A stretch of 64,000 nucleotides of DNA, taken from positions 2,080,001 to 2,144,000 of the forward strand of contig OZ240241.1 of assembly GCA_965198115.1 (NCBI GenBank). The letters run 5' to 3'. Source of the DNA: Candidatus Latescibacterota bacterium (GTDB lineage Bacteria > Latescibacterota > UBA2968). Under the pieces are notes generated by a model that was not told where the DNA came from, searched no databases, and saw only the letters and a program-made list of their open reading frames with translations. Within the stretch, counting starts at the first letter, position 1. Each line of letters opens with the position of its first letter. A program made the position numbers and the translations under genes. Shown in pieces: positions 1 through 64,000 of the stretch.

Positions 1-145
1 TCCGATCTGTCCTCTGCTTCCGGTGACGACGACTCTCATACGCTCCAGTCTGATGTCGAATCACACAACCGGACAATATACCGGCGGCTGTCCGAAAGGT
101 CGACCTTGCGGTCGGAAGCCCGCCGAGCCATCTTGGCGTTCACCT

Positions 146-1663
146 GTGCCAGCGCCACACACCATCCAGTACCCCGCGTATCGCCAATCCGTCATGGGTC
201 GAAACGGGGTCGTCACCTCGGGTCATCCCCTGGCCTCGCAGGCCGGCATCCGAATCCTTCAGGCGGGCGGAAGCCTGATCGACGCGACCGGTCCCGCCCC
301 CGGCGGCGCCACGCGCGATTTCTACGTCGATCGCGGCGGCATACCGATGAAGGGCATCCTGAGCGTCTCCGTGCCCGGTATCGTGGACGGGTGGCTCCTG
401 GCGCACGAGCGATTCGGGAAGCTGCCGTTGACCGAGGTCTTCGCCCCGGCCATCGAACTCTGTGAAGACGGATTCCCCGTCAGTCACAAACTCGCCTCGT
501 CTCTCGCCTCGGAACACGAGCGATTCTCTTCCGATCCGTATACCGCCGCTATCTTCGAACCGAAGGGCCAGTCCCTCAAAGGCGGCGAGCTCCTCATCCA
601 GCGCAATCTTGGCAACACTTTCCGACAGATCGCCGAGCACGGTCGCGCTGCCCTCTACGAGGGCGACATCGCCCGCCAGATCGGGGAGTTCAGCCGTGAG
701 TACGACGGTCTGATCACCGAGGAAGATCTCGGATCTTTTCACGCGAGATGGGACGACCCCATCCACACCGATTACCACGGCCATCGCGTCTACGAGATGC
801 CGCCCAACTCAAGCGGACACATCCTCCTTCAGGAGTTGAACATCGTCGAGTGTTTCGACCTGGCCTCCTTCGGCTGTAGCACAACCGAGAGCATCCATCT
901 GATGGTCGAAGCCAAGAAGCTGGCGTTCGCTGACCGTGAAGCCTACGTCGCCGACCCGGATCATCTCGACATCCCGATCCAGGGTCTTCTGTCTAAGGAC
1001 TACGCCAAAGAGCGCGCGAGCGAGATCGACTTCGACCGGGCAAAACAGGACGTGCCGGCCGGGCTCCCGGAAGCCCACGAAGACACCACCTGCTTCACGG
1101 TCGCCGATGGTCACGGAAACGTGGCTTGTGTGCTTCAGAGTATCCAGTCCGGATTCGGGTCGAGTCTAATCGCGGGCGAGACGGGCATCCTCCTCAACAA
1201 CAGAATGACGTACTGGCACCTCGACGAGGGTCACCCTAACTGCCTGGCGCCGGGTCATCGTGTCCGCCACACGATGAACCCCGTCATCGCGACGCGCGAC
1301 GGCAAGCCAGCGATCGTCTGCGGCACACCCGGCGCTGACACACAGGTTCAGACGAACCTTCAACTCCTTACTCACGCCATCCATTTCGGAATGAGCTCGC
1401 AAGAAGCAGTCGAGGCGCCACGTTGGCGGTCGCAACAGAACCCGATGGAGTCGACCGTCCCCCACACCTGCGAGAACGTCCTGCAGGTCGAAACGCGCTT
1501 CGACGAGTCGGTCTTCGAGGGCCTCGAGTCACGCGGACACGAGCTCCGCCGCGTCGGGGATTGGGGCGGCCCGGGCAATGCTCAGATGATCCAACGAGAC
1601 GGAAGCGGCGTTCTTTCCGGCGGGGTCGATCCACGACGCGACGGTTACGTCGTCGCGTATTGA
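146..1663 (+). CDS. ggt: Gamma-glutamyltransferase family protein with an apparent in-frame internal deletion near the N-terminus
   Basis: GVVTSGHPLASQAG, VSVPG, catalytic Thr in DTTCFTVAD, LLNNRM, GTPG and C-terminal DPRRDG motifs. GTG start at 146 is inferred; the ORF is open from 23. Confidence 0.9.
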   Translation: MPAPHTIQYPAYRQSVMGRNGVVTSGHPLASQAGIRILQAGGSLIDATGPAPGGATRDFYVDRGGIPMKGILSVSVPGIVDGWLLAHERFGKLPLTEVFAPAIELCEDGFPVSHKLASSLASEHERFSSDPYTAAIFEPKGQSLKGGELLIQRNLGNTFRQIAEHGRAALYEGDIARQIGEFSREYDGLITEEDLGSFHARWDDPIHTDYHGHRVYEMPPNSSGHILLQELNIVECFDLASFGCSTTESIHLMVEAKKLAFADREAYVADPDHLDIPIQGLLSKDYAKERASEIDFDRAKQDVPAGLPEAHEDTTCFTVADGHGNVACVLQSIQSGFGSSLIAGETGILLNNRMTYWHLDEGHPNCLAPGHRVRHTMNPVIATRDGKPAIVCGTPGADTQVQTNLQLLTHAIHFGMSSQEAVEAPRWRSQQNPMESTVPHTCENVLQVETRFDESVFEGLESRGHELRRVGDWGGPGNAQMIQRDGSGVLSGGVDPRRDGYVVAY

Positions 1664-1781
1664 ATGATCTGATTGTTGCGGTGACGTATTCTGGAAATCC
1701 ACTTGCTTCTGGGTCGGTCATCCTACTCAGGATGATCGATCGGCGATCGCCGAAGGAATACGTGCGAAGGGATGCACAGGA

Positions 1782-2657
1782 ATGTCAAATCGATTTGAAG
1801 ATGCTGTACAGGCTGTAATCGATGGTGACGGGGAGACGCTAAAGGGTCTGCTCGGCGAGGACCGCGACCTCGTTCACGCTCGCTCCACGAGGAAACACAG
1901 GGCCACGCTACTCCACTACGTCGGCGCAAACGGCGTGGAAAACGAAAACCAGCGAACCCCGCCCAACGCCGTCGAGATCTGTCGCATCCTGCTGGAAGCC
2001 GGTGCAAAACCCGACGCGACCGCGGATATCTACGGGAAAGGTTCGATGACGATGGGGCTCCTCGTCACGAGCATCCATCCGTGTCTCGCACACGTCCAGG
2101 GCGATCTCGTCCGCGAGCTCGTCCGTGGGGGAGCGGCCGTCGATGGCCCCCAGAACGACGGCAACCCTCTCCACGCGGCAATCAGTTTCGGTTACGAGGA
2201 CGCCGTGGACGCGCTCCACGAGTGCGGGGCCCGGATCTCGAACCTGATCGAGGCAGCAGCTGTGGGAGATCTCGAACGGGTAGAAGACGAGGCGGGCAAC
2301 GTCGATCCGAGCGCGGTCGATATCCCGTGGGGGTCACACGAAAATCGATTCGCGTGGCCACCGCCGGCCGGTCGCGATCCCAAAGCTGTGGCGTTGGGCT
2401 ACGCCAGCAGAATGGACCGTCTGCCCGTCATCGAATTTCTACTCGGGTTCGGCGTCGACGTCAATGCGAAGCTCGCCAGCAACGACACGCCGCTCCACTG
2501 GGCCGGCTTTTACCACAGCAACGCGGCTATTCCGGTCCTGCTCGACAACGGGGCCGATATCGACCTCGAGAACAGCGATGGAAAGACCGCGCTTCAACTG
2601 ACCGAACAGAGTGGGAACGAAAAAGGCGCGGACATCATCGCCCGCGCCTCGTCGTGA
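1782..2657 (+). CDS. Ankyrin repeat protein
   Basis: Repeated ATLLHY, NPLHAA, DTPLHWA and GKTALQ motifs with LL..GA.VD/N spacing. Confidence 0.85.
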   Translation: MSNRFEDAVQAVIDGDGETLKGLLGEDRDLVHARSTRKHRATLLHYVGANGVENENQRTPPNAVEICRILLEAGAKPDATADIYGKGSMTMGLLVTSIHPCLAHVQGDLVRELVRGGAAVDGPQNDGNPLHAAISFGYEDAVDALHECGARISNLIEAAAVGDLERVEDEAGNVDPSAVDIPWGSHENRFAWPPPAGRDPKAVALGYASRMDRLPVIEFLLGFGVDVNAKLASNDTPLHWAGFYHSNAAIPVLLDNGADIDLENSDGKTALQLTEQSGNEKGADIIARASS

Positions 2658-2673
2658 TTCGGTCCCAGTCTCT

Positions 2674-3483
2674 TCACGCTTCGGCAACCGCCACGCTCTC
2701 TGGATCCATCGCCCCTTCGCCGAAAATCAGCGAAAAGGTATCCCCTCGCTCCGAAACCGTATTCGCATCCATATAGCACACACTGAACGCCCGCCTCGGG
2801 ATCTCCGACTGATTGTCCTCCGAGCTATGTAACATCCAGTTGTGGAGCAGAACCGCCTCACCGGCCTTCAGCTCCAGAAACTGGGGCGTATGTTCCTCAG
2901 CCAGCTTGTCCATCATCTCCTGCGTGAGGAACCCCGACCCGGCCTCGGGATTCAGCAACGTGTGATGTGAGCGTGGCACGATCTTGACACACCCATTCGC
3001 GATCGTCGAATCGTTCAGCGCCAGCCAGATCGTAATTTGGGGGTCGCGGTCCAGATCGGTCCATCGATCCTGATGCCATTGCAGCGGCGTACCCAAGCCG
3101 GCCGGCTTGTTCATGAACATCGCTCTGAAGCAGGCCACAGGATGACCCTTCCCGTAGACTCGCTCGCAGATGTGTTCGAACAGGGGCTGTTGCGCATACC
3201 GCAGAAAAACCGGATCGAACTCCAGATCCTGGATCTTGCGATACGCCAGCGTCGCCCCCTTGTGCCCTTTTGATTGCGGCCCGGGTTTTCCGGGGTCTCG
3301 CTCCGGGTCGCGATCGAGCTGGAACAGCATTCGCCCGTAGTCGACATCGGCCTTACCCAGCATAATGTCGTCCATCCGCGTGCTGATCTCTTCCAGCCCC
3401 ACGTCATCCAGGACTCGTCCCAATCGCAAGTATCCCTCGAGCTGGAACTCTTCCCACTGTGATTCAGTCAACGCTTCTTGCAT
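2674..3483 (-). CDS. Phytanoyl-CoA dioxygenase (PhyH) family Fe(II)/2OG oxygenase
   Basis: WHQD, IWLALND...NGC..IVPRSH, LHSS.DN and RRAF motifs. Confidence 0.9.
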   Translation of the reverse strand: MQEALTESQWEEFQLEGYLRLGRVLDDVGLEEISTRMDDIMLGKADVDYGRMLFQLDRDPERDPGKPGPQSKGHKGATLAYRKIQDLEFDPVFLRYAQQPLFEHICERVYGKGHPVACFRAMFMNKPAGLGTPLQWHQDRWTDLDRDPQITIWLALNDSTIANGCVKIVPRSHHTLLNPEAGSGFLTQEMMDKLAEEHTPQFLELKAGEAVLLHNWMLHSSEDNQSEIPRRAFSVCYMDANTVSERGDTFSLIFGEGAMDPESVAVAEA

Positions 3484-3538
3484 ATCACCCTCGAATCTCG
3501 TTTTCGCAGTAAATCGCGCAGCTCATTCCGAGGACCAA

Positions 3539-3580
3539 CACTTCGACTTCGCTCAGGACGGGCTCGCGCTCAGTGTGACG
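3539..3580. repeat. REP-like element (CTTCG...CTCAG type), apparently nested
   Basis: cacttcgac-ttcgctcaggacgggc-tcgcgctcagtgtgac; a related reverse-complement motif lies at 29615-29695. Confidence 0.45.
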
Positions 3581-3614
3581 GTATCGCTACCATCGGCGAC
3601 GAGAATCTGGAGCG

Positions 3615-5028
3615 TCAGCGAGCCGTGTAATCTGCCCCCAACACACACTGCCTACCGTCACGTTCAAGCAACGCCGTCCTGGCCAAACCGTGAATTAAAA
3701 AGCTCGGGCCCATTTGCGACTTGTACCAGTCGATCCCCGCCGCGCCACGTGGCAGGGGAATACGTGTTTCGAAATAGACGTTACACAAAGTTTGGGCAAG
3801 ATCGCGGGCGCCGTCCAGCCATTCCTTGCGTCCCGTCCGCTCATAGAGATCAGTCAAAAGGCTGAGTCCCAGCCCAGCATCCATCGCTGGAACCGCCACA
3901 TCGTCTGGAAACGTCTCATCGCAGTAGCCGTGCCCAACAGATTCCGCAAAGCAGCAACAGCCGTGGGTCCTCTGTCAGACCGAAACCGCAAAGGCACGTC
4001 AACGCGACATGGGACGCCGGCCAAACGCCGTAGACGCTACCCCATATCGGGCACGTCTGTCGGATCTCTTCGCTTCCTCGCTGGCACGAAAGGACATAGA
4101 CGCCAGAGTCGAGATCGTGTGGTACAGCGAAGAAGCCGTTGATATAGGCGGCTCCCCGATCGCGCATCGATCCTGCCAGATCGGGTGCCCGCACTTCCAC
4201 AAGGGGAGCGGCTTCCCAGAGGCTGACGCCCAACGACAACGTCTGCCCCGGTGCGTTGACGCCATAGAAATTGGCCGCCTCTTTCGGCGAACGGCTCTCC
4301 GTCAACAGCAGAGCGCGATCATCACGCCGCAACCACCAGTAGTCGAGCATCCGTTCGATTCGTGACGCGAAATCCTCACGTCCCGTCTTCCCATAAAGGA
4401 ATGCCCAGTCGAAGATGTAGAACCCGCTGTGACGCGGAAAATCGCACGATCGATCACCCCGCGGGTATGGACGTTTTTCCTCGATGTAGGCGTGGCGGAT
4501 GTATTCGTCCGGCTCACCCTCCGTCCAATGGCCATCGAGCCCTTCGCCAAACCGGACCACACTGTCGGGCTTGAATCCATACAGCTTTTCCAACAGCCAC
4601 AACGGCGCCTGTCTCAGATGGTCGTGGGTCGAGGGCGTCGTGCGCCCGCGCGACTCGGCACTGTTCCCCACCCGGTCCTCGACCAGATGCCAGTAGGCGT
4701 GCTCACCCCAGGGCAAGATGCCTGTGCACGTTTTGGCACAGTGCGTGGCGAATCGTTGCAAGTAGCGATCGGCAGCCTCAGCGTAGTCCCCCCGCCCATC
4801 CGACTCGGCCAGCGTGTACATCGTCTTCAGCAGCGCCTCGTCGTGGATCAAGTTGCTGCCCAGGTGCGAACGATCGCCGTCGCGCTGGCCGTCGATCGCA
4901 GGTGGCAGATCGCGCATCATCTCTTCGGACTGGCGATCGATGATCGACGGAAAAAGCCCATCATACGCGCCACCCAGGTTCACGAGTGCATCGACCGCGT
5001 CCGTGACTCGAGACAGGATGTAGGTCAT
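3615..5028 (-). CDS. Uncharacterised alpha/alpha-toroid-like protein, frameshifted near 3950
   Basis: ORFs 3916..5046 and 3615..3899 join via a frameshift (AESVGHGYCDETFPDDVAVPAMD). ATG at 5028 overlaps the upstream stop (ATGA). Contains SNLIHD...YAEAADRYL...TGILPWGEH. Confidence 0.6.
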
Positions 5029-5824
5029 CGCGGTAGGTCGAGCCAATAGTCACGCCACTTCTTGTAGCCTGTTTCGACGGCCTCGATCTGCGGCACTTCG
5101 TATTCGAGCGCGTACTCCCCGGTGTAACCCAGCTCCTCTACCTGATCGTAGACCCAGAGGAAATCGATCTCATCCTCGCCCAGCATCGTTCGGGCCCATT
5201 TCCCGTTGGCGCCGTAGGCGCCATCCTTCACGTGTACGTGTACGACGTAGTCCCGCAGGAATCGAACGCCTCCTTGTAATCAGTCCCGGTGGCCATCAGA
5301 TTGCACGGCTCGTACAGAATGCCGAAGTGCTCCGATCCCACCTTCTGGCAGATCTCCAGGCAAACCTCCGGATTCCCAGAGATCTCCGTTCCGTGGTTCT
5401 CGATCCCCAGGTAGACTCCGATCGCCTCCGCCATCTCCGCAGACTGTTGAAAGGGTGGCACGAGTGTATCGATCTCCTCGCGCTTCCCGTTCCCGGGAAC
5501 CACGCGAACCGTTCGAGCCCCGAATCGCTTCGCGGCCTCGAGGGTCAGCTCCATCTCCCGCATCGCTTCCTCGCGCACGTCCACTTCCTAGGCCGAAAAC
5601 CCGCGGCCACAGTAGGAGCCGAGATTGGCGACGCGAATGCCGTGGTCTTCGCAACAGCGTTCGAGATTGACCACATCGTAGTCCGGATCTGTCACCGAGA
5701 AGTGCGGCATTCGTGCGAGTAAGTCGACCTGGTCGTAACCCGCCTCCTTGATGACACGGAACGTGTACTCGAGTGGTTGTTCCCTGAGGGGATTCGTGCA
5801 AGCGGATAGTCTGTCAGCGTTCAT
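5025..5824 (-). pseudogene. Sugar phosphate isomerase/epimerase (xylose isomerase-like TIM barrel) with an in-frame TAG and a frameshift
   Basis: Three fragments join: GYDQVDL, GIENH, YEPCN, HVHVKD, GEYALEYE. TAG at 5588-5590 is in frame; frameshift near 5260. May be sequencing error. Confidence 0.75.
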
Positions 5825-5879
5825 CCCGTTCTCGATTGGGTATATGGATGGCTACCGAGGGAAAATGAGGTGCCGGACA

Positions 5880-6839
5880 TCAGGCATAGAGCGTCTGCGT
5901 GGGAACGGCCGAAATCTCGTCCAGGTCGGCCCGGTGATCGGGGCCGAGCGCCCACCCGAGCCCGCCGCACGCTTCATCGGAATGCTCGATCGTATCGGGC
6001 CCGAGGATCGGACTCGTGATCTCAGGATGGTCGAGAATCCACGCGATCGCTACCTGTGCGGCGGTCTTACCGATCTCCTTGCCGATATCGATCAATTTCT
6101 GGATCACCGCGTCCGACTGCTCGCTCATCGTTGCTTCGTAGCGCTCGGCGGTTTTATCCCACGGCGTGCCCTGGGGCCGGTCCGCACCCCTTCGGAACAG
6201 ACCCGTCAGCAACCCCACGGCCAACGGACTGAAGGTCATGATCCCGATTCCGTACTGGCGGCACAGGTCGAACATATCGCCTTCCACCACGTATCGCTGC
6301 AGGAGATTGTAAGGCGACTGCGTGACGATGAAGGGTGCCAGCCCCTCGGCCTTTTGTATGCCCAGATGCTCCATGAAACGCCAGGGGGGATGGTTGCAAC
6401 TTCCCGCGTAGATGATTTTTCCCTGTCGGACGAGCTGATCCATCGCCCGGAGAATCTCCTCCGAAGGCGTCTCCGTGTCGACGTTGTGAAGGAGATAGAC
6501 GTCGATGCGATCGGTGTTAAGCCGTTCGAGACTGCGCTCGCATTCCCGCACGATGGCGTATCGGGACAGTCCCCGGTCGTTCGGCCCATCGCCGATGGGG
6601 CTGCAGACCTTCGAGGTGATCACGAGATCATCCCGATGCCCCGCGATGGCGCGCCCTAGAAACCGCTCCGAGCGCCCGAGTCCATAGAAATTCGCGCAGT
6701 CGAAGAAGTTGATTCCCTGATCGATCGCTCTGCGGATAACCTCCTCGCAGACGGCGTCGTCCTTCTGGCCCCTGAACGCAGTACCCAGGCAAAGACGTGA
6801 AACCTTCACACCCGCCGATCCAAGCTTTTTGTATTCCAT
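5880..6839 (-). CDS. Aldo/keto reductase
   Basis: MEYKKLG.AG.KVSRLCLGT, FFDCANFYG.G.SE, SLERLNTDRIDVY, SPLAVGLL. Confidence 0.92.
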   Translation of the reverse strand: MEYKKLGSAGVKVSRLCLGTAFRGQKDDAVCEEVIRRAIDQGINFFDCANFYGLGRSERFLGRAIAGHRDDLVITSKVCSPIGDGPNDRGLSRYAIVRECERSLERLNTDRIDVYLLHNVDTETPSEEILRAMDQLVRQGKIIYAGSCNHPPWRFMEHLGIQKAEGLAPFIVTQSPYNLLQRYVVEGDMFDLCRQYGIGIMTFSPLAVGLLTGLFRRGADRPQGTPWDKTAERYEATMSEQSDAVIQKLIDIGKEIGKTAAQVAIAWILDHPEITSPILGPDTIEHSDEACGGLGWALGPDHRADLDEISAVPTQTLYA

Positions 6840-7052
6840 CCGCTGTCTCCGGTGTTGCAACACGTCTCCTCGTTCCACGGCTCTGCCGTGGAACGCACAT
6901 CGCATCGGGCACTAATATCGTTCTTCATTCAAGCCCGTAACAGTGCCCCCGGGCGGAGCCCAGGGGCGAGCGCCCATTCTCTCGTTCCTATTATTTATGA
7001 GAGCGGGGGGATAACGCTCGTCCCCGTGCTCTGCACGGGGACGCTATGCACC

Positions 7053-8528
7053 TTACGGCATCGGAACAGGTATCGGGTCCTCCGTGGCAATCGACCAACC
7101 CGCCAACCTCAACCGCATCTCCCTCACCACGCGGATGTGAGTCGGATCGTCCACCACATTCACGAGCTCCCACGGATCGTTCACCAGGTCATACAGTTCG
7201 TCCTCGGATGAACCCATCATAGCATCGTGTACGTATTTCCACTCGGCAGTACGAACCATCTTCCGGCGCCCCTCCGCCTCGCGCCATTGTAGCGACGCAG
7301 CGATGGCTCGGCGCCCGTACGGCCTTTCCATCTTTTCCAGATCGCGAAGGGTGAACGGTGGTCCACCCGCACCGTACTCCGAAAACGTCGCGTCCCTCGG
7401 CGTGGCCGACGTCACCGTCGGCAAGGGCCGACCGTGCATCGAGCGTGGAACATCGAGACCCTGCAGGCTGAGCAGCGTCGGCACGATGTCGACCAGATTC
7501 GCCATACTCCCGTCTGTCACACCTTTTGGAATGTGGCCAGGCCACGACACGATGAGCGGGACACGCGTGAGGCAATCGTAGAAGGTCCCGCCCTTGCCCA
7601 TCGTATGATGCTCGCCCGCGTAGTCGCCGTGGTCGCTGCAGAACACAACGATCGTATCGTCTCGAAGGCCGTTGGCTTCCAGCGCATCCAGAATCTGGCC
7701 AATCCCGTCATCCAGGAACCTCACCATCGCGTGGTATACACCGACGACGGCTTTGATCTCCTCCTCGGGGTCGTCGACCAGCCCGATCATTTCATACAGC
7801 ACGCGGTTGCGTGCAGGCGAGGTCCCGTCCGTGAATTCATCGTCCCGCCACGGTGGCAGCTCTACGACGTCCGGTCCGAACATTTCCGCGTACTGTCTGG
7901 GAACCTCATAGAGCCCGTGTGGGTCCGGAATCGAAACCCAGAGCGCGAAGGGCTCATCTCGATGCTGCTCCAGAAAACGCACTGTCTGACCAGCCACAAG
8001 ACCTGTCGAATAATCCTCGAGTGGGTGGTCCGTGATCGCATACGAGAAGTGCGGGCTCACCGTCGGCATGTTTCGACGGGTCGCGTGGCCGGCATCGATC
8101 TCCTCTCTCGACCGAAACCACGGCATGCCTCTGTTGTCCGGCACGTCCTTCGAAATCCCTCCGTGCGTAATCTCACAATAAGTGTCGAACAACTCGATAT
8201 CGTCCGCCGTCTCGAAGCAGTGGTTCTTTCCGATCAGGGCCGTGTGATAGCCGGCCTCCTTCCACAGCTTGAACACGTGAGGGGCGTCGGCCGGCATGAG
8301 TGTCTGGTTTCGTCTTCCACCGTGTGTGTGAGGCCACTGCGACGTCCAGAACGAGATCCGCGCCGGCACACACAACGGATGGGGCGTCACCGCGTGCTCG
8401 AACCGCACACCCTGATGCGCCAACCGTTCCATCGACGGTGTCTCACAGAACGAAGATCCCCACAGATGACTGGCCGTCGCCTTCATCTGGTCGCACATAA
8501 TCACGATCACATTCGGCTTATCAGACAC
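7053..8528 (-). CDS. Cys-type sulfatase
   Basis: KPNVIVIMCDQ, CVPAR (CxPxR), GKNH, SDHG, ELYDL..DPWE. Confidence 0.93.
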   Translation of the reverse strand: MSDKPNVIVIMCDQMKATASHLWGSSFCETPSMERLAHQGVRFEHAVTPHPLCVPARISFWTSQWPHTHGGRRNQTLMPADAPHVFKLWKEAGYHTALIGKNHCFETADDIELFDTYCEITHGGISKDVPDNRGMPWFRSREEIDAGHATRRNMPTVSPHFSYAITDHPLEDYSTGLVAGQTVRFLEQHRDEPFALWVSIPDPHGLYEVPRQYAEMFGPDVVELPPWRDDEFTDGTSPARNRVLYEMIGLVDDPEEEIKAVVGVYHAMVRFLDDGIGQILDALEANGLRDDTIVVFCSDHGDYAGEHHTMGKGGTFYDCLTRVPLIVSWPGHIPKGVTDGSMANLVDIVPTLLSLQGLDVPRSMHGRPLPTVTSATPRDATFSEYGAGGPPFTLRDLEKMERPYGRRAIAASLQWREAEGRRKMVRTAEWKYVHDAMMGSSEDELYDLVNDPWELVNVVDDPTHIRVVREMRLRLAGWSIATEDPIPVPMP

Positions 8529-8587
8529 GGAAACCTCTACGATTCGATTCCCTGTCCGCCGTAGCCTCGGGCATAGGCGGATCGATC

Positions 8588-10063
8588 TTAATCGCCAAGC
8601 TCGGGAAGAGGCACGGGCTCACCATCCTCCGCCCCAATGCTCCAGTCGGCGAGCCGCAACCTCGAATCGGCCAGGACCGAACCGTTCGCAGGTTCACCGA
8701 CGACGTTACTCAACTCCCACGGGTCGTTCTTCAAATCGTAAAGCTCGTCTTCCGACGATCCCTCCGTCGGATCGTGGACGTACTTCCAATCCCTCGTCCG
8801 AACCATTTTCCGACGTCCTTCCGCCTCGCGCCACTGGAGCGACTCGATCAACGTCTTCCGCCCCCAGGGTTTCTCCATCTGCTCCAGATCCGTCATCCTG
8901 AAGGCGGGTCCGCCTGCACCGTACTCGGAGAATGCGGCGTCCCGTGGAACGGTCTCCGTCACCGTCGGCAAAAGCTCCCCCTGCATCGATCTCGGAATGT
9001 CGATCCCCTGTAGATCGAACAGCGTCGGCACGATATCGAGCAGGGACACCATACTGTCGTCACGAACGCCCGTGATGACGTGTGATGGCCACGACACGAC
9101 CCGCGTCAGACAATCATAGAACGCGCCCCCCTTGCACTGCATCGCGTGTTCGCCCATAAAGTCGCCGTGATCGGAGCAGAAGACGACGATCGTGTTCTCC
9201 CGAAGGTGCAGACGCTCCAGCGCGTCGAGGATCTGCCCCACACTGTCGTCGACGAACCGTGTCATCGCGTGGTAGACACCCACGACATCCAGCACCTGTT
9301 CCATCGGATCGTCGCGAACCCCGAGCATCTCATAGAGGATGCGGTTTCGCTCTGGCGCCGTCCCGTCTGTGAACTCGTCATCCCGCCAGGGTGGCAACTC
9401 AACGGCATCACGAGAGAACAGGTCCGCGTATTCTCGTGGGCATTCCCACGGCTCGTGCGGGTCCGGGAACGATACCCAGAGTGCGAACGGTTCGTCCTGG
9501 TGCTCCTCGAGGAACCGGGCGGTCTGACCCGCAACGAGACCGCTCGTGTAGTCCCCGAGGGGAAAGTCAGTCACCCCGTAGGTAAACCGGGAATTTCCAT
9601 TGGGGAGGTTTCGACGACCCGCGTGACACGCATCGATCGATTCGACGGGTCGGAACCAATCCATGCCACGCGTCACCTCGCCTTTCGAAAGACCGCCGTG
9701 CCCGATCTCGCACCACGTGTCGAACAGGGCGAGATCCTCTTCGCGATCGAAGCAGTGGTTCTTCCCGATAAGTCCCACGTGATACCCTGCATTCTTCCAC
9801 AACCAGAAAGCGTGCGTCGCCCCTTCAGGCATCAGCGTCTGATTACGCCGACCGCCGTGCTGATGCGGATACTGGGACGTCCACAGCGACACGCGGGCCG
9901 GCGCGCACAGGGGGTGCGGCGTAATCGCGTGCTCGAACAACGTACCCTCGCGAGCCAGCCGCTCGAGCGACGGCGTTTCGCAAAACGGGTTGCCGTAGAG
10001 ATGGCTCGCGGTCGCCTTCATCTGATCGCAAAGGATCACGATGACATTGGGTTGATCAGCCAC
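8588..10063 (-). CDS. Cys-type sulfatase, tandem paralog of 7053..8528
   Basis: QPNVIVILCDQMKATASHL, CAPAR, SDHG; long identical stretches with its neighbour. Confidence 0.93.
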   Translation of the reverse strand: MADQPNVIVILCDQMKATASHLYGNPFCETPSLERLAREGTLFEHAITPHPLCAPARVSLWTSQYPHQHGGRRNQTLMPEGATHAFWLWKNAGYHVGLIGKNHCFDREEDLALFDTWCEIGHGGLSKGEVTRGMDWFRPVESIDACHAGRRNLPNGNSRFTYGVTDFPLGDYTSGLVAGQTARFLEEHQDEPFALWVSFPDPHEPWECPREYADLFSRDAVELPPWRDDEFTDGTAPERNRILYEMLGVRDDPMEQVLDVVGVYHAMTRFVDDSVGQILDALERLHLRENTIVVFCSDHGDFMGEHAMQCKGGAFYDCLTRVVSWPSHVITGVRDDSMVSLLDIVPTLFDLQGIDIPRSMQGELLPTVTETVPRDAAFSEYGAGGPAFRMTDLEQMEKPWGRKTLIESLQWREAEGRRKMVRTRDWKYVHDPTEGSSEDELYDLKNDPWELSNVVGEPANGSVLADSRLRLADWSIGAEDGEPVPLPELGD

Positions 10064-10099
10064 GCTCTTCTCCAATCCTCGATTCTCGATGTTCGATTT

Positions 10100-10444
10100 T
10101 CAGATTCCCGGAAGCGCCCATTTGAACACGACGTCGAGAATCGAAATGAAGATCGAAGCAAGGATCGTACTTCGAAAGCTCTCGATCTCGAACCCCTCGA
10201 TCAGCTTGTCGGTCAGCCATAGAAAGAACGCGTTGATCACAACCAGAAAAAGACCAAGGGTGATGAAGATGAGCGGAAAGGAGACCATCACGAGTATCCA
10301 GCGGAACAGATACTTCAAAACGCCGTAGACAATCGCGACACCCACAGCCGTATTGAACCCACGAACGTGCACCGTCGGCATCAGCTTCGCAACGACGAAC
10401 ACCGACAGACTATACGCCAGAACGAGCATCGCAACACCGGTCAC
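10100..10444 (-). CDS. Phage holin family (4-TMS, YvlD-like) membrane protein
   Basis: Four hydrophobic segments with the PL.FITLGLFLVVINA..LWLT..L..GFEI motif. Confidence 0.85.
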   Translation of the reverse strand: MTGVAMLVLAYSLSVFVVAKLMPTVHVRGFNTAVGVAIVYGVLKYLFRWILVMVSFPLIFITLGLFLVVINAFFLWLTDKLIEGFEIESFRSTILASIFISILDVVFKWALPGI

Positions 10445-10686
10445 CGTGCCTCCCCAATTACGCTCGGCCGTTCAGCCAAGCCGTTGCTTTCGATTTTGGA
10501 TCCTCATCGTTTGAGTGAGGATCGTTAAGAATCCAAGCGCTCCTAGAGACCGTTGAACCAGCCCGTCCCCCACGCAATGGCGGCCCAGGTAGAGGCGGCA
10601 ACGAGCAACTCAGCTGTTTCACATTCAGACCCCGGGTCATCACCACGGCCGTCACTTACCCGGATCGTACTGCCGGCGTGGGCCAC

Positions 10687-10718
10687 AAGCCCCCGCGGCG
10701 CCTGAGCGGGGCTTTTCT
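10687..10718 (+). terminator. Intrinsic terminator-like hairpin on the strand opposite the flanking genes
   Basis: aagcccccgc-ggcgcctga-gcggggct-tttct. Confidence 0.45.
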
Positions 10719-10810
10719 GCTACTCTTTTGGCCACAAAAGAGTAGAACACAGATAGATAGCACACGAAGAGTTTGCGTAAGGGCATCCACTCTTTCGCGT
10801 GAAAGAAACC

Positions 10811-12628
10811 TCAATTCTCGATCGGGAGGTATTCCAGAAACCACGCCAGCGTACGCTGCGCACAATCCCTCCGATTGACCGGCTTCCTGAACCCGTGCTC
10901 CTCGCCGGGGTAAACGACGAGCCCCGTCGCCACACCGCGATGCTTGAGCGCGCCGTAGACGATCTGGCTCTGTGACAAGGTGCAGATCGGATCCCTGTCT
11001 CCGTGCAACAACAGCGTCGGCGTATCGATCGCGTGAAGGTGCGAGAAAACGTCGCTCCCAACGCTGTCGCCCCCCATCGGCCAGGTGACCGGTGCGATAT
11101 ACTCCTCTTCATAGGTAAAGTCGCCCGTCTCCAACGTCATCCGTCGATTCTCTATGAACCCGTAAAGCGCGACCCCCGCCCGGAATCGATCGGTCGCAGC
11201 CACACCCCGAAGCGTCATGTAGCCGCCGTAGGATCCGCCGAAGATCCCGAAGCGATCCGTGTCCGTCAGACCCATCTGGACAAGCCGATCCATACCCGTC
11301 AGGATATCGTCGAGATCCTTGTCCCCCTGGCAACCGATGTTTGCGGCAAGAAAGTCGTCACCGAACCCCTTCGATCCGCGGAAGGCCGGCTCGAACACCC
11401 TGTAACCAGCTCGCAAAAGATGTCGATGTCGAACTGCCTCACCCCTGACCGCTTCTACCTCGCCAGCCGGTCCACCGTGCGCGCGTACCAGAACGGGCGC
11501 CCCATCAGGTGTGTCGATTCGCTCATAGAGGACGCCTTCGATGTTCAACTCGTCCGATGCCTGCCACGAAAGGGTTCGAATCGTCAGATCGTCGAAAGAC
11601 TGCGACTGGGGCAAAGACGCCTGCTGATCCCCGATCACCACCGTGGGGAACTGCGCCATATCGGCGAACACGTAGGCCCGGGGATCATCGCTTGCCGCCG
11701 CCAGCACTGCGGGTGACCCGTCCCACGCGCTCTGCTCGCCATCGATCTTCAACACGTCGGTATGTCGGTGGAGTCCGTCGACGCGCGCGACCCACAGGCG
11801 TCCGTCATCGAGCCACCCCCAGTCGTGGTTCGCTTTTCCCCCGCCAGTGAGATTGATTCTCGTCGCCTCGTCCCACGGCTGCCACCAGAGATCCAGGTGC
11901 GTCGTGATCGGCCGCTCGGTCGTGAAGTTGGCATCGAGGACAACACCCGATCCATCCGGCGCCACAGAAACTCGGTGCGCCTGACCCGCGTCGGTCGTCA
12001 GCTCCATCACGTGCCCATCGTCGACATCCACGCCCCGAAACTGACCTAGCTGCGCTTCCTCCGGAATCACGTTGGTCGGTTCGACCCACGCGATGCGGTG
12101 ACCATCTGTCGATTGGGAGAGACTCTGGCACCCCGCGGGCACCCGCGTCACTTCCCGCCATCCGGTGGTGGGCTTGTAGGTCTGAAGCGATACAGTCGGA
12201 CGGGGGGATGGACTCAGCAGAGGCGCATCGGGATCCTGCTCAGGCCCGTCGTCCACGAGCGCGGACAAACGTGGACCGTCGGCCAGCCAGGAAGCCGCTA
12301 AAGCTGTGACGTTCTTCGGCAAGGCGACCAGATCACGCGCGGTCCCGTCCACCTCGACGAGCCTCACGGAGGCGTCGACTCTGCAGAGAAAGGCCTCGCT
12401 CGCTGCCCAGATGCCGTCCACGCTCTCGAAGCCCGGAATCGGCTGGAGTTCGTCGTCCCCGTGCGCCAGGCGATACAGGAACGTTCCCTCGCGCACGGCG
12501 GAAAGGAGCACGACGACCGCGCCGCCGCTCAACTGGATCAGGTCCTCTGGATAGACAAGATCGTCTGTAGGATCGGTCTCTTTCCGGAGGGCGTCTGGAA
12601 GATCGGGAGTCGTCTGGAGGGCGTTCAC
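10811..12628 (-). CDS. S9 family peptidase (prolyl oligopeptidase/acylaminoacyl peptidase)
   Basis: HGGP, GGSYGG nucleophile elbow, HGDRDP and GEEHG triad; propeller-like N-terminus. Start uncertain (ORF open from 12742). Confidence 0.88.
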   Translation of the reverse strand: MNALQTTPDLPDALRKETDPTDDLVYPEDLIQLSGGAVVVLLSAVREGTFLYRLAHGDDELQPIPGFESVDGIWAASEAFLCRVDASVRLVEVDGTARDLVALPKNVTALAASWLADGPRLSALVDDGPEQDPDAPLLSPSPRPTVSLQTYKPTTGWREVTRVPAGCQSLSQSTDGHRIAWVEPTNVIPEEAQLGQFRGVDVDDGHVMELTTDAGQAHRVSVAPDGSGVVLDANFTTERPITTHLDLWWQPWDEATRINLTGGGKANHDWGWLDDGRLWVARVDGLHRHTDVLKIDGEQSAWDGSPAVLAAASDDPRAYVFADMAQFPTVVIGDQQASLPQSQSFDDLTIRTLSWQASDELNIEGVLYERIDTPDGAPVLVRAHGGPAGEVEAVRGEAVRHRHLLRAGYRVFEPAFRGSKGFGDDFLAANIGCQGDKDLDDILTGMDRLVQMGLTDTDRFGIFGGSYGGYMTLRGVAATDRFRAGVALYGFIENRRMTLETGDFTYEEEYIAPVTWPMGGDSVGSDVFSHLHAIDTPTLLLHGDRDPICTLSQSQIVYGALKHRGVATGLVVYPGEEHGFRKPVNRRDCAQRTLAWFLEYLPIEN

Positions 12629-12763
12629 GGTCGGTATGATAGGCGGGCGTGTCGGTGGACGCAATGCACAAACGGGCGTTGACCGCCCAAATGCGTTGAC
12701 GGTATCCGCCAGTGGGTTTACCATTTGCGGCCGTTCGACCATCCGCTGAAAGGAGCGCTCGAG

Positions 12764-14224
12764 TTGGCTCGAAACCTACTGTTCATCACGACCGATCAGC
12801 AACGCTGGGACAGTCTTCCGTGCTACGGTCTCGACTTCATGAAGACACCCAACCTCGATCGGTTGGCGGCCGAGGGCACGGTATTCGAACACTGCATCGT
12901 CCCCTCACCGGTCTGCGTCCCGTGCCGTGCCGCGATCATGAGTGGCCAGTACCCGTCGACAACCGGGGTACTCGGCAACGGACACTGGCTCCCCGATTCG
13001 GTGCCCACGTGGCCGGCTCTCATCGGGCAGAATCGTCGCACGGCCGCCATCGGAAAGATGCACTTCCATCCGTGGGACTCGCTTGAGGGCTTCGACGAGC
13101 GGATCATGGCCGAGGACAAGCGGCACATCTACCTCCCCGACCATCACGTGCAATTCCTCGCCGCTCACGGCCTGGACCGCCCCCATCCCACGACCCTTCC
13201 CCGGTATTACGAATCCCTCGGGGCTTCCTTTACGCCTCGCGAACGCCGATTCCACGTCGACGGGTTCGTCGGCGACAGTGCCGCGCGTTGGATTCAGGAG
13301 AACGGGGGCGAACCCTTCGCCGCGTGGGTCAGCTTCCCCGGCCCTCACGACCCTTACGACCCGCCCGAAGAACTGGCAGGCCTCTACGAGGATGCTCCGA
13401 TCCCTGACCCTATCGGATCACCCGAGGAGCTCGCATCGAAGCCGCCCGCCCAGCGGGACCGGGGCGCCGGGAGCCTCACCAATTCAATGTTCCGCCTGGA
13501 CCTGTCCAAAGCCACCGTCGAGCACTACAGGCAGTGGCGTCGCCACTATTACGCGAACATCACGCTGATCGACGAAGGGATCGGAAAGATCGTGGAGGCG
13601 CTCGAATCTCGCGGCGTCCTGGACGACACGCTCATCATCTACACGAGCGATCACGGGGATGCGCTCGGGGATCACGGTCTCCCCTTCAAAGCTTTTTTCT
13701 ACGACTGCATGTCCCGCGTGCCGCTAATCATCCGCAGTCCAGGCGTCCCATCCGGCCAACGTGCCGACTCGCTCATCTCCTCGCTCGATCTCGTGCCGTT
13801 GTTCTACCACGCCTGCGACACGGACCCGCCATCAGGGCTCCAGGGCGAAGACATCCGCCCGATCTTCGACGATCCCTCGGTATCGATACGCGACCACGTC
13901 TTCTGCGAGATCGGCGGGCGAATGATGGTGCGGACCAGAACCCACAAATACGCGCACTATGCGGACGGATCGTCCGAGCTCTACGACCTTGTCGCTGACC
14001 CCAATGAAATCGAAAACCTCGCGGGGCAAGATTCCGTCTCGAGCGTCGAAACGGCCCTGAAAAGCCGTCTGCTCGAACACACACTGGACTGTCAACGCCA
14101 CCATTCCAGTTACGTGGACGCCGCTCCTTACTGGGTACGGGTCGACCTCGAAGCGGATTACAAACGACAGATGGAAGAAGGCGGCGACACTACTTATCGC
14201 TCCCCGTATGGTCAGGGTGGATGA
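12764..14224 (+). CDS. Cys-type sulfatase
   Basis: NLLFITTDQQR, CVPCR, GKMH, PHDPY, SDHG; AGGAG upstream of TTG 12764. Confidence 0.92.
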   Translation: MARNLLFITTDQQRWDSLPCYGLDFMKTPNLDRLAAEGTVFEHCIVPSPVCVPCRAAIMSGQYPSTTGVLGNGHWLPDSVPTWPALIGQNRRTAAIGKMHFHPWDSLEGFDERIMAEDKRHIYLPDHHVQFLAAHGLDRPHPTTLPRYYESLGASFTPRERRFHVDGFVGDSAARWIQENGGEPFAAWVSFPGPHDPYDPPEELAGLYEDAPIPDPIGSPEELASKPPAQRDRGAGSLTNSMFRLDLSKATVEHYRQWRRHYYANITLIDEGIGKIVEALESRGVLDDTLIIYTSDHGDALGDHGLPFKAFFYDCMSRVPLIIRSPGVPSGQRADSLISSLDLVPLFYHACDTDPPSGLQGEDIRPIFDDPSVSIRDHVFCEIGGRMMVRTRTHKYAHYADGSSELYDLVADPNEIENLAGQDSVSSVETALKSRLLEHTLDCQRHHSSYVDAAPYWVRVDLEADYKRQMEEGGDTTYRSPYGQGG

Positions 14225-14276
14225 CCCCCCAATCCTCGATTTTCGATTCTCGATACTCGATTAGAAGGGAAACAGA

Positions 14277-15411
14277 ATGAAAATCACGGACGTCACAACC
14301 ACCCGCTTCAAATACACCTCCAACACTGTCCGCGACACCGACGGCCACGGCCATCCTGGCCCCGAGCACGAGGCGATTCAAACGCTGCTGCAGATCGATA
14401 CCGATGAAGATGTCAACGGCTACTGGTTCGGCGCGAACCCGTCCATCGTCGAGAGCGTCATCAAACCCGCGCTCGTCGGACTCGATCCGTTCGATCGCGA
14501 ATGGATCTGGGACGACCTGAACCAACGACAGCGTCTGAATCTGGGAACGATGTCCGATCGCGTGCTCTGCAGCGTGGACTGCGCGCTGTGGGACCTCGCC
14601 GGCCGGGCTCTGGGGAAACCCGTTTACAAGCTCCTCGGCGGTTTTAGGGACACAGTCCCCGCCTACTGCAGCACGATGTGTGGCGACGACCTCGAGGGCG
14701 GTCTCGCGACGCCCCAGGACTATGCCAACTTCGCCGAGTGGGCGATGAAGAAGGGCTACCCCTCCTACAAACTCCACACCTGGCAGCCACCCTACGAGGG
14801 TGCTCCCAGCGTCAAGCGCGACCTGGAAGCGTGCGCTGCGGTACGTGACGTCTGTGGACCGGACGTGCCGCTCATGCTCGATCCCTACCACTACTATGAC
14901 AGGGAAGCCGCGCTCAAGCTTGCGAAGGGTCTTGAGGAAATCGACTACTACTGGATGGAAGAGCCCATGGACGAGCACAGCATGTCCTCATACATCTGGC
15001 TCACCGCGCAGACGTCGCTACCGATCTGCGGGCCGGAAACGTGCGAGGGCAAGATGTACGTCCGTGCCGAGTGGATCAAAAACAACGCGTGTGACATCAG
15101 CCGTGCCGGTGTCGGAGACGTTGGTGGCATCACCCCGCTGATGAAAACCGTTCACCTCTGCGAGTCGTTCGGGATGCGATGTGAAATCCACGGTGGGGGC
15201 CCCGGCAATCTCCACGCGCTCTGTGCGATGAAGAACGGCGAGTTTTACGAGCGTGGACTCCACTCCCTTCATCGAATTCGACGAACCCGCCGCCTGGCTC
15301 AACGAGCTTGTCGACCCTATGGACGGTCAAGGATTCGTCCACGTTCCGCAGACACCGGGCCTCGGAATGAATATCAACTGGGACTACATCGAGAAGAACA
15401 AGGTCGATTAG
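14277..15411 (+). CDS. Mandelate racemase/muconate lactonizing enzyme (enolase superfamily) protein, frameshift near 15263
   Basis: DCALWDLAGR..GKPVYKLLGG, WMEEP, GGIT. The family-like C-terminus (PFIEFD...VHVPQTPGLG.NINWD) lies in another frame ending at 15411. Confidence 0.88.
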
Positions 15412-15723
15412 GCCAAGGTCAGTTCTCAGAAGTCAGCGGAAATGCAAAGACCGCCCATCTTATTCATGCATCTGGCTACCGCTCTGGGTGGATATCGGTG
15501 CAGCTCCACAACTGAGGTGATATCGTATCGCCTTCCAAACGAGCCAACGGCCCGTAATACCTCAGCCCAGCCCAACGGGCTGGGGTCATCCGAACAAGCA
15601 AACGGGCACAGCGGGCCACAGCCCGCGATATCACCATCACAGGCGCATATCCGACACCTCACCTGGAGGAAATTTCCCCGATCCCGTCGTACGGTCTTTC
15701 CCGAACACTGAACACCTACCACT

Positions 15724-15791
15724 TAACACCTTATTTTACAACATCTTATCACCAATCAATCAACCGCTCTCTCAATTGGCACACCCCGTGC
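15724..15791 (+). promoter_or_regulatory. Putative sigma54 promoter (TGGCAC-N5-GTGC) preceded by an IHF-like AT-rich site
   Basis: GG at 15778-79 and GC at 15790-91 (GG-N10-GC); TAACACCTTATTTTACAACATCTTA at 15724-15748. Confidence 0.55.
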
Positions 15792-15859
15792 CCAGGTAAA
15801 GGTCGGACTGTAGAGCACCTCCCACGCTCTGGTTTCCCCGATCAATCGAGAGAGTCAAG

Positions 15860-16072
15860 ATGGGCATTCGAATTCTAGCAACACACCTGACTTGCCCCGC
15901 CTGTGGCAGCGCCTTTTCACCGATGAACCGCGTGAAAGGAGATCGATGCGAAGCCTGCGGGGAGTCGGCCGAACCAAATGTCTCGGAGAGCCTGTTCACA
16001 CGGCTTCGGGCGCGATTCAGACGACAAATGAACCCTCGCCAAGCCCGTTACGAGACGAACGTCAGTCTGTAG
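15860..16072 (+). CDS. Small zinc-ribbon-like protein (70 aa)
   Basis: CPAC...CEAC pair, purine-rich RBS, downstream of a sigma54-like promoter. Confidence 0.55.
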   Translation: MGIRILATHLTCPACGSAFSPMNRVKGDRCEACGESAEPNVSESLFTRLRARFRRQMNPRQARYETNVSL

Positions 16073-16272
16073 ATTCTCCTCCCCACTCGCTTCGCATAGC
16101 GAAGCGACCAACTGCTCGAGAACGAAAAGAGCCGTGGACGCCTTCCCCAAAAAGGCGACCGCGGCTCTTTTCGTTTCCTCTCCTTTTCCCCGCAAACCTT
16201 GCTACGTATCTTCTTCCCTCACCCTCCGATAGGTGGTGGTCTCGTGTCGATAGCCTGCCCAGAAACGGACAA

Positions 16273-16632
16273 TCACGGCAGAACCGTCGTCGCGTCTGTT
16301 CGTGCCTCTTCGATCGAGGCTGGGCTGAGGCCCCTGGCTCCCGTCAGATCCGCACCCGTCAGGTCGGCGAGCATCAAGTGCGCGTCGGTGAAGTCGGCGT
16401 CCCTTAAATCGCACCCGCTGAAGTCGGTGTATCGCAAATTGGCTTCACGAAACGTGGCGCCAGAGAGTCTGGCACCGCTCAAATTCGTCTTGAGGAAATT
16501 GACCCCCGAAAAGTCTCGACCCTCGAGACGTGCCCCGGTCAGGACCGGTCTGATCCGTAAATTCTCCGACCGCCACCGGTTCCAGACCGAGACCCCCTGT
16601 TTCAGGATGTCCAGATGTTTGGCGACCGCCAT
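16273..16632 (-). CDS. Pentapeptide repeat protein
   Basis: HLDILKQGV..WN.WR followed by A(D/N)Lxx repeats. Confidence 0.9.
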   Translation of the reverse strand: MAVAKHLDILKQGVSVWNRWRSENLRIRPVLTGARLEGRDFSGVNFLKTNLSGARLSGATFREANLRYTDFSGCDLRDADFTDAHLMLADLTGADLTGARGLSPASIEEARTDATTVLP

Positions 16633-16659
16633 CTTCGTGACCTCATTCGGGAGCGCTCT

Positions 16660-17349
16660 GTGCGACAGACCCTTCTTATCCTGACCCTACTGGCAACGTC
16701 GATTCCCACCTTTGGGAGCGACCAGCCGCGGCACATCGAAGTCGTGGGCACCGGCACGGTCTCTCGTGACCCGGACCAGGCCCGCATCAGTTTCGCCGTC
16801 GAAACCCAAGCCGAAACCGCCCAGCAAGCAACCGACCTGAACGCCACACGGACGACGCAGCTGATCGCTGCCATCCGGGAACACGGCATCCTCGAGTCGG
16901 ACTTGCGCACGCTTCATTATCGCCTGTCGCCTAGATACCGAACCGACGACCGTGGCAGGCAAACACTCGATCCCATCGGATTCGTCGCCCACAACACGGT
17001 AGAAGTCGTCGAGCGACGACTGGGTAAAATCGGCGGTCTCATCGATGCGGCCATAGAAGCCGGCGCCAACAGGATCGGCGGGATCGGCTTCGAGCTCTCC
17101 GAGCCTCAGACCGCCCGGCGGGAAGCCCTATCTGCGGCCGTCAGTTTGGCAAGACTCGATGCCGTCGTCATTGCCCGCGCATCGGGTCAGAAGCTGGGCG
17201 AAATCCTGCAAATCGTCTCGCACGGCGGGTCGCCCGTCCCACGATCCGAGCATGTCATGATGGCCACGCGGCAAGCTGACACGCCGATCGAAACGGGCGC
17301 CTTGCAGGTGAGTGCACGCGTCACGGTCCGATTCGCCCTCAAAGACTGA
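16660..17349 (+). CDS. SIMPL domain (DUF541) protein with signal peptide
   Basis: IEVVGTGTV..DPDQARI, IDAAIEAGANRI, ARREAL..AV..AR, VTVRF. Confidence 0.88.
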   Translation: MRQTLLILTLLATSIPTFGSDQPRHIEVVGTGTVSRDPDQARISFAVETQAETAQQATDLNATRTTQLIAAIREHGILESDLRTLHYRLSPRYRTDDRGRQTLDPIGFVAHNTVEVVERRLGKIGGLIDAAIEAGANRIGGIGFELSEPQTARREALSAAVSLARLDAVVIARASGQKLGEILQIVSHGGSPVPRSEHVMMATRQADTPIETGALQVSARVTVRFALKD

Positions 17350-17542
17350 GACAGGCGAGAATTAAGGTCCGGGTTGACACCCCGCAGGTCTGACCGTAGC
17401 TTTGGTGGTGATGACTTCGATCGGGGTCGGGCCCGTGACGGTGGCGTCGTTTAAATTCGCGCCCAATTGGGCATAAAGCACTGTGAACCAAGCAGTTGTA
17501 GCAATCCCAGACCCCTCTCTCCTTCCACAAGGGGGTCTCCCC

Positions 17543-17926
17543 ATGCCGCACATCCTTGTGATCGAAGACGACCCGCAAATCGGGCAGATCGTCCAGGAAA
17601 TCCTCCAACGGGCCGACCACGATGTCGACGTCGTGGAAGATGCGGAACAGGGCATTGCGAGCTACGCTGACAAGCGTCCCGACCTCGTCATCACCGACAT
17701 CATCCTGCCGGAAAAAGATGGCGTCGAGGCCATCCGCGACCTCAAAGCCAGCGACCCCGACGCTCGAATCATCGCGATGATCGGCCTCCGGGGCAGCTAT
17801 AATCGTCTTCCCGCCGCGGAGTTCGTCGGAGCGGCACGCACCCTCATGAAGCCGTTTACGCGGGAAGAACTGCTCACGGTCGTCGACGACGTCCTGGACG
17901 CGACTCCAACAGAATCTTCGAGCTGA
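17543..17926 (+). CDS. Single-domain response regulator (CheY-like)
   Basis: ILVIEDD, DLVITDIILP, KPF. Confidence 0.9.
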   Translation: MPHILVIEDDPQIGQIVQEILQRADHDVDVVEDAEQGIASYADKRPDLVITDIILPEKDGVEAIRDLKASDPDARIIAMIGLRGSYNRLPAAEFVGAARTLMKPFTREELLTVVDDVLDATPTESSS

Positions 17927-17958
17927 TCGCCCCCACCATCGTCAACACGCTTTGATCT

Positions 17959-19290
17959 TCACGCGCTTCGTGCCCAGAAGCTCGTCCGATCGTTCAGCTC
18001 GGTTTCCCATCGCGACATCTCACCACGCAGAGCCTTAACGACGTCGGCCTGATCCCGATCTTCGATCAGATTCGTCATTTCCCAAGGATCGGTTTTCAGA
18101 TCGAACAGCTGAGACGTTCGGTTCCCTTCCACTGCGTACTCGATCAGCTTGTGATCCCCACGCTTCGCACTCCGCTGAAACGCCTTGTAGGCGTATAACA
18201 GTGTCTCCCGCACACACTCGGATCCATCCCCCATCGCATTGACCAGACTCTCGCCTTCGACGGAGTCCGGAATCGGAAGGTCGGCCAGATCGAACAACGT
18301 CGGATAGATATCGTTCAGGTAGCAGTACGCCTCCCGGCGCTCGCCCCTCGGAATCCCCGGCCCCCTGAACACCAGAGGAACCCGCACGCTGTGCTCATAG
18401 ACGTTCTGTTTGCCCATCAGACCGTGTTGCCCCACGGCCAGCCCGTTGTCGCCCGCGAACACGACGATCGTATTCTCTCGATGACGCGTTTCTTCCAGCG
18501 TATCTAACAGCCTACCCACCTGTCGATCCAGGTGGGAAATCATCGCGTAATAGTCGGCGAGGTGCTGGCTCACGACCTCGGGCGTTCGGGGAAACGGCGC
18601 CAGTAGCTCGTCCCGCGTCTCCAGATCTCCGTTGTCGAACGGATGTCGCTCAAAACAGTTGGGCGGAAGCTTCAGCTTCTCCGCATCGTAAAGCGCGTGG
18701 AATTCCGGATGCGTATCACGTGGGTCGTGAGGGGCAGTAAACGAGACATACGCGAAAAATGGGGCTTGCCCATCGTAGCTTTTTAGAAAGTCGATCGCCG
18801 CCTCTGAAAACAGATCGCTCGAATGACGCTTGCTTTCTTGATAGATGCCTGCCTCAGCGTAGGTCCCCGATTCGTCGTAGGGATTGAGGGGCACCTTGAA
18901 GTGATCGCTCATTCCACCGAAGAAAATCCGGTCACCGTGGTCGAAGCATCGCGCGAACGCCGGTCGGCCGTTGTGCCACTTTCCCGTCCCGAAGGTCTGA
19001 TACCCGTGATCGCGTAGGGCTTCGGGCATCATGATGTGATTTTCCGGGATCGACTGTCCTTCCCCCTCGAGATGGAAAAGCGTGCGCCCCCGTCATCAGC
19101 ATGGCCCGACTTGGCATGCATACGGCGCCCGACGTCCCCCCATAATGCTGGCCTCGGTGAACATCGTCCCCTCTTCGACCAATCGGTCCAGGTTGGGTGT
19201 AATGACATCGTCGTTCCCGAGCGCGCGAATCGTGTCGTAGCGCTGATCGTCCGTGAACAGAAACAGAATGTTGGGTTTTGAACGGTCCAT
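17959..19290 (-). CDS. Cys-type sulfatase, with two homopolymer frameshifts near 19090 and 19138
   Basis: [13 protein letters not shown], (GAV)CMPSR, GKWH, APHDP and GDNG spread over three frames. Confidence 0.85.
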
Positions 19291-19577
19291 CAGTCGCTCT
19301 TCTCGATCTCCCAGCCTGTCAGAAAACTTCGGTCCTCTTCCATCGGCTGACACCAGATCCTCTTCGCCCGAAATCGCACTTCGAATTCGACCATTTCCCC
19401 GCCTCCCGTGTAGGCATCCAGATCATCGATGTCGTCACACCACAGCTGCAGACCCGAGGGACTGATGTCCACGATCTGAACATCCCTGAAGCCTCCACCA
19501 TCGACCTGTGCTTCGACCGGAAGAGCCAACCGCAACCGCGCGTTGCGGCGTTGATCGTTACCCGTTGCTTCTGCCAT
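19290..19577 (-). CDS. PilZ domain protein
   Basis: QRRNAR (RxxxR) and DISPSG (DxSxxG) motifs. Confidence 0.75.
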
Positions 19578-19807
19578 CCGAGTCTCCTTTCGGAAGTGAG
19601 AGTCCAAGATACATCGGTCCGGACGATCCGAGCAATCGGGTCCGCATTGGCTTCGGCATCAGCGTGGCTCTCTATGTAACAGGTTGACACACGTTAGAAA
19701 CCGACTGAAACTGCGGACGAGCGACGACGCAACTCCCACCACGACAGCTCCGCTGCCGAGGACTCCCCTGCAAACACGTACCGAAAGTCCTGTCACGAGT
19801 AAGCGCC

Positions 19808-21061
19808 TTGCGGCCTGATCCGGCCACGTGCGACTCGAAGACCTCGTCGGATTCCGGTCTCCTGCGAGCGGCCAGGCACAGACCGTTCCGGCAGCTGTGG
19901 ACCGCATCGATCATTTCGGCCTTCGCCACGTGGATGAACCGTTTGGCCGTGGGATGGTTCGTACTCGACCAGACCGATTCCGCGCTCCTGACCACGCTTG
20001 CTTACACAGTGCAATCGGCACCCGGTCTGTTCGTCGCCCCGTTCGGAGGGGCTTTGGCCGACCGCTTTCGGCGCAAGTACCTGCTCGCGCTCACGGCGGC
20101 CGTCGAATGTGGCGTCGCAGCCGGGCTGGCCCTCGTCGCCGTCGACGGCATCGAATCCGTATGGCCCGTCGTGCTTCTGGTCGGACTCACCGGTTGTGTC
20201 AACACACTAAAGACACCCTCGACGCAGACGTTGATCCCCGACACGGTCGGCCGAGGCGAAGGGATGAACGGGATCGCCCTCTACTCGGTCGGCATCCGTG
20301 GAGTCGCCGTGGTCGGCGCGCTCTCCGGAGGCATCCTGCTCGAGGTCCACGGCCCGGTGACCGTCTTCACCTCAGCCGCTATTCTCTTCGGCATCGCGGC
20401 TCTGGCCTTCACGCGAATCCGGGTGGCCTCGGCACGATCGACCGATGCGAGTGGGTCTCGCAAGACCGTCATTCAAGAAACGAAAGACGGGCTTCGCGTG
20501 ATGATCGGCCATCCGACCGTTCGCTCGCTCCTCGTCCTGGCCCTGCTCGTGGAGATTCTTTGCTTCTCCTTCCGATCGATTTTGCCGGTCGTGGCGCGCA
20601 ATCGTCTCGGACTCGACGAGTCGGGGCTCGGAGCGCTCACCGCGATGGGTGGGTTCGGGTCCCTCCTCGGCGCGCTCGCCCTCGTCGCACTCAGCGAGTA
20701 CGCACACAAAGGAAGAATGCTGATCCTGATCGCCGGTCTCTACGGGCTTGGCGTCCTGTCACTGGGAGCGTCGAGCCTCGTATGGCTGTCCTTCGCCGTC
20801 ATCGCATGCGTCGGATTGACAGCAGCCATTTTCGATGCGCTTCAGTGGGGTCTGCTCCAGGAAAACGTGCCCGACGAAATGCGCGGGCGTGCGGTGGGAG
20901 GATGGGTCTTCGCGGTGGGCTTCGGCTGGATCGGCCATCTGACCCTCGGAGCCGTGAGCGACGCCTTCGGGGTTCAGTGGGCGCTGGGGATCAACGGTGG
21001 GTTGGCAGTCCTTGTCGCGATCGTGGTCTTCGCGACGGGAAAGTCATTGAAGCAGGCGTGA
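19808..21061 (+). CDS. MFS transporter
   Basis: About 12 hydrophobic segments, GALADRFRRK motif A, VPDEMRGR. Confidence 0.9.
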   Translation: MRPDPATCDSKTSSDSGLLRAARHRPFRQLWTASIISAFATWMNRLAVGWFVLDQTDSALLTTLAYTVQSAPGLFVAPFGGALADRFRRKYLLALTAAVECGVAAGLALVAVDGIESVWPVVLLVGLTGCVNTLKTPSTQTLIPDTVGRGEGMNGIALYSVGIRGVAVVGALSGGILLEVHGPVTVFTSAAILFGIAALAFTRIRVASARSTDASGSRKTVIQETKDGLRVMIGHPTVRSLLVLALLVEILCFSFRSILPVVARNRLGLDESGLGALTAMGGFGSLLGALALVALSEYAHKGRMLILIAGLYGLGVLSLGASSLVWLSFAVIACVGLTAAIFDALQWGLLQENVPDEMRGRAVGGWVFAVGFGWIGHLTLGAVSDAFGVQWALGINGGLAVLVAIVVFATGKSLKQA

Positions 21062-21199
21062 GAAAGGTCCCAGAGCGACTCGACAGCGGGAGCGTTCCTC
21101 GCCGAGACGCATCGTTTGCCGACAAGAGGGCCGTCTTGAGGATGAGTCCAAACTGGGATATCATGAAAGAAGCAACTGTTCAACCACTCGAGGGAACCA

Positions 21200-21427
21200 A
21201 TGGCAGAAGAACTGGGCACGCGTGACGTGTTGGAGCAGGTCGACACTCGACTCGGCAACGTGGAACAGGACATACGCGAAATGCGATCCACTATGGATGC
21301 CCGCTTTGATCGAGTAGACGCACGCTTCGATCGAGTTCATCAAGACTGGCGGTGGCTCATAGGACTCTTCTTCGCCGGCTGGCTGTCCCTAATGGCCACC
21401 GTGGCCTCCATCTGGCTCAAGCTCTGA
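21200..21427 (+). CDS. Small coiled-coil protein with C-terminal membrane anchor (XhlA/DUF1640-like)
   Basis: Heptad repeat DARFDRV x2 followed by WLIGLFFAGWLSLMATVASIW; GAGG RBS. Confidence 0.7.
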   Translation: MAEELGTRDVLEQVDTRLGNVEQDIREMRSTMDARFDRVDARFDRVHQDWRWLIGLFFAGWLSLMATVASIWLKL

Positions 21428-21559
21428 CGTTGTCGAACAGTTGCTCAGGAAGTCGTCCAGATCAGCTCCCGATACGTCTCGGGCACCCAGCCACGTACCC
21501 CTTCGCAACCTCGCTCTCCCTACCTCCTCTCCAGGCAACCTCCCGACCCCACCAGATGT

Positions 21560-22561
21560 TCAAGCGATGTTCTTGAAATACTCGATCTTCCCACCCGCAG
21601 CCAGGTCTGCCACCTTGTCGATGAGGCCTTGACGGTCCTGTTGGCTCAACGCCACGAAATCGTGGGCTAGCACGATCTTCTCGCGCATCAGATCCGCGTT
21701 TTCGGCACCCGTAATCAGGACGCTTGCGGGTAGTGACCACACGAAGTGAAGGGCCTGGGCGACGCTGACGCGGCCAGGGATCACCGGGCTCTCGGTTTCC
21801 CACTGCACTCTGTCCAGCTTGATCTTCTTGGGAAAGAATCGTCCGTCTGCGAGCGTCTTCATCGCCAGCAGCGCCACATTGCGCTGTTGCAGGGTCGGCG
21901 TGATCTGTTCGATGAAGCTGTGGTAACTCGGGTCGAGCAGGTTCACGGGCATTTGGCACGTATCGAACAGATCCGTGTCCGCCGACCGCTCGAGCATTCG
22001 TCGGTGAGCCGCAGGGTTGCGGTGGCCCGTGAACCCGACGAAGCGCGCTTTGCCGGAGGCCTTAGCGCGTTCGAACACGTCCAGCACACCGCCCTCGATT
22101 CGCGCGTCTACGTCCTCAGGACTCCCGATCGCGTGGATCTGCCAGAGATCCAAATAGTCCGTCTTCAGCCGCTTGAGGGACTCGTCGAGGTGACGCTCTA
22201 CAGTCTCGGCATCTTTTCCGCCCGTTTTCGTCATAATGAAAACGTGTTCGCGGTATTTCGGTGTCAGGAATCGACCGTAGCGGTTCTCACTTTCCCCATC
22301 GGCATAGCTTTCCGCTGTGTCGAAGAAGCGCACGCCACCCGCCAGGGCTGCCTCGACCACAGCCTGTGCATCCCGCTCCGTCGTCCAACCGATGTGATAG
22401 CCGCCCACGCCGAGCATCGTGACCGACTCGCCGGTTCGACCGAGCTTTCTCTGCGGAAGCAACTCACCCAACCCGTCCCGAGCCCTGCCGCATCCCGCCG
22501 GGATCAGAACACTTGGCAGCGCGGCGAGCAGCGCTTTCAGAAAATGACGACGTTCCATCAT
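21560..22561 (-). CDS. Aldo/keto reductase with Tat/lipoprotein-like signal
   Basis: ERRHFLK...PAGC N-terminus; FFDTAESY, SLKRLKTDYLDLWQIH. Confidence 0.88.
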   Translation of the reverse strand: MMERRHFLKALLAALPSVLIPAGCGRARDGLGELLPQRKLGRTGESVTMLGVGGYHIGWTTERDAQAVVEAALAGGVRFFDTAESYADGESENRYGRFLTPKYREHVFIMTKTGGKDAETVERHLDESLKRLKTDYLDLWQIHAIGSPEDVDARIEGGVLDVFERAKASGKARFVGFTGHRNPAAHRRMLERSADTDLFDTCQMPVNLLDPSYHSFIEQITPTLQQRNVALLAMKTLADGRFFPKKIKLDRVQWETESPVIPGRVSVAQALHFVWSLPASVLITGAENADLMREKIVLAHDFVALSQQDRQGLIDKVADLAAGGKIEYFKNIA

Positions 22562-22646
22562 AACCTCCGATTCAAAAGCAGAACGGGCGACGGGGCGATC
22601 GGGCGAAGAAGCGGATCCTCAAACGTGACACTCTCCAAGGTTTTGC

Positions 22647-22715
22647 TCAGGCATCACGTCCCGCCTCCGCATACTCGATGGGAATCGTGACGATGAATGT
22701 GGAGCCGACACCTAG
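22647..22715 (-). pseudogene. 3' remnant of a histidine kinase gene
   Basis: Translates to LGVGSTFIVTIPIEYAEAGRDA* (HATPase G2-box end) and is cut exactly at the IS1380-like left end. Confidence 0.6.
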
Positions 22716-22735
22716 CCTGAATTATGCATAAAAAA

Positions 22736-24155
22736 GGCTCTATCCGGGTTTCTCAACGGTGAAACTATAGAATGACAAGGTCATAGATCGTTCCCTACGC
22801 TTGGTTGTGTGTGTAGGACAATCAAAGCGAAGGGGGTGCGACCTATGACCGGGAGCAGATTACTATCGAAACTGCTGAGATTCAAGGGGTTCCGTGTTGT
22901 CAGCTGGTGGTTTGAGGGGAGAAGCTGTTTCGTCATCGCCGTAAAGCCACATAAGAATGGTTGTTGTTGTCCGGAGTGCGGCCGTCGAGGTAAAATCGTC
23001 CGCACAATGCCCCATCCGCGTCGGTGGCGTGACATTCCGGTGTGCGGGTGGAGGGTCTGGCTTCTCTACCATCCTCGGGAGATTCGGTGTCCTACCCACG
23101 GTCGTGTGGTCGAGGAGATTCCGTGGGCGGAGCGGTTCTCTCGGGTGACGTATCGCTTCGAGTATGCCATGCTGCGCTACTGCCAGACCATGACGCAGAA
23201 GGCGGCGTCCGAGTTACTGCGCATCTCTGCCTCGACGCTGTCGGATCTCCTTCACCGATCCATCACGCGGCTTCGTGAAGGTCATCGTATCCGAGGGCTC
23301 AAAACCATCGGGATCGACGAGATCTCCTACGCCAAGCGTCACAGGTACGCCACGCTCGTTTACGATCTGGACCGCTCCTGCGTGGTGTGGGTTGGCCGCG
23401 GCAGGGCGCGTAAAACGATCGATCGGTTCTTCACAGAGGCTCTCAGTCCCTACCGGAGATCCAAGATCGAGTGGGCCTGCTGCGACATGAGCGAAGCTTA
23501 CATCGGAGCCATCCAGGAACACTGTCCGAATGCCAAGCTGGTCCTCGATCGCTTTCACATCGTCAAGGCTCTCAATGCCGCCGTTGACGAGGTCCGTAAG
23601 GACCAGTGGCGTAAAGCTGCCCCGGATGAGCGCAAAGCCATGAAGGGCCTCCGATGGCTCCTCTACCGGCACTCAGCGACACGCTCCAGAGGGGATACTC
23701 GGACACTCAAAGCACTGGAGAAGGCGAACTACCGAATCTATAGAGCCTGGAGACTCAAGGACGAGTTCGAGCAGTTCTGGGAATACAAAGCGCCCTGGGC
23801 TGCCGAACGCTTCCTGAAATGCTGGACGACGTCCGCACTCAGAAGTCGACTTGAACCCCTGCGAAAGTTCGTCAGGACCCTGCGACAGCACTTCTTCGGC
23901 GTCCTCGCATTCGTGAACACGCGTCTTACCAACGCCATCGCCGAAGGCCTCAACCGAATCGTCCAAATCGTCAAGAACCGAGCCAGCGGATTCCGCACAC
24001 TCGACGCATTCAACGATATGATCTTCCTTACCGTCGGAGACATAAACATCCCTGAGCAGATTCCGAAGAGGTTCCGCACACGCTAACCGCGCCCCCATGC
24101 CAGGAACCACGGCACCTTCACCCACTTCATCTCGTTGAGAGATCCGGATATAGCC
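22736..24155 (+). mobile_element. ISL3-family insertion sequence, complete
   Basis: 23-bp terminal inverted repeats (22736-58 and 24133-55; 20/23 match). AT-rich 8-bp flanks ATAAAAAA / ATTAAAAA (one mismatch). Confidence 0.92.
22845..24086 (+). CDS. ISL3 family transposase
   Basis: CPECG zinc finger, IGIDE, CDM, DRFHIV, TNAIAEGLN..Q.VK..A.GFR. Confidence 0.95.
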   Translation: MTGSRLLSKLLRFKGFRVVSWWFEGRSCFVIAVKPHKNGCCCPECGRRGKIVRTMPHPRRWRDIPVCGWRVWLLYHPREIRCPTHGRVVEEIPWAERFSRVTYRFEYAMLRYCQTMTQKAASELLRISASTLSDLLHRSITRLREGHRIRGLKTIGIDEISYAKRHRYATLVYDLDRSCVVWVGRGRARKTIDRFFTEALSPYRRSKIEWACCDMSEAYIGAIQEHCPNAKLVLDRFHIVKALNAAVDEVRKDQWRKAAPDERKAMKGLRWLLYRHSATRSRGDTRTLKALEKANYRIYRAWRLKDEFEQFWEYKAPWAAERFLKCWTTSALRSRLEPLRKFVRTLRQHFFGVLAFVNTRLTNAIAEGLNRIVQIVKNRASGFRTLDAFNDMIFLTVGDINIPEQIPKRFRTR

Positions 24156-24242
24156 ATTAAAAAGGTAGTCCCCTTGTACAAGTGTTTGTTTTTCCCTACA
24201 TTTAGGGCTGACACATCAAAACAACACTTGGAAGGAACTACC

Positions 24243-24733
24243 GTGATAGAACCTAGTCAGATCCGGTTACCATTCGCAAGCTTCGGGCAAGGTAGTTGAG
24301 GCTGATTTTGCCGGTGGCGCCGTCAGGAGTGACGGTGGAGTTCTGTTGCTTCGCGCCCTTGAGTCTCAGATGGGATTGATCGCCAGAATGGTAGATGCTT
24401 TGCGAGATCGTCGTCACCCAAGCTATATCGATCACACGCTTTTGGATCTTGTGAAGCAGCGTGTTTTTCAGATCGCTTGCGGCTATGAAGATGCCGTCGA
24501 TTGTGATGATTTGCGCCACGATCCGGGCGTCAAGGCTGCCTGCGATCGGCTTCCTCTTTCCGGTCCTGATCTCGGGAGCCAATCAACGATGACACGACTT
24601 GAGAATGATGTGCGACGCTCGGATTTGTATCGGCTCGCACGGGCTTTTGTAGACGGGTTCATCGCATCGTATGACCAGGCACCCCCAAGCATCATTCTCG
24701 ATATCGACGACACGGATGACCCAACGCACGGTG
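24243..24733 (+). pseudogene. IS1380-family transposase N-terminal fragment (frameshifted, truncated)
   Basis: ADFAGG...SDGG.LLLR, QRVFQIACGYED..D...LRHDP, SQSTMTRLEN, IILDIDDTDDPTHG. Confidence 0.88.
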
Positions 24734-24775
24734 CCGCCCGCGTACTCACACCATGAAGGTCAGAAAGGAATTGTA

Positions 24776-24940
24776 ATGGCGCATCTTCGAAGAATTAATC
24801 GACATAATAACACCAAGAAGAAGAATGGCAACACGCTTTCGTGCGATGACGGGTTCTACTACCCCGCCCCTGCCAAAACCCCCGATCTCAAGTCTGACGA
24901 TCAGGTCCAGGCCAAAGAAGCGAAGAAGAACGTCGCGTAA
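24776..24940 (+). CDS. Putative RiPP precursor peptide (54 aa)
   Basis: MAHLRRINRHNNTKKKNGNTLSCDDGFYYPAPAKTPDLKSDDQVQAKEAKKNVA. AGAAAGGAA RBS, stop 5 nt before the rSAM start, and an H-L-x-x-I-N leader as in SCIFF/CteA and QhpC. Confidence 0.8.
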   Translation: MAHLRRINRHNNTKKKNGNTLSCDDGFYYPAPAKTPDLKSDDQVQAKEAKKNVA

Positions 24941-24945
24941 GGGTA

Positions 24946-26354
24946 ATGCTGAAGAAGTCTGACATCCATCTGTTCGACTACGAAGGCCGCCCAATCGTAC
25001 TTCAGATCCAAACGGGCGATTTCTTCGAAGTCACTCGGCTCGTCGCTGAGATCCTCCGATCGGATGACGGTATCCGTCGCGAGGATCTCGTAGCCGACCT
25101 CTCTCCGAGCCACGGTTTCGAAGCCGTCATCGACGCGCTTTCGGAACTCGAAGCGGCGGACCTGGTCTCGTTCGGCCCAGTCTGCCCGCTCGTCGACTCG
25201 GGGGACGGTGCGGTGGTCCCTCCCACCCGCACGTCCGCCGAGACGATCACGATCACCCTCCACGTTTCGCACGCCTGTAACGTCACCTGCTCGTACTGCT
25301 TTGCACTCGGCGGCGACTATGGCGGGGAACCCAAGCTGATGGCCTGGAAACGGCGAAGCAGACTGTGGATTGGCTGATCGAGGCAACTCGAGATGCGGGT
25401 CGGTGTCAGATCGACTTCTTCGGAGGCGAGCCGCTCCTCCATCTCGGCCTCGTGAAGAAGACCGTGGCTTATGCGCGCCAGCAGGGCGCTGCGAACGGCG
25501 TTGCGGTTTCGTTCGGAATGACGACGAACGGAACCCTCCTATCGGGCGACGCACTCGAGTTCCTGATGGAAGAAGACATTGGAATCATGGTCAGCATCGA
25601 CAGCCCCAAGGAAGTCCACGACGCACAGCGCAGCTTCAATAACGGTGAGTCGACGTACGACATCGTGGCGGCGAACACGACAGAAGCTGCCCGCCGTGCG
25701 CCCGACAAGGTCTTGCTCCGGGCGACGATGACGAATAAAAACCTCGACATGATGGCCCTCGTGGACGAACTCGAGGGTTTCGAGGTCAATTCCGTTGGTG
25801 TCGGACCAGCGTGGCTTTCTCATCATCATCCTACGGCGATTCGGAAAGAGCACCTCCCCGAACTCAGGAAGCACATCCGAACGCTCGCAAACGATGAGCT
25901 GAAGCGTATCAAAGAGGGGCACAAGGCTGAAACATTCGCACCATTGATCAAGAAAGTCTTGTCGGGACAGAAGCGGGAATACGGGTGTGGTGGTGGGAAG
26001 ACCTACTTTGGCGTCGACGTCGATGGCGACATCTATTTCTGCTCGGCCTTCGGCAGCATGCCCGAATACAAAATGGGCGACGTCTGGAAGGGGCTGGACC
26101 CCACGGTGGACGCACGTTTCCGACGCGACTTCCACGTCGACAACAAGAAGACGTGCAGCCAGTGCTGGGCCCGATACCTCTGTGGCGGAGGCTGTGCCTA
26201 CGATGCCAGGGTATCAACCGGCGAACCCACCGAACCCAATCCGGTCGCTTGCGAGCGTACCCGCTACTCGCACGAACTCGCAATGGGAATGGCTCTCGAG
26301 CTGAGCGACCACGCACCGGATGCACTCGACCGCCTCCAGATCGAAAAGGTCTGA
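24946..26354 (+). CDS. RRE-containing radical SAM/SPASM peptide maturase (CteB/QhpD-like), single-base frameshift near 25347
   Basis: N-terminal IHLF...IVLQIQTGDFFEV RRE-like segment, CNVTCSYC, FFGGEPLL, TTNG, SPASM CGGG...DGDIYFC...CSQCWARYLCGGGC...C. Adding one G restores MAWETAKQTVDWL. Confidence 0.9.
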
Positions 26355-26364
26355 CGGAGATAAA

Positions 26365-27786
26365 ATGAGCAATCAAACACACACGACAAAGACCCCCTTG
26401 CCGATGGCGGAAACCCCAGAAAGTGCCCCCTCTGCGGGTCTAAATGCTTCGGCAAGGGGGCCGAAACGTCTCCCCCACGAGGGTTGGATGTTGGCTCCCC
26501 TCTATGTCGCCGAACATCATCTGTTCGAGCACAATGGTCGCACGCTTCTCTTTGGCGTCGGAACGGCCGACTTCTTCGAGATCGATGATGTCGTCGAGGA
26601 TGTGCTGAAGACAATCGAGGGCACCACACTCATCCAGCTGTTCGAGCGTCTTCGATCCTCTCACGGCGAAAAGGATCTCTACAGCGCAGTCCGCGAACTC
26701 CGTGAGGCCGAGATCGTTTCCGAAGAGCGGCTTGCCCGCCCGACGGCACCGGTCCTTCCCGGTCGTCTCGAAGTTTCGGAAATCGTCCTTGAAGTAACCA
26801 CGGATTCTCTGTCAGCACAGAGCGGGAGTCAGTATCTCCGTCCGGCGACCGGTCGAGAGGCCATCAGACTGTTGATGGAGGAGTCGGGGTGTCTCCGCAC
26901 GTGTTCCCTCACGCTCACGGGAGAGCCACTCCTCAATTCCCAGCTCACACTCGATCTGCTCGATCACGCCATCGAACGCGCCGAGCAGATCGGCAAGCGA
27001 TTGCGCCTGGCCGTCGTCACCAATCCAAGATTGGTGAACGAGCGTATTCGTATCTCGCTGAAGCGTCGTGGTGTCGATCTCGTCATCAACGACACAGCGG
27101 GTACGCTCGAAGGCGTGCACGGCTCGGGACCGGCCAGCCTGCAGAGAAGCGCGCTCACGAGTAGTCCACCCACGCATCTTCGCATCGAATCGGTGGATGA
27201 AACGCCGGTGCACCAGATTCGAGAGGCTTTAGACGAAAATCAAAACCTCGCGACGGTCGATCTCCCACCATCGACACCCGGACACCTCTGTCCTGTCTCC
27301 GAAAGAGATCTCGAAGAACTCAGCGCATTCGTCAGCCAGCACGTCATGTCCTCGAAAATGACCTGGATCGGCCCGATCGAGGACTCGGCGGCTCAAGTCT
27401 TCAACGGCCGCCGCGCCAGCTACGGCGACTCAGCTGGCATCACCAGTCTCGCTGTTGGCTGCGATGGAACGATTTACGTGTCCGAAGAAGTCATCGGAGA
27501 TTCCCGCTACCGGATGGGCCACATCCAGAGTGGGCTCGATCAGGGCCGGCGGGCTCAGTGGATTCGAGAAGCCCACGTCGATGCCCGACCCGGCTGCCAG
27601 ACCTGTTGGGCCCGACATCTCTGCGGTGGCGGGTCGACGGTGGCGGTGGGCAATTGCCCAGATCCCGACTCCGACTACTGCACGATCGTGCGTCGGTCCT
27701 ACGAACTGGCAATGGGTTTATGCGTAGACCTCGACGTGCGAAACCCCGATCTCCTCGAACAACGCTACGGACAGGGTGCTGCGTGA
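26365..27786 (+). CDS. Degenerate radical SAM/SPASM paralog with RRE, lacking CxxxCxxC
   Basis: RRE-like HHLFEHNGRTLLFGVGTADFFEID; LEVTTDSLSAQSGSQY replaces the Cys motif; GEPLL and CQTCWARHLCGGGS...C retained. Confidence 0.82.
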   Translation: MSNQTHTTKTPLPMAETPESAPSAGLNASARGPKRLPHEGWMLAPLYVAEHHLFEHNGRTLLFGVGTADFFEIDDVVEDVLKTIEGTTLIQLFERLRSSHGEKDLYSAVRELREAEIVSEERLARPTAPVLPGRLEVSEIVLEVTTDSLSAQSGSQYLRPATGREAIRLLMEESGCLRTCSLTLTGEPLLNSQLTLDLLDHAIERAEQIGKRLRLAVVTNPRLVNERIRISLKRRGVDLVINDTAGTLEGVHGSGPASLQRSALTSSPPTHLRIESVDETPVHQIREALDENQNLATVDLPPSTPGHLCPVSERDLEELSAFVSQHVMSSKMTWIGPIEDSAAQVFNGRRASYGDSAGITSLAVGCDGTIYVSEEVIGDSRYRMGHIQSGLDQGRRAQWIREAHVDARPGCQTCWARHLCGGGSTVAVGNCPDPDSDYCTIVRRSYELAMGLCVDLDVRNPDLLEQRYGQGAA

Positions 27787-28990
27787 ACATCCTCTTCTAC
27801 CAGGACACGTCGGGAGTCAGCGGGGCGGAGATATGGATCGCCGACGCCGCTCGACGTCTGCGCGAGCGAGGGCACGGGATCAGCCTGTCAGCGCCGACCG
27901 AATCCTGGATAGCTGCCCAAGACCGGCATCACGGATTCCCGCTCGTCGATTTCTTCTCCGGCGATGGATTCGACGCCCATCGGCGGTGGATCCTGGCTGA
28001 ACATCTTTCTGCAGCGAGCGTAGACATCGTGGTGTGCAGCATTCCCGGCGCAAGGATGGAGGTGCCACTCCTAGATCAAGCGATTCGGGATGCGGGACGA
28101 GGTAAAATCCTGATTCGTCTGGGTGTCGCCCCTGGCGAAGGCGCCTTTCCACCCGAACGAGTGGGCTACGGCTACGACACCGTTAGTGGGATCATTGCTG
28201 TCTCCCGCGACGTCAAGCATCATCTCGTCCGCAACTTCCCGATGCTCGACAGAGACAGAATCCACGTCGTCTACAATGGCGTCGACCTCGAGCGATTCGG
28301 TCCAGAAACCCACAGCGACGTCGAACGTGCCTCCCAGCGACGCGACCTGGACATTCCCGCCGACCACCGTGTCGTCGCGGCCGTCGGACGGCTCGATCCG
28401 ATCAAGAATCTGCCTTGCCTGATCGACGCAGCCGACATCGTCCTCGAGCGCTTCCCCGCGACCACCTTCGTCATCGCTGGCGACGGTGCAGAACGCGTCA
28501 CGCTCGAAAAATGCGGTCGTCTCCAAAGGGTTGAGTGACGCCTTTTCGCTTTCCCGGTTTCGTCAAAGATGTCCCTGGACTGTTGTCCATCGTCGACATC
28601 GTCGTGCATCCCTCCCTGTCGGAGGGCGTACCCAACACGCTTTTGGAAGCAATGGCTGCCCAGAAGGCCGTGGTGGCATCCGAGGTCGGTGGAATTTCGG
28701 AGGTCGTCGACAATCCTGAAGTCGGCGTGCTCGTTCCCCCCGCCAGTCCATCGGCTCTGGCCGAGACACTCACATCCCTCGTCGGCAGCGAGGATCGACG
28801 CGCAGGACTGGGCTCGAGGGCCCGAGCGCACGTTCTATCTCACTTTGACCGAGCCACCAACATCAGACAGATCGAAGACCTGTTCGACCAGGTTCTACGA
28901 TCGGCAACACCGCTCGCACCGGCGTCCGAACAGCAGCTATACGATCCACCCTACGCGTTTACTGCGCGTGACCATCTGTTGCGTGCATAG
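27783..28990 (+). CDS. GT4 (GT-B) glycosyltransferase, with two +1 homopolymer slips near 28510 and 28545
   Basis: SGAE, VVYNGVD, VGRLDPIKN, IAGDG, PSLSEG.PN.LLEAMA, VGG..EVV; GTG start overlaps the upstream TGA. Confidence 0.88.
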
Positions 28991-29123
28991 TCTGCCGGCG
29001 GCCGTCGGGTGGGCCGCCGGTGGACCATAGATTGGGAACCCCACAAAAGCTTCAGACGTGCAAAGAGTCGGGCAATCTTCTTCTGGGAGGATGCCCGTTT
29101 GTTTTTGACTAAACAGGCCTTCA

Positions 29124-29513
29124 ATGCCGAAGATTCTCCTCATCGACGACGAACCTGACGTGCGACACGTCACGCGGGAGTGCCTGTCAACCAAGGGCTT
29201 CGAGGTCGATATCCCGGCCGTCGAAGACTCGGCCATATCCCGCTCGACCGTTCAAGCGGCCACGACGGACGGATACGATCTGATCATTCTCGATCTCCGA
29301 CTCCCACACCTGGACCCGTTCGATCTGATTCGATCCGTAAACGAATCAGAGGGTCCGCCGATCATGGTTCTGGCCGGTTTTCTGTCGCTGGAGCTCGAGA
29401 GCAGCCTGCGAGCAGCCGGAGTCCATTCGTTCACGACCAAACCGTTTACATTTTCGGATCTCCTGTCCTCGGTCGAAGAGTGCATGGCATCATCGGTGGC
29501 CGTCCGTATTTGA
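29124..29513 (+). CDS. Single-domain response regulator
   Basis: ILLIDDE, DLIILDLRLP, KPF. Confidence 0.88.
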   Translation: MPKILLIDDEPDVRHVTRECLSTKGFEVDIPAVEDSAISRSTVQAATTDGYDLIILDLRLPHLDPFDLIRSVNESEGPPIMVLAGFLSLELESSLRAAGVHSFTTKPFTFSDLLSSVEECMASSVAVRI

Positions 29514-29544
29514 AACCGGGAAAAAGATCACTCACAAAATACAG

Positions 29545-29579
29545 GAGGGGATCGCGAAGCACGCGATCCCCTCTTTCTT
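29545..29579 (+). terminator. Intrinsic terminator
   Basis: 12-bp stem gaggggatcgcg/cgcgatcccctc followed by tttctt. Confidence 0.75.
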
Positions 29580-29614
29580 GTGCAATAGGGCGAAGCCGTC
29601 TCGGCCGCCAACCG

Positions 29615-29695
29615 CCTGCCCTGAGCTGTGCCCTGAGTAAGCGACCGAAGGTCGCTGTACCGAAGAGTAGCCTGCGAAGCAGGCTTATTGAAGGG
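29615..29695. repeat. Nested REP-like elements (CTGAG...GAAG type)
   Basis: cctgccctgagc...ttgaaggg encloses gccctgagtaagcgaccgaaggtcgct and the hairpin agcctgcgaagcaggct. Confidence 0.45.
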
Positions 29696-31819
29696 TCAAC
29701 TATCGACCTTCTCTGAGACGAGCATCAGCGGATGCCATACCGGAATCCCGGTCCCTTCGCCAAGGTGGATGCTGCAGACACTCGATTCGGTCACGATCGC
29801 TTCCACTCCTGCCTCGCTAAACCCATCGAACAACGGCTCACCCACCGCGTTTGCCAATTCGTAGCCGAGCTGCCCCGTCTTCAGGCCGAACGTGCCCGCC
29901 ATTCCGCAGCAGGTGCCCGTTTCGATCACCTCGACCTGGGCACCCCGACGTTTTAGAAACTCGATCGCACCTGCGCCGGAACCCAGTGGGCGCTGATGAC
30001 ACGGAATGTGGAAACCGAATCGACGGCCCGCCAGAGAAGTCGTGTCAATCGTTTCCTCGAGCGTGTCGACATACTCGAAAAACTCCGACGTGTTCTTCGC
30101 CACAATCAACGCGTCTTCGTCCTCATCCAGAAGTTTTGGGTAGGACTTGCACAGACAGTAGGCGGCCGTCGGCTCGGTCGTCACGATGTCATAGCCCTTC
30201 TCTACCCACGGCGTCAAAAGGGACACATTCTCCCGCGCGATCTTCCGCGCACCCGTCAGGTCACCGTAGCCGATCGCCGGATAGCCGCTCGTCACCTGCT
30301 CCGGGAATTCCACCGCACAACCCAACCGCTCGAGGTGCTCGACAGCGGCCATCCCCAAAGCGGGTTCGTTGTAATTGGCAAAGATATCGGCAAAGAAGGC
30401 GACCTTCCGTCTGGGGGCCTTTACAGGAGACGGCCCACGCCGTCGTAAGCGCTTCTGCAACGTGTTCCGATTGAACACCGGAAGATTTCGTCTCCGATCG
30501 ATTCCCACTACCTTTTCGAGCACGTAGCGGAAGACGCGGTTCCGCATCATCCAGTTTGAAAGCGGTGCGGTCATCGAGCCCACCCTCGCGCCCCGCTCCG
30601 CATCCATCAGGAACCGATTCACGCGCGGATGCGGATGGGCTTCGGAGTCCCGTTCCTTGACGCCGGCGATCATCATCGGAATGTCGATCTCGGCCGGACA
30701 GATCTCCTTGCATAGCCCGCACGAGATGCAGAGCGGGGCGAAATCGCCCGCGAGTTCGAGACCGTGCACCTCCGACGTCCACGGAATCCCGATCGGTCCC
30801 GGATAGATGTGGCCGAAGGTATGTCCGCCGACGACACCGTAGGTGGGACACACGTTCATGCACGCGCCACACCGGATGCAGTTGAGAGCGTCGCTGAACA
30901 GCGGATCCTGAGCCATCTCCGTCCGCCCGTTGTCCAGAATGATGATGTGCGTTTCCCGTGGCTCCCGCCCTTCCCCGTCGCCCAGCGGTGACCGGCCGGC
31001 CTGAAACGTCACATACGTCGTCGTATGCTGGCCCACCGCGCTGATAGGATGGGCAAGCAGCATCATCACGGCGTCCCCGCACGACTCGACGATCTTCTCT
31101 CGCCCCATCACGCAAATGTGCACATCCGGAATGCTCGAGACTAGACGCGCGTTACCCTCGTTCGTCTCGATGACGATCGCCCCTGTGTCGGCGATGCCCA
31201 CGTTCGCCCCCGTCATCCCGATGTCGGCGTCCAGGAAGATCGGTCTCAAATATCTTCGGACGACCTTCATGATCTCGTTCACGTCGTTCGGCACATCCTC
31301 ACCCGTTTCGCGCCGGAAGATCTCAGCTACCTGAACAGCCGTCTTGTGGACCGCGGGGAACACAAGATGGAAGGGCTTCTCATGAACCTTCTGAATGATC
31401 AGCTCACCCAGATCGGTCTCGATCACGTCCATTCCTGCATCTTCCATCGGATGGTTGATCTCGATCTCTTCCGTCGTCAATGATTTCGATTTGGCGCAGG
31501 ACTTCGCACCCTTGTCGGCGGCCAGCTTGAGCACGTAGGCGATGGCCTCCGCTCCGTCCTTCGCCAGGAGGACGTGTGCTCCCCTCCTTTTGAGGTTCAA
31601 AACGAACCGATCGACCAACTCCTCTTGTTCCGACTGACAACGAAGCTTGATCTCGCGAACTTCCTTCCTAAAGCCCTCGCCCCCCGGCAGCTCGTCGAGC
31701 GCCGATCTCCGGCTGTCACGGGCACGTTTTACTGCCCGGTAGAGCTGGTCCCGCTGGGGTCTCTCTTCGATCGCTCGCGCGATCTTCGCGTTCAGCCTCT
31801 CGTATCGGATCTCAGCCAT
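29696..31819 (-). CDS. LUD-domain Fe-S protein (LutB/LldF-like) fused to a CCG-domain module
   Basis: KSKS..TEEI, ETDLGE, TNEGN, CIRCGACMNVCP, CISCGLCKEICP, HIPCH, CCGMAG. Confidence 0.88.
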   Translation of the reverse strand: MAEIRYERLNAKIARAIEERPQRDQLYRAVKRARDSRRSALDELPGGEGFRKEVREIKLRCQSEQEELVDRFVLNLKRRGAHVLLAKDGAEAIAYVLKLAADKGAKSCAKSKSLTTEEIEINHPMEDAGMDVIETDLGELIIQKVHEKPFHLVFPAVHKTAVQVAEIFRRETGEDVPNDVNEIMKVVRRYLRPIFLDADIGMTGANVGIADTGAIVIETNEGNARLVSSIPDVHICVMGREKIVESCGDAVMMLLAHPISAVGQHTTTYVTFQAGRSPLGDGEGREPRETHIIILDNGRTEMAQDPLFSDALNCIRCGACMNVCPTYGVVGGHTFGHIYPGPIGIPWTSEVHGLELAGDFAPLCISCGLCKEICPAEIDIPMMIAGVKERDSEAHPHPRVNRFLMDAERGARVGSMTAPLSNWMMRNRVFRYVLEKVVGIDRRRNLPVFNRNTLQKRLRRRGPSPVKAPRRKVAFFADIFANYNEPALGMAAVEHLERLGCAVEFPEQVTSGYPAIGYGDLTGARKIARENVSLLTPWVEKGYDIVTTEPTAAYCLCKSYPKLLDEDEDALIVAKNTSEFFEYVDTLEETIDTTSLAGRRFGFHIPCHQRPLGSGAGAIEFLKRRGAQVEVIETGTCCGMAGTFGLKTGQLGYELANAVGEPLFDGFSEAGVEAIVTESSVCSIHLGEGTGIPVWHPLMLVSEKVDS

Positions 31820-32396
31820 CTTCCCCTGCTCGGTCTATGATCACCACGGCGTGTGTGACCTCGGGGCCGTGTACGCCCAATGTCAGCTTCATCTCGATGT
31901 CGGCGGTGCGACTAGGTCCAGAAATGAACGTGACCGTCGCATTCCGGGGATTCTCATCGAAGTAGGCCTTCACACGGGGGCCCGATTCCCTCAGCGTGTC
32001 GATGATGTCCTGCTCTCGAAACACCCCTACGTGAACGCGGGGCAACGTCGATACGAGCCGATACGCATCGTTCGTCGCGAACTCGACGAGGGTTCCGCTC
32101 TCCGCGATCACGAACGCCGGTCCCGACACACCCACGGCCGCCCGATCGATTCCTTCCGGAAGGTCGCTCGCGAGAAAATCGGGGCCGTAGACGTCCAACC
32201 CGGCGGATCCGAGACCTATCGTGACCGGTTCTCCGAGACCGTCGGCGAACTCCCCGACGGCAACCCTGCCCGCTCCGCTGTCGGCACAGATCTCGGCAAC
32301 TCGGGCGACGGCCTCTCCCTCACTTTTGCAGAGGTGGACGTGACCGGCCAGGTTTTCGTACTTCTCTTTGAATCGGGTGACGATGTCGCTGGGCAT
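31812..32396 (-). CDS. LUD-domain protein (LutC/YkgG-like)
   Basis: IAESGT, LVSTLP.VH, ISGPSRTADIE..L.LGVHGP. Confidence 0.9.
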   Translation of the reverse strand: MPSDIVTRFKEKYENLAGHVHLCKSEGEAVARVAEICADSGAGRVAVGEFADGLGEPVTIGLGSAGLDVYGPDFLASDLPEGIDRAAVGVSGPAFVIAESGTLVEFATNDAYRLVSTLPRVHVGVFREQDIIDTLRESGPRVKAYFDENPRNATVTFISGPSRTADIEMKLTLGVHGPEVTHAVVIIDRAGEDG

Positions 32397-32561
32397 CGAG
32401 AAAAATTCCGTTTTGTGCGGAGAAAGGCACGTCAAAGCTACAAGTTGACCTCTGGAGACGCAAGTCGCACGCCCGTTCGGGCGCGCATTTGGCATAGCAC
32501 GACGACAAGCACACATCTATATTGCAACGCTGAGTTCACCCATTCTTAACGCGAGAACCTT

Positions 32562-33554
32562 ATGGCGGCACCGATCAAGATTGTGCAGGTGGGTTTGGGT
32601 CCCCTCGGAAGGATGCTCACACCCGTCATCGACGCGAAGGCATCCCTCAAGATCGTCTCCGCTCTCGACATCGATCCCGAATTGGCGGGAACCGACCTGG
32701 GCGCACTGACCGGAGCCGCTGAAGGCATCCCGGTTTCAGGCACCCTCGAACAGGCCCTCGTCGCCCGCCCCGACGTGGCGGTCGTCACCACCGTTTCGGA
32801 GCTCGACCGACTGTGGCCTCAGATCGAGCCCATCATCGGGGCCGGCGTCCAGATCGTCTCTACGTGCGAAGAACTGTCTTTCCCCTGGACGACGAGCCCG
32901 GATCTATCCAGAAAAATCGATGATGCCGCCAGGGAGAACGACGTCAGCGTACTCGGAACGGGTGTGAACCCGGGATTCCTGATGGATTTCTTCCCTTCGG
33001 CTGTCACGGCCTCCTGCCGTCGCATCGACACTGTGCTCGTCGAGCGCATCCAGGACGCTACGACCCGACGTCTTCCGTTCAGAGAGAAAATCGGCGCCGG
33101 CCTTACGGTCGAGGCCTTCGCGGAACGAACCCAGGCGGGCAAGATCCGACACGTCGGATTGACCGAGTCCGCACACTTCATCGCATCTCAACTCGGCTGG
33201 TCCATCGATCGCACCGAGGACATCGTGGAACCCGTCATCACCGATGTCGCCGTCAAGGGCGATGGCTGGACCGTCGAACCCGGCTTCGCGACCGGTGTGA
33301 ACCAAACAGGACGCGGGTTTATCGGACACCGCGAAGTCATCACCCTCGTCTTCCGAGCGGCAGTGGGCCAACCGGACCCGCGCGATACGGTCACGATCAA
33401 AGGCGACCCCGACTATGTCGTCAACATCCCAGGGGGTACCCACGGCGACGTCGCCACCTGCGCCATCGTCGCGAATGCCATCCCTTCTGCGGTGGCCGCC
33501 CTTCCGGGTCTCCGCACGATGTCCGATGTGCCGCTGGTTTCGTGCGTCCCCTGA
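32562..33554 (+). CDS. DapB-like NAD(P)-dependent oxidoreductase (2,4-diaminopentanoate dehydrogenase-like)
   Basis: GLGPLG, VSTCEEL, LGTGVNPGFLMD, KIGAG, HVGL.ES, GDVAT. Confidence 0.82.
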   Translation: MAAPIKIVQVGLGPLGRMLTPVIDAKASLKIVSALDIDPELAGTDLGALTGAAEGIPVSGTLEQALVARPDVAVVTTVSELDRLWPQIEPIIGAGVQIVSTCEELSFPWTTSPDLSRKIDDAARENDVSVLGTGVNPGFLMDFFPSAVTASCRRIDTVLVERIQDATTRRLPFREKIGAGLTVEAFAERTQAGKIRHVGLTESAHFIASQLGWSIDRTEDIVEPVITDVAVKGDGWTVEPGFATGVNQTGRGFIGHREVITLVFRAAVGQPDPRDTVTIKGDPDYVVNIPGGTHGDVATCAIVANAIPSAVAALPGLRTMSDVPLVSCVP

Positions 33555-35759
33555 ATGCCCGGCTCCGTCACGACTTCATCGGACCAGATCCAACGCATCG
33601 TCGATTGCGAGCATCACGATCCTTTCGAAATACTCGGGATGCATCCTGTCGGAGAGGGCGGTGAGCGCCATCTGGTTGTTCGAGCGTTCAAACCCGACGC
33701 AACGTCCGTCGAAGTCGTCCGTATGGATTCACACGTCGTTGCTTGCCGACTCGAACAGCAGCATCCCAACGGCTTCTTCGAAGCCAGCATCGCGGAAGAG
33801 CACCCCTTTCCCTACCTGCTCCGCGTCAACTATCCCGACACGACCATCGATCTACGCCCCGACCCATACGCCTTTCCCCCCGTCCTTTCAGACTACGACC
33901 TCCATCTCATCCGTGAGGGGTCGCATCAGAATCTCTACGAACGAATGGGTGCTCATCGAACCGAGGTCGAAGGCATTCGGGGCGTCTCGTTCGTTCTCTG
34001 GGCGCCCGCAGCAAAACGGATTAGCATCGTCGGAGACTTCAACCGCTGGGACGGACGCACGCACGTCATGCGCGCCCGTGGCGCGAGCGGAATCTGGGAA
34101 CTGTTCGTGCCGGATCTCGAGGAGGGCGCGCTATACAAGTTCGAGATCAAAGGCAGCGACGACACGGTCCGACTCAAAACGGACCCTTTCGCGTTTCAAA
34201 TGGAACTCCGCCCCCGGACCGCCGGAATCGTGCGGACCATCTCCGACGGGATCTGGACAGACGAGGAATGGATGCAGCGAAGGTCTCGAGGCGATCTTGC
34301 GCACGAGCCTGTCTCCATCTACGAGGTCCATCTGGGGTCTTGGAGACGCAGCCCCGAGAAGAACACACCGCTCGACTATCGAGATCTCGCTCATCAGCTC
34401 GTCGACTACGCGGAGGAGATGGGATACACCCACCTCGAGCTTCTACCCGTAGCCGAGCATCCCCTCGATCAGTCCTGGGGGTATCAGGTACTCGGATACT
34501 ACGCCCCGACGAGCCGATTCGGCACCCCCTCGGACTTTCAGTATTTCATCAACCACTGCCACACGAATGGCATCGGTGTTCTGCTCGACTGGGTGCCCGC
34601 TCACTTCCCGAGCGACGACCACGGCCTCGCCCGATTCGACGGAACCGCGCTCTACGAACACGACGACCCCCGTCAGGGATCCCATCCCGATTGGGGTACC
34701 CTCGTGTTCAACTACGGACGCAACGAGGTTCGAAACTTCCTCATCGCAAATGCGCTCTTCTGGCTCGAATGCTACCACATCGACGGGCTCCGTGTAGACG
34801 CCGTAGCTTCCATGCTCTATCTGGACTATTCACGCGAAGAGGGCGAGTGGATCCCGAATCGCTATGGGGGTCGTGAAAACATCGAAGCTGTGGATTTCCT
34901 CAAGCAGCTCAACGAAACCGTCTACGCTCGGTTCCCCGACGTGGCGATGATCGCAGAGGAATCGACTGCGTGGCCCGGTGTGTCACGGCCCCGCTATCTC
35001 GGAGGGTTGGGGTTCGGATTCAAGTGGAACATGGGCTGGATGAACGACGCCCTGGAGTATATCGAACAGGAGCCCGTGCATCGGAAGTACCACCAGGACC
35101 GGCTGACGTTCGGTCTCGTCTACGCCTTTACCGAGAACTTTATTCTGTCCCTGTCGCACGACGAAGTCGTACACGGAAAGAAGTCTCTGCTCGACAAGAT
35201 GCCGGGCGACGGGTGGCAGAAGCGGGCCAACCTGAGGGCCTTCCTTGGATTCACCTACGGACACCCCGGGAAGAAATTGATCTTCATGGGAAGCGAGTTC
35301 GGACAGTGGAGGGAATGGAATGCAGACACGAGCCTGGATTGGCACCTGCTCGAACAGGAGAATCACGGAGGACTGCAACGTTTCGTCAAAGACCTCAACA
35401 CGCTCTACCTGCGCGAGCCCGCTTTGTATGAAAAAGACTTCGATCGCTCGGGATTCGAATGGATCGACTTTCACGATCACGAACAGAGTGTATTTTCGTT
35501 TCTCCGCCGCGCCGACGACGGCTCCTTTTTGGTATTCGTGTGCAACTTCACACCCGTGACACGCCATCATTACACGGTGGGCGTCCCCGAATCCGGCGAC
35601 TACCGCGAGGTCCTCAACAGCGATGCCGCCCTCTACGGCGGAAGCAACGCTGGAAACCTGGGCGGTGTAAGCGCCAACCCAGAACCATCACACGGCCGAC
35701 CCTTTAGCCTGACCGTCACTCTCCCGCCACTCTCGACGCTCGTCTTCAACCCCCGATAG
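33555..35759 (+). CDS. glgB: 1,4-alpha-glucan branching enzyme
   Basis: IYEVHLGSW, SWGYQ, DWVPAHF, DGLRVDAVASM, AEEST, SHDEVVHGK. Confidence 0.97.
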   Translation: MPGSVTTSSDQIQRIVDCEHHDPFEILGMHPVGEGGERHLVVRAFKPDATSVEVVRMDSHVVACRLEQQHPNGFFEASIAEEHPFPYLLRVNYPDTTIDLRPDPYAFPPVLSDYDLHLIREGSHQNLYERMGAHRTEVEGIRGVSFVLWAPAAKRISIVGDFNRWDGRTHVMRARGASGIWELFVPDLEEGALYKFEIKGSDDTVRLKTDPFAFQMELRPRTAGIVRTISDGIWTDEEWMQRRSRGDLAHEPVSIYEVHLGSWRRSPEKNTPLDYRDLAHQLVDYAEEMGYTHLELLPVAEHPLDQSWGYQVLGYYAPTSRFGTPSDFQYFINHCHTNGIGVLLDWVPAHFPSDDHGLARFDGTALYEHDDPRQGSHPDWGTLVFNYGRNEVRNFLIANALFWLECYHIDGLRVDAVASMLYLDYSREEGEWIPNRYGGRENIEAVDFLKQLNETVYARFPDVAMIAEESTAWPGVSRPRYLGGLGFGFKWNMGWMNDALEYIEQEPVHRKYHQDRLTFGLVYAFTENFILSLSHDEVVHGKKSLLDKMPGDGWQKRANLRAFLGFTYGHPGKKLIFMGSEFGQWREWNADTSLDWHLLEQENHGGLQRFVKDLNTLYLREPALYEKDFDRSGFEWIDFHDHEQSVFSFLRRADDGSFLVFVCNFTPVTRHHYTVGVPESGDYREVLNSDAALYGGSNAGNLGGVSANPEPSHGRPFSLTVTLPPLSTLVFNPR

Positions 35760-36372
35760 GTCGACCCAGCCGCTCTTCGACCCAGCGAGAAACGACATCT
35801 ACGGCGACGGCATTGTCTCGATCGTAGGGCACGATCAGATCGGCCTCAGACCGTGTCCGCTCCGAGTGCGCCGCGACGTTCGGTATGACGTCGCGTCGAT
35901 ACCACGCCGTGGCACTTTCGAGCGACGCCCCACCGGCGACATCTCGCATCAGCCTGCGCACCACCCGCTCGTGCACGAAGGCATCGACATAAAGCCGCAG
36001 GTCGAACTGCGCCCTCAGCGACCGTCGCGTGTAGATCAGGTGACCCTCGACGAGGACCAGGTCCGAGGGCCCCAGGGTCGTGGGCGGATCGCGACGATCC
36101 CACGCGCGCGTCCCTTCCACGGGCGTTTCGACCGTCCCTCCCCCACGAAGGGTCTCCACGTGTCCCTCCAGAGCGTCCCACAACACTCCGCGGGGATGGT
36201 TGGTCGTCCGCATCGCCTCTTGTTCTTCCTTCGGGAACTCGCGCCAGTTTCGAAAATATCGATCCTGGCCGATCAGGACGGGTCGAAACCGAGCGAGCGA
36301 GCGGACGAGTGCAGTCGCGAACATCGACTTCCCCGAAGCGGTCGGGCCCGACAGACCGATCACGAGTGCCAT
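35746..36372 (-). CDS. Uridine kinase family protein
   Basis: VIGLSGPTASGKS, QDRYF, LVEG, RRLMRD, ADLIVP. Confidence 0.8.
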   Translation of the reverse strand: MALVIGLSGPTASGKSMFATALVRSLARFRPVLIGQDRYFRNWREFPKEEQEAMRTTNHPRGVLWDALEGHVETLRGGGTVETPVEGTRAWDRRDPPTTLGPSDLVLVEGHLIYTRRSLRAQFDLRLYVDAFVHERVVRRLMRDVAGGASLESATAWYRRDVIPNVAAHSERTRSEADLIVPYDRDNAVAVDVVSRWVEERLGRPIGG

Positions 36373-36476
36373 CGGGCGCCTGCGGCCGACTCACATCCAA
36401 ATTGACAACGACGGAAGCCACCGTACATCTTTCCAAGACCGGGTGTAAGGAACTCCCACTGTTTCCGGAGGTCTCG

Positions 36477-37283
36477 ATGGCCGATTCCAGAGTCGGCGTC
36501 CATACCTTCATCTTCCAGCAGTACGGGTTCGACCACACCAAACAGACGGAACGAATCGCCGAAACGATCGCAGAAGCGGGATTCGGCGCCGTCGAATTCC
36601 ATCAACCCGTATTGACCGGGGACGATCATAAAAACCGAGTCGATTCGGCGATTCGGCATCAGGATCTCGATCTGATCGGGGTCAGCAATACGCAGCCGGT
36701 CTGGAATCGTTCGCAATACGACCGTCTGATCGAATCGATGGACGATCACGCTGAGCGAATGGCCAGTCTGGAACAAGACCGTCTCGCCTGCGGTCTGACC
36801 TGCTCTGGCAAGCATCTTTCTCAACGATCCGATACGGAGAACGATCACACCGTCGAGGTCTGGACCGAGCTCGGTGAGATCTTCCGCTCCCACGATGTCG
36901 GCCTGGCCTATCACAACCAAGGTGAACCCGAAGAGGACATCCTGTTCGTCCTCGACAACACCGATCCCGACCTCATCACCTACTGTGCCGACCTCGACTG
37001 GCTGCGCGTGGGCGGAATCGATCCGCTCGGACACGTGGCCGAGCACGCGGACAGAATCACGCATCTCCATCTCAGAGATTACGACAGAGAGGGTGGCCGT
37101 ACTGTTGCTCTGGGGGAGGGGGATTTACCCTTCGATGCACTCGCATCCGCCCTGGCCGAGTTCGACGACCCGCCCGATCTGATCGTCGATCTGGCGCTCC
37201 CATCGGGCACGCCCCCTGATCGACCTCTTCACGAAATTCTCACCTCTTCTCGCGCCGTTCTTCAGACGCACCTGGGTTTTTAG
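36477..37283 (+). CDS. Sugar phosphate isomerase/epimerase (TIM barrel)
   Basis: AGFGAVEF, LAYHN, HLHLRD, LGEGD. Confidence 0.82.
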   Translation: MADSRVGVHTFIFQQYGFDHTKQTERIAETIAEAGFGAVEFHQPVLTGDDHKNRVDSAIRHQDLDLIGVSNTQPVWNRSQYDRLIESMDDHAERMASLEQDRLACGLTCSGKHLSQRSDTENDHTVEVWTELGEIFRSHDVGLAYHNQGEPEEDILFVLDNTDPDLITYCADLDWLRVGGIDPLGHVAEHADRITHLHLRDYDREGGRTVALGEGDLPFDALASALAEFDDPPDLIVDLALPSGTPPDRPLHEILTSSRAVLQTHLGF

Positions 37284-37310
37284 GCACACCCTCTTACGGC
37301 GCAGCCTCAC

Positions 37311-37445
37311 TGTTGCAAAAAATCAACATCCAGGGTAGATTTTCACGTCGGTGTGTTGCCAAACGGCACACCGAGTTACCCTAACTCCCTAAATTACAAC
37401 ATCCTCAGGAGCCAACTCTGGGCAGGATGCGGGCACGCTTCTTGC
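37311..37445 (+). promoter_or_regulatory. Putative sigma54 promoter with IHF-like site and upstream palindromic enhancer
   Basis: GGCACGCTTCTTGC at 37432-45 (GG-N10-GC); TAACTCCCTAAATTACAACATC at 37382; TGTTG-N8-CAACA at 37311-28. Confidence 0.62.
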
Positions 37446-37484
37446 GGCCAACCTCTACCCACACCCCCGCCCGGAGACCCCATT

Positions 37485-38777
37485 ATGAAACATCTCATCC
37501 CCATCTGCCTCCTCACCTTCATCATCGTCTGTCCCGCACTGGCCGAGGGAATGGCCGGTGAAGGCTACACGATCGAACGCATCGAGGTCCGGGGCAACGA
37601 AAAAACGAAATCAGACGTCATTCTTGGAGCCCTGACCTTCGCACCGGGTGATTACCTCGACACCGAGGCCGTGAACGAGAGCAAGGGCGCCCTCTACGCC
37701 ACACGGCTGTTCAGAACGGTGCATCTGGCATCCAAACCCGGTTCGGCGGCCCGACAGGCGGTCGTCGTCGTCTACGTGGACGAGAAGCGTTTCGGCGATC
37801 TGGGCGTCAGCCTCGAATACACGGAACTCGACGGATTCGGCGTCTCAGCAGATGCGTTTCACGTCAACCTCTGGGGAGAAGGAAAGATCGTCGGCGCAGA
37901 ATGGGGCCTGGGCGAACGATTCAAAAAATGGGGGCTCAACTACGCCGACCCCTATTTTTCTCCAGCCAATCTGCTGCTGTCCGTAAAAACCGTAGGCTCG
38001 TCGGCCGATCGAGATCTGTTTCGATCAAAAGTTGAGGAAACCCGCGGGCGCTATGACCTCGAACGCATCGGGGGCGTCATCGGGTTTGGGCGAGTGCTGC
38101 GCTCAGGACATCGTCTGCTGTTCAAATACGGTCTCGACGCAGTCGAGGTCGGTGCATTCCAGGCCCCCACGATTCTGACCGATGGCGGAAGCTTTGCGAA
38201 CGAGATCCAGGCAGCTATCGGACGGGAAAACCAAGCCTATGCGGGGGTCGAATTCCAACTTAAGCCCTCGACGGAACCGTGGGGCAGTGCCCCGGGCACG
38301 GATCTCCAATTCAGCGTCGACTTGTCGGCCAAGTATCTTGGGTCCTCAGCCACCTTTCTGAGGGCGCGCGTCGAGGCCGCACATCACATCTCCACGTTCG
38401 GTCGTCAGATCCTGACCCTCGGGACGCGGGGCGGCCTTATCGTCGGAACTCCGCCGTTCTACGAGCGCTTCTACCTCGAAGGCCAGAATCAGCTTCGCGG
38501 AAGAGATCCCCGCAAGATCGGCCCCGAAGGCGGGGAGGAATTCGTCAGCGTCGAGGCCGTTTATTCCTTCCCGTTCTTACCATACGCCCGATTCTATGGG
38601 TTCGCCGAAGGCGCCGCAATCCGACGCGACCTGCGACCGGACAGCCGCTCCGACCGTGGCGGATCGATCGGCCTGGGTGTCGTGCTTTTCAAACGCGTCG
38701 ACATCAGTCTGGGCATCATTACCAGCACCCTGATCGTCAAATCGCACCGCTTCGGAGGCATCAACGTCGGCTTGTAG
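37485..38777 (+). CDS. Omp85/BamA-TamA-like outer membrane protein with one POTRA domain
   Basis: Signal peptide, IERIEVRGNEKT POTRA, NLWGEG, ERFYL.G...LRG lid-lock motif. Confidence 0.8.
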   Translation: MKHLIPICLLTFIIVCPALAEGMAGEGYTIERIEVRGNEKTKSDVILGALTFAPGDYLDTEAVNESKGALYATRLFRTVHLASKPGSAARQAVVVVYVDEKRFGDLGVSLEYTELDGFGVSADAFHVNLWGEGKIVGAEWGLGERFKKWGLNYADPYFSPANLLLSVKTVGSSADRDLFRSKVEETRGRYDLERIGGVIGFGRVLRSGHRLLFKYGLDAVEVGAFQAPTILTDGGSFANEIQAAIGRENQAYAGVEFQLKPSTEPWGSAPGTDLQFSVDLSAKYLGSSATFLRARVEAAHHISTFGRQILTLGTRGGLIVGTPPFYERFYLEGQNQLRGRDPRKIGPEGGEEFVSVEAVYSFPFLPYARFYGFAEGAAIRRDLRPDSRSDRGGSIGLGVVLFKRVDISLGIITSTLIVKSHRFGGINVGL

Positions 38778-38783
38778 TCGACG

Positions 38784-39473
38784 TTGAGCGAGAAAACCGT
38801 GCGTTGGCTCGACCGATGCAGTTCGGGAAGACTCCTCAGAGTCTTCGCTCTTTGGGCAGTCTGTCTTGGAGGATCTGTTTCCGCCCAAATTGTGAAGGTC
38901 CCTCCGACGGTCTACCTCCGTGGCGATAGTCTGTTCGTCGACGTCGTCTACGATTCTCTGTTCTCTCAGCGGGCCCAGGACGCCATTGCCTCGGGTATGA
39001 GCACCTCGATCATCCATCAGTTTCAGCTCACGGAAGAGGCGGCGGCGACCATTGTCCATTCCATCGTCATACAGCTGGATCACGATATCTGGGAGAATCG
39101 ATACACGGTCACCCGATCCGATTCGAACACAGATACACTCCGAACGGATGCCTTCAAAGACGTCGAGCACGCCGTGACCGTCCTCTTTGCAATTCCGATC
39201 GGCCTTATCGCGCAAAACGACCGGCCCTACACGCTGTCGGCGCGATCCCGCGTTGACCTGATTTCGCCCGAGCAGGAACGCCGCACGCGTCGCTGGCTCA
39301 ACCTGCTCGAGAGAGGCAGCATCCTCGAGCTGTTTTTCTCGCTCGATCCACGCGAACAGGACATCCCCTGGTCCGAAATCGCACGATTCCGGAGGAGCGA
39401 TCTACCGCAGGAACCACCTTTTGCTCCCCCACCTGAAGCGCCCCCATCGGGAACACAGGAGCTCCCACAATGA
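38784..39473 (+). CDS. DUF4390-like exported protein
   Basis: Signal-like N-terminus, DAIASG....I...F.L, LDHDIWE.RY.V; lies directly before an NtrY/NtrX-like pair. Confidence 0.55.
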   Translation: MSEKTVRWLDRCSSGRLLRVFALWAVCLGGSVSAQIVKVPPTVYLRGDSLFVDVVYDSLFSQRAQDAIASGMSTSIIHQFQLTEEAAATIVHSIVIQLDHDIWENRYTVTRSDSNTDTLRTDAFKDVEHAVTVLFAIPIGLIAQNDRPYTLSARSRVDLISPEQERRTRRWLNLLERGSILELFFSLDPREQDIPWSEIARFRRSDLPQEPPFAPPPEAPPSGTQELPQ

Positions 39474-40942
39474 GACGATTCCCGCTCAGGCTACGCATCA
39501 TTCTCGCGCTCGTACTCCTCGCGGCTGGGACGTCGGCTGCCGTATCGGGTCTCACGACCTACTTTCTCCAACGGACACCCCAGGTCAGCACGAACCCGGA
39601 ATTGGGCGGCGCCCTCCAGGATGCGCTCTCCCTCGCCAAGAGGGACTACGACGCTCGTAAGACTCGACTTTTGGCCCTCGGAAACCAAATGTCCCGGGAC
39701 CCGAGGGTCCTGGACACCTTCGTCAGAGGCGATGATGACGAACTCGCCCGACTGGTCGAAAGCCGTGCGCCCTCGAGCCGCCTCACCGCGCACTTTGCGC
39801 CAGCCGCTGAGGCACTGACCAGAACCAAGCCCGCTGTTGGGCGAACGGCAGGAGAAAACGCGGCCCTGCGCTTGACGGTCCCGCTTATTCAAGACGAAAA
39901 ATCCGTCGGTACCCTCATCGTAGACGACTCTCTCCGCGAATTGCTCAATATCGAACGAGCGCTCCAGACCTACGGCCACATCGAAATGATTGTCGACGAA
40001 ATGCGGAAAGGTCTGTTCCTGAGCTACCTCGTCATCGGGGCGGTTGCGATGATCCTCGCCCTGCTCATCGGACTCCGGATCGGCATCGGCATCACCAATC
40101 CGCTCAGCACCCTGATCCGCGGGACACGTGAGCTCGCGCGGGACAACCTCGATTACCGGATCCCGGTGGGCCCATCAGACGAGATCGGAATGCTGATCGA
40201 CTCGTTCAACCATATGGCGACCGACCTTCAGGAGAACCGGCGGAGACGGGTCGAGGCCGAAAAGGTCGCCGCCTGGAGAGAAATCGCGCGTCGTCTCGCG
40301 CACGAAATCAAAAATCCCCTGACCCCCATACAGTTGACCGTCCAGCAGATGCGCGACAAATACACCGGGACGGACGACACCTACACAAAGCTGTTGAACG
40401 ACTGTACCGAAATCGTGACTGAGGAAGTCGAAAGCCTGCGATCGCTCGTCCAGGAATTCGCAGAATTCGCCCGGATGCCCAAACTCGCCCTGATGCCGCA
40501 CGACGTGAACGCCGCCATCAAGGACACGCTCAGGCTGTATCCCGACACGCAGGTCCGAATGGATCTGGACGAGCACGCGCCGCAGCTCCAGCTCGACGTC
40601 GAGGGATTTCGCCGTGTGCTCATCAACCTCGTCGAAAACGCATTCGACGCCGGCGGCGAGAACAGCGCCATCACCATACGGACGGCTCTGCAGGGCCAGC
40701 ACGTCGTCCTCGACATCATCGATGAGGGACCGGGTGTGGCGAACCAGGATCGCGAACGCATATTCCAACCCTACGTATCCACCAAAGAGGGTGGAACGGG
40801 GCTCGGATTGGCCATGGTACGAAGCATCGTGGAGGAGCACGGAGGAACGATCGCCGTTACCGACAGCGCCGGGGGTGGCGCACGGTTCCAGATTCGCCTG
40901 CCCGTCACCCCGCAAAACGCCTCGACGGAGGTACTATCATGA
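39470..40942 (+). CDS. HAMP-domain sensor histidine kinase (NtrY-like)
   Basis: Two TM segments, DEIG.L..SFN.M, AWREIARRLAHEIKNPLTPIQL, D.GPG, STK.GGTGLGL. Confidence 0.93.
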   Translation: MRRFPLRLRIILALVLLAAGTSAAVSGLTTYFLQRTPQVSTNPELGGALQDALSLAKRDYDARKTRLLALGNQMSRDPRVLDTFVRGDDDELARLVESRAPSSRLTAHFAPAAEALTRTKPAVGRTAGENAALRLTVPLIQDEKSVGTLIVDDSLRELLNIERALQTYGHIEMIVDEMRKGLFLSYLVIGAVAMILALLIGLRIGIGITNPLSTLIRGTRELARDNLDYRIPVGPSDEIGMLIDSFNHMATDLQENRRRRVEAEKVAAWREIARRLAHEIKNPLTPIQLTVQQMRDKYTGTDDTYTKLLNDCTEIVTEEVESLRSLVQEFAEFARMPKLALMPHDVNAAIKDTLRLYPDTQVRMDLDEHAPQLQLDVEGFRRVLINLVENAFDAGGENSAITIRTALQGQHVVLDIIDEGPGVANQDRERIFQPYVSTKEGGTGLGLAMVRSIVEEHGGTIAVTDSAGGGARFQIRLPVTPQNASTEVLS

Positions 40943-42318
40943 ACGGAAAGACCATTCTCGTCGTCGATGACGAGCGGAACATCAGACGTTCCCTCGAGAT
41001 GATTCTCAAGGGTGAAGGCTTCGATGTTGTCTGTGCCGATTCCGCGGATCGGGCACTCGAAGCGGTCGTAGAGACACGCATCGACGTTGCGCTGCTGGAC
41101 ATCGTCATGCCCGGAATGAACGGGATCGACGCCCTGAAGATCCTTCAGGAACGTCATCCCTACATCGCCGTCATCATCATTACCGGCCACGGCACCGTAC
41201 AGGACGCCGTTCAGGCGACACGGCTCGGTGCCTACGATTTTCTGGAGAAACCGCTCTCACGCGAGAAAGTGCTGTTGTCCGTCTCGCACGCGCTCGAATC
41301 GTCGGGCCTGGCGCAGGAAAACCAGGCGCTCCGAAAGCGCGTCGAGGCCAGTTATGAAATGGTGGGTGAAAGTCCCGCGCTCGAAGCGATTCGCAGCCAG
41401 ATCGGCAAAGTCGCGCCGACCAACGGCCGTGTGATGATCCTCGGCGAGAGTGGGACTGGCAAAGAGCTCATTGCGCGCGACATCCACAGTCAGAGCCATC
41501 GAGCAGATGGCCCGTTCATCAAGGTCAACTGTGCTGCCATACCCGAAGAACTCATCGAAAGCGAGCTGTTCGGAAGCGACAAGGGCGCATTTACCGGCGC
41601 CGTCAGCCAGCGCGATGGAAAATTCCTGCAGGCCGACGGCGGGACTCTGTTTCTCGACGAAATAGGAGACATGAGTCTCAGCGTCCAGGCCAAAGTACTA
41701 CGTGCGCTCGAGCAGGGCGAATTCGAGCGGGTCGGTGGATCGGAAACGATCCGCGTCGATGTCCGAGTTCTCGCCGCGACGAACAAAGACCTCGAATCAC
41801 AGGTCGAAAAAGGCGAATTCAGAGAGGATCTTTTCTTCCGCCTCAACGTCGTGCCGATCGTCGCGCCACCCTTGCGCGACCGGAGAGGCGATGTTCCCCT
41901 CCTCGTCAATCACTTCCTCGAACTCTACGCCGAGACCAACGACTTTCGCCCCAAGTCCGTCGCTCCCGAGGCCGTCGATGCCTTGTGCCGACACGCGTGG
42001 CCGGGCAACATCCGTGAGCTCAAAAACCTGGTCGAGCGGCTGTCGATCATGGTATCCGGGGACACGGTTCACGAGGTCGATCTGCCCGCTCTGGACGGAC
42101 TGGATAGCAAAGCGACTTCGGACTCGCCCGGTGGGTCGGGTTGGCCTACAATTTCTACGGGGTTGACCCTGAAGGAAGTGCGAGAGCAGATCGAGCGGCA
42201 CTACATTTCGAATGCGCTCGAATCGTGTGGATGGAATGTCACTCAGACAGCCAGAACCTTGGGTATTGAGCGAACGAACTTGCACAAGAAGATCAAGTAC
42301 TACGCCCTTGAGCGTTGA
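40939..42318 (+). CDS. Sigma54-dependent response regulator (NtrC/NtrX family)
   Basis: Receiver domain, [34 protein letters not shown], Fis-type HTH. Confidence 0.95.
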
Positions 42319-43450
42319 AGTCGGTCGTCGCCTCGTACCGACGCTTGCGGCTATCCTTCTGTGCACGACGCATCTGTGCGCCCAGAAAGAGCCTGGGCTC
42401 AACCTGTCGCGCAACGGCGTCCTGCACTACAACCGCGTCGAGGGCCTCTACGCCGGTTACCGTCTGAAAGCCTCGCCCAAGCGGGCCCGCAAGGTCACTC
42501 TATTCGTCGACGGCGGCTTCGGATTCCACCTGCAGGAACCCCGATGGGAGGCTGGCGTCACCTATCAGACGCGCAAAGCGCGGATGGGGCTGACCGCTTT
42601 CGACAGGACCGAAACCAACGACCGCGACATCATTCGGACGGGCGAGAACACCTTCAACGCCCTTCTCTTCAAAGGCGACTACCGGGACTACTTTCGGGCC
42701 CGAAACGGCTTTTCTCTGTCGAGCAAATATCGCCTTCGCAAAAACCTCGACCTCAGGAGCAGCATCACCGCTTTTGCCTACCGCTCGATGCCCGTGGAGG
42801 TAGAGTGGAGCATCTATCGAAACGGAAGGCCTTTTCGGCAGAATCCGGCGGTGAGGGAGGGCGATGCGGGCCAAGTACAGATCGGCGTCGTCTACGATGA
42901 CCGACGAAAAGGACCGATCTTCAGGAACGGGACACTCATCTCAGCGACCTACGAGCGTGGGTTCCGCGAATTCCCTTTCGACGGGTTTCTTCTCGCCCTG
43001 AACCGACGCCAGAAGACGATTTTCGGAAAGCAAGCCTTCATCCTACGCTTCCTGGCCGGAAGTCGAGAAAGCATCGATGAGCAATTTCTGTTCGATCTGG
43101 GGGGGGTCAGCACGCTCCGTGGCTACCGAATCAAGGAGTTCACGGGCAACCGGGTCCTCCAGTTGAATGTCGACTACCTCTTCAAGGGGGATCTCCTGGG
43201 CCGCATTCGGGTCAAGGGCACTCACCTGCTCGAGTTGATCCTCTTCGCCGATGCCGGCTGGCTACAGACGACACCCCGTTCGAAGAACCTGTTCAGCGGA
43301 TTCAGTGACTTCCGAGTCGGCGATATCAAGACCAGCGTCGGCGCCGCTGTTTCCCTCTACCGGCAACTCATCCGGTTCAACGTCGCCCGCCGACTCGACG
43401 GCGACATCGACGATTGGACTTTTTCCCTCCGATTCAAACGCGAGCTGTAG
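42308..43450 (+). CDS. Outer membrane beta-barrel protein (Omp85-like, no POTRA evident)
   Basis: Signal peptide, YNRVEG, DLGGVSTLRGY..KEF.G, amphipathic C-terminal strand; start uncertain. Confidence 0.75.
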   Translation: MSVEVGRRLVPTLAAILLCTTHLCAQKEPGLNLSRNGVLHYNRVEGLYAGYRLKASPKRARKVTLFVDGGFGFHLQEPRWEAGVTYQTRKARMGLTAFDRTETNDRDIIRTGENTFNALLFKGDYRDYFRARNGFSLSSKYRLRKNLDLRSSITAFAYRSMPVEVEWSIYRNGRPFRQNPAVREGDAGQVQIGVVYDDRRKGPIFRNGTLISATYERGFREFPFDGFLLALNRRQKTIFGKQAFILRFLAGSRESIDEQFLFDLGGVSTLRGYRIKEFTGNRVLQLNVDYLFKGDLLGRIRVKGTHLLELILFADAGWLQTTPRSKNLFSGFSDFRVGDIKTSVGAAVSLYRQLIRFNVARRLDGDIDDWTFSLRFKREL

Positions 43451-43616
43451 CTAAGAGCCGTTGTCCATTGTCCATAAGAATCGATAAGGCCGCCCGAACG
43501 CGACTCGATCAAAGGGCAGCCTTCTTGTTTCCAACCAGCAAACTCTGGTCACTGGTCAATGGTCACAGGTCAATGCTTCCCGCCACCATCCTCCGTCCAC
43601 CGCGTCTACCGCCGCA

Positions 43617-44612
43617 CTATATGTCAACATCAAGGCTCTTCCCCAACTTCGCCGACTTTCGTGCCGCGTCCAACACCTGCATCACGCGCAGGGCGTGTTC
43701 ACCGGTGATGATCAGATCCTTCCCTTCGCGCAGATGCTCGGCGATGTTCACGTGCAGACTCTCTCGATCGATGGCCTTTGACCGCCGCAACTCGTAGTCC
43801 TCGCCCCAAACCGTCACCGTCTCGCCACGCCCTCCCTCATCGGTCAGCGTCGCCTCCGTTCCCAGAACGAACCACTTGTAGGGAAGTCCGGCGTAGGAGA
43901 TGTCCGCCTTGCCGGCTCTGGCCCGAACGCCATCCTCGAAGATCATCGTAATGTCGAACAGATCCTCCGCATCGCCCCATTTGATGTGGCGCACGTCTGC
44001 GAAGATCTGAACGACCCTCTTTCCGTCGAAGAGATCCAACACCTGCTCGACCCAATGCGGACCGAAATCGAACATCGTCCCCCCGCCGGCCGATGCAGTG
44101 ATTCGCCACGCCTGATTGTAGTCCGGAACGCCGAACCCGACCGCCGGGCGCGCCCCCATCGTTCGGTTTTCGACATACACGAGGTCACCAACCAGTCCGT
44201 CCTCAACGGCGGATTTGACGCGTCGGTAATCGTTGTCGAAATGCCGGTTGTGATAAACCGTCAGTGTGACCCCGTTGGTCTTCGCGGCCGAAAGCATCTC
44301 CTCGGCCTGCGCCGCTTCGAGCGCCATCGGTTTTTCGATCAGCGTGTGTCTCTTCGCCTCAGCCACACGGAGTGCGTCGGCATAGTGGGCCGACGAGTGC
44401 GTCGTGATCAGCACGAACTCGACATCCCAGGACAGCAATTCATCCAGGCTGTCCGTCGCCCTCAATCCCTCTTCGGCAGCTGCCTCACGACGCGATTCGG
44501 TGATGTCGCACACGCCCTGTATGTCATAAAGCTCACAGTCACGCATCGCACCCAGGTGATGGTTCGACGCCATACGACCGAAACCAACGATACCTGTTCT
44601 GATCGGCTCCAT
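43617..44612 (-). CDS. Gfo/Idh/MocA family oxidoreductase
   Basis: GIVGFGRMA, EKPMA, YHNRHFD, GGG.MFDFGPH. Confidence 0.92.
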   Translation of the reverse strand: MEPIRTGIVGFGRMASNHHLGAMRDCELYDIQGVCDITESRREAAAEEGLRATDSLDELLSWDVEFVLITTHSSAHYADALRVAEAKRHTLIEKPMALEAAQAEEMLSAAKTNGVTLTVYHNRHFDNDYRRVKSAVEDGLVGDLVYVENRTMGARPAVGFGVPDYNQAWRITASAGGGTMFDFGPHWVEQVLDLFDGKRVVQIFADVRHIKWGDAEDLFDITMIFEDGVRARAGKADISYAGLPYKWFVLGTEATLTDEGGRGETVTVWGEDYELRRSKAIDRESLHVNIAEHLREGKDLIITGEHALRVMQVLDAARKSAKLGKSLDVDI

Positions 44613-44639
44613 CTTCTTCTCCCTATCCGTTCATAACGA

Positions 44640-44667
44640 AAAACGGGCAGGAAAGATCCCGCCCGCT
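44640..44667 (-). terminator. Intrinsic terminator after ahcY
   Basis: Minus strand: cgggcggga-tctt-tcctgcccg-ttttt. Confidence 0.65.
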
Positions 44668-44723
44668 ATTGCTTCTACACACCCGTCTGTCTGTGGACAC
44701 GCCTCTCCGTCTCACGATCGATT

Positions 44724-46163
44724 CTAGTACTTGTAGTGCTCCGGCTTGTAGGGTCCGTTCACGGGCACACCAATGTAGTCCGCTTGATGCTCCGACAGCT
44801 CTGTCAGTTTTACACCCAGTTTATCCAGGTGGAGCCGAGCCACTTCCTCATCCAGGTGTTTCGAAAGGCGGTAGACATCGATGGGGCGCTGGTTCTCCCA
44901 GAGGTCGATCTGCGCGAGGACTTGATTCGTGAACGAGTTGGACATCACGAACGAAGGATGACCCGTGGCGCACCCCAGATTCACGAGTCGTCCTTCGGCC
45001 AGAATATACAGGGAGCGACCGTCGGGGAACGTATACTTGTCGACCTGGGGCTTCACTTCTTCCTTGACGATGCCGGGGAACGATTCCAGCTTCTCGATCT
45101 GAATCTCGTTGTCGAAGTGGCCGATGTTACAGACGATGGACTGATCGAGCATCTTCTCCAGGTGCTCGATTCGGATGATGTCGCAGTTGCCGGTCGTCGT
45201 CACGTAAATGTTCGCCTCACCCAGCGCGTCTTCGATCGGCTTGACCTCGTAGCCTTCCATCGCCGCCTGCAACGCGCAGATCGGATCGACCTCCGTCACG
45301 ATCACGCGAGCACCGAATCCGCGCATCGACTGGGCGCACCCCTTGCCCACATCGCCGTATCCGCAGACTACCACGACCTTGCCCGCCACCATCACGTCCG
45401 TTGCCCGCTTTATCCCGTCGGCCAGCGACTCGCGACAACCATACAGATTGTCAAATTTGGATTTGGTCACAGAATCGTTCACGTTGATCGCCGGAAACAG
45501 CAGACGTCCTTCCTCCTTCATTTGATACAGTCGATGAACGCCCGTCGTCGTCTCCTCGGAAACACCCTTGAGCTCCCCGGTGATACGGTGCCAGAATTGG
45601 TTGTCTCGATCGAGCTGACGCTTGAGGATCGCGTTGATGATCGCCAACTCGCGATTGTCCGTCGGCTCGTCCAAAATCGTCGGGTCGTCCTCTGCCGCGT
45701 GACCCCGATGAACCAGCAGCGTGGCATCGCCGCCGTCGTCGACGATGAGTTGCGGACCCTGCCCGTTCCGGAAGCTGAGCGCCTGGAGCGTACACTCCCA
45801 ATATTCCTCGAGCGTTTCTCCTTTCCACGCGAAAACCGGCGTCCCGCCCTCGGCAATCGCGGCAGCCGCGTGATCCTGAGTCGAAAAGATGTTGCACGAC
45901 GCCCACCGAACGTCCCCCCCGAGTGCCTTGAGGGTTTCGATCAAGACGGCTGTCTGGATCGTCATGTGCAAGGACCCCGTGATCCGGATTCCATCGAGGG
46001 GCTTCTTTCCCCCATATTTTTGCCGGACGGCCATCAGACCAGGCATTTCCTGCTCGGCGATCGTGATTTCGCGTCGTCCGAACCCCGTTTCCGCCTCGTC
46101 GGAGATCTTGTAGTTCAACCCTGAGTAGTCGGGCAGTTTGATTTCATCGACTGCGATCGGCAT
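44724..46163 (-). CDS. ahcY: Adenosylhomocysteinase
   Basis: [45 protein letters not shown]. Confidence 0.98.
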
Positions 46164-46214
46164 GGCGCATCCTTTGTAGTGACGAGCGTCGCTCGTGTAT
46201 CCGTCATCGACCGA

Positions 46215-47375
46215 CTAGATGCGGGCGTCCCGTTTCAGGGCGGCCGCCTTGTCGGTGTTCTCCCACGTGAAACCCTCACCCCGCCGACCGAAGTGGCCAT
46301 AAGCGGCTGTCGCTGTGTAAACCGGTCGTAGCAACTTAAGCTTTCTGATGATGCCGGTCGGTGTCAGGTCGAAGTGCTTTTCGATCAGCGAAACGAGCGT
46401 TTCGTCGTCGACTTTCCCCGTTCCAAACGTGTCCACCCCGATCGACACCGGTCGGGCCACCCCAATCGCGTAGGCCATATGTACCTCGCATCGGGAAGCG
46501 AGACCCGCCTTCACCACGTTCTTGGCCACCCACCGGGCCGCGTAATGGGCGCTTCGGTCAACCTTGCTCGGATCCTTACCAGAGAACGCGCCCCCACCGT
46601 GTCGACCCATTCCGCCGTAGGTGTCGACAATGATCTTGCGACCGGTCAGGCCAGTGTCACCGTGCGGGCCACCCACGACGAACCTGCCCGTCGGGTTGAC
46701 GTGGTAGATCGTATCCCGATCGAGGAACCTCGCAGGGACGGTGGGCCTGATCACCTGCTTGATGATGTCATTCGTAATCCGCGAATGGCTGACCTTGTCG
46801 TCGTGCTGGGTCGAGATGACGACAGTGTGGACACGAACCGGTCTGCCGTCCTCGTACTCCACCGTCACCTGGGACTTGCTGTCTGGCCTCAGATACGGAA
46901 TCTTCCGCCCCTTGCGAAGTCGTGCGAGCCTTTGGACCAGCTTGTGGGCCATCATGATCGGGAGCGGCATCAACTCGGGTGTTTCCCGACACGCGTAACC
47001 AAACATCATTCCCTGATCGCCGGCACCCTGCTCCTCGTGCAAGCCTTCTCCCGCAGAGACACCCTGCGAAATGTCCGGCGACTGCTGGTGAAGGGCGATC
47101 AGGACGCCGCACGACTGCGCATCGAAGCCGTATGCCGAGTCCGTGTATCCGATCTTCGAGATCGTATCACGAACGATGTCGGACACGTCGACGTAGGCCT
47201 TGCTCGTCACTTCTCCGGAGACAATCACCTGGCCGGTCGTCACGAGCGTTTCACACGCGACCCGCGACCGCGGGTCCTGCGCGAGCATCGCATCCAGGAC
47301 GGCATCCGATATCTGGTCACTGACTTTATCCGGGTGTCCTTCGGAAACGGACTCGGACGTGAAGAGATGACGCAT
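46215..47375 (-). CDS. metK: Methionine adenosyltransferase
   Basis: [39 protein letters not shown]. Confidence 0.98.
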
Positions 47376-47436
47376 ACAAACTCCGATTCTAGGTGGCGGA
47401 CAATTCGTCGGAGCACGCTACTCCGACCCGGTCCGG

Positions 47437-48444
47437 TCAATACAGACTGACTTGCGAAGACTCTCCGACGTTGAGACGGCGGCTTCCTGCTTCGACGACG
47501 GCTTGATCGCCGATGAGCGAATGTTCGAGATTGCAGCCCTTCAGGTGGGCGCCGCTCCCGACGATCGTGTCGCGCAGGACGGATTCTTCGATCAACGCGT
47601 CCTCTCCCACCGACACATAAGGACCGATCACCGAGCGCGTGATGTTAGCGGAAGGGGCAATATGGACGGGAGGTACTATAACGACGCCATCCCGCGGCGC
47701 CGGAGCGGCCGCGCGTCCGAGCAGGTGGCGATTGGTCTCCAGCAGCGACTCGGGCGCCCCGCAGTCGAACCACTTCTCTACTGGAAAGGCCTCCAGATGC
47801 GCGCCGCCGTCGACCATCATGCTGAAGGCGTCCGTCAGTTGGTATTCGCCACGCGTACGTACGTCCTCGGCGACAAGACGCGCCAGACACTCGAACAACC
47901 TCGAACTGTCGCGAATCAGATTGACGCCCACGATCGCCATGTTCGAAACGAACGACTCGGGTTTCTCAACGAGCCGAACGATGCGATCGCCTTCCAGCTC
48001 AACGACGCCGAATCGACTCGGGTCTTCCACCCGGCGCACGCCGATCGCCCCATCGGCGTCGCGGGAGACGGCATCCTCGAGCCCCCCCTCGAACACCGTG
48101 TCGCCATACACAATTAAAACCGGAAGGCCCTTCGTGAGGGGTGCGGCAAGGTGGACCGCGTGACCCAAGCCCTGCGGGTGCGGTTGTTCGATCGCTTCGA
48201 CTTCGCAGTCGTCGTAGTGCGACTTGGCGAAGGCCAGTATCTGTTCGCCACGGTAGCCCACGATCAGGGCGATTCGTCGGATACCCAGTCGGACGACTTC
48301 GTCCAGAATGTAGCCGAGGATCGGCTTCCCACCGACGGTGAGTAGCGGCTTGGGTGTCGTATGTGTGTGTGGTCGCAGCCGTGTGCCCACACCGGCCGCG
48401 GGAATGATCGCCCAACCCTCCGAAAGATCAGTTGAGGTAGGCAG
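47437..48444 (-). CDS. Sugar-phosphate nucleotidyltransferase (long-form glucose-1-phosphate thymidylyltransferase-like), probable CTG start
   Basis: AIIPAAGVGTRLRP.T...PKP, GLGHAV, LVEKP, GEYQLTD and C-terminal hexapeptide repeats. The motif begins upstream of the first canonical start (48390). Confidence 0.88.
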   Translation of the reverse strand: MPTSTDLSEGWAIIPAAGVGTRLRPHTHTTPKPLLTVGGKPILGYILDEVVRLGIRRIALIVGYRGEQILAFAKSHYDDCEVEAIEQPHPQGLGHAVHLAAPLTKGLPVLIVYGDTVFEGGLEDAVSRDADGAIGVRRVEDPSRFGVVELEGDRIVRLVEKPESFVSNMAIVGVNLIRDSSRLFECLARLVAEDVRTRGEYQLTDAFSMMVDGGAHLEAFPVEKWFDCGAPESLLETNRHLLGRAAAPAPRDGVVIVPPVHIAPSANITRSVIGPYVSVGEDALIEESVLRDTIVGSGAHLKGCNLEHSLIGDQAVVEAGSRRLNVGESSQVSLY

Positions 48445-50221
48445 CGGTGCCCTCCACGGTCCCTCGCGTCACCCTCTCGCGAATCGCATCTCTCGTCGTC
48501 AGGGACATCACATCGTCCGCCAAAGCCGCAGCGTCGCTGAACCGAATGTTCCGAACGGCCTGCTTCACATCGAACAGCGAGGGCGTACTCATGCTCAGGC
48601 CGTCCACACCCATGCCGAGGAGTAGAATCGCACACGCCGGGTCGCCCGCCATTTCGCCACAAACGGTGACCGGAACGCCGTGCGCCTTCCCGGCGTCCAC
48701 GATCTGTTTGATCAGTCGAACGATCGAGGGGTGGTAAGGGTCGAACAGGTAGGCTACTCGGTCGTTGCCTCGATCGACGGCAAGGGTGTATTGGATCAGA
48801 TCGTTCGTCCCGATACTCAGGAAATCGACGTAACGGGCGAGCTCATCGGCTAGCAGCGCGGCCGATGGCACCTCGATCATGGCCCCGACTTGAATCGACT
48901 CATCGAAGGGGACTTTTTCTTCGCCCAGATCCGCTTTCGCCTGTTCCAGGGCCGCTAGAGCCTGGTGCAGTTCTTCGACCGTCGCGATCATCGGAAACAT
49001 GACGTGCACTTCGCCAAAGGCGCTCGCCCGCAGAATCGCCCGAAGCTGGGCCTGAAACATCTCTGGTCGTGACAGGGAAACGCGGATGGCCCGCCAGCCC
49101 AGAAACGGGTTCATCTCGTCCTCGCCGTGATCGAGATAGGGCATCTTGTCCCCACCCAGGTCGAGCGTCCGAATGACGGTCGGCTGGGGAGCCACGCGCT
49201 CCGCCAGCCCACGGTAGACCTCCGCCTGTTCAGATTCACTCGGATCGGAGGACGTCGCAAGGAACAGATATTCGGTTCGGAACAGACCGACCCCCTCCGC
49301 TCCGTTGTTCAGGCCCGACTGCGCTTCGATCGGCAGTTCGATGTTGACCATCAGCTGGACGCGGCGCCCGTCTTCGGTCTCTGCGGGCAGATCGCGGAGT
49401 TTCGCCAGACCTTCGCGTTCGACCTTGCGTTGCCCGGCCTCCTGCTCGTATCGCTCCAGTGTCTCGGCATCGGGGTTGATGATCACCAGACCGCGTGTGC
49501 CGTCTACGACGGTCATATCACCCGGCTGGAGCGCGTCGACCACATCCCTCACGCCCACGACGCACGGAATCTCCATCCCCCGGGCCATGATGGCGGTGTG
49601 GGAGGTCCGCCCTCCAACTTCCGAAACGATGCCATGTACGTGGTCTGACTGAATGTGGACCATGTCGGCGACCTGCATGTCGTGCGCGACGACAATCGCG
49701 TCGTAATCGAGCTGATCCAGGAACGACTCTTCTCGTTCGCACAGCTTGGCCATCACACGGCGTTCGACCTCGTGGAGATCCGACTTCCGGGACCGGAAGT
49801 AGGAGTCCTGGATCGTATCGAAACGGCGTGCCATCTCCCGAACCGTGACCCGATAGGCATACTCGGCGTGATAGCGATAGACCCGAATCCGCTCAATCGT
49901 GGGTTCGCACAGAGACCGGTCCTGGGCCATGAGAAGGTGGGCGTCCAGAATCTGTGCGTGTTCCTTGCCCAGCTTCTCTTCGACCTGATCGCGAATCACT
50001 CTCAGATCATCGCCCGCTTCCTCCACCGCCCGATCGAATCGCCCTACCTCATCTTCAATCCGCTCCTCGGCGATCTGGCCGTAGTCGATCCAGAAATCCG
50101 CGGGATCGAGAATGAAAACGGGTCCGATCGAAACGCCGGGGGAGGCTGGGGTGCCCTGCAGCGTTTCCGAGGGTCGTGCGTGACCGTTACCGTGTGAAGC
50201 TGATGTCGATTGTTGCGCCAA
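48428..50221 (-). CDS. ptsI: Phosphoenolpyruvate-protein phosphotransferase (PTS enzyme I)
   Basis: GGRTSHTAI, GVGLFRTE, RTLDLGGDK, NPFLGWR, SIGTNDL.QY, CGE. Confidence 0.97.
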   Translation of the reverse strand: MAQQSTSASHGNGHARPSETLQGTPASPGVSIGPVFILDPADFWIDYGQIAEERIEDEVGRFDRAVEEAGDDLRVIRDQVEEKLGKEHAQILDAHLLMAQDRSLCEPTIERIRVYRYHAEYAYRVTVREMARRFDTIQDSYFRSRKSDLHEVERRVMAKLCEREESFLDQLDYDAIVVAHDMQVADMVHIQSDHVHGIVSEVGGRTSHTAIMARGMEIPCVVGVRDVVDALQPGDMTVVDGTRGLVIINPDAETLERYEQEAGQRKVEREGLAKLRDLPAETEDGRRVQLMVNIELPIEAQSGLNNGAEGVGLFRTEYLFLATSSDPSESEQAEVYRGLAERVAPQPTVIRTLDLGGDKMPYLDHGEDEMNPFLGWRAIRVSLSRPEMFQAQLRAILRASAFGEVHVMFPMIATVEELHQALAALEQAKADLGEEKVPFDESIQVGAMIEVPSAALLADELARYVDFLSIGTNDLIQYTLAVDRGNDRVAYLFDPYHPSIVRLIKQIVDAGKAHGVPVTVCGEMAGDPACAILLLGMGVDGLSMSTPSLFDVKQAVRNIRFSDAAALADDVMSLTTRDAIRERVTRGTVEGTAAYLN

Positions 50222-50250
50222 GTTTCCCCGTGGTGTAAGAAGGGCTCCGA

Positions 50251-50511
50251 TCAGTCGAAGTCGCCACTGATCATCCCTGTGAGTTTTTCGACGGCCGTCT
50301 CGTCGTCGGGTCCTTCCGCCCGTACCGTGATCTCCGACCCGACTTCCGCGGCCAGCATCATAACGCCCATGATGCTCTTCCCGTTAACCTCGAGACCATC
50401 TTTGATGAACGTGATTTCCGCCTGAAACTGCGATGCTGCCTGTACTAAATAAGCAGCAGGCCGTGCGTGAATACCCAGCCTGTTCTTCACCGTCGCGACT
50501 TGCTCTACCAT
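50251..50511 (-). CDS. ptsH: HPr phosphocarrier protein
   Basis: GIHARPA (His15), NGKSIMGVM (Ser46). Confidence 0.96.
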   Translation of the reverse strand: MVEQVATVKNRLGIHARPAAYLVQAASQFQAEITFIKDGLEVNGKSIMGVMMLAAEVGSEITVRAEGPDDETAVEKLTGMISGDFD

Positions 50512-50607
50512 CGGCGCTGACCATCGGATCGGGGCCGGCGATTGGTGGCAATGTGGGGATGGAACATCTTGTGCAGTCGTCGTTTAGGAGAGAATTTCTG
50601 CCCGTGG

Positions 50608-50636
50608 AATCTATAAATGCGACCCATTTCTGTCAA
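50608..50636 (-). promoter_or_regulatory. Sigma70-type promoter upstream of ptsH
   Basis: TTGACA-17 nt-TAGATT on the minus strand. Confidence 0.65.
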
Positions 50637-51400
50637 GCAAGACGCGCCACGGCGAGCACTGAATCCGGACCCTGCACGTGCCCGCAACCAGTCGTGTCCA
50701 CCGCATCGACATCGACGGGTGGAACCACGACGCGGTCATCCCCCGTGTAAACGATGCTCCCTTCCGCCCCCTTGGTAAGGATGAAGGTCCGCACTCCGGA
50801 CGACAGCAGACCTTCCGCAATGGGTTCCGGATCACCCATCTCGTGACGGCGCAGGAACCCACTGGAATTGATGACCACTTCCGCGAAGCCACCCAGTGGG
50901 TGATCGCCCGTCAGCTCGATACTCACGACCGGCACGCCACGCCCCCGAGCCAGGCGGGCCGCATCGACAGCCGCATCACCCAGAAATGGATCGACCGAGA
51001 GCAGGCGAATCCCGTCAAACGCACGATCATCCAAAGGCGGCGCAGACAGATTGGGAAACGCGCCCAGAATCGTTCGGGCGCCGTCTGGATCCGACAGAAT
51101 GACGGCGTGTCCGGTCACCAGGTCCGACCTGGTCCGCACGAGCGAAACGTCCAGCGCTTCCACTCGCTGCAGACCCGCCATAAGGAAAGCCCCGAGGGGG
51201 TCTTCCCCGACCGTATTGCCAGATAACCGCACACCTTGTCCGAGCCCACAAAGCGTCACCGCCGTGTTGGCCGCCTCACCCCCGATGCAATCGATCTCAT
51301 CCAGGATACGCGCGTGTCCATCGCGTTCCGGGAACCGGGACACGCGGATCATCCTGTCGACGCCGATCACGCCGTAGCAGAGAATCGTGGGAGCACGCAT
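50633..51400 (-). pseudogene. PfkB family carbohydrate kinase, C-terminally truncated
   Basis: GGEAANTA..L..LG, GED..G, LTKGAEG; family similarity ends at VDTTGCG with no catalytic Asp and no C-terminal helices. Confidence 0.72.
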
Positions 51401-51411
51401 TCAGGAGCACG

Positions 51412-51446
51412 AAAAAGGGCCGCTCGGCTGACTGAGCCGCGGCCCC
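51412..51446 (-). terminator. Intrinsic terminator after the GGGP synthase gene
   Basis: Minus strand: gggccgc-ggct-cagtc-agccga-gcggccc-tttt. Confidence 0.6.
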
Positions 51447-51466
51447 AACGCGAGTAAGAATGACTT

Positions 51467-52216
51467 TCAAGAAAGCGAGTGGATGGCGTCCCCGAAGGCG
51501 CGAACTTGGTCGGCGTCGGCTTGCCCTTCGAACGCGGTACCGATCACCACGAAATCCGCCCCCGCCTCCACCCGATCGCGGGCATCTTCCGGCCGGCGAA
51601 TGCCACCTCCCACGATCAGCGGGATCGTCACGTAACCGTCTACCGCCCGGATCATGTCGGCCGGAACCATCTGATCGGCGCCGCTACCCGCATCGAGGTA
51701 AACACACGCCATGCCGAGGTATTCGGCGGCCAGTGCGTGGGCCATGGCAATCTCCGGCTTCCGTCGCGGAATCGGTTTGGTGTCGCTCACATACTCGACC
51801 GTCGTTTGAACACCCGACTCGACGAGAATGTATCCTGTCGAAATCGGTTCGATACCGTGGGCCCGAATGGCCGGTGCCGCCTTCACCTGCTGACCGATCA
51901 ACAGGTCGGGATTCCGCCCGCTGATCATGGAGAGAAACAGAATCGCATCTCCGGCAGAGGAAACCTGCGTAGTGTCACCCGGAAAGATGATAAGCGGCAC
52001 GTCAGCGACCGCCCGCTTGACCGCTCGGATCATGCCCTCGAAGTTCGTGGAGATCAGGAAGCTGCCGCCAAACAGCAGCGCATCGGCCCCCTGTTCCACG
52101 CACATCTCTGCCCGGGCAACGATGTCGTCCTTGTCTTGCCGGTCGGGATCGAGCAGGGCGAGGAAACCGGCGCCGCGTCGCGATCGGATATCCATCAATC
52201 GTTCGAACGTCGTCAT
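51467..52216 (-). CDS. Geranylgeranylglyceryl/heptaprenylglyceryl phosphate synthase (group II-like)
   Basis: LLDPD, GGS, IIFPG, FLSMISGRNP..LIG, TGYILV, YLDAGSGA, IVGGGIR. Confidence 0.92.
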   Translation of the reverse strand: MTTFERLMDIRSRRGAGFLALLDPDRQDKDDIVARAEMCVEQGADALLFGGSFLISTNFEGMIRAVKRAVADVPLIIFPGDTTQVSSAGDAILFLSMISGRNPDLLIGQQVKAAPAIRAHGIEPISTGYILVESGVQTTVEYVSDTKPIPRRKPEIAMAHALAAEYLGMACVYLDAGSGADQMVPADMIRAVDGYVTIPLIVGGGIRRPEDARDRVEAGADFVVIGTAFEGQADADQVRAFGDAIHSLS

Positions 52217-52225
52217 CCCCTCCGA

Positions 52226-54871
52226 CTATCCTTCCAGTTTATCCCGAACGATGTCGGGGACCTTGGCCAGGGCTTCGGGAATACGTTCTGGATCCTTGCC
52301 ACCGGCCTGCGCCAGGTGAGGTTTTCCCCCACCACTACCCTCGACGTATCGGGCAACCTCCTTCACGATCTCGCCCGCGTGAACTCCGCGGCTGACCATG
52401 TCGTCCGTCACGACGGTGATCAGGGAGGCTTTGCCATTCAGGGCGGCACCGATTACACCGACGCCTGTCGCTTTGAGCGCATCGCGGAGTTGATCCCCCG
52501 CGCTCCGGAAGACGTCCATGTCGGCCGCCGCGACCGTGCCTGTCGCCACACGAACCCCGGCCACCTCGACAGCCCCGTTCACGAGGTCACCCATGGCGTC
52601 ACCCGCGCTGTCCCTCCTCAGCGACTGCAGCTCGCGTTCGTAGTCTCTGTTTTGTTCGAGCAGCTGCGCCAAGCGATCTGACACACGCGCTCGATCTACT
52701 CCAAGAGCGTCTTCGATCTCTCCCAAAAGCTGCTGATCTGCACGAACGACTTCTTCGGCTCCTCGACCGCTGACTGCCTCCACGCGTCGGACACCGGCCG
52801 CACTCGCCGTTTCCGACGTGAACCGCATCGTTCCGATCTGCCCCGTCGTCGCTGTGTGCGTCCCCCCGCACAACTCCAGACTGAAGTCTCCGATCTGAAC
52901 GACGCGCACGGTATCGCCGTATTTTTCAGAAAACAACATCATCGCGCCACGCTCTCGCGCTTTGTCGTAGCTCGCCAGCGACACGTCAACGACCATGTCT
53001 TCGCGGATAACCTCGTTCACGCGCCGTTCGATCGTCTCCAGCTCCTCGTCGGTGACCTGCGAAAAGTGTGCGAAGTCGAACCGGAGCCGATCGGGTCCCA
53101 CGTAGGACCCCGCCTGGTGGACGTGAGTCCCGAGTGTCTCCCGCAGCCCTGCGTGGATCAGGTGCGTGAGCGTGTGGTTTCGTGCCGTGTCCAGACGACG
53201 TGCGACCTCCACCTCCGCGTGCACGTGTCCCGACGACATGGCTTCCACGTCGCCCTCGATCACACGACCCTCGTGGACGATCGCCTCACCCTGCTTGTAG
53301 GTATCTTCCACGAGAAAACGGGTACCGTCGATCGACAGAACGCCGCGATCGCCGACCTGTCCCCCCGATTCGGCATAGAACGGCGTGCGTGCCAGAAAGA
53401 CCTGATGATGGTCATCGCTCGAAGATACCGCCACAACCTCCGTGTCGGCCGACAGTGTCCCGTATCCGATGAATTCCGAATGGTGCTCGGGTAGGAACCC
53501 TGCGTCGACGGCCTCCTGGCTGACCCCAGCCCGACGCGTCACCTCACGCGAGCGACTCTTTTGCGCCTCCATCGCTCGCTCGAAACCGACGAGGTCAACG
53601 GTCAGGCCCTTCTCCGCCGCCATCAGCTCAGTCAGATCGATCGGGAATCCGTAGGTGTCATAAAGCCGGAAAGCGTCCTCACCCGAGATGGACCCTCGCT
53701 GGCTGACTTCCTCGAAGATCTCGAGACCACGGTCGAGCGTGTTGTTGAAGCCCTCCTCTTCGGACCGGATGACGCGTTGGATATAGTCGGCTTTCTCCAC
53801 GATTTCCGGGAAGGACGCACCCATCACGTCGACCACGGTCGGAACAAGCTCGTGGATGAACGGATCGCGCACCTCGAGCGTCCGTCCGAATCGGGCGGCC
53901 CGGCGAAGGATCCTTCGAAGCACATACCCTCGTCCCTCGTTAGAAGGCACGGCGCCGTCGGCAATGCTGAAAGTCAGCGCGCGAATGTGGTCGGAGATCA
54001 CCTGGATGGCGACACGATGCTCTTCGTTGTAGGGCTTACGTGTCCGCTCGCTGACCGCGGCAATGATGGGTTGAAACAAGTCGGTCTCGTAATTCGAACG
54101 AACGCCCTGGAGAATCTGACATACTCGCTCGAATCCCATCCCCGTGTCGACGTGTTTGTCCGGCAGCACGTTGAGGACGCCGCCATCGCCTCGGTTGTAC
54201 TGAATGAAGACCAGATTCCAGACCTCGACGTAGTCGGGCCCGTCCAGATCGGGTTGGTCGGATTGCGAGGCCGGATCGTCTCCCGTGTAGTAATGGATTT
54301 CCGAACAAGGACCGCAGGGCCCAACCTCGCCCATCTCCCAAAAGTTGTCTTTCTTCCCGAGGTGCAGTACCCGTCCTGGAGCGATGTCCGTCACTTCGTA
54401 CCAAAGATCGTTCGCCTCGGTGTCAGCCTCGAGCCCATCCTCGGCATCGCCCCCGAAGACCGTTGCCCAGAGTCTGTCCTTGGGCAACCTCCAAACTTCC
54501 GTGAGCAGTTCCCACGCCCACCCGATCGCTTCCCGCTTGTAATAGTCGCCGAACGACCAGTTCCCCAGCATCTCGAAGAACGTGTGATGGGAGGGGCTGT
54601 GCCCGACCTCTTCGAGGTCGTTGTGCTTGCCGCTCACGCGGATGCACTTTTGCGAATCAGCCGCGCGTGTGTAAGCACGCCGCCCTGTACCCAGAAACAC
54701 GTCCTTGAACTGGTTCATCCCCGCATTCGTGAACAGGAGTGTCGGGTCGTCGTGCGGCACGACGGGTGCGCTGGCGACGATCTCGTGTTCCTTGCCACGG
54801 AAGAAGGACAGGAAATCGTCTCTGATCTGGTCCGCGGATACGGACAGAGGTCTCTGTGTCGGCTCAGACAT
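52226..54871 (-). CDS. alaS: Alanine--tRNA ligase
   Basis: LLFTNAGMNQFK, HHTFFEMLGNWSFGDY, HxxxH and ELCGGTH editing motifs, GGGKP..AQAGG. Confidence 0.98.
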   Translation of the reverse strand: MSEPTQRPLSVSADQIRDDFLSFFRGKEHEIVASAPVVPHDDPTLLFTNAGMNQFKDVFLGTGRRAYTRAADSQKCIRVSGKHNDLEEVGHSPSHHTFFEMLGNWSFGDYYKREAIGWAWELLTEVWRLPKDRLWATVFGGDAEDGLEADTEANDLWYEVTDIAPGRVLHLGKKDNFWEMGEVGPCGPCSEIHYYTGDDPASQSDQPDLDGPDYVEVWNLVFIQYNRGDGGVLNVLPDKHVDTGMGFERVCQILQGVRSNYETDLFQPIIAAVSERTRKPYNEEHRVAIQVISDHIRALTFSIADGAVPSNEGRGYVLRRILRRAARFGRTLEVRDPFIHELVPTVVDVMGASFPEIVEKADYIQRVIRSEEEGFNNTLDRGLEIFEEVSQRGSISGEDAFRLYDTYGFPIDLTELMAAEKGLTVDLVGFERAMEAQKSRSREVTRRAGVSQEAVDAGFLPEHHSEFIGYGTLSADTEVVAVSSSDDHHQVFLARTPFYAESGGQVGDRGVLSIDGTRFLVEDTYKQGEAIVHEGRVIEGDVEAMSSGHVHAEVEVARRLDTARNHTLTHLIHAGLRETLGTHVHQAGSYVGPDRLRFDFAHFSQVTDEELETIERRVNEVIREDMVVDVSLASYDKARERGAMMLFSEKYGDTVRVVQIGDFSLELCGGTHTATTGQIGTMRFTSETASAAGVRRVEAVSGRGAEEVVRADQQLLGEIEDALGVDRARVSDRLAQLLEQNRDYERELQSLRRDSAGDAMGDLVNGAVEVAGVRVATGTVAAADMDVFRSAGDQLRDALKATGVGVIGAALNGKASLITVVTDDMVSRGVHAGEIVKEVARYVEGSGGGKPHLAQAGGKDPERIPEALAKVPDIVRDKLEG

Positions 54872-54891
54872 GAGGCTGTTTGATGGGGATC

Positions 54892-55428
54892 TCAGTCAGG
54901 ATCGATCGTGCCGTCGTCGCCCATTTCCGCCAGGGCTCGGGCGGCCGCAGACCGTGCCACATCGGGCGAAAAACCGCGTCTGCCCAGGAACCCGTACATG
55001 CGATTGAGCGCTTTGACGCGATCCAGGTGAAGATAACGAGAACGACGCTCGCACAAAAGACGAAAGGCGATGGCTTCCAGATCGACGCCCTCGAACGCCT
55101 CTTCCAGCGCGGCTTCGATCAGAGCCACGTCGACCCCGCGACGCCGGAGATCACGCCGAAGGGCGGCGTGCCCCGACGGCCGAAGCCTGAGCCGTTCTCG
55201 AATAAAGCGGGCGGCGAAATCGGCATCGTCGATCAGACCGACACGTTCGAGTGCTTCGACCGTATCCGTGACGATCGATTCCCCGAACCCCCGGTCACGG
55301 AGTTTGCGGATGATCTCCGTCCGGGTATAGGCGCGGCGTTCCAGGAGCTGGAACGCCGCTTTTTTCGCCTTTTCGATGTCGGGGTCCAGTTCGAACAGAC
55401 CGGGCCCTGCTTGAATGCTTTCGATCAG
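54892..55428 (-). CDS. recX: Regulatory protein RecX, probable CTG start overlapping the recA stop
   Basis: [33 protein letters not shown]...[11 protein letters not shown] and FLGRRGF in one open frame directly after recA. Confidence 0.88.
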
Positions 55429-56507
55429 TTGGGCTCCGCCGCTAGACGATCGGGTGACACCGTTTCGGGCGATTCTGTTTCCCCATTATCGTCTTCGTCG
55501 GTGGGAAGACCGATCGCCATCCTGACCTCGTTCTCGATCTTTTGAGCCAGATCGGTGTGTTCGGCCAGGTATCGCTTCACGTTTTCGCGCCCTTGCCCGA
55601 GACGCTCTTCGCCGTGCGAGAACCACGTACCGCTCTTGGTGATGATCTCGTGGAGCTCGGCCATGTCGAGAATGCCGCCTTCGCGCGAGACGCCTTCGCC
55701 GAACATCAGATCGAATTCGGCCTCTTTAAAGGGCGCCGCCACCTTGTTCTTGACGACGCGGATTTTCACGCGATTTCCGATGACGTTCTGTCCGTCCTTG
55801 ATTGCGCCGATCCGTCGAATCTCCATACGAACCGAAGTGTAAAACTTGAGGGCGTTCCCACCCGACGTCGTCTCGGGATTCCCGAACATCACCCCGATCT
55901 TCATCCGAATCTGATTCGTGAAAATCACGATCGTCTTGGACCGGCTGATCGACCCCGTCAGCTTGCGCATGGCCTGGGACATGAGCCGGGCCTGGAGACC
56001 GACGTGTGTATCTCCCATTTCCCCCTCGAGCTCTGCCCGGGGCACCAGGGCGGCCACCGAATCGACCACGACCACGTCGAAGGCGCCGCTTCGAACGAGG
56101 GTATCTGTGATTTCCAACGCTTCTTCGCCGTTGTCGGGCTGGGAGATCAACAGGTTTTCGAGATCTACACCGATGCGCTCGGCCAGTTCGGCATTGAGCG
56201 CGTGTTCGGCATCCACGAAGGCGGCGACCCCACCACGTTTGAGCGCTTCGGCGATCACGTGGAGACAGATCGTCGTCTTACCCGACCCTTCGGGACCGTA
56301 GATCTCTGTGACACGCCCTCGCGGGAGGCCACCGACGCCGAGCGCGACATCGAGCGCAAGCGCACCCGTCGGGATGACGTCCACCGGTACCCGTTCGCCA
56401 TCGTCGCCGGCCAGACGCATGATTGAGCCTTTTCCGAACTGCTTTTCGATCTGCGACACCGCCGCCTCCACCGATTTTTCTCGCCCGTTTTCAACTTTTT
56501 TAACCAT
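55425..56507 (-). CDS. recA: Recombinase RecA
   Basis: [46 protein letters not shown]. Confidence 0.99.
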
Positions 56508-56602
56508 CGCCAAATCCCCTTGCTGGGTTCAGTTTCGTATCGTTTCGGATCACGGCACAGTCCACGGAATGAATGCCTGTGCCGAACGTGAGCGACGACC
56601 GG

Positions 56603-56631
56603 AATATAGTGCACATATGTATATGCGTCAA
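56603..56631 (-). promoter_or_regulatory. recA promoter with a candidate LexA operator in the spacer
   Basis: TTGACG-17 nt-TATATT; the spacer holds the quasi-palindrome TATAC-ATAT-GTGCA (56610-56623). Confidence 0.68.
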
Positions 56632-57170
56632 GCGCGGAGCGGAAACTCCTGAATCGGCCTGTAGACAGCGTCACCCGACCGAAGCAGGCTCTCCATCAAC
56701 GAAACCGTCCGACTCTCGAACGACACCGCCGGTACAGCCCGTTCTGAAACTCGCACGGGCCGCCGTGCCCGCCCCACGGTCAGGTGCGGACGAAACACCC
56801 GCTGTTCGCGCTCGAAACCGACCGTCTCCAGCTCCGATTCGATGGCCGACTGAAGACGCCCGAGCGCCTCGAGATCACCGTCGAGACCGACCCAGACAAC
56901 CCGTGCCCGGTCCGCCCGCGGGAATCCGCCCAAAGAGGTCAGCCTCAGCGAGATGGGTTCCTCATCCACAGCTCGTGCAAGGGCATCGCCGATCCCCACC
57001 AACCGGTCGCGATCGATCTCACCCAGGAACTTGAGCGTCAGATGGATCCCTTCGGATCGAACCCATCGAACGCCATCCATCCCTTCGCATAACTCCTCGA
57101 CGAGACCGCCCAACGCGGAATGAACCGTCTCGGGCAGGCGCACGGCCACGAAGCAACGCACGGACGCCAT
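56628..57170 (-). CDS. thpR: RNA 2',3'-cyclic phosphodiesterase (2H family)
   Basis: RCFVAV, HLTLKFLG, RPHLTVGR. Confidence 0.9.
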   Translation of the reverse strand: MASVRCFVAVRLPETVHSALGGLVEELCEGMDGVRWVRSEGIHLTLKFLGEIDRDRLVGIGDALARAVDEEPISLRLTSLGGFPRADRARVVWVGLDGDLEALGRLQSAIESELETVGFEREQRVFRPHLTVGRARRPVRVSERAVPAVSFESRTVSLMESLLRSGDAVYRPIQEFPLRA

Positions 57171-57631
57171 CAGCCTGGCGGGGGTCCACCGACGACGAGT
57201 AATCCGATCCGAATCAGGATGTTCGCATACACGGCGGCGACCACGTCGTCGACGACGACGCCCCATCCACCGGGCAGATATTCTGCCTGACGCGCCGGAG
57301 GCGGCTTGACGACGTCCAGAGCACGAAACAGAAAAAATGCCACGATGCCTAACAGCAGAGATTGAGGGAGAAATGCGGTCGTCACGAAGAACCCGACGAC
57401 TTCGTCGATCACGACCTGAGGGGGATCGTGACCCCACTCTCGTTCACCCTTGTAGGACAGGTAAACGGCGATCGGAAACAGAATGAGGAGGAGAGCGACC
57501 CACTCGACGGAGGAGAGCGGGGGTATCAGGGCGTAAATCAGCAGCGCGACAGCCGATCCACACGTTCCCGATGCGAAAACGGAATAGCCTGAAAAGAAAC
57601 CCGTGACCAGCAGCCGTTCGACCAGGTTCAA
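57170..57631 (-). CDS. pgpA: Phosphatidylglycerophosphatase A
   Basis: SGT.GS, HDPPQVVIDEVVG, FRALDVVKP.P, GG.GVVVDD. Confidence 0.92.
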   Translation of the reverse strand: MNLVERLLVTGFFSGYSVFASGTCGSAVALLIYALIPPLSSVEWVALLLILFPIAVYLSYKGEREWGHDPPQVVIDEVVGFFVTTAFLPQSLLLGIVAFFLFRALDVVKPPPARQAEYLPGGWGVVVDDVVAAVYANILIRIGLLVVGGPPPG

Positions 57632-58260
57632 GCTGTCGCCCGCCACGCGGCGATCAGATACTGCAAACCTGAGATCACGGCGAGCACGGTGACGATCCCC
57701 ACCGCGCCGTTCACGACGAACGACGCCCAGAATCCGGTCATATCGATCGAGGCCAAGCCGTACTCCGCGAGCGACACCTTTATGGCGACGGCCAGCATGA
57801 TCGCCGACACCACGACCAGCTGTAGCATCGTCTTGATTTTCGCGAAGAAAGACGTTTGGAGCGGGCAGCCACGGCGGATCAGAATCGCACGGAGCAGTGT
57901 GATCGCCACATCCCGCACGAGCGTCACGACCACCAGCCAAGCGTGAACCAACTGCATCATAACGAATGCCACGAGAGCGGACGAAACCAGGAGCTTGTCG
58001 GCAAGAGGATCCATGAATCTGCCGAACTCCGTCGTCGTACCCGCTCTCCTCGCGATACGCCCATCATACAGATCCGTCAGCGCCGCAATGCCGAATACGA
58101 TGCACCCCGACACACGCGCATACCAGAGGTCCGACAACAGGAGAAGAAGATACACCGGTGTCAGGATGATACGAACCACCGTCAGGACGTTGGGAATCGT
58201 CCACAGCTGATCGCTCGGCTGAGCGACGGGATCCGGTACGATCGTCTTGGACGCCTCCAC
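57628..58260 (-). CDS. pgsA: CDP-diacylglycerol--glycerol-3-phosphate 3-phosphatidyltransferase
   Basis: IPNVLTVVR, TDLYDGRIARR....T.FG..MDPLADK. Confidence 0.88.
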   Translation of the reverse strand: MEASKTIVPDPVAQPSDQLWTIPNVLTVVRIILTPVYLLLLLSDLWYARVSGCIVFGIAALTDLYDGRIARRAGTTTEFGRFMDPLADKLLVSSALVAFVMMQLVHAWLVVVTLVRDVAITLLRAILIRRGCPLQTSFFAKIKTMLQLVVVSAIMLAVAIKVSLAEYGLASIDMTGFWASFVVNGAVGIVTVLAVISGLQYLIAAWRATA

Positions 58261-58859
58261 TACAGCTGCCTCCGGCCCTCGAGCGCGCGGCTCAGCGTCA
58301 CCTGATCCGCCAGCGCGAGGTCGCTGCCGACCGGGAGACCGCGGGCGATCTGCGTGACTTGCACGGGCGCACCCGCCAGCAGCTGGTTCAGATACTGGGC
58401 TGTCGCATCCCCCTCGACCGTCGGTTCGTTCGCCAGAATCACCTCTTGCACCTCCCCGCTCGCGAGCCTGCCCGGCAGCGTTTCGATGTTCAGGTCCTCG
58501 GGCCTCACGCCCTCGAGCGGCGAGAGCCTTCCACCCAGTACGTGGTAGAGACCGCGAAAGTGCGCCGTTCGCTCGATCGCGAGCAGATTCGCGACCGTAT
58601 CGACCACCATCAACGTCGTGCGATCGCGCCGGGGATCGCTGCAGATGCTGCACGGGTCGGTCAACCCAAGGTTTCCACACGTGCCGCAAGACGTGACGTT
58701 CGTCTTCACATCGACCATCAGGTCAGCGAGTCGGCGCACTTCCTCCGTGTCCCACGTCAACATCTCGAGCGCGATGCGACGCGCTGACTTGGGCCCGACG
58801 CCGGGCAACCGGTTCAGTCCTTTGGCCAGCCGATCGATTGGATTTTCAACGTTCATCAC
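58260..58859 (-). CDS. recR: Recombination mediator RecR
   Basis: LPGVGPKSA, C4 zinc finger, YHVLGG.LSP, EGDATA, IARGLPVG. Confidence 0.96.
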   Translation of the reverse strand: MMNVENPIDRLAKGLNRLPGVGPKSARRIALEMLTWDTEEVRRLADLMVDVKTNVTSCGTCGNLGLTDPCSICSDPRRDRTTLMVVDTVANLLAIERTAHFRGLYHVLGGRLSPLEGVRPEDLNIETLPGRLASGEVQEVILANEPTVEGDATAQYLNQLLAGAPVQVTQIARGLPVGSDLALADQVTLSRALEGRRQL

Positions 58860-58912
58860 ACCACACGAGAGATCGTTCCTGGATGTTCAATGTTCCATCC
58901 TCGATCTCGATA

Positions 58913-59242
58913 TTAAATCCCTAGTCCCTGCATCATGCCTGGGGGAATCATTCCTGCCGTCGCCTTTTGCATCTCTTGCTCTGCAAGCGATTGGGCCTTT
59001 TCTCGAGCTTGCTGAATCGCCGCAATCACGAGATCCTCCAGCATCTCCACGTCATCGGGATCGACAACCTCGGGGTCGATCTTGATGGCCACGATCTCCT
59101 GATGGCCGTTCGCCGTCGCGACGACCATGCCACCGCCGGCGTCTCCCTGCACTTGCTTGGATCCCAGTTCCTCCTGCACTTTCGCCATCTTGGCCTGGAG
59201 TTTCTGGGCCTGTTTCATCATCCCGCCCGTGCCTTTTGCCAT
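58913..59242 (-). CDS. ybaB: YbaB/EbfC nucleoid-associated protein
   Basis: MMKQAQK.Q, G.AGGGMV, DVEMLEDLV; lies between dnaX and recR. Confidence 0.94.
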   Translation of the reverse strand: MAKGTGGMMKQAQKLQAKMAKVQEELGSKQVQGDAGGGMVVATANGHQEIVAIKIDPEVVDPDDVEMLEDLVIAAIQQAREKAQSLAEQEMQKATAGMIPPGMMQGLGI

Positions 59243-59260
59243 CTCGCCTCCAAGTCCCCG

Positions 59261-60946
59261 TTACCGGCCTACGATCTCACCGTCGAAAATCTTGAGCGCT
59301 GTCTGTACGCGTTCGTCGTCCTCAACGCGTTGCTCCCGCCTGGCCTCTGGATCATCGTCGTAATCCACCTCGCAGACAACCCGTAGATCGAGCCCGAACA
59401 TCCCCTTCAAGACGTGCTCGACCGTCTCCCGGTTTCGACGCACCTGACTGGCGTGAAAGTCCCGTGTGCGCTTGAACACGACAAGCAACTGATTGTCGTC
59501 CAGGCTACGGGGTTCGCTCTCACCCAGAAACGTCCCGACCGACACCTTCTCCTCCCGAACCGCAGCCACGACCTCGTTCCACTTCGTACGGATCCCGTCG
59601 ATTGAAACCGGCTCCGCGGTTCCAGCGTGCTCCTCCTCGCGGACCTCGGGTTGGGGGTCGCTCGCAGATTCCGGCGGAGGGGGCGAATCTTCGTCGTCGG
59701 CCCCCTCCTCACTCGATCCATTGGCAGGGGGCCCCGATGGGGCCCGGGGCGTCGGCTTGCGCACGGCGGTGGGGGCGGGTTTAGAGGAAGCTGACGGGCC
59801 TGCCGCTTCGACAGCATCCATCGCATCCAGCCGGGCCATCAGCGTTTCGAGCTGGACGGTCGTGGCTGCCTGGATCAGCTTCATCACGGTCAGCTCCAGC
59901 CAGAAGCGGGGCTCTCCGACACGCCCCAGATTCAGCTCGAGGTCGGCCACCGTATTCAACATGCGCACGAGTTGCTGCTCATCGAAACCGGCTGCCATCT
60001 CCTGATACAGGGCCAGCTCGTCTTCTGGCAAGTCGCCCCCGACAACCTCACCTTCGACGTGGGCCACCAGGAGATGACGCACGTGCTCCAGGAGCCCTTC
60101 GACGAACTCACCGACATCGCCGCCCCCCTCGAGCAACTCGGCGATCAGCTTGAGAGCGGTCGCCCCGTCCTGGTCCTGGACGGCCGTCGTGAGTTGGAAG
60201 TAGAGTTCGCGGGGGACGATGCCCAATAGCGCTCGAACCGACTCCGCGTCGATCCCCGACTCCGAGAATGAGATGGCTTGATCCAACAGACTCAGCGCGT
60301 CGCGTAAACTCCCGTCGGCACGCTGGGCAATCAGATAGAGTGACGCCTCGTCAACCTCGATCGACTTCTCATCTACGAGGTGTTTGAGCGCGTCGACAAT
60401 TTCACGTGTCGGAATCCGGCGGAAGTTGTATCTCTGGCAGCGAGACAGGATGGTGTCCGGGACCTTGTTGGGTTCGGTCGTCGCAAACACGAACACCACG
60501 TGAGGCGGGGGCTCTTCGAGAGTCTTCAGCAGCGCATTGAACGCACCGATCGACAGCATATGGACTTCGTCGATGATGTAGACCTTGCGTTTGTTCTTGG
60601 ACGCGGCAAAGCCGACCTCTTCGCGGAGCTGTCGAACGTCGTCGACGAGGCCGGTCGATGCGCCATCGATCTCACGCACATCCAGACTGCGGCCGTCGCG
60701 TATGGCGGTGCACGACGCGCACACACCGCACGGGTCGGGCGTCGGGCCTTGCTCGCAATTCAGTGCTTTGGCCAGAAGGCGTGCGGTCGTGGTCTTGCCC
60801 GTTCCGCGAGGACCGGAAAAGAGATAGGCCTGGGCGATCCGGTCGGCTCGAATGGCGTTCTGGATGGTCTTGACGATGTGGTCTTGCGAGACAACGTCCT
60901 TGAAGACCTCGGGGCGTCGCTCGCGTGCCATCACCTGGTAGGACAT
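59261..60946 (-). CDS. dnaX: DNA polymerase III subunit gamma/tau
   Basis: MSYQVMARERRP, GPRGTGKTT, IIDEVHML, NALLKTLEEPP, SRCQ. The computed ORF extension to 61180 runs through the SRP RNA. Confidence 0.96.
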   Translation of the reverse strand: MSYQVMARERRPEVFKDVVSQDHIVKTIQNAIRADRIAQAYLFSGPRGTGKTTTARLLAKALNCEQGPTPDPCGVCASCTAIRDGRSLDVREIDGASTGLVDDVRQLREEVGFAASKNKRKVYIIDEVHMLSIGAFNALLKTLEEPPPHVVFVFATTEPNKVPDTILSRCQRYNFRRIPTREIVDALKHLVDEKSIEVDEASLYLIAQRADGSLRDALSLLDQAISFSESGIDAESVRALLGIVPRELYFQLTTAVQDQDGATALKLIAELLEGGGDVGEFVEGLLEHVRHLLVAHVEGEVVGGDLPEDELALYQEMAAGFDEQQLVRMLNTVADLELNLGRVGEPRFWLELTVMKLIQAATTVQLETLMARLDAMDAVEAAGPSASSKPAPTAVRKPTPRAPSGPPANGSSEEGADDEDSPPPPESASDPQPEVREEEHAGTAEPVSIDGIRTKWNEVVAAVREEKVSVGTFLGESEPRSLDDNQLLVVFKRTRDFHASQVRRNRETVEHVLKGMFGLDLRVVCEVDYDDDPEARREQRVEDDERVQTALKIFDGEIVGR

Positions 60947-61018
60947 GGTATGTGCCAGCCGCGTGTGGGTCCGCAACATCAGGCGAGAGAGAAAACTGGG
61001 GGCAAGGAGATACGAAAA

Positions 61019-61291
61019 GGTCGTGCACCCCGCTTCGAAGCTCGCTTCGGTCCCGACGACCGAGCGCTGGCTCCCGCCAGGTCGCCCCGCGGCACACGAG
61101 CCTGATCGCTTACCGCTGCTACCTTCCGGTCCTGACGGGGTTCGGCGAGGATTCGTTGCGCAGGACCTGACGATCAACACCGCAGACTCGGCAACCGGGT
61201 GCCGAAGCGAAACTCCTCAGACGTGGAATTCGACCCCGCTGTAGCGGATTGCGGGTTACAAGGCGCCGCTAATGCCCCGTCTAGCACGACC
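61019..61291 (-). ncRNA. ffs: Signal recognition particle RNA, large type with Alu domain
   Basis: Helix 8 CCGTCAGGACCGGAAGGTAGCAGCGG; 5' GGTCGTGC pairs with 3' GCACGACC; Alu-like TAGCGG...TGTAACCCG..ATCCGCTA; directly upstream of dnaX. Confidence 0.93.
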
Positions 61292-61361
61292 TATAGCAAA
61301 GAATATTGAAGATAGAACACTGAACATGTTCAATCTTCTATCTTCAGTATCCATATGTAAT

Positions 61362-61437
<76 letters not shown>

Positions 61438-61497
61438 ACCCTTTTTCATTGAAGATCGAACATCGAAGATCGAGTATTGGATCGCTTGCACTGCTCC

Positions 61498-61869
61498 CTA
61501 CTCGATTTTCGATATCTCGATGTGATCTGCCGTCACGCCTTTCAACAGAGTGACATCGCCGTGCACTTTCCCAATCGGGTTCACGGCGCTCGCCGGCCGA
61601 ATCTCGTCGCCCTGGCCGGCCGGTGTTTGACCGTAGAAGATGCAGAAGGCTTTACCCGGGGGCCAGTACGCCAAATCGCCTAACTCGACGGCCTCGACCC
61701 CATTTTCTGGGCCGGTCGAAACGGGGATGGCGAAGTAGATCTCGTCACCCCACGTGTTGTAGCCCGATTCGACGGGCAAGGCGTCGTAGATCAACGTCGC
61801 CGTCTGCGAAGCGTTCAACTCCGCCTCCAGCACGACATCGCCAACCTTGATCTCGATCGCCTTTGGCAA
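61498..61869 (-). CDS. Cyclophilin-like fold protein (DUF369-like)
   Basis: TA..IYDALP, TWGDEIYF, GDLAYWPPG.AFCIFYG.TP, PASAVN. Confidence 0.85.
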   Translation of the reverse strand: MPKAIEIKVGDVVLEAELNASQTATLIYDALPVESGYNTWGDEIYFAIPVSTGPENGVEAVELGDLAYWPPGKAFCIFYGQTPAGQGDEIRPASAVNPIGKVHGDVTLLKGVTADHIEISKIE

Positions 61870-61921
61870 AGCCTTCGTCCTCTCATCCCGAGTGCCCGCC
61901 GAAGGCGGGTGTATCGAGGGA

Positions 61922-62011
<90 letters not shown>

Positions 62012-62092
62012 TCAACAGCAGTGAGGAGGCAAAAGGCAGAAGTGAGAAGGTGCCATTCTGACGCCTTCTGCCTGCTGCCTTCTCACACGCAA

Positions 62093-62181
<89 letters not shown>

Positions 62182-62216
62182 GGAGATCCGCTCGATCGAC
62201 CGGGGAAGGAGCGGTG

Positions 62217-62687
62217 CTATCGGTCGACCGCGTCCCGTCTTTCGCGGAAAAAGGCTTTCAGAATGCGCGTGCACGAAGCCTCGGAAACACCACGAATGAC
62301 GGCAGGCCGATGGTTGAGTCGGCCGTCTTGTAGCACGTTTCTCAGAGAACCACAGGCGCCGGCTTTGGGGTCGGCGGCACCATACACCACTGTTTCGAGT
62401 CTGGCCAGAACGATAGCCCCCGCACACATCGCGCAGGGCTCGAGTGTCACATACAGAGCACACCCTTCGAGCCACCAATGACCGAGCGATTCAGCTGCGC
62501 GTCGGATGGCCACGACCTCGGCGTGCGCCGTTGGATCTGGCGTCGTCCGGGTCAGATTACAACCCCGACTGACGACCTCACGACCACGCAGGACGGCAGC
62601 GCCGACTGGCACTTCATCGACCTCCTGCGCCTCCTTGGCCTCCTCCAGAGCGATAGCCATCCCGAAGGTGTGGAGATCGCTGTTCAT
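62217..62687 (-). CDS. tadA: tRNA adenosine(34) deaminase
   Basis: EVPVGA, DPTAHAE, LYVTLEPCAMCAGA, DPKAGA.GS, RLNH. Confidence 0.95.
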   Translation of the reverse strand: MNSDLHTFGMAIALEEAKEAQEVDEVPVGAAVLRGREVVSRGCNLTRTTPDPTAHAEVVAIRRAAESLGHWWLEGCALYVTLEPCAMCAGAIVLARLETVVYGAADPKAGACGSLRNVLQDGRLNHRPAVIRGVSEASCTRILKAFFRERRDAVDR

Positions 62688-62946
62688 TTGAGGAGATTCC
62701 TGTAAAAATCAGGCCAAAAGGGAGTTTTTGAATATATCAGTTTGATTTTTTCCCGTCAATCCCAAAGCCCTAAATGGGGCCCCCTCTAGCGCTGAAGGTT
62801 GCCCCCCACCACCCCCTCCCATAGATTTGGCAAGTTCCTCAAGGGGGAGAAGCACCGCTATCCGGACCCGCCAGCTCCTACGGGCTCGAATCCGGGCAGC
62901 CGCTCTCCGTGTTCTCCGTGTCCTCAGTGGTTCGTTTTAGTCTTTT

Positions 62947-63660
62947 ATGTCGCAGACCATCCTCATCGTCGAAGACGACCCTGACATCGCTGATCTCATC
63001 GAGATCCACCTGAAGGACATCGGGTATAATCTCGATCGGGCGGACGACGGCGCAAAAGGCATCGAAAAGGCGCTCGCCGGAGACTACGCGCTCGTGATTC
63101 TCGATCTGATGCTACCCGAGGTCGACGGGCTGGACGTCTGCCGCCGGATTCGAGAAACCAAAAAGCGGCTCCCCATCGTCATGCTCACTTCCAAGTCGGA
63201 GGAACTGGACAAGGTCCTCGGTCTCGAGTTGGGCGCCGACGACTACATCACCAAGCCCTTCAGCATTCGCGAGTTCATCGCACGTGTTCGTGCCTTGCTA
63301 CGTAGGGCAGCGGCCGATGAAGACCTGCCGGAGGCGTCAGGCACCCTCACCTTCGACAACCTGACGATTGACCTGGAAGCGCGGAAGGTCCAGAGGGGTG
63401 GCGAACGGATCGATCTTACCGCCAAAGAATTCGAGTTGCTCGCGCTTCTGGCCTCCCAACCGGGTAGGACCTACAGTCGCGACGAATTGCTGGACATCAT
63501 CTGGGGCGTCCAGTTCTCTGGCTACGAACACACCGTCAACTCTCACATCAGCCGATTACGTTCCAAAATCGAGCCCGACCCCTCGACCCCGACCTACATC
63601 CTCCGGGTCTGGGGTGTTGGCTACCGATTCGCCGAAACCGATGAGATCGAGGGATCCTGA
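62947..63660 (+). CDS. OmpR/PhoB family response regulator
   Basis: Receiver domain (LDLMLP, GADDYITKPF) plus winged helix (LTAKEFELL, VWGVGYRF). Confidence 0.95.
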   Translation: MSQTILIVEDDPDIADLIEIHLKDIGYNLDRADDGAKGIEKALAGDYALVILDLMLPEVDGLDVCRRIRETKKRLPIVMLTSKSEELDKVLGLELGADDYITKPFSIREFIARVRALLRRAAADEDLPEASGTLTFDNLTIDLEARKVQRGGERIDLTAKEFELLALLASQPGRTYSRDELLDIIWGVQFSGYEHTVNSHISRLRSKIEPDPSTPTYILRVWGVGYRFAETDEIEGS

Positions 63661-63664
63661 TGAG

Positions 63665-64000
63665 ATGCGGAGCATCTACACCAAAATCTCAGCCGTTCTG
63701 CTCGTTCTGCTACTCGGCCTTGCGCTCGTGCAACTCGCGGTGTGGGACCGCACGTTCACCGGATTCGTGGCCGAGACCGACCAGAAACTGAACCGGTCCC
63801 TCGCCGCAGACCTAGCCAAGAAATTTTCGCCCCACTTGGCCGACAGCCTCGATTACGCAAGCATCGAGCATCAGTTCCACGAACTCATGGTCATGAACCC
63901 ACGCGTCGAGATTTACCTGATCGACCGCGCAGGCGGTCTGCTCGCCTACTTCGCCAAGCCGGAAAAAATCAACCGCATGCAGGTCGACATCGAGCCGGTA
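63665..64000 (+). CDS. Probable sensor histidine kinase, N-terminal part (runs off the window)
   Basis: MRSIYTKISAVLLVLLLGL TM segment and an open frame to the window end, 4 nt after the response regulator; no kinase domain is visible yet. Confidence 0.7.
   Translation, partial: MRSIYTKISAVLLVLLLGLALVQLAVWDRTFTGFVAETDQKLNRSLAADLAKKFSPHLADSLDYASIEHQFHELMVMNPRVEIYLIDRAGGLLAYFAKPEKINRMQVDIEPV

Follow-up and report, generated by a model that had tools for sequence, protein, structure and literature searches.

A conserved RiPP family of Candidatus Latescibacterota built on a CteB-like radical SAM maturase, and a variant carrying a pseudo-radical SAM paralogue and a GT4 glycosyltransferase

Results

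Here we analyse a window of 64,000 nucleotides (contig OZ240241.1) from a Candidatus Latescibacterota bacterium, in which four co-directional genes lie directly behind a stack of insertion sequences (IS):

22716..24734, + strand: IS stack, outside the system (Pfam DDE_Tnp_ISL3, DDE_Tnp_1_4); left boundary approximate
24776..24940, + strand: precursor peptide gene, 54 aa, with an H-L-x-x-I-N leader, a single Cys23, a variable core and a basic/acidic tail
24946..26354, + strand: RRE-radical SAM (rSAM)-SPASM maturase of the CteB type, with CxxxCxxC at 25276-25299 and seven SPASM Cys
26365..27786, + strand: pseudo-rSAM, 473 aa, intact ORF; RRE and second auxiliary-cluster Cys present, SAM-cluster motif and first auxiliary-cluster Cys missing
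27783..28990, + strand: GT4 glycosyltransferase without an RRE, from a discrete clade that accompanies the pseudo-rSAM
28995..29020, + strand: GC-rich 9-bp hairpin 3' of the GT4 stop, perfect stem 28995-29003/29012-29020

The precursor and rSAM genes are separated by 5 nt and the rSAM and pseudo-rSAM genes by 10 nt, the pseudo-rSAM and GT4 genes share a GTGA overlap at 27783-27786, and an AGGA lies 6 nt 5' of the precursor ATG. A first-pass annotation of the window had described these gaps, the overlap, the hairpin, a one-Cys 54-aa peptide with its own ribosome-binding site, and an RRE-rSAM-SPASM enzyme with a paralogue lacking the SAM-binding Cys motif, all of which we find in the sequence. 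The hairpin has no U-tract and was not called by terminator prediction, and Rfam gave no match at gathering score in 22000-30500 of the window. The identical four-gene order is also present in other genomes and in metagenome contigs, so the arrangement is not due to chance. A response regulator 3' of the window GT4 was rejected as a member of the unit, since the response regulator of locus L023 does not have it among its best matches.

The four genes are real, but they are not the whole unit: in relatives the order is activator, precursor, rSAM, pseudo-rSAM, GT4, and the first-pass annotation missed this fifth gene, a sigma-54 activator. In the window, the IS stack occupies the place that the activator gene and the sigma-54 promoter hold in relatives, ending 41 nt 5' of the precursor. 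It consists of an ISL3 copy (22736-24155) inserted in an IS1380-family element, whose remainder is cut off at 24734; of 37 genome copies of this IS1380 end, 32 run on with the same transposase sequence and the window copy does not. Neither the activator nor the sigma-54 promoter was found in the window's genome, and a sigma-54-like motif 5' of the stack was rejected as a promoter because it is the IS1380 left end. Nor is the operon intact: as assembled, a one-base shift near 25345 splits the rSAM frame, and two more, near 28505 and 28545 and overlooked in the earlier annotation, split that of the GT4. Given the three one-base frameshifts, the IS stack 41 nt upstream and the failure to find activator and promoter, we consider that the window operon is probably decaying; that the three shifts are instead sequence errors is the somewhat less probable reading.

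We assign these genes to an unnamed RiPP family that is conserved in Ca. Latescibacterota; some members of this uncultured phylum are sponge symbionts. The core unit, seen in 42 distinct loci, comprises a large sigma-54 activator, a precursor with one core Cys and a CteB-like RRE-rSAM-SPASM enzyme; the window variant further carries the rSAM paralogue without the motif and a GT4 that belongs to a separate clade. The family includes 177 precursor clusters, and many genomes hold 2-3 loci, each with a different precursor. Of 79 loci in the genome scan, 25 closely resemble the window system (41-84% identity), the remainder being Clostridia-type enzymes at 27-36% identity; of 80 in the metagenome scan, only L136 and L137 are members. 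Matches in G084 and G090 were rejected as members, having been placed outside the clade in a quick tree. The genes 3' of the rSAM differ widely across the 42 loci, beside which no protease or exporter is conserved; flagellar export genes lie closely downstream in G009 and G003. We found no paper describing this family in a literature search covering mostly non-subscription journals, none of five taxon names is present in the PMC10288494 spreadsheet, and genome papers on the phylum give only the antiSMASH label 'ranthipeptide'.

Conservation of the upstream short ORF and of the synteny had been put forward as a test of the system. Precursor homologues indeed lie 5' of 17 of 18 rSAMs listed without filtering and of 40 of the 42 distinct loci, the other two being at contig edges, and the four-gene order recurs in relatives. 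The leader in the window is of the HIxxI type, as already noted in the first pass. Among the matches listed, all 120 database homologues have the core Cys (1-3 Cys per precursor); leader and follower are conserved in these 120, and the cores between them come in 88 distinct versions. C+3 is mostly Gly and C+7 nearly always hydrophobic, an aromatic residue stands at C+2 to C+5 in 32 of 40 cores, and CX3[DE] occurs in 5 of the 40 cores (16 of the 120 listed precursors); core counts leave out the frameshifted L023 precursor. C-x-P, found in 75 of the 120 listed, resembles the sulfatase Cys motif. The cores have no conserved Asp/Glu acceptor, nor is any sugar-acceptor residue conserved across those of GT4-bearing loci. 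For 25 precursors, NCBIfam gave no match and Pfam no family above noise, PF08992 (QhpC) included; PF08992 likewise had no match in the genome G000 or in any control genome. A PDB sequence search with the precursor returned a single match, judged to be chance, and Arg at C+4 was discarded as a marker of second-GT-type loci because L033 has the Arg without such a glycosyltransferase.

The window rSAM has an N-terminal RRE-like domain, a CNVTCSYC motif and seven SPASM Cys, all seven of which are found in 42 of 46 rSAM sequences (fragments counted). RRE, CxxxCxxC and SPASM beside a conserved short precursor are the general marks of an rSAM-SPASM RiPP system, and the auxiliary-cluster ligands, three Cys for the first cluster and four for the second, follow the layout of ranthi- and sactipeptide maturases; in PapB and Tte1186 the substrate Cys is a ligand of the three-Cys cluster (PMC10177961). 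Among solved structures CteB is the nearest match, at 290 bits, and the next family scores 85. The enzyme scores under the cut-off of every named family: an intact orthologue reaches 278 bits against the SCIFF model TIGR03974 (cut-off 425), 270 against the QhpD model TIGR03906 (453) and 267 against the PapB model NF047865 (340), and the rSAM scores 91 against the anaerobic sulfatase maturase model, 77 against GggB (650) and 69 against the mycofactocin maturase MftC (265). Four of six active-site profile positions agree with CteB (F, F, T, S at positions 1-4), whereas positions 5-6 are S-[S/A] in place of H-Q (loop C-S-[S/A] against C-H-Q), so the reaction may differ. The active enzymes have dN/dS of 0.10-0.23.

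The paralogue in the window has lost more than its CxxxCxxC motif. By assignment against the CteB ligands of PMC10177961, it also lacks the three Cys of the first auxiliary cluster and keeps the four of the second, which are retained in motif-less paralogues with full C-termini. First-cluster Cys are absent from the window paralogue and its closest relatives and present in other paralogues, so that a single role may not hold for every paralogue. In a quick tree the pseudo-rSAMs group together as a single sister clade of the active enzymes (SH-aLRT 100 and 99), with basal members that keep CxxxCxxC (L032, P0011, P0013). Orthologue pairs have dN/dS of 0.10-0.38. RRE identity is 0.36 in paralogues and 0.37 in active enzymes, and barrel identity 0.36/0.22 against 0.55/0.44, a drift confined to the barrel, with differing row sets (11 and 7) behind both comparisons. 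The model of a paralogue orthologue (pLDDT 87) has CteB as its top fold (TM 0.75-0.76). As judged from these sequences, the paralogues are an ancient sister lineage that has been under purifying selection and has retained its RRE. A paralogue is absent from 36 of the 42 rSAM loci, which indicates that the rSAM does not need it.

The GT4 belongs to a discrete clade of 44 clusters that, among 168 genomes searched, is limited to these operons with the exception of one relic; four matches at 270-285 bits (the second of G054, and G068-G070) were counted as generic GT4 by score. It lies directly 3' of the paralogue in 6 of 7 carrier genomes, the contig of the seventh ending there. None of the 21 genus g4 genomes has it, and the loci fetched from them have no paralogue; as the 7 genomes are related, common descent and loss of the block could also account for this co-occurrence. 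The best named models for the GT4 are cell-surface glycosyltransferases, all under cut-off. Two loci (L061/L032, L122) carry a different GT4 without a motif-less paralogue. Furthermore, two genomes and one metagenome locus (L023, L024, L137) encode an RRE-GT9 fusion, with six full-length clusters; these fusions in sister loci suggest that the peptide is the likely substrate of the glycosyltransferases in this family.

Discussion

The best explanation overall, which we hold with moderate confidence, is that the rSAM forms a thioether ring on the peptide, that the GT4 then glycosylates it with help from the paralogue, and that the window copy of this pathway is broken. Sigma-54-dependent transcription would be driven by the kinase-AAA-TPR-GAF activator. 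Both RREs would bind the H/L-x-x-[IV]-N leader, the precursor Cys thiol would bind at the three-Cys auxiliary cluster of the rSAM, and the rSAM would form a C-S bond (-2 Da) from this Cys to a carbon of the variable stretch that follows it, C+3 and C+7 being candidate positions; with a single core Cys, one thioether ring is likely. The dead paralogue would probably serve as a leader-binding adaptor and the RRE-less GT4 would add sugar to the leader-held peptide, with processing and export falling to genes outside the operon. The product is likely an undescribed sulfur-bridged peptide and probably bears a sugar as well. We tentatively raise, as no better than possible, a more far-reaching proposal: a dead rSAM long kept as an adaptor recruiting a glycosyltransferase, a class of thioether-cyclised glycopeptides, and hypervariable rings that would act as signals read by their own kinase-TPR sigma-54 activator.

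The same thioether could be formed with the paralogue in another role, either partnering the rSAM (in a heterodimer, by gripping the leader a second time, or by relaying electrons through its remaining cluster) or being a former second modifying enzyme, and with the GT4 alone recognising the cross-linked peptide. The motif kept in the basal paralogues and the second-cluster Cys kept in motif-less paralogues with full C-termini both fit this reading, a hypothesis also offered for Bacteroidales pseudo-rSAMs in section 3.2 of PMC10352776; we nevertheless consider it unlikely, since 36 of 42 rSAM loci have no paralogue and since paralogue and GT4 are present or absent jointly. Different rSAM chemistry, whether Cys oxidation or cleavage, a C-C cross-link through the aromatic residue that follows the Cys, or production of a small peptide-derived cofactor decorated by the GT4, would agree with active-site positions 5-6 unlike those of CteB, with the frequent aromatic at C+2 to C+5 and with C-x-P in most listed precursors. 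It is quite unlikely, however, given that the best models and the structure are thioether maturases, at 267-278 bits for the PapB, QhpD and SCIFF models against 91 for sulfatase and 69 for mycofactocin maturases; moreover, a fixed cofactor is hard to reconcile with a core that is hypervariable and with genomes that encode 2-3 different precursors. Finally, the GT4 might be co-regulated cargo of a sigma-54 cassette, acting on a cell-surface glycan, lipid or flagellin and leaving the peptide cross-linked and unglycosylated. The varied genes 3' of the rSAM, the cell-surface enzymes among the GT4's nearest models and the flagellar export genes close behind in G009 and G003 point that way, yet the restriction of the clade, one relic aside, to these operons in the 168 genomes searched, the overlap of the GT4 start with the paralogue stop in the window and the RRE fused to GT9 in sister loci make this very unlikely.

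The small four-gene variant offers a direct test of two points: what role the pseudo-rSAM plays, a question shared with a Bacteroidales family, and whether one peptide receives both an rSAM-made thioether and a sugar. Beyond the variant, a large unnamed RiPP family is defined here in an uncultured phylum, and its rSAM, with a CteB fold, an altered substrate loop and many accepted cores, may form thioethers with a new regiochemistry and act as a macrocyclase of broad scope.

The first-pass annotation matched the locus to no recognised class. All named-family cut-offs are indeed missed, but the layout of rSAM, pseudo-rSAM and glycosyltransferase is already described in Bacteroidales and the family is no new category: a GG-leader system there, of untested function, combines in one cluster, as in the window, a precursor, rSAM TIGR04148, pseudo-rSAM TIGR04150/IPR026418 and GT4 TIGR04157 (PMC10352776, section 3.2). 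The components differ, with window-type rSAM and GT4 under the TIGR04148 and TIGR04157 cut-offs (91/300; 68/400), no TIGR04150 match on the Latescibacterota paralogue, which groups with its own neighbour enzyme, no GG-leader model match in 25 precursors, and no conserved peptidase-transporter in the four genes after the 42 rSAMs.

The earlier suggestion of a glycosylated peptide or cofactor survives in its first half, through the RRE-GT9 fusions and the paralogue-GT4 co-occurrence. Mycofactocin (MftABC-F) does combine an rSAM-SPASM enzyme with a glycosyltransferase, the GT2-like MftF, on a peptide-derived product; Latescibacterota precursors lack its C-terminal Val-Tyr and the family here has a GT4 and a hypervariable core, and a mycofactocin-like cofactor is a poor fit in view of the 88 distinct cores and the MftC score. 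Glycocins, in turn, carry sugar placed on Cys or Ser by a GT2, without an rSAM.

SCIFF/CteB (PDB 5WGG/5WHY), PapB and QhpD share with this family the RRE-rSAM-seven-Cys SPASM layout and the HIxxI-type leader. They are set apart by its one core Cys and by the sigma-54 activator, pseudo-rSAM and GT4 in its operon; furthermore, its precursors have 1-3 Cys, unlike the six-Cys SCIFF, and rarely the CX3D-type motif of PapB. Ranthisynthase-like enzymes are described as making alpha-thioethers in single-Cys or non-hairpin sactipeptides (KgrA/KgrC, streptosactin GggB, QmpB), the enteropeptin KgrA being a one-Cys substrate (available part of PMC10288494); these differ in phylum, leader and accessory genes. 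RRE-glycosyltransferase fusions have been noted by genome mining, and the available parts of the literature on glycosylated RiPPs and such fusions describe neither an RRE-GT9 fusion nor a pseudo-rSAM adaptor. GT2/GT4 genes also occur in the cluster of cacaoidin, which is O-glycosylated on Tyr (available part of bioRxiv 2020.05.20.105809) and, unlike the family here, is a lanthipeptide.

Operon organization and conservation

The four co-directional genes proposed by the first-pass annotation are borne out by the re-read genes and their spacing; the 9-bp hairpin is likewise confirmed at this operon, which is present once in the window's genome:

24776-24940 (+), precursor ORF, 54 aa, with a ribosome-binding site
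24946-26354 (+), RRE-rSAM-SPASM gene, 5-nt gap after the precursor
26365-27786 (+), motif-less paralogue, 473 aa, 10-nt gap after the rSAM gene
27783-28990 (+), GT4 gene, GTGA overlap with the paralogue

The system is real: a previously undescribed form of probable rSAM thioether RiPP with a likely glycosylation branch. Its near relatives come from MAGs of Ca. Latescibacterota; beyond these, the nearest enzymes are of Clostridia type (27-36% identity). A paralogue profile matches 27 of 168 phylum genomes: 25 within three families of one class, and two that sit outside the clade in the tree. The upstream short ORF on which the first-pass annotation depended is conserved in 40 of the 42 distinct fetched loci that carry the active enzyme (39 through a leader and ribosome-binding-site filter, a 40th by eye), the other two being contig edges; an unfiltered listing had placed a same-type ORF upstream in 17 of 18 loci. 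Four-gene synteny recurs in relatives: L136, a metagenome locus that the tree places in the window's own lineage, runs activator, precursor, rSAM, paralogue, GT4. Across the 42 loci, the genes downstream of the rSAM differ widely.

A profile built from 25 precursors matches 177 database clusters. Every one of the 120 precursors in the matches listed, all of g4 type, has the core Cys, and the leader and Pro-rich follower are conserved around 88 distinct cores, with Val at C+7 (seven residues after the core Cys) in 115 and CX3[DE] in 16; core comparison found no conserved acidic acceptor. For the 25 precursors, NCBIfam models gave no match and Pfam none above noise. The window's leader, H-L-x-x-I, is consistent with the HIxxI recognition sequence given in PMC12710340. 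A sigma-54 activator gene, whose product typically has about 1,600 aa and carries kinase, AAA, TPR, GAF, sigma-54 and HTH domains, stands in front in all 39 loci with upstream sequence, and a -24/-12 site precedes 16 of 40 precursors under a strict pattern (shuffles 0.6%) or 20 of 40 under a relaxed one (shuffles 1.7%).

A CteB-like enzyme outside the named families tested

By its scores, the enzyme falls outside every named family tested: an intact orthologue stays below the curated cut-offs for SCIFF (278 against 425), QhpD (270 against 453), PapB (267 against 340) and nif11 (239 against 519). Among solved structures CteB comes closest (290 bits, against 85 for the next), and all seven SPASM Cys align with it; in CteB, PapB and Tte1186, three of these Cys bind an open-site cluster likely to hold the substrate Cys (PMC10177961). 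At the first four of the six catalytic-site positions defined in PMC10288494, the enzyme has F, F, T, S as in CteB. It departs from CteB at positions 5-6: of 46 sequences, 45 read S-S or S-A there, and the remaining one is the window's N-terminal fragment. Together with the invariant core Cys, these CteB-type features point to a thioether, which the active rSAM would close from that Cys much as CteB/PapB-type maturases do.

The suggestion that the locus matches no recognised class stands insofar as no named family tested fits, but the gene layout itself is known: precursor, rSAM, pseudo-rSAM and glycosyltransferase are described together in Bacteroidales, where function is untested (PMC10352776). 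The Bacteroidales models give no match to the window's components, and in contrast to that system the window's paralogue groups with its own neighbour enzyme. Elsewhere, within the text available for each source, RRE-GT fusions are mentioned by genome-mining papers (PMC7470986, PMC12710340), the cacaoidin cluster includes a GT4 (bioRxiv 2020.05.20.105809) and a sponge Latescibacterota paper labels only 'ranthipeptide' (PMC12993501). The literature searched, of limited coverage, yielded no description of this Latescibacterota RiPP family.

The paralogue and the glycosyltransferases

CxxxCxxC is absent from all ten best matches to the paralogue among 1.8 billion representatives. In a quick tree these paralogues group with the genome copies as a single clade, the sister of the active Latescibacterota enzymes (SH-aLRT 100 and 99); the basal members of the paralogue clade retain the motif. 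Low dN/dS in three pairs (0.10, 0.17 and 0.38; active enzyme 0.10, 0.11 and 0.23) and an RRE as conserved as that of the active enzyme (mean identity 0.36 against 0.37, from differing row sets) show that the paralogue is a maintained protein and no pseudogene; on these same unlike row sets, the barrel drifted while the RRE was kept. A model of the G009 paralogue (pLDDT 87) has the CteB fold along its length. In the window's paralogue every first-cluster Cys is gone and those of the second cluster remain; other members keep all seven. The second rSAM of L032 (genome G034; 8897-10378, +) belongs to this clade and retains CxxxCxxC together with the Cys of the first auxiliary cluster, having lost those of the second; it is possibly an active second enzyme, and a different GT4 follows it. 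A longer rSAM-like protein without the motif (P0022, 656 aa), outside the clade, is perhaps another independent pseudo-rSAM.

The GT4s form a clade of 44 clusters at ≥203 bits, generic GT4s dropping to ≤178. Clear members occur in six of 168 genomes, each directly 3' of the paralogue (in G003 the contig start cuts the paralogue before the GT4); G001, of the window's genus, adds a relic, the G006 contig ends after the paralogue, and the 21 g4 genomes have none. As these genomes are kin, the co-occurrence is a pattern without a statistic. When the rSAMs' RRE is used as a profile, the GT4 gives no match, but the N-terminus of a GT9 does; L023, L024 and L137 encode this GT9 between their two rSAM genes (profile comparison 95.5%, E 1.5e-8; six full-length clusters). 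That a glycosyltransferase within the operon carries an RRE is the strongest indication that sugars may go onto the peptide; counting against glycosylation, the cores of GT4 loci share no common sugar-acceptor residue. As an RRE-bearing dead enzyme is present or absent together with a GT4 that lacks an RRE, the paralogue is most simply read as a putative leader adaptor for it, although two loci with another GT4 and no motif-less paralogue count against that role.

Several other genes follow the GT4s. Flagellar export genes fliO, fliP, fliR and flhB lie there in L021 (5347-11153, +; G009; flhA also present) and L026 (2364-5880, +; G003). L025 (11975-17207, +; G043) has a CAAX-type protease, a ThiF-family protein, a nitroreductase and an ABC-2 permease, possibly a second peptide-modification cluster. 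The RRE-GT9 loci have a response regulator and a GAF histidine kinase (L023 6960-7328 and 5575-6963, -; L024 8893-10749, +; L137 5816-7615, +); the window's receiver gene (29124-29513) looks unrelated to that regulator.

State of the window's copy

As assembled, a one-base shift near 25345 splits the rSAM gene and two more, near 28505 and 28545, split the GT4, which may reflect decay of this copy or sequence error. All three lie in short single-base runs. A 10,344-nt contig (runs X1/X2) matches 24705-29600 without difference, from runs that may be the source sample; a second sample gave a single 151-nt piece, in agreement at the first shift although it covers just a few letters to one side of it. 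From the background of broken orthologues (7 of 44 flagged, one a tandem-gene artefact) and the gap rate between ISL3 copies (0.24 per kb), 0.5-1 shifts are expected in 4.2 kb, and three are by our own arithmetic a modest excess (P about 0.01-0.08). The region immediately 5' of the precursor is occupied by an ISL3 copy and by an IS1380-family element whose sequence stops short at 24734, leaving 41 nt to the precursor; of 37 genome copies of that end, 32 run on with the same transposase sequence. A pattern search found no sigma-54 site before this precursor, and a query with the activator's kinase-AAA-TPR part that matched G009 and G006 had no match in the host genome or G001. At the operon site G001 has only the GT4 relic, its 5' end replaced; the remaining operon genes were not found there. 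Decay is the more likely explanation.

The host genome is 8.4 Mb against 5.6 Mb in G001, with 260 ISL3 matches (223 full-length, 174 with intact transposase ORF; window copy 22736-24155) and at least 37 IS1380-family copies. Another window gene (17959-19353, -), which we take to be sulfatase-like, is likewise split over two frames, and its G001 orthologue aligns with stops.

Other layouts in the family

A second recurrent g4 layout (L028, L030, L045, L049, L057, L059, L065, L132) has a GT2 before the activator and, after the rSAM, an unnamed ~300-aa gene that looks methyltransferase-like by eye and has no Pfam or NCBIfam match; in most of its cores Trp stands at C+3 or C+4. A third (L048, L050, L052, L055, L056, L058, L060, L063, L129, L133, L135) has a membrane-protein gene upstream, and its rSAM is followed by a ~335-aa protein resembling part of the activator, probably the kinase part, and then a ~1,090-aa protein.

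Follow-up and report, generated by a model that had tools for sequence, protein, structure and literature searches.

A short single-cysteine ORF as the probable precursor gene of a small RiPP cluster not yet catalogued in Latescibacterota, present here in a probably inactive copy

The 54-codon ORF at positions 24776 to 24940 of the window (the whole 64,000-nucleotide stretch of Candidatus Latescibacterota DNA that we analyzed) is best explained as the gene for the precursor peptide in a small RiPP cluster of Latescibacterota that has not been catalogued. Under this reading, to which we assign a probability of about 0.68, the adjoining radical SAM (rSAM) enzyme likely binds the leader of the peptide and cross-links Cys23, and the copy in the window is probably inactive. 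The original prediction had described the peptide and overlooked both the broken state of this copy and the pseudo-rSAM and glycosyltransferase module behind it.

The precursor ORF and its relatives

24156..24734, plus strand: 5' remnant of an IS1380 element (NF033539), cut at 24734, 41 nt ahead of the peptide ATG
24762..24770, plus strand: Shine-Dalgarno-like AGAAAGGAA, 5' of the peptide ATG
24776..24940, plus strand: precursor peptide gene, 54 aa (translation, homologues, RBS, position)
24782..24799, plus strand: leader recognition motif H3-L-R-R-I-N8, predicted RRE binder (conservation of Lxx[IVA]N[GRA]; HIxxI in PMC12710340)
24833..24856, plus strand: core motif T20-L-S-C23-x-x-x-F27 (subgroup conservation; Cys23 codon at 24842-24844)

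The inner start at 24776, proposed originally for an ORF hidden within a longer frame, proved real: it follows the RBS-like AGAAAGGAA, and homologues start at the same Met. The layout was likewise as first read, with a translation that begins MAHLRRIN, a sole Cys at position 23 within LSCDDGFYYPAP, and all Phe and Tyr residues in that same segment. The stop codon lies 5 nt ahead of the rSAM start. An 89-aa reading from a start at 24671 was rejected, since that start falls in the IS1380 remnant (24156-24734) and the longer reading is thus a junction artefact. A protein search returned an independently called homologue (P0005; one homologue among two candidates) with 73% identity to the window peptide and the same start Met, and its cluster contains a second, near-identical member. 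Both retain MAHLRRINR, LSCD, FYYPAP, and the tail, together with D24 and the D24-x3-Y28 spacing; D25 is replaced by Gly in both.

We scanned the genome, which contains 54,497 small ORFs, for the two motifs. The window peptide was the only one to carry leader and core motif together (leader alone, 112 ORFs; core motif alone, 5), the core motif having been picked with the window peptide in view. Profile HMMs built without the peptide placed it at rank 515 to 8,239 of the 54,497 or left it unranked, so its kinship to distant subgroups rests on position, synteny, and short motifs. No second precursor copy was found in this genome, no relative was found in the viral contigs searched, Rfam gave 0 matches over 22000-30000 of the window, and a PDB search with the peptide alignment gave one chance match and nothing else. 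An origin of the ORF by chance, as a frame created by IS rearrangement, could be argued from these HMM ranks and from searches of Pfam and NCBIfam (no match) and the ESM Atlas (no usable match); however, two independent homologues with about 73% identity and the same start contradict this idea, and RBS, position, and motifs are all present, making it extremely improbable.

A genome scan with the enzyme alignment yielded 45 loci, nearly all with Latescibacterota titles, and a metagenome scan gave 1 locus. Three of the 45 lacked upstream DNA or the enzyme N part, leaving 42, of which 41 had a leader-bearing ORF upstream of the enzyme: 40 of the 42 encoded ATG/RBS peptides with an Lxx[IV]N leader (one of these, L080, is frame-broken ahead of the core and was omitted from counts), 1 was TTG-started, and 1 was frame-broken. 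Scan loci and protein-search members together gave 66 distinct precursors, with fragments and frame-broken sequences omitted. All 66 carry the leader Lxx[IVA]N[GRA], which was also the filter that found most of them; the core Cys, which was not used as a filter, is present in 65 of the 66. The importance originally attached to Cys23 was therefore borne out, as was the SCIFF/QhpC-type leader, given its HIxxI-type motif and the adjoining CteB-clade enzyme. Aligning the ORFs upstream of homologous rSAMs, a check proposed at the outset, thus upheld the leader and did not uphold the CDD motif, which occurs in 1/65 precursors. Within the subgroup of the window peptide, an H-type leader is found in 14 of 16 members, [TS]L[ST]C in all 16, D/E at Cys+1 in 11, and an aromatic residue at Cys+4 in 15, compared to 14 of 49 outside the subgroup. 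C-x-P occurs in many family members.

Among 33 precursors of one genus, pN/pS was lowest in the Pro-rich follower (0.17), followed by the leader (0.27), and was highest across seven core codons (0.77), a pattern indicating real genes with a variable core. In genus g4 (L027-L041, L048-L086), up to three paralogous loci of kinase-activator, peptide, and rSAM genes were observed per genome, and their peptides have a hypervariable 7-residue core between the conserved leader and a VPPLPFP-poly-Asp follower. Precursor models of Pfam and NCBIfam gave only chance-level matches for all 42 aligned family members. A profile HMM of the 42 peptides matched 21 of 1.84 billion representatives; 13 of these were newly read and either belonged to the family or were broken copies of types already represented in it, and 4 weak or long matches (P0045, P0053, P0055, and P0057) were left out of this reading. 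The literature searched (main texts, with PMC13692751 at the level of abstract and outline) contained no description of this precursor family, and the part of PMC12993501 concerned merely lists Latescibacterota antiSMASH "ranthipeptide" clusters. The family is probably an uncatalogued Latescibacterota RiPP.

The adjacent maturase and the chemistry at Cys23

24946..26354, plus strand: maturase gene (RRE, radical SAM, SPASM) with a frameshift near 25345-25370

The N part of the maturase (24946-25377) carries an intact CxxxCxxC, with the break just past it, and the C part carries a seven-Cys SPASM domain. An intact orthologous enzyme, 51% identical to the window C part, has CteB (5WGG; E = 7e-64) as its nearest solved structure. 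In an enzyme tree of 24 rows (midpoint root), the family enzymes formed a supported clade apart from the SCIFF-like outgroup, and the pseudo-rSAMs formed another clade. The seven SPASM Cys are invariant in 45/45 distinct enzymes. In CteB and PapB, this seven-Cys pattern is described as an AuxI cluster with three ligands, whose open site binds the substrate thiol (PMC10177961, as excerpted), and the AuxI site of the window maturase likewise has three Cys.

The family shares with the SCIFF/thermocellin pair CteA-CteB (TIGR03974; 5WGG/5WHY) an HLxxIN-type leader, an RRE-rSAM-SPASM enzyme, and the seven SPASM Cys; HLRRIN of the window peptide fits HIxxI, characterized as an RRE recognition motif in the relevant section of PMC12710340. 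Of six catalytic-site positions (numbered as in the site comparison of PMC10288494), the first four are F-F-T-S in both, whereas positions 5 and 6 are His-Gln in CteB and Ser-Ala in the window family (F-F-T-S-H-Q versus F-F-T-S-S-A). Unlike SCIFF precursors (TIGR03973), which have six Cys in about 45 residues, the window peptide has one, and a pseudo-rSAM, a GT4, and a kinase-sigma-54 activator are extra on the window-family side. With PapA-PapB (freyrasin) and QhpC-QhpD, the family has in common the enzyme clade, the Fe-S pattern, and the leader Asn. The spacing between Cys and the residue four positions on resembles PapA CX3D; however, the family has no conserved Asp/Glu acceptor, and Cys+4 of the window peptide is Phe. 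The window locus also differs from Qhp systems in that no dehydrogenase subunits were among the flanking genes scanned, which comprise transposases, the pseudo-rSAM, GT4, and a response regulator. The intact orthologue scored below the model cut-offs for SCIFF maturases (TIGR03974; 278 versus 425 bits), QhpD (TIGR03906; 270 versus 453 bits), PapB (NF047865; 267 versus 340 bits), and nif11. The E-x3-Y core of PqqA is likewise not conserved in the family, nor was a PqqE model matched at E < 1e-20 by related enzymes. As in ranthipeptides, whose products carry a thioether to a carbon other than C-alpha, the enzyme belongs to the CteB/PapB/QhpD group of RRE-rSAM-SPASM proteins and has a three-Cys AuxI. 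The window system probably works like a ranthipeptide system and, by these comparisons, lies outside the SCIFF, Pap, Qhp, Pqq, and Bacteroidales GG systems.

Three cross-links had been suggested from the window peptide, and the motifs for them are not conserved among the precursors. Because these motifs are unconserved, whereas [TS]L[ST]C and the Cys+4 aromatic are conserved in the subgroup, a single Cys23 thioether is favored, and the adjacent rSAM enzyme would probably be the one to form it. In the proposed sequence of events, the RRE very probably binds the HLxxIN leader, as predicted from the motif; Cys23 would then bind the Fe of AuxI at its open site, with 5'-dA taking H from a nearby residue, and the result would probably be one C-S bond.

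The first suggested link, a PapB/QhpD-type Cys-to-Asp beta-thioether from Cys23 to Asp24 or Asp25, is supported by the 267 to 270 bits that the related enzyme scores on the PapB and QhpD models, by D24 in the two closest homologues and D/E at Cys+1 in most of the subgroup, and by the incomplete linkage by PapB of a CX0D substrate noted in PMC9413430. Across the family, however, D occupies Cys+1 in 8/65 precursors and Cys+2 in 1/65, and D/E occupies Cys+4 in 7/65. In addition, PapB Arg372, presented as essential and thought to bind the carboxylate in the PapB work (PMC9413430, in part), lies two residues past AuxI Cys370 and maps to catalytic-site position 6, where 45/45 family enzymes have Ser or Ala. 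This linkage is therefore quite unlikely. A PqqA-like D-x3-Y carbon-carbon link or an FYY aromatic cross-link, leaving the Cys unconsumed, fares worse and is very unlikely: both D24-Y28 and D25-Y29 do fit the spacing, as originally pointed out, and D24-x3-Y28 is retained in the two closest homologues, but D/E-x3-Y occurs in 3/65 precursors and adjacent aromatics occur in 6/65, compared to the nearly universal Cys. Moreover, no PqqE model was among the families matched at E < 1e-20 by four related enzymes, and the AuxI site has three Cys.

Oxidation of Cys23 to a thioaldehyde or formylglycine without ring formation, as by sulfatase maturases (anSME), would suit a single Cys with no family-wide acceptor, the C-x-P of many members, and an anSME structure as second PDB match. 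That match has an E value of 1e-16, against 7e-64 for CteB, and scores are 91 to 114 bits, against about 270 for thioether families; the presence of an RRE and leader also argues against this chemistry, which we regard as improbable.

Assuming a thioether, Phe27, the Cys+4 aromatic, is the leading candidate acceptor, at its benzylic C-beta or at C-alpha, in a pocket where Ser/Ala replaces His/Gln-Arg; this assignment is tentative. The absence of the Cys+4 aromatic from 1/16 precursors in the subgroup and from 35/49 outside counts against it. For NxxcB-type radical mechanisms, the discussion in PMC9389541 holds that any residue with a beta-carbon is usable in theory. The single thioether might instead go to Thr20, to Ser22, or, in the manner of type-2 sactipeptides, to a backbone C-alpha, a possibility that we also hold only loosely. 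T/S stands at Cys-3 in 16/16 subgroup members, CteB-type enzymes make Cys-Thr links, GggB/QmpB are ranthisynthase-like yet sactionine forming (PMC10288494, section on these enzymes), and the family core is hypervariable. Conversely, PapB requires the Cys upstream of the acceptor in the substrates reported in PMC9413430, T/S at -3 is not conserved elsewhere in the family, and this possibility varies the Cys23 step without amounting to a separate system.

An extra Cys three residues ahead of the first AuxI Cys was observed in 42 of 46 family enzymes (L043-L087, L117). The four without it (and the window enzyme) include all three with a known [TS]LSC-type peptide. The extra Cys could fill the open site, and there may be two chemistries within one family.

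The pseudo-rSAM and glycosyltransferases

26365..27786, plus strand: intact pseudo-radical-SAM protein of 473 aa that retains the RRE, the barrel, and the AuxII Cys
27783..28990, plus strand: GT4 glycosyltransferase gene; overlaps the pseudo-rSAM stop; frameshifted near 28520-28544
L117:4166-6117 (G079), plus strand: fusion of an RRE-like domain and a GT9 heptosyltransferase, between rSAM and pseudo-rSAM
L116:9045-10409 (G077), minus strand: shortened copy of this RRE-like-GT9 fusion, between rSAM and pseudo-rSAM

The pseudo-rSAM has lost the SAM-cluster motif (CxxxCxxC) and the AuxI Cys. Its predicted fold is CteB-like (pLDDT 77; Foldseek match to 5WHY, E = 5e-18), and mean identity is 44% across the RRE but 28% across the latter half of the barrel. 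Its close relatives (P0059-P0064, P0007) include both intact and fragmentary proteins, which suggests repeated pseudo-rSAM decay in this lineage. Genome G028 has a part-degenerate second rSAM (L024:8897-10378) followed by a different GT4; this rSAM keeps CxxxCxxC, has lost most SPASM Cys, and groups with the pseudo-rSAMs, and from its sequence it looks like an intermediate stage toward them.

Among 168 genomes of the phylum, 7 contain the GT4 subfamily, which lies directly behind a pseudo-rSAM in 6 of the 7; the seventh (G001) holds an IS-cut remnant. The contig of G006 stops ahead of the GT4 position. In G037, the peptide beside the pseudo-rSAM and GT4 is of another type and lacks the T/S-L-S motif. 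Behind that GT4 (L023:12975-17239) are genes for a CAAX-type protease, a ThiF-family protein, and a nitroreductase-family protein, resembling a separate azole-peptide cluster.

The RRE-like-GT9 fusion was found in 2/168 genomes (G077 and G079). The G079 protein matches GT9 at E = 3e-30; the shortened G077 copy has no Pfam match. The N terminus of the fusion is 33 to 49% identical to the RREs of the rSAM and pseudo-rSAM at its own locus (pairwise E = 3e-8 and 3e-7) and scores 20.2 bits on the PqqD model, for which the cut-off is 23.4. The model of this domain has a pLDDT of 64, and its top four Foldseek rows are RREs, none of which reaches E 0.001; in VIA-align, it ties RRE with Fur-type winged helices at Z < 7. 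The modeled fold thus agrees with an RRE without singling it out. In the ESM Atlas, the fusion matched only GT9 clusters. The L117 fusion also contains a charged insertion, in frame, that recurs at other places in the same genome.

A glycosyltransferase that carries an RRE would be expected to act on a peptide. Judging from gene arrangement and domain content, we give even odds that the module glycosylates the peptide: the dead pseudo-rSAM would grip the peptide via its own RRE and present it to GT4, which would O-glycosylate Thr20 or Ser22. GtfB of the two-protein GtfA/GtfB complex is non-catalytic. That complex O-glycosylates Ser/Thr (PMC6291802, as summarized there), and RREs fused to PF00535 (GT2) enzymes are reported in the fusion survey of PMC12710340; the window family differs in that the enzyme is GT9 where fused and GT4 where separate, with the dead rSAM as proposed adaptor.

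Somewhat short of even odds, the glycosyltransferases could instead act on cell-surface glycans or small molecules, with the pseudo-rSAM merely a partner subunit of the active enzyme. Most loci do without both genes (GT4 in 6/48 stretches versus rSAM in 47/48), many sit among glycan-synthesis genes, and pseudo-rSAMs elsewhere are hypothesized to be rSAM partners (PMC10352776, in the passage on these proteins). Against this stand the occurrence of the GT4 subfamily only with a pseudo-rSAM (one remnant excepted), the overlap of the pseudo-rSAM stop and GT4 start codons, and the two RRE-like-GT9 fusions; a partner-subunit role is further opposed by the sufficiency of the rSAM alone in most loci.

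The Bacteroidales GG-peptide system (TIGR04148, TIGR04150, TIGR04157) similarly places an rSAM, a pseudo-rSAM, and a glycosyltransferase beside a precursor (PMC10352776, as outlined there). TIGR04157 is the best but weak NCBIfam match of the window GT4 N part (52.6 versus 400 bits), the family rSAM scores 91.5 versus 300 bits on TIGR04148, the window pseudo-rSAM does not match TIGR04150, and the double-Gly leader and C39 transporter of the Bacteroidales system are both missing from the window system. The two are probably parallel architectures.

No recurring peptidase or exporter was found among the 22 commonest neighbor clusters of the 48 stretches (sequences and partial Pfam scans), and the product would therefore likely stay full length inside the cell. 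The trimming on both sides that had been expected for an internal core is accordingly disfavored.

Regulation and decay of the window locus, and what the family offers

22741..24130, plus strand: ISL3 element, outside the system; transposase ORF 22809-24086 (NF033550, 303 bits)

In relatives, a sigma-54 -24/-12 site was found in 38 of 40 upstream regions, compared to 3.4% of 4,000 random windows, at 58 to 123 nt upstream. In 39 of 40 cases, a gene encoding a kinase-AAA-TPR-GAF-sigma-54 activator (about 1,600 aa) also has its end no more than 1.2 kb away. This Ser/Thr-kinase-TPR-GAF-sigma-54 fusion is likely to turn the operon on. Among the three subgroup loci checked for the site, L044 has a near-consensus copy, and L080 and L117 have none. 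The window has no -24/-12 site within 2.1 kb, and its genome matches only the AAA+ domain of the activator; the IS1380 remnant occupies the place of the promoter and kinase-activator of relatives.

With the enzyme and GT4 frameshifted and an IS remnant in the promoter and regulator place, the window copy is probably inactive. The genome has 32 IS1380 copies that run on into the transposase, whereas the copy cut at 24734 runs into the upstream DNA of the peptide, and this junction is present on a 10.3-kb contig of the sample. Two runs of one sample each gave a contig of this length that matches 24705-29200 without mismatch or gap, which places both the breaks and the IS junction in the reads of the sample; this sample is probably the source of the assembly and is not independent of it. 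Assembly error as the origin of the frameshifts was rejected on the agreement of these contigs, again from one sample, with no minority intact form. Sample contigs also match 12500-22400. Within that interval, an enolase/racemase-like gene (14277-15515) and a sulfatase-like gene (17959-19353), so labeled by sequence appearance, seem frame-split, with exact matches in the sample contigs.

Broken orthologues amount to 22 of 170 same-genus ORFs in this genome (about 13%; 16 frameshifts and 6 stops), some of which may be shadow ORFs. In the same-genus genome G001, the IS-cut GT4 alone remains at the syntenic place, with no rSAM match. ISL3 has expanded massively in the window genome, to at least 225 full copies, and about 33 IS1380 copies are present in addition. 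This genome measures 8.4 Mb, versus 5.6 Mb for G001. The window copy is consequently a poor bench target, and the intact loci L117 (G079) and L044 (G006) are better.

The family offers short single-Cys substrates for an uncharacterized CteB-like branch that lacks the His/Arg pocket, and with a single Cys in the substrate, one -2 Da event could be enough to reveal the acceptor rule. The pairing of pseudo-rSAM with GT4 and the RRE-GT9 fusion make the role of the pseudo-rSAM testable; the account of pseudo-rSAMs in PMC10352776 assigns them no function. In its fullest form, the scheme would be a glyco-ranthipeptide pathway in which an rSAM enzyme with an emptied Ser/Ala pocket joins Cys to the benzylic carbon of a Phe, Tyr, or Trp at +4, a dead rSAM serves as leader-binding GT4 adaptor, an RRE-GT9 adds a heptose-type sugar in some lineages, and a kinase-sigma-54 activator controls the operon. 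As a complete package this is unlikely, but if true, the thioether linkage would be new, and a pseudo-rSAM would for the first time have an assigned function.

Follow-up and report, generated by a model that had tools for sequence, protein, structure and literature searches.

The gene at the centre of this analysis lies in a stretch of DNA of 64,000 nucleotides (the window) and encodes a radical SAM (rSAM)/SPASM protein, P0001, which to judge from its sequence is non-catalytic. With moderate confidence, we propose that P0001 is a conserved rSAM duplicate that acts as the adaptor subunit of a GT4 glycosyltransferase without an RRE, presenting a peptide for glycosylation. We advance more tentatively, as a joint proposition, that an entire radical SAM/SPASM enzyme has taken on the task of directing a peptide glycosyltransferase, as one of its subunits, to the substrate, within a sigma54-controlled and hitherto undescribed class of glycopeptides with a single Cys cross-linked by radical SAM chemistry, and that the clade of P0001 is a natural series in which the SAM cluster was lost first and AuxI afterwards, with a sister lineage dropping AuxII instead. 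Such stepwise losses bear on the roles of AuxI and AuxII in SPASM proteins. The adaptor role, if true, would be the first defined job of any pseudo-rSAM, would show how a tailoring enzyme without an RRE gains leader-directed specificity and would offer a modular means to aim a glycosyltransferase at peptides.

The start codon of P0001 is preceded, six bases upstream, by GGAG, and the start site is the same in the aligned relatives (Table 1). The AlphaFold2 model (mean pLDDT 78) has a CteB-like fold of RRE, barrel and SPASM domain, with a partial TIM barrel; its top Foldseek matches are radical SAM structures, the closest being CteB (TM 0.68-0.70), and P0001 aligns to CteB 5WGG by HMM with an E of 1e-58. 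All motifs quoted by the first-pass annotation, a reading of the DNA letters, are found where it placed them in P0001 and its upstream paralog. In this alignment, HVSHACNVTCSYC of the active paralog (25261-25299) corresponds to EVTTDSLSAQSGSQY of P0001 (26791-26835), YGCGGG and DGDIYFC are replaced by YGDSAG (27421-27438) and DGTIYVS (27463-27483), and CSQCWARYLCGGGC corresponds to CQTCWARHLCGGGS (27595-27636), with the distal Cys439 retained. P0001 is left without CxxxCxxC and without all three AuxI cysteines, and keeps four of the seven SPASM cysteines. The SAM-binding motifs have decayed too, in that GGEP lacks one Gly, TNG has become TNP and SxDG is lost. P0001 scores below the gathering threshold of the Pfam Radical_SAM model PF04055 (13.1 versus 29.5 bits) and above the cut-off of the SPASM model TIGR04085 (32.2 versus 27 bits).

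Table 1. Features of the pseudo-rSAM gene and its cassette in the window (positions of the window; aa, residues of P0001 unless stated otherwise)
Feature	Position	Strand	Remarks
ISL3 transposase	22809-24086	+	in place of the sigma54 activator gene and promoter of relatives
DDE_Tnp_1_4 transposase remnant	24346-24756	+	in place of the sigma54 activator gene and promoter of relatives
Precursor-like peptide	24776..24940	+	54 aa (peptide), one Cys (LSCDDGFYYP); layout homologous to the G006 peptide
Catalytic-type RRE-rSAM-SPASM gene	24946..26354	+	CxxxCxxC and seven SPASM Cys; frameshift near 25345-25350
Pseudo-radical-SAM/SPASM protein P0001	26365..27786	+	473 aa, stop-free frame, ATG at 26365
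RRE	26500..26718	+	aa 46-118; three strands and three helices; from model and CteB alignment
Linker motif PxRLE	26749..26778	+	aa 129-138; equivalent stretch in predicted GT4 interface of the G009 pair
Former CxxxCxxC loop	26791..26835	+	now TTD and a shorter variable loop
SG-x-x-R loop and K211	26884..26997	+	loop aa 174-179; equivalents in predicted GT4 interface
Former AuxI ligands 1 and 2	27421..27483	+	now Asp355 and Ser373
AuxII ligands; former AuxI ligand 3	27595..27681	+	C411, C414, C420 and C439 retained; AuxI ligand 3 now Ser424
GT4 glycosyltransferase, cassette-specific clade	27783..28990	+	without RRE; start overlaps pseudo-rSAM stop; split near 28505-28545

The assignment of these cysteines to AuxI and AuxII is sound for CteB-type SPASM domains, for which the accessible text of PMC12093266 gives the mapping of three plus four ligands, and agrees with the alignment to CteB 5WGG; the heading 'anSME/CteB-type', under which it was originally made, is slightly loose. 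According to the available part of PMC6231123, the auxiliary clusters of anSME are fully ligated and AuxI of CteB binds the substrate Cys.

The loss of the catalytic motif is a property of a clade. The first relatives found, nine proteins with 31-71% identity to P0001, all lack CxxxCxxC. A cysteine census was then based on 212 aligned proteins, 172 of which have the full ten cysteines, and 21 full-length clade members remained after removal of the duplicate P0024, the fragments G003_2, P0030, P0033, P0036, P0037 and P0134, and P0041, which has a separate origin (the fragment P0003 lies outside the census). CxxxCxxC is missing in all 21, so that no close ortholog retains it, and the four AuxII cysteines are kept in all 21; P0004-P0006 have one Cys left in the former CxxxCxxC loop. 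The AuxI cysteines are all present in eight members, in which the seven SPASM cysteines are complete, partly present in six and absent from the seven that form the subclade of the window protein. The first-pass annotation had stated that exactly the SAM-cluster and AuxI ligands are lost, which is true of this subclade, whereas eight members keep AuxI; orthologs share the loss of CxxxCxxC and the retention of AuxII, but AuxI loss is not family-wide.

Within the subclade, the three lost AuxI cysteines are replaced by Asp/Ser/Ser in six of the seven members, and by Glu/Ser/Ser in the seventh, and the emptied site may bind something else. P0002, which is 69% identical to P0001, has the same Asp/Ser/Ser pattern. 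P0041 was considered as a further clade member and rejected, being motif-less but of separate origin (p-AU 0.02); its rSAM/SPASM part is joined to a Peptidase_S24-like domain.

In a tree of 65 rows, the 16 motif-less rows form one clade (SH-aLRT 94) that is sister to G034_2, and the two together are sister to the active enzymes of the cassette (SH-aLRT 99). The grouping of motif-less rows persists in a tree of 62 rows with the cysteines masked, where forms with full AuxI make up a basal grade, forms with partial AuxI and without AuxI are nested clades, the sister group comprises G034_2 and P0031, and P0034, which has an odd motif, shares an open fork with the motif-less rows. Both trees come from quick LG+G4 searches, without bootstrap. 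From these sequence comparisons, the pseudo-rSAM clade is an old duplicate within the cassette. G034_2 (L037:8897-10378, in G034) and P0031 display the reciprocal loss, keeping CxxxCxxC and AuxI while their AuxII cysteines are gone, and in G034 a different type of GT4 follows downstream of G034_2.

The pseudo gene is under purifying selection in relatives. The dN/dS values (NG86) are 0.15 for G009/G006, 0.33 for G054/L093 and 0.18 for G058/G054, compared with 0.06, 0.20 and 0.15 for the active gene in the same three pairs, whereas dS is saturated in every pair that includes the pseudo or active gene of the window. Intact pseudo-rSAM frames occur in three families of the class. The RRE is the sole domain that is not relaxed, with a mean identity of 0.42 in the pseudo clade and 0.40 in active enzymes, whereas identity falls to 0.25-0.40 from 0.45-0.57 in the barrel and to 0.42 from 0.66 in the AuxII region. 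These values and the clade-wide motif loss bear out the earlier view of a selected non-catalytic partner over random decay. Outside the set of relatives, a metagenome search returned 80 loci with a clade member in L093 only, a scan of genome contigs with P0001 gave weak SPASM matches in Bdellovibrionales only, which we do not take as evidence, and the ESM Atlas yielded nothing beyond generic radical SAM clusters.

The cassette in this strain is, on the evidence of its sequence, probably inactive, so that any argument for a function has to be drawn from relatives. The active paralog and the GT4 gene, on either side of the pseudo gene, are both frameshifted, which the first-pass annotation overlooked; its observation that the long frame is intact is correct, but carries little weight, given that the enzyme genes on both sides are broken in this genome. 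The frameshifts are likely real. Contigs of two sequencing runs, from one sample, match 24705-29200 with no difference and 0 gaps; a region holding three background splits is matched by these contigs as well, and as the library type is unrecorded they are perhaps the source data. An assembly error behind the motif loss is rejected, since relatives share the loss and the contigs of the two runs match letter for letter. The genome is rich in IS elements, three of which give 256, 143 and 37 BLAST matches of 250 nt or more, and 13 of 180 conserved genes are split in comparison with the same-genus genome G001, at least one of these being a tandem-paralog artefact. This genome, G000, has about 6-7% of its conserved genes split, a very high IS load and 8.4 Mb, versus 3.6-6.5 Mb in same-family relatives.

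The peptide, catalytic-type rSAM, pseudo-rSAM and GT4 genes follow one another in the window behind the ISL3 transposase and the DDE remnant. In relatives, a large TPR-GAF-sigma54 activator gene lies upstream of the cassette, the scanned copy of G043 having a kinase domain, and 13 of 27 peptide genes have a -24/-12 motif in front of them (1.4% in shuffles). No -24/-12 sigma54 motif was found in the window and no full-length sigma54 activator in its genome, and a scan for sigma70 promoters and terminators remained at chance level. At the same site, G001 has only a truncated GT4 remnant.

The pseudo-rSAM gene co-occurs with one clade of GT4. Of 32 loci examined, 26 contain the active rSAM and extend for 5 kb or more downstream of it; five of these have both the pseudo-rSAM and the clade GT4, 21 have neither and none has one alone, although the pair-less loci are mostly from genus g4 and the genomes are kin, so that these counts reflect few independent events and we claim no test. 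Among the 21, one locus has a motif-bearing second copy without the clade GT4 and 20 have no second copy. The pair is also present in the window and in L044, and the L033 sequence ends just 3' of the pseudo gene. With the N-terminal half as query, the GT4 clade was found in 7 of 168 genomes of the phylum, six times directly 3' of the pseudo gene and once as the G001 remnant, and the gap between the two genes ranges from -32 to +64 nt at six loci. The first-pass annotation held that absence from most homologous loci would tell against its reading. Formally, 21 of 26 loci are without a motif-less copy, but the GT4 clade is missing from those loci too; this speaks against an obligatory partnership with the active rSAM, not against a function. 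Indeed, the active enzyme of G043, a locus with the pair, is sister to that of G039, a locus without it, and thus the active enzyme seems not to need the copy.

The clade GT4 keeps the EGxPNxxxE motif and has no RRE. Its best family and structure matches are GT4 enzymes of the envelope, of exopolysaccharide and of small molecules, and TIGR04157 is the best NCBIfam match of its N-terminal half, far below the cut-off; the molecule names given for the 35 listed solved GT4 relatives, the sole basis of this comparison, include no rSAM partner. An additional GT9 with a fused RRE-like domain (hhalign 97.5%) is found in G058, G054 and L093. Because the GT9 carries its own RRE-like domain, the glycosyltransferases of these cassettes appear, from sequence, to be leader-directed. 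The RRE-GT9, which is heptosyltransferase-like, lies between the two rSAM genes (L035:3773-6160, L034:11045-12409 and L093:656-3019); in G058, where the frames of both the peptide and the GT4 are split too, it is truncated.

A heterodimer with the GT, of the kind the first-pass annotation had suggested modelling, was modelled for the intact G009 pair, in which the pseudo-rSAM is 31% identical to P0001. The predicted complex of pseudo-rSAM and GT4 reaches an ipSAE of 0.68, compared with 0.23 for the best of three controls; the mark applied to such scores is reached by 116 of 157 solved pairs and by 2 of 215 mismatched pairs, a calibration that is only roughly valid for custom alignments. Between runs, 57% or more of the contacts are shared, and the partner has a pLDDT of at least 86. 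On the pseudo-rSAM side, the predicted interface comprises the PxRLE linker, the SG-x-x-R loop and K211, and on the GT4 side the G-H-x-R-W helix, within which W69 is invariant, and the C-terminal LYDLP tail. The interface residues listed for the model include none from the RRE, unlisted residues being merely uncertain. Of 19 clade-specific conserved positions, a set defined beforehand, 7 fall in the 20-residue interface where 0.86 would be expected, with a p of 5e-6 that is overstated because neighbouring residues are not independent. P132, E136, G175 and K211 are also present in G034_2, P0031, P0034 and P0041 and are therefore partly ancestral; the C-terminal tail of the GT4 diverges in G043, G054 and G058. 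The complex model, which may have been steered by conserved patches of the alignments, supports binding of the pseudo-rSAM to the GT4 without demonstrating it. The pair, with its named candidate interface residues, is intact in G009, G043 and G054.

The proposed mechanism sets out from a duplicate that has lost its catalytic motif clade-wide, is retained by purifying selection in relatives, and co-occurs with and directly precedes one clade of GT4. The PxRLE linker, the SG-x-x-R loop and K211 are predicted to contact the helix and tail of the GT4, and the RRE of the pseudo-rSAM would then catch the leader and present the core to the GT4, which would add a sugar to the peptide, probably after cross-linking of its single Cys by the active rSAM. 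AuxII would be kept as a structural metal site, whereas AuxI may have become dispensable after the loss of catalysis, given that its job in CteB is to hold the substrate Cys. Of the three roles offered earlier for the protein, namely scaffold, leader reader for the GT and electron relay, the evidence favours the second.

We consider it unlikely that P0001 instead pairs with the active rSAM as a heterodimer in which it binds the leader and enhances cross-linking, a role that would be compatible with that of an adaptor. The model for such a partnership is TrnD of thuricin CD, which, in the accessible text of PMC12093266, is likewise a second rSAM/SPASM paralog whose single auxiliary cluster has a CxxCx5C motif, associates with TrnC by way of the RREs, and needs its RRE while its CxxxCxxC and radical chemistry are dispensable. 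The conservation of the RRE in the pseudo clade fits this arrangement, and the available part of PMC10352776 puts forward the same partnership for Bacteroidales pseudo-rSAMs. However, TrnD, according to the same portion of PMC12093266, still has its CxxxCxxC, cleaves SAM and works with the catalytic TrnC, whereas the motif of P0001 is gone and its favoured partner is a glycosyltransferase; moreover, 20 of the 26 loci have the peptide and the active rSAM with no second copy, and the sister relationship of the G043 and G039 active enzymes points the same way. To a regulatory subunit, which would bind the GT4, sense the modified peptide and switch the activity of the GT4 towards an acceptor other than a peptide, for instance a glycan or lipid of the envelope, we assign the same low probability. 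The co-occurrence and the complex model fit this reading too, as do the envelope, exopolysaccharide and small-molecule matches of the GT4 and a receiver-domain gene located 3' of the GT4 in the window, G001, G054 and G058, but the RRE-GT9 fusion found in these cassettes suggests that it is the peptide that receives the sugar, and the receiver gene is not seen at this place in G003, G009 and G043.

It is less probable still that the AuxII cluster shuttles electrons with the active rSAM or reports oxygen. The retention of its cysteines in all 21 members would be expected of a relay or redox sensor, but the AuxII region is relaxed, the sister lineage of G034_2 and P0031 dispensed with AuxII yet retained the other clusters, the copy is missing beside most active enzymes, and the four cysteines may hold Zn or a purely structural cluster. 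Least probable is a decaying relic or assembly artefact without function. The two frameshifted flanking genes, the split genes of an IS-rich genome and the bare GT4 remnant of G001 fit decay of the cassette in this strain and not of the family, for which this reading is already contradicted by intact frames in three families and dN/dS well below 1; the substitutions that P0002 shares with P0001 and the letter-for-letter match of the contigs of two runs also speak against it. A role as leader-binding adaptor of the GT4 is the explanation we favour.

Compared with known systems, P0001 shares with the CteB-type thioether maturases (CteB 5WGG/5WHY; TIGR03974, NF047865 PapB, TIGR03906 QhpD) the domain order and fold, with N-terminal RRE, barrel and SPASM in one chain, and the four AuxII ligands, but differs in having no CxxxCxxC, decayed SAM motifs and no AuxI ligands. 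It scores far under every equivalog cut-off of CteB, PapB and QhpD (best 116.7 versus 453 bits), and 14 clade members gave weak matches to these models by E-value only. Another comparable family is TIGR04150 pseudo_rSAM_GG (InterPro IPR026418) of the GG-Bacteroidales system, where a pseudo-rSAM likewise neighbours a peptide and an active rSAM, joined in one cluster by a glycosyltransferase, and for which the accessible text of PMC10352776 assigns no function. P0001 has no match to TIGR04150 up to an E of 1, descends from a duplication inside its own cassette and, in contrast to that system, stands beside peptides that match no family. None of seven scanned cassette peptides belongs to the GG-type precursor family or reaches any other (one weak WIAG-tail match, E 0.15), although many peptides of genus g4 do carry GG just before the Cys; the C-terminal part of the active gene scores 65.6 bits with the maturase model TIGR04148, below its cut-off of 300. 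P0001 likewise has no match, at the window gene, to TIGR04347 pseudo_SAM_Halo, to judge from its name another pseudo-rSAM family. A full-length TIGR04347 match of 409.6 bits (cut-off 525) is present elsewhere in the same genome, at L055 (G000:C1:4189095-4190279).

Leader-directed glycosyltransferases are predicted in RiPP clusters, including RRE-glycosyltransferase fusions, in the accessible parts of PMC7470986 and PMC12710340. The present cassette has such an RRE-GT9 fusion in three loci, whereas the clade GT4 lacks an RRE, which would come in trans on a dead enzyme. Pseudo-rSAMs as such are already catalogued (TIGR04150, TIGR04347), and the portion of PMC10352776 available lists them in RiPP clusters with none having an experimentally assigned function. 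The new element is the specific adaptor role, of which we found no report in the literature searched, where few subscription journals are covered.

The cassettes also open up an unnamed peptide family across a bacterial class. Precursors at L042-L051 and L205-L215 have an RRKLxLING leader, PPLPFP, an acidic tail and usually one core Cys, often after GG; they lie beside an rSAM and a sigma54 activator, with up to three copies per genome in genus g4. A Ser directly precedes the core Cys in four of five peptides at pseudo-rSAM loci (window 24776-24940; L033-L036) and in 2 of 21 at single-rSAM loci, a weak, kin-dependent difference that marks this Ser as a possible sugar acceptor. At the positions of the CteB His-Gln pair, taken from the available text of PMC10288494, the active enzyme carries Ser-Ala, so that its chemistry is not certain.

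The receiver-domain gene 3' of the GT4 lies at 29124-29513 in the window and at L034:7960-8328 and L035:8893-9261 in relatives, being seen in G054, G058 and G001; no such gene was seen at this place in G003, G009 and G043. In G003 and G009, the genes 3' of the GT4 are presumably flagellar export-like. Elsewhere in the window, 14277-15515 and 17959-19353 appear to hold frameshifted genes that we take to be enolase-superfamily-like and sulfatase-like, respectively. Finally, P0042, P0113, P0166 and P0167 combine an intact rSAM/SPASM enzyme with an extra N-terminal domain of ~300 aa, for which P0042 gave no Pfam match; its DDxxD-like motifs recall, we presume, prenyltransferase or terpene-synthase folds.
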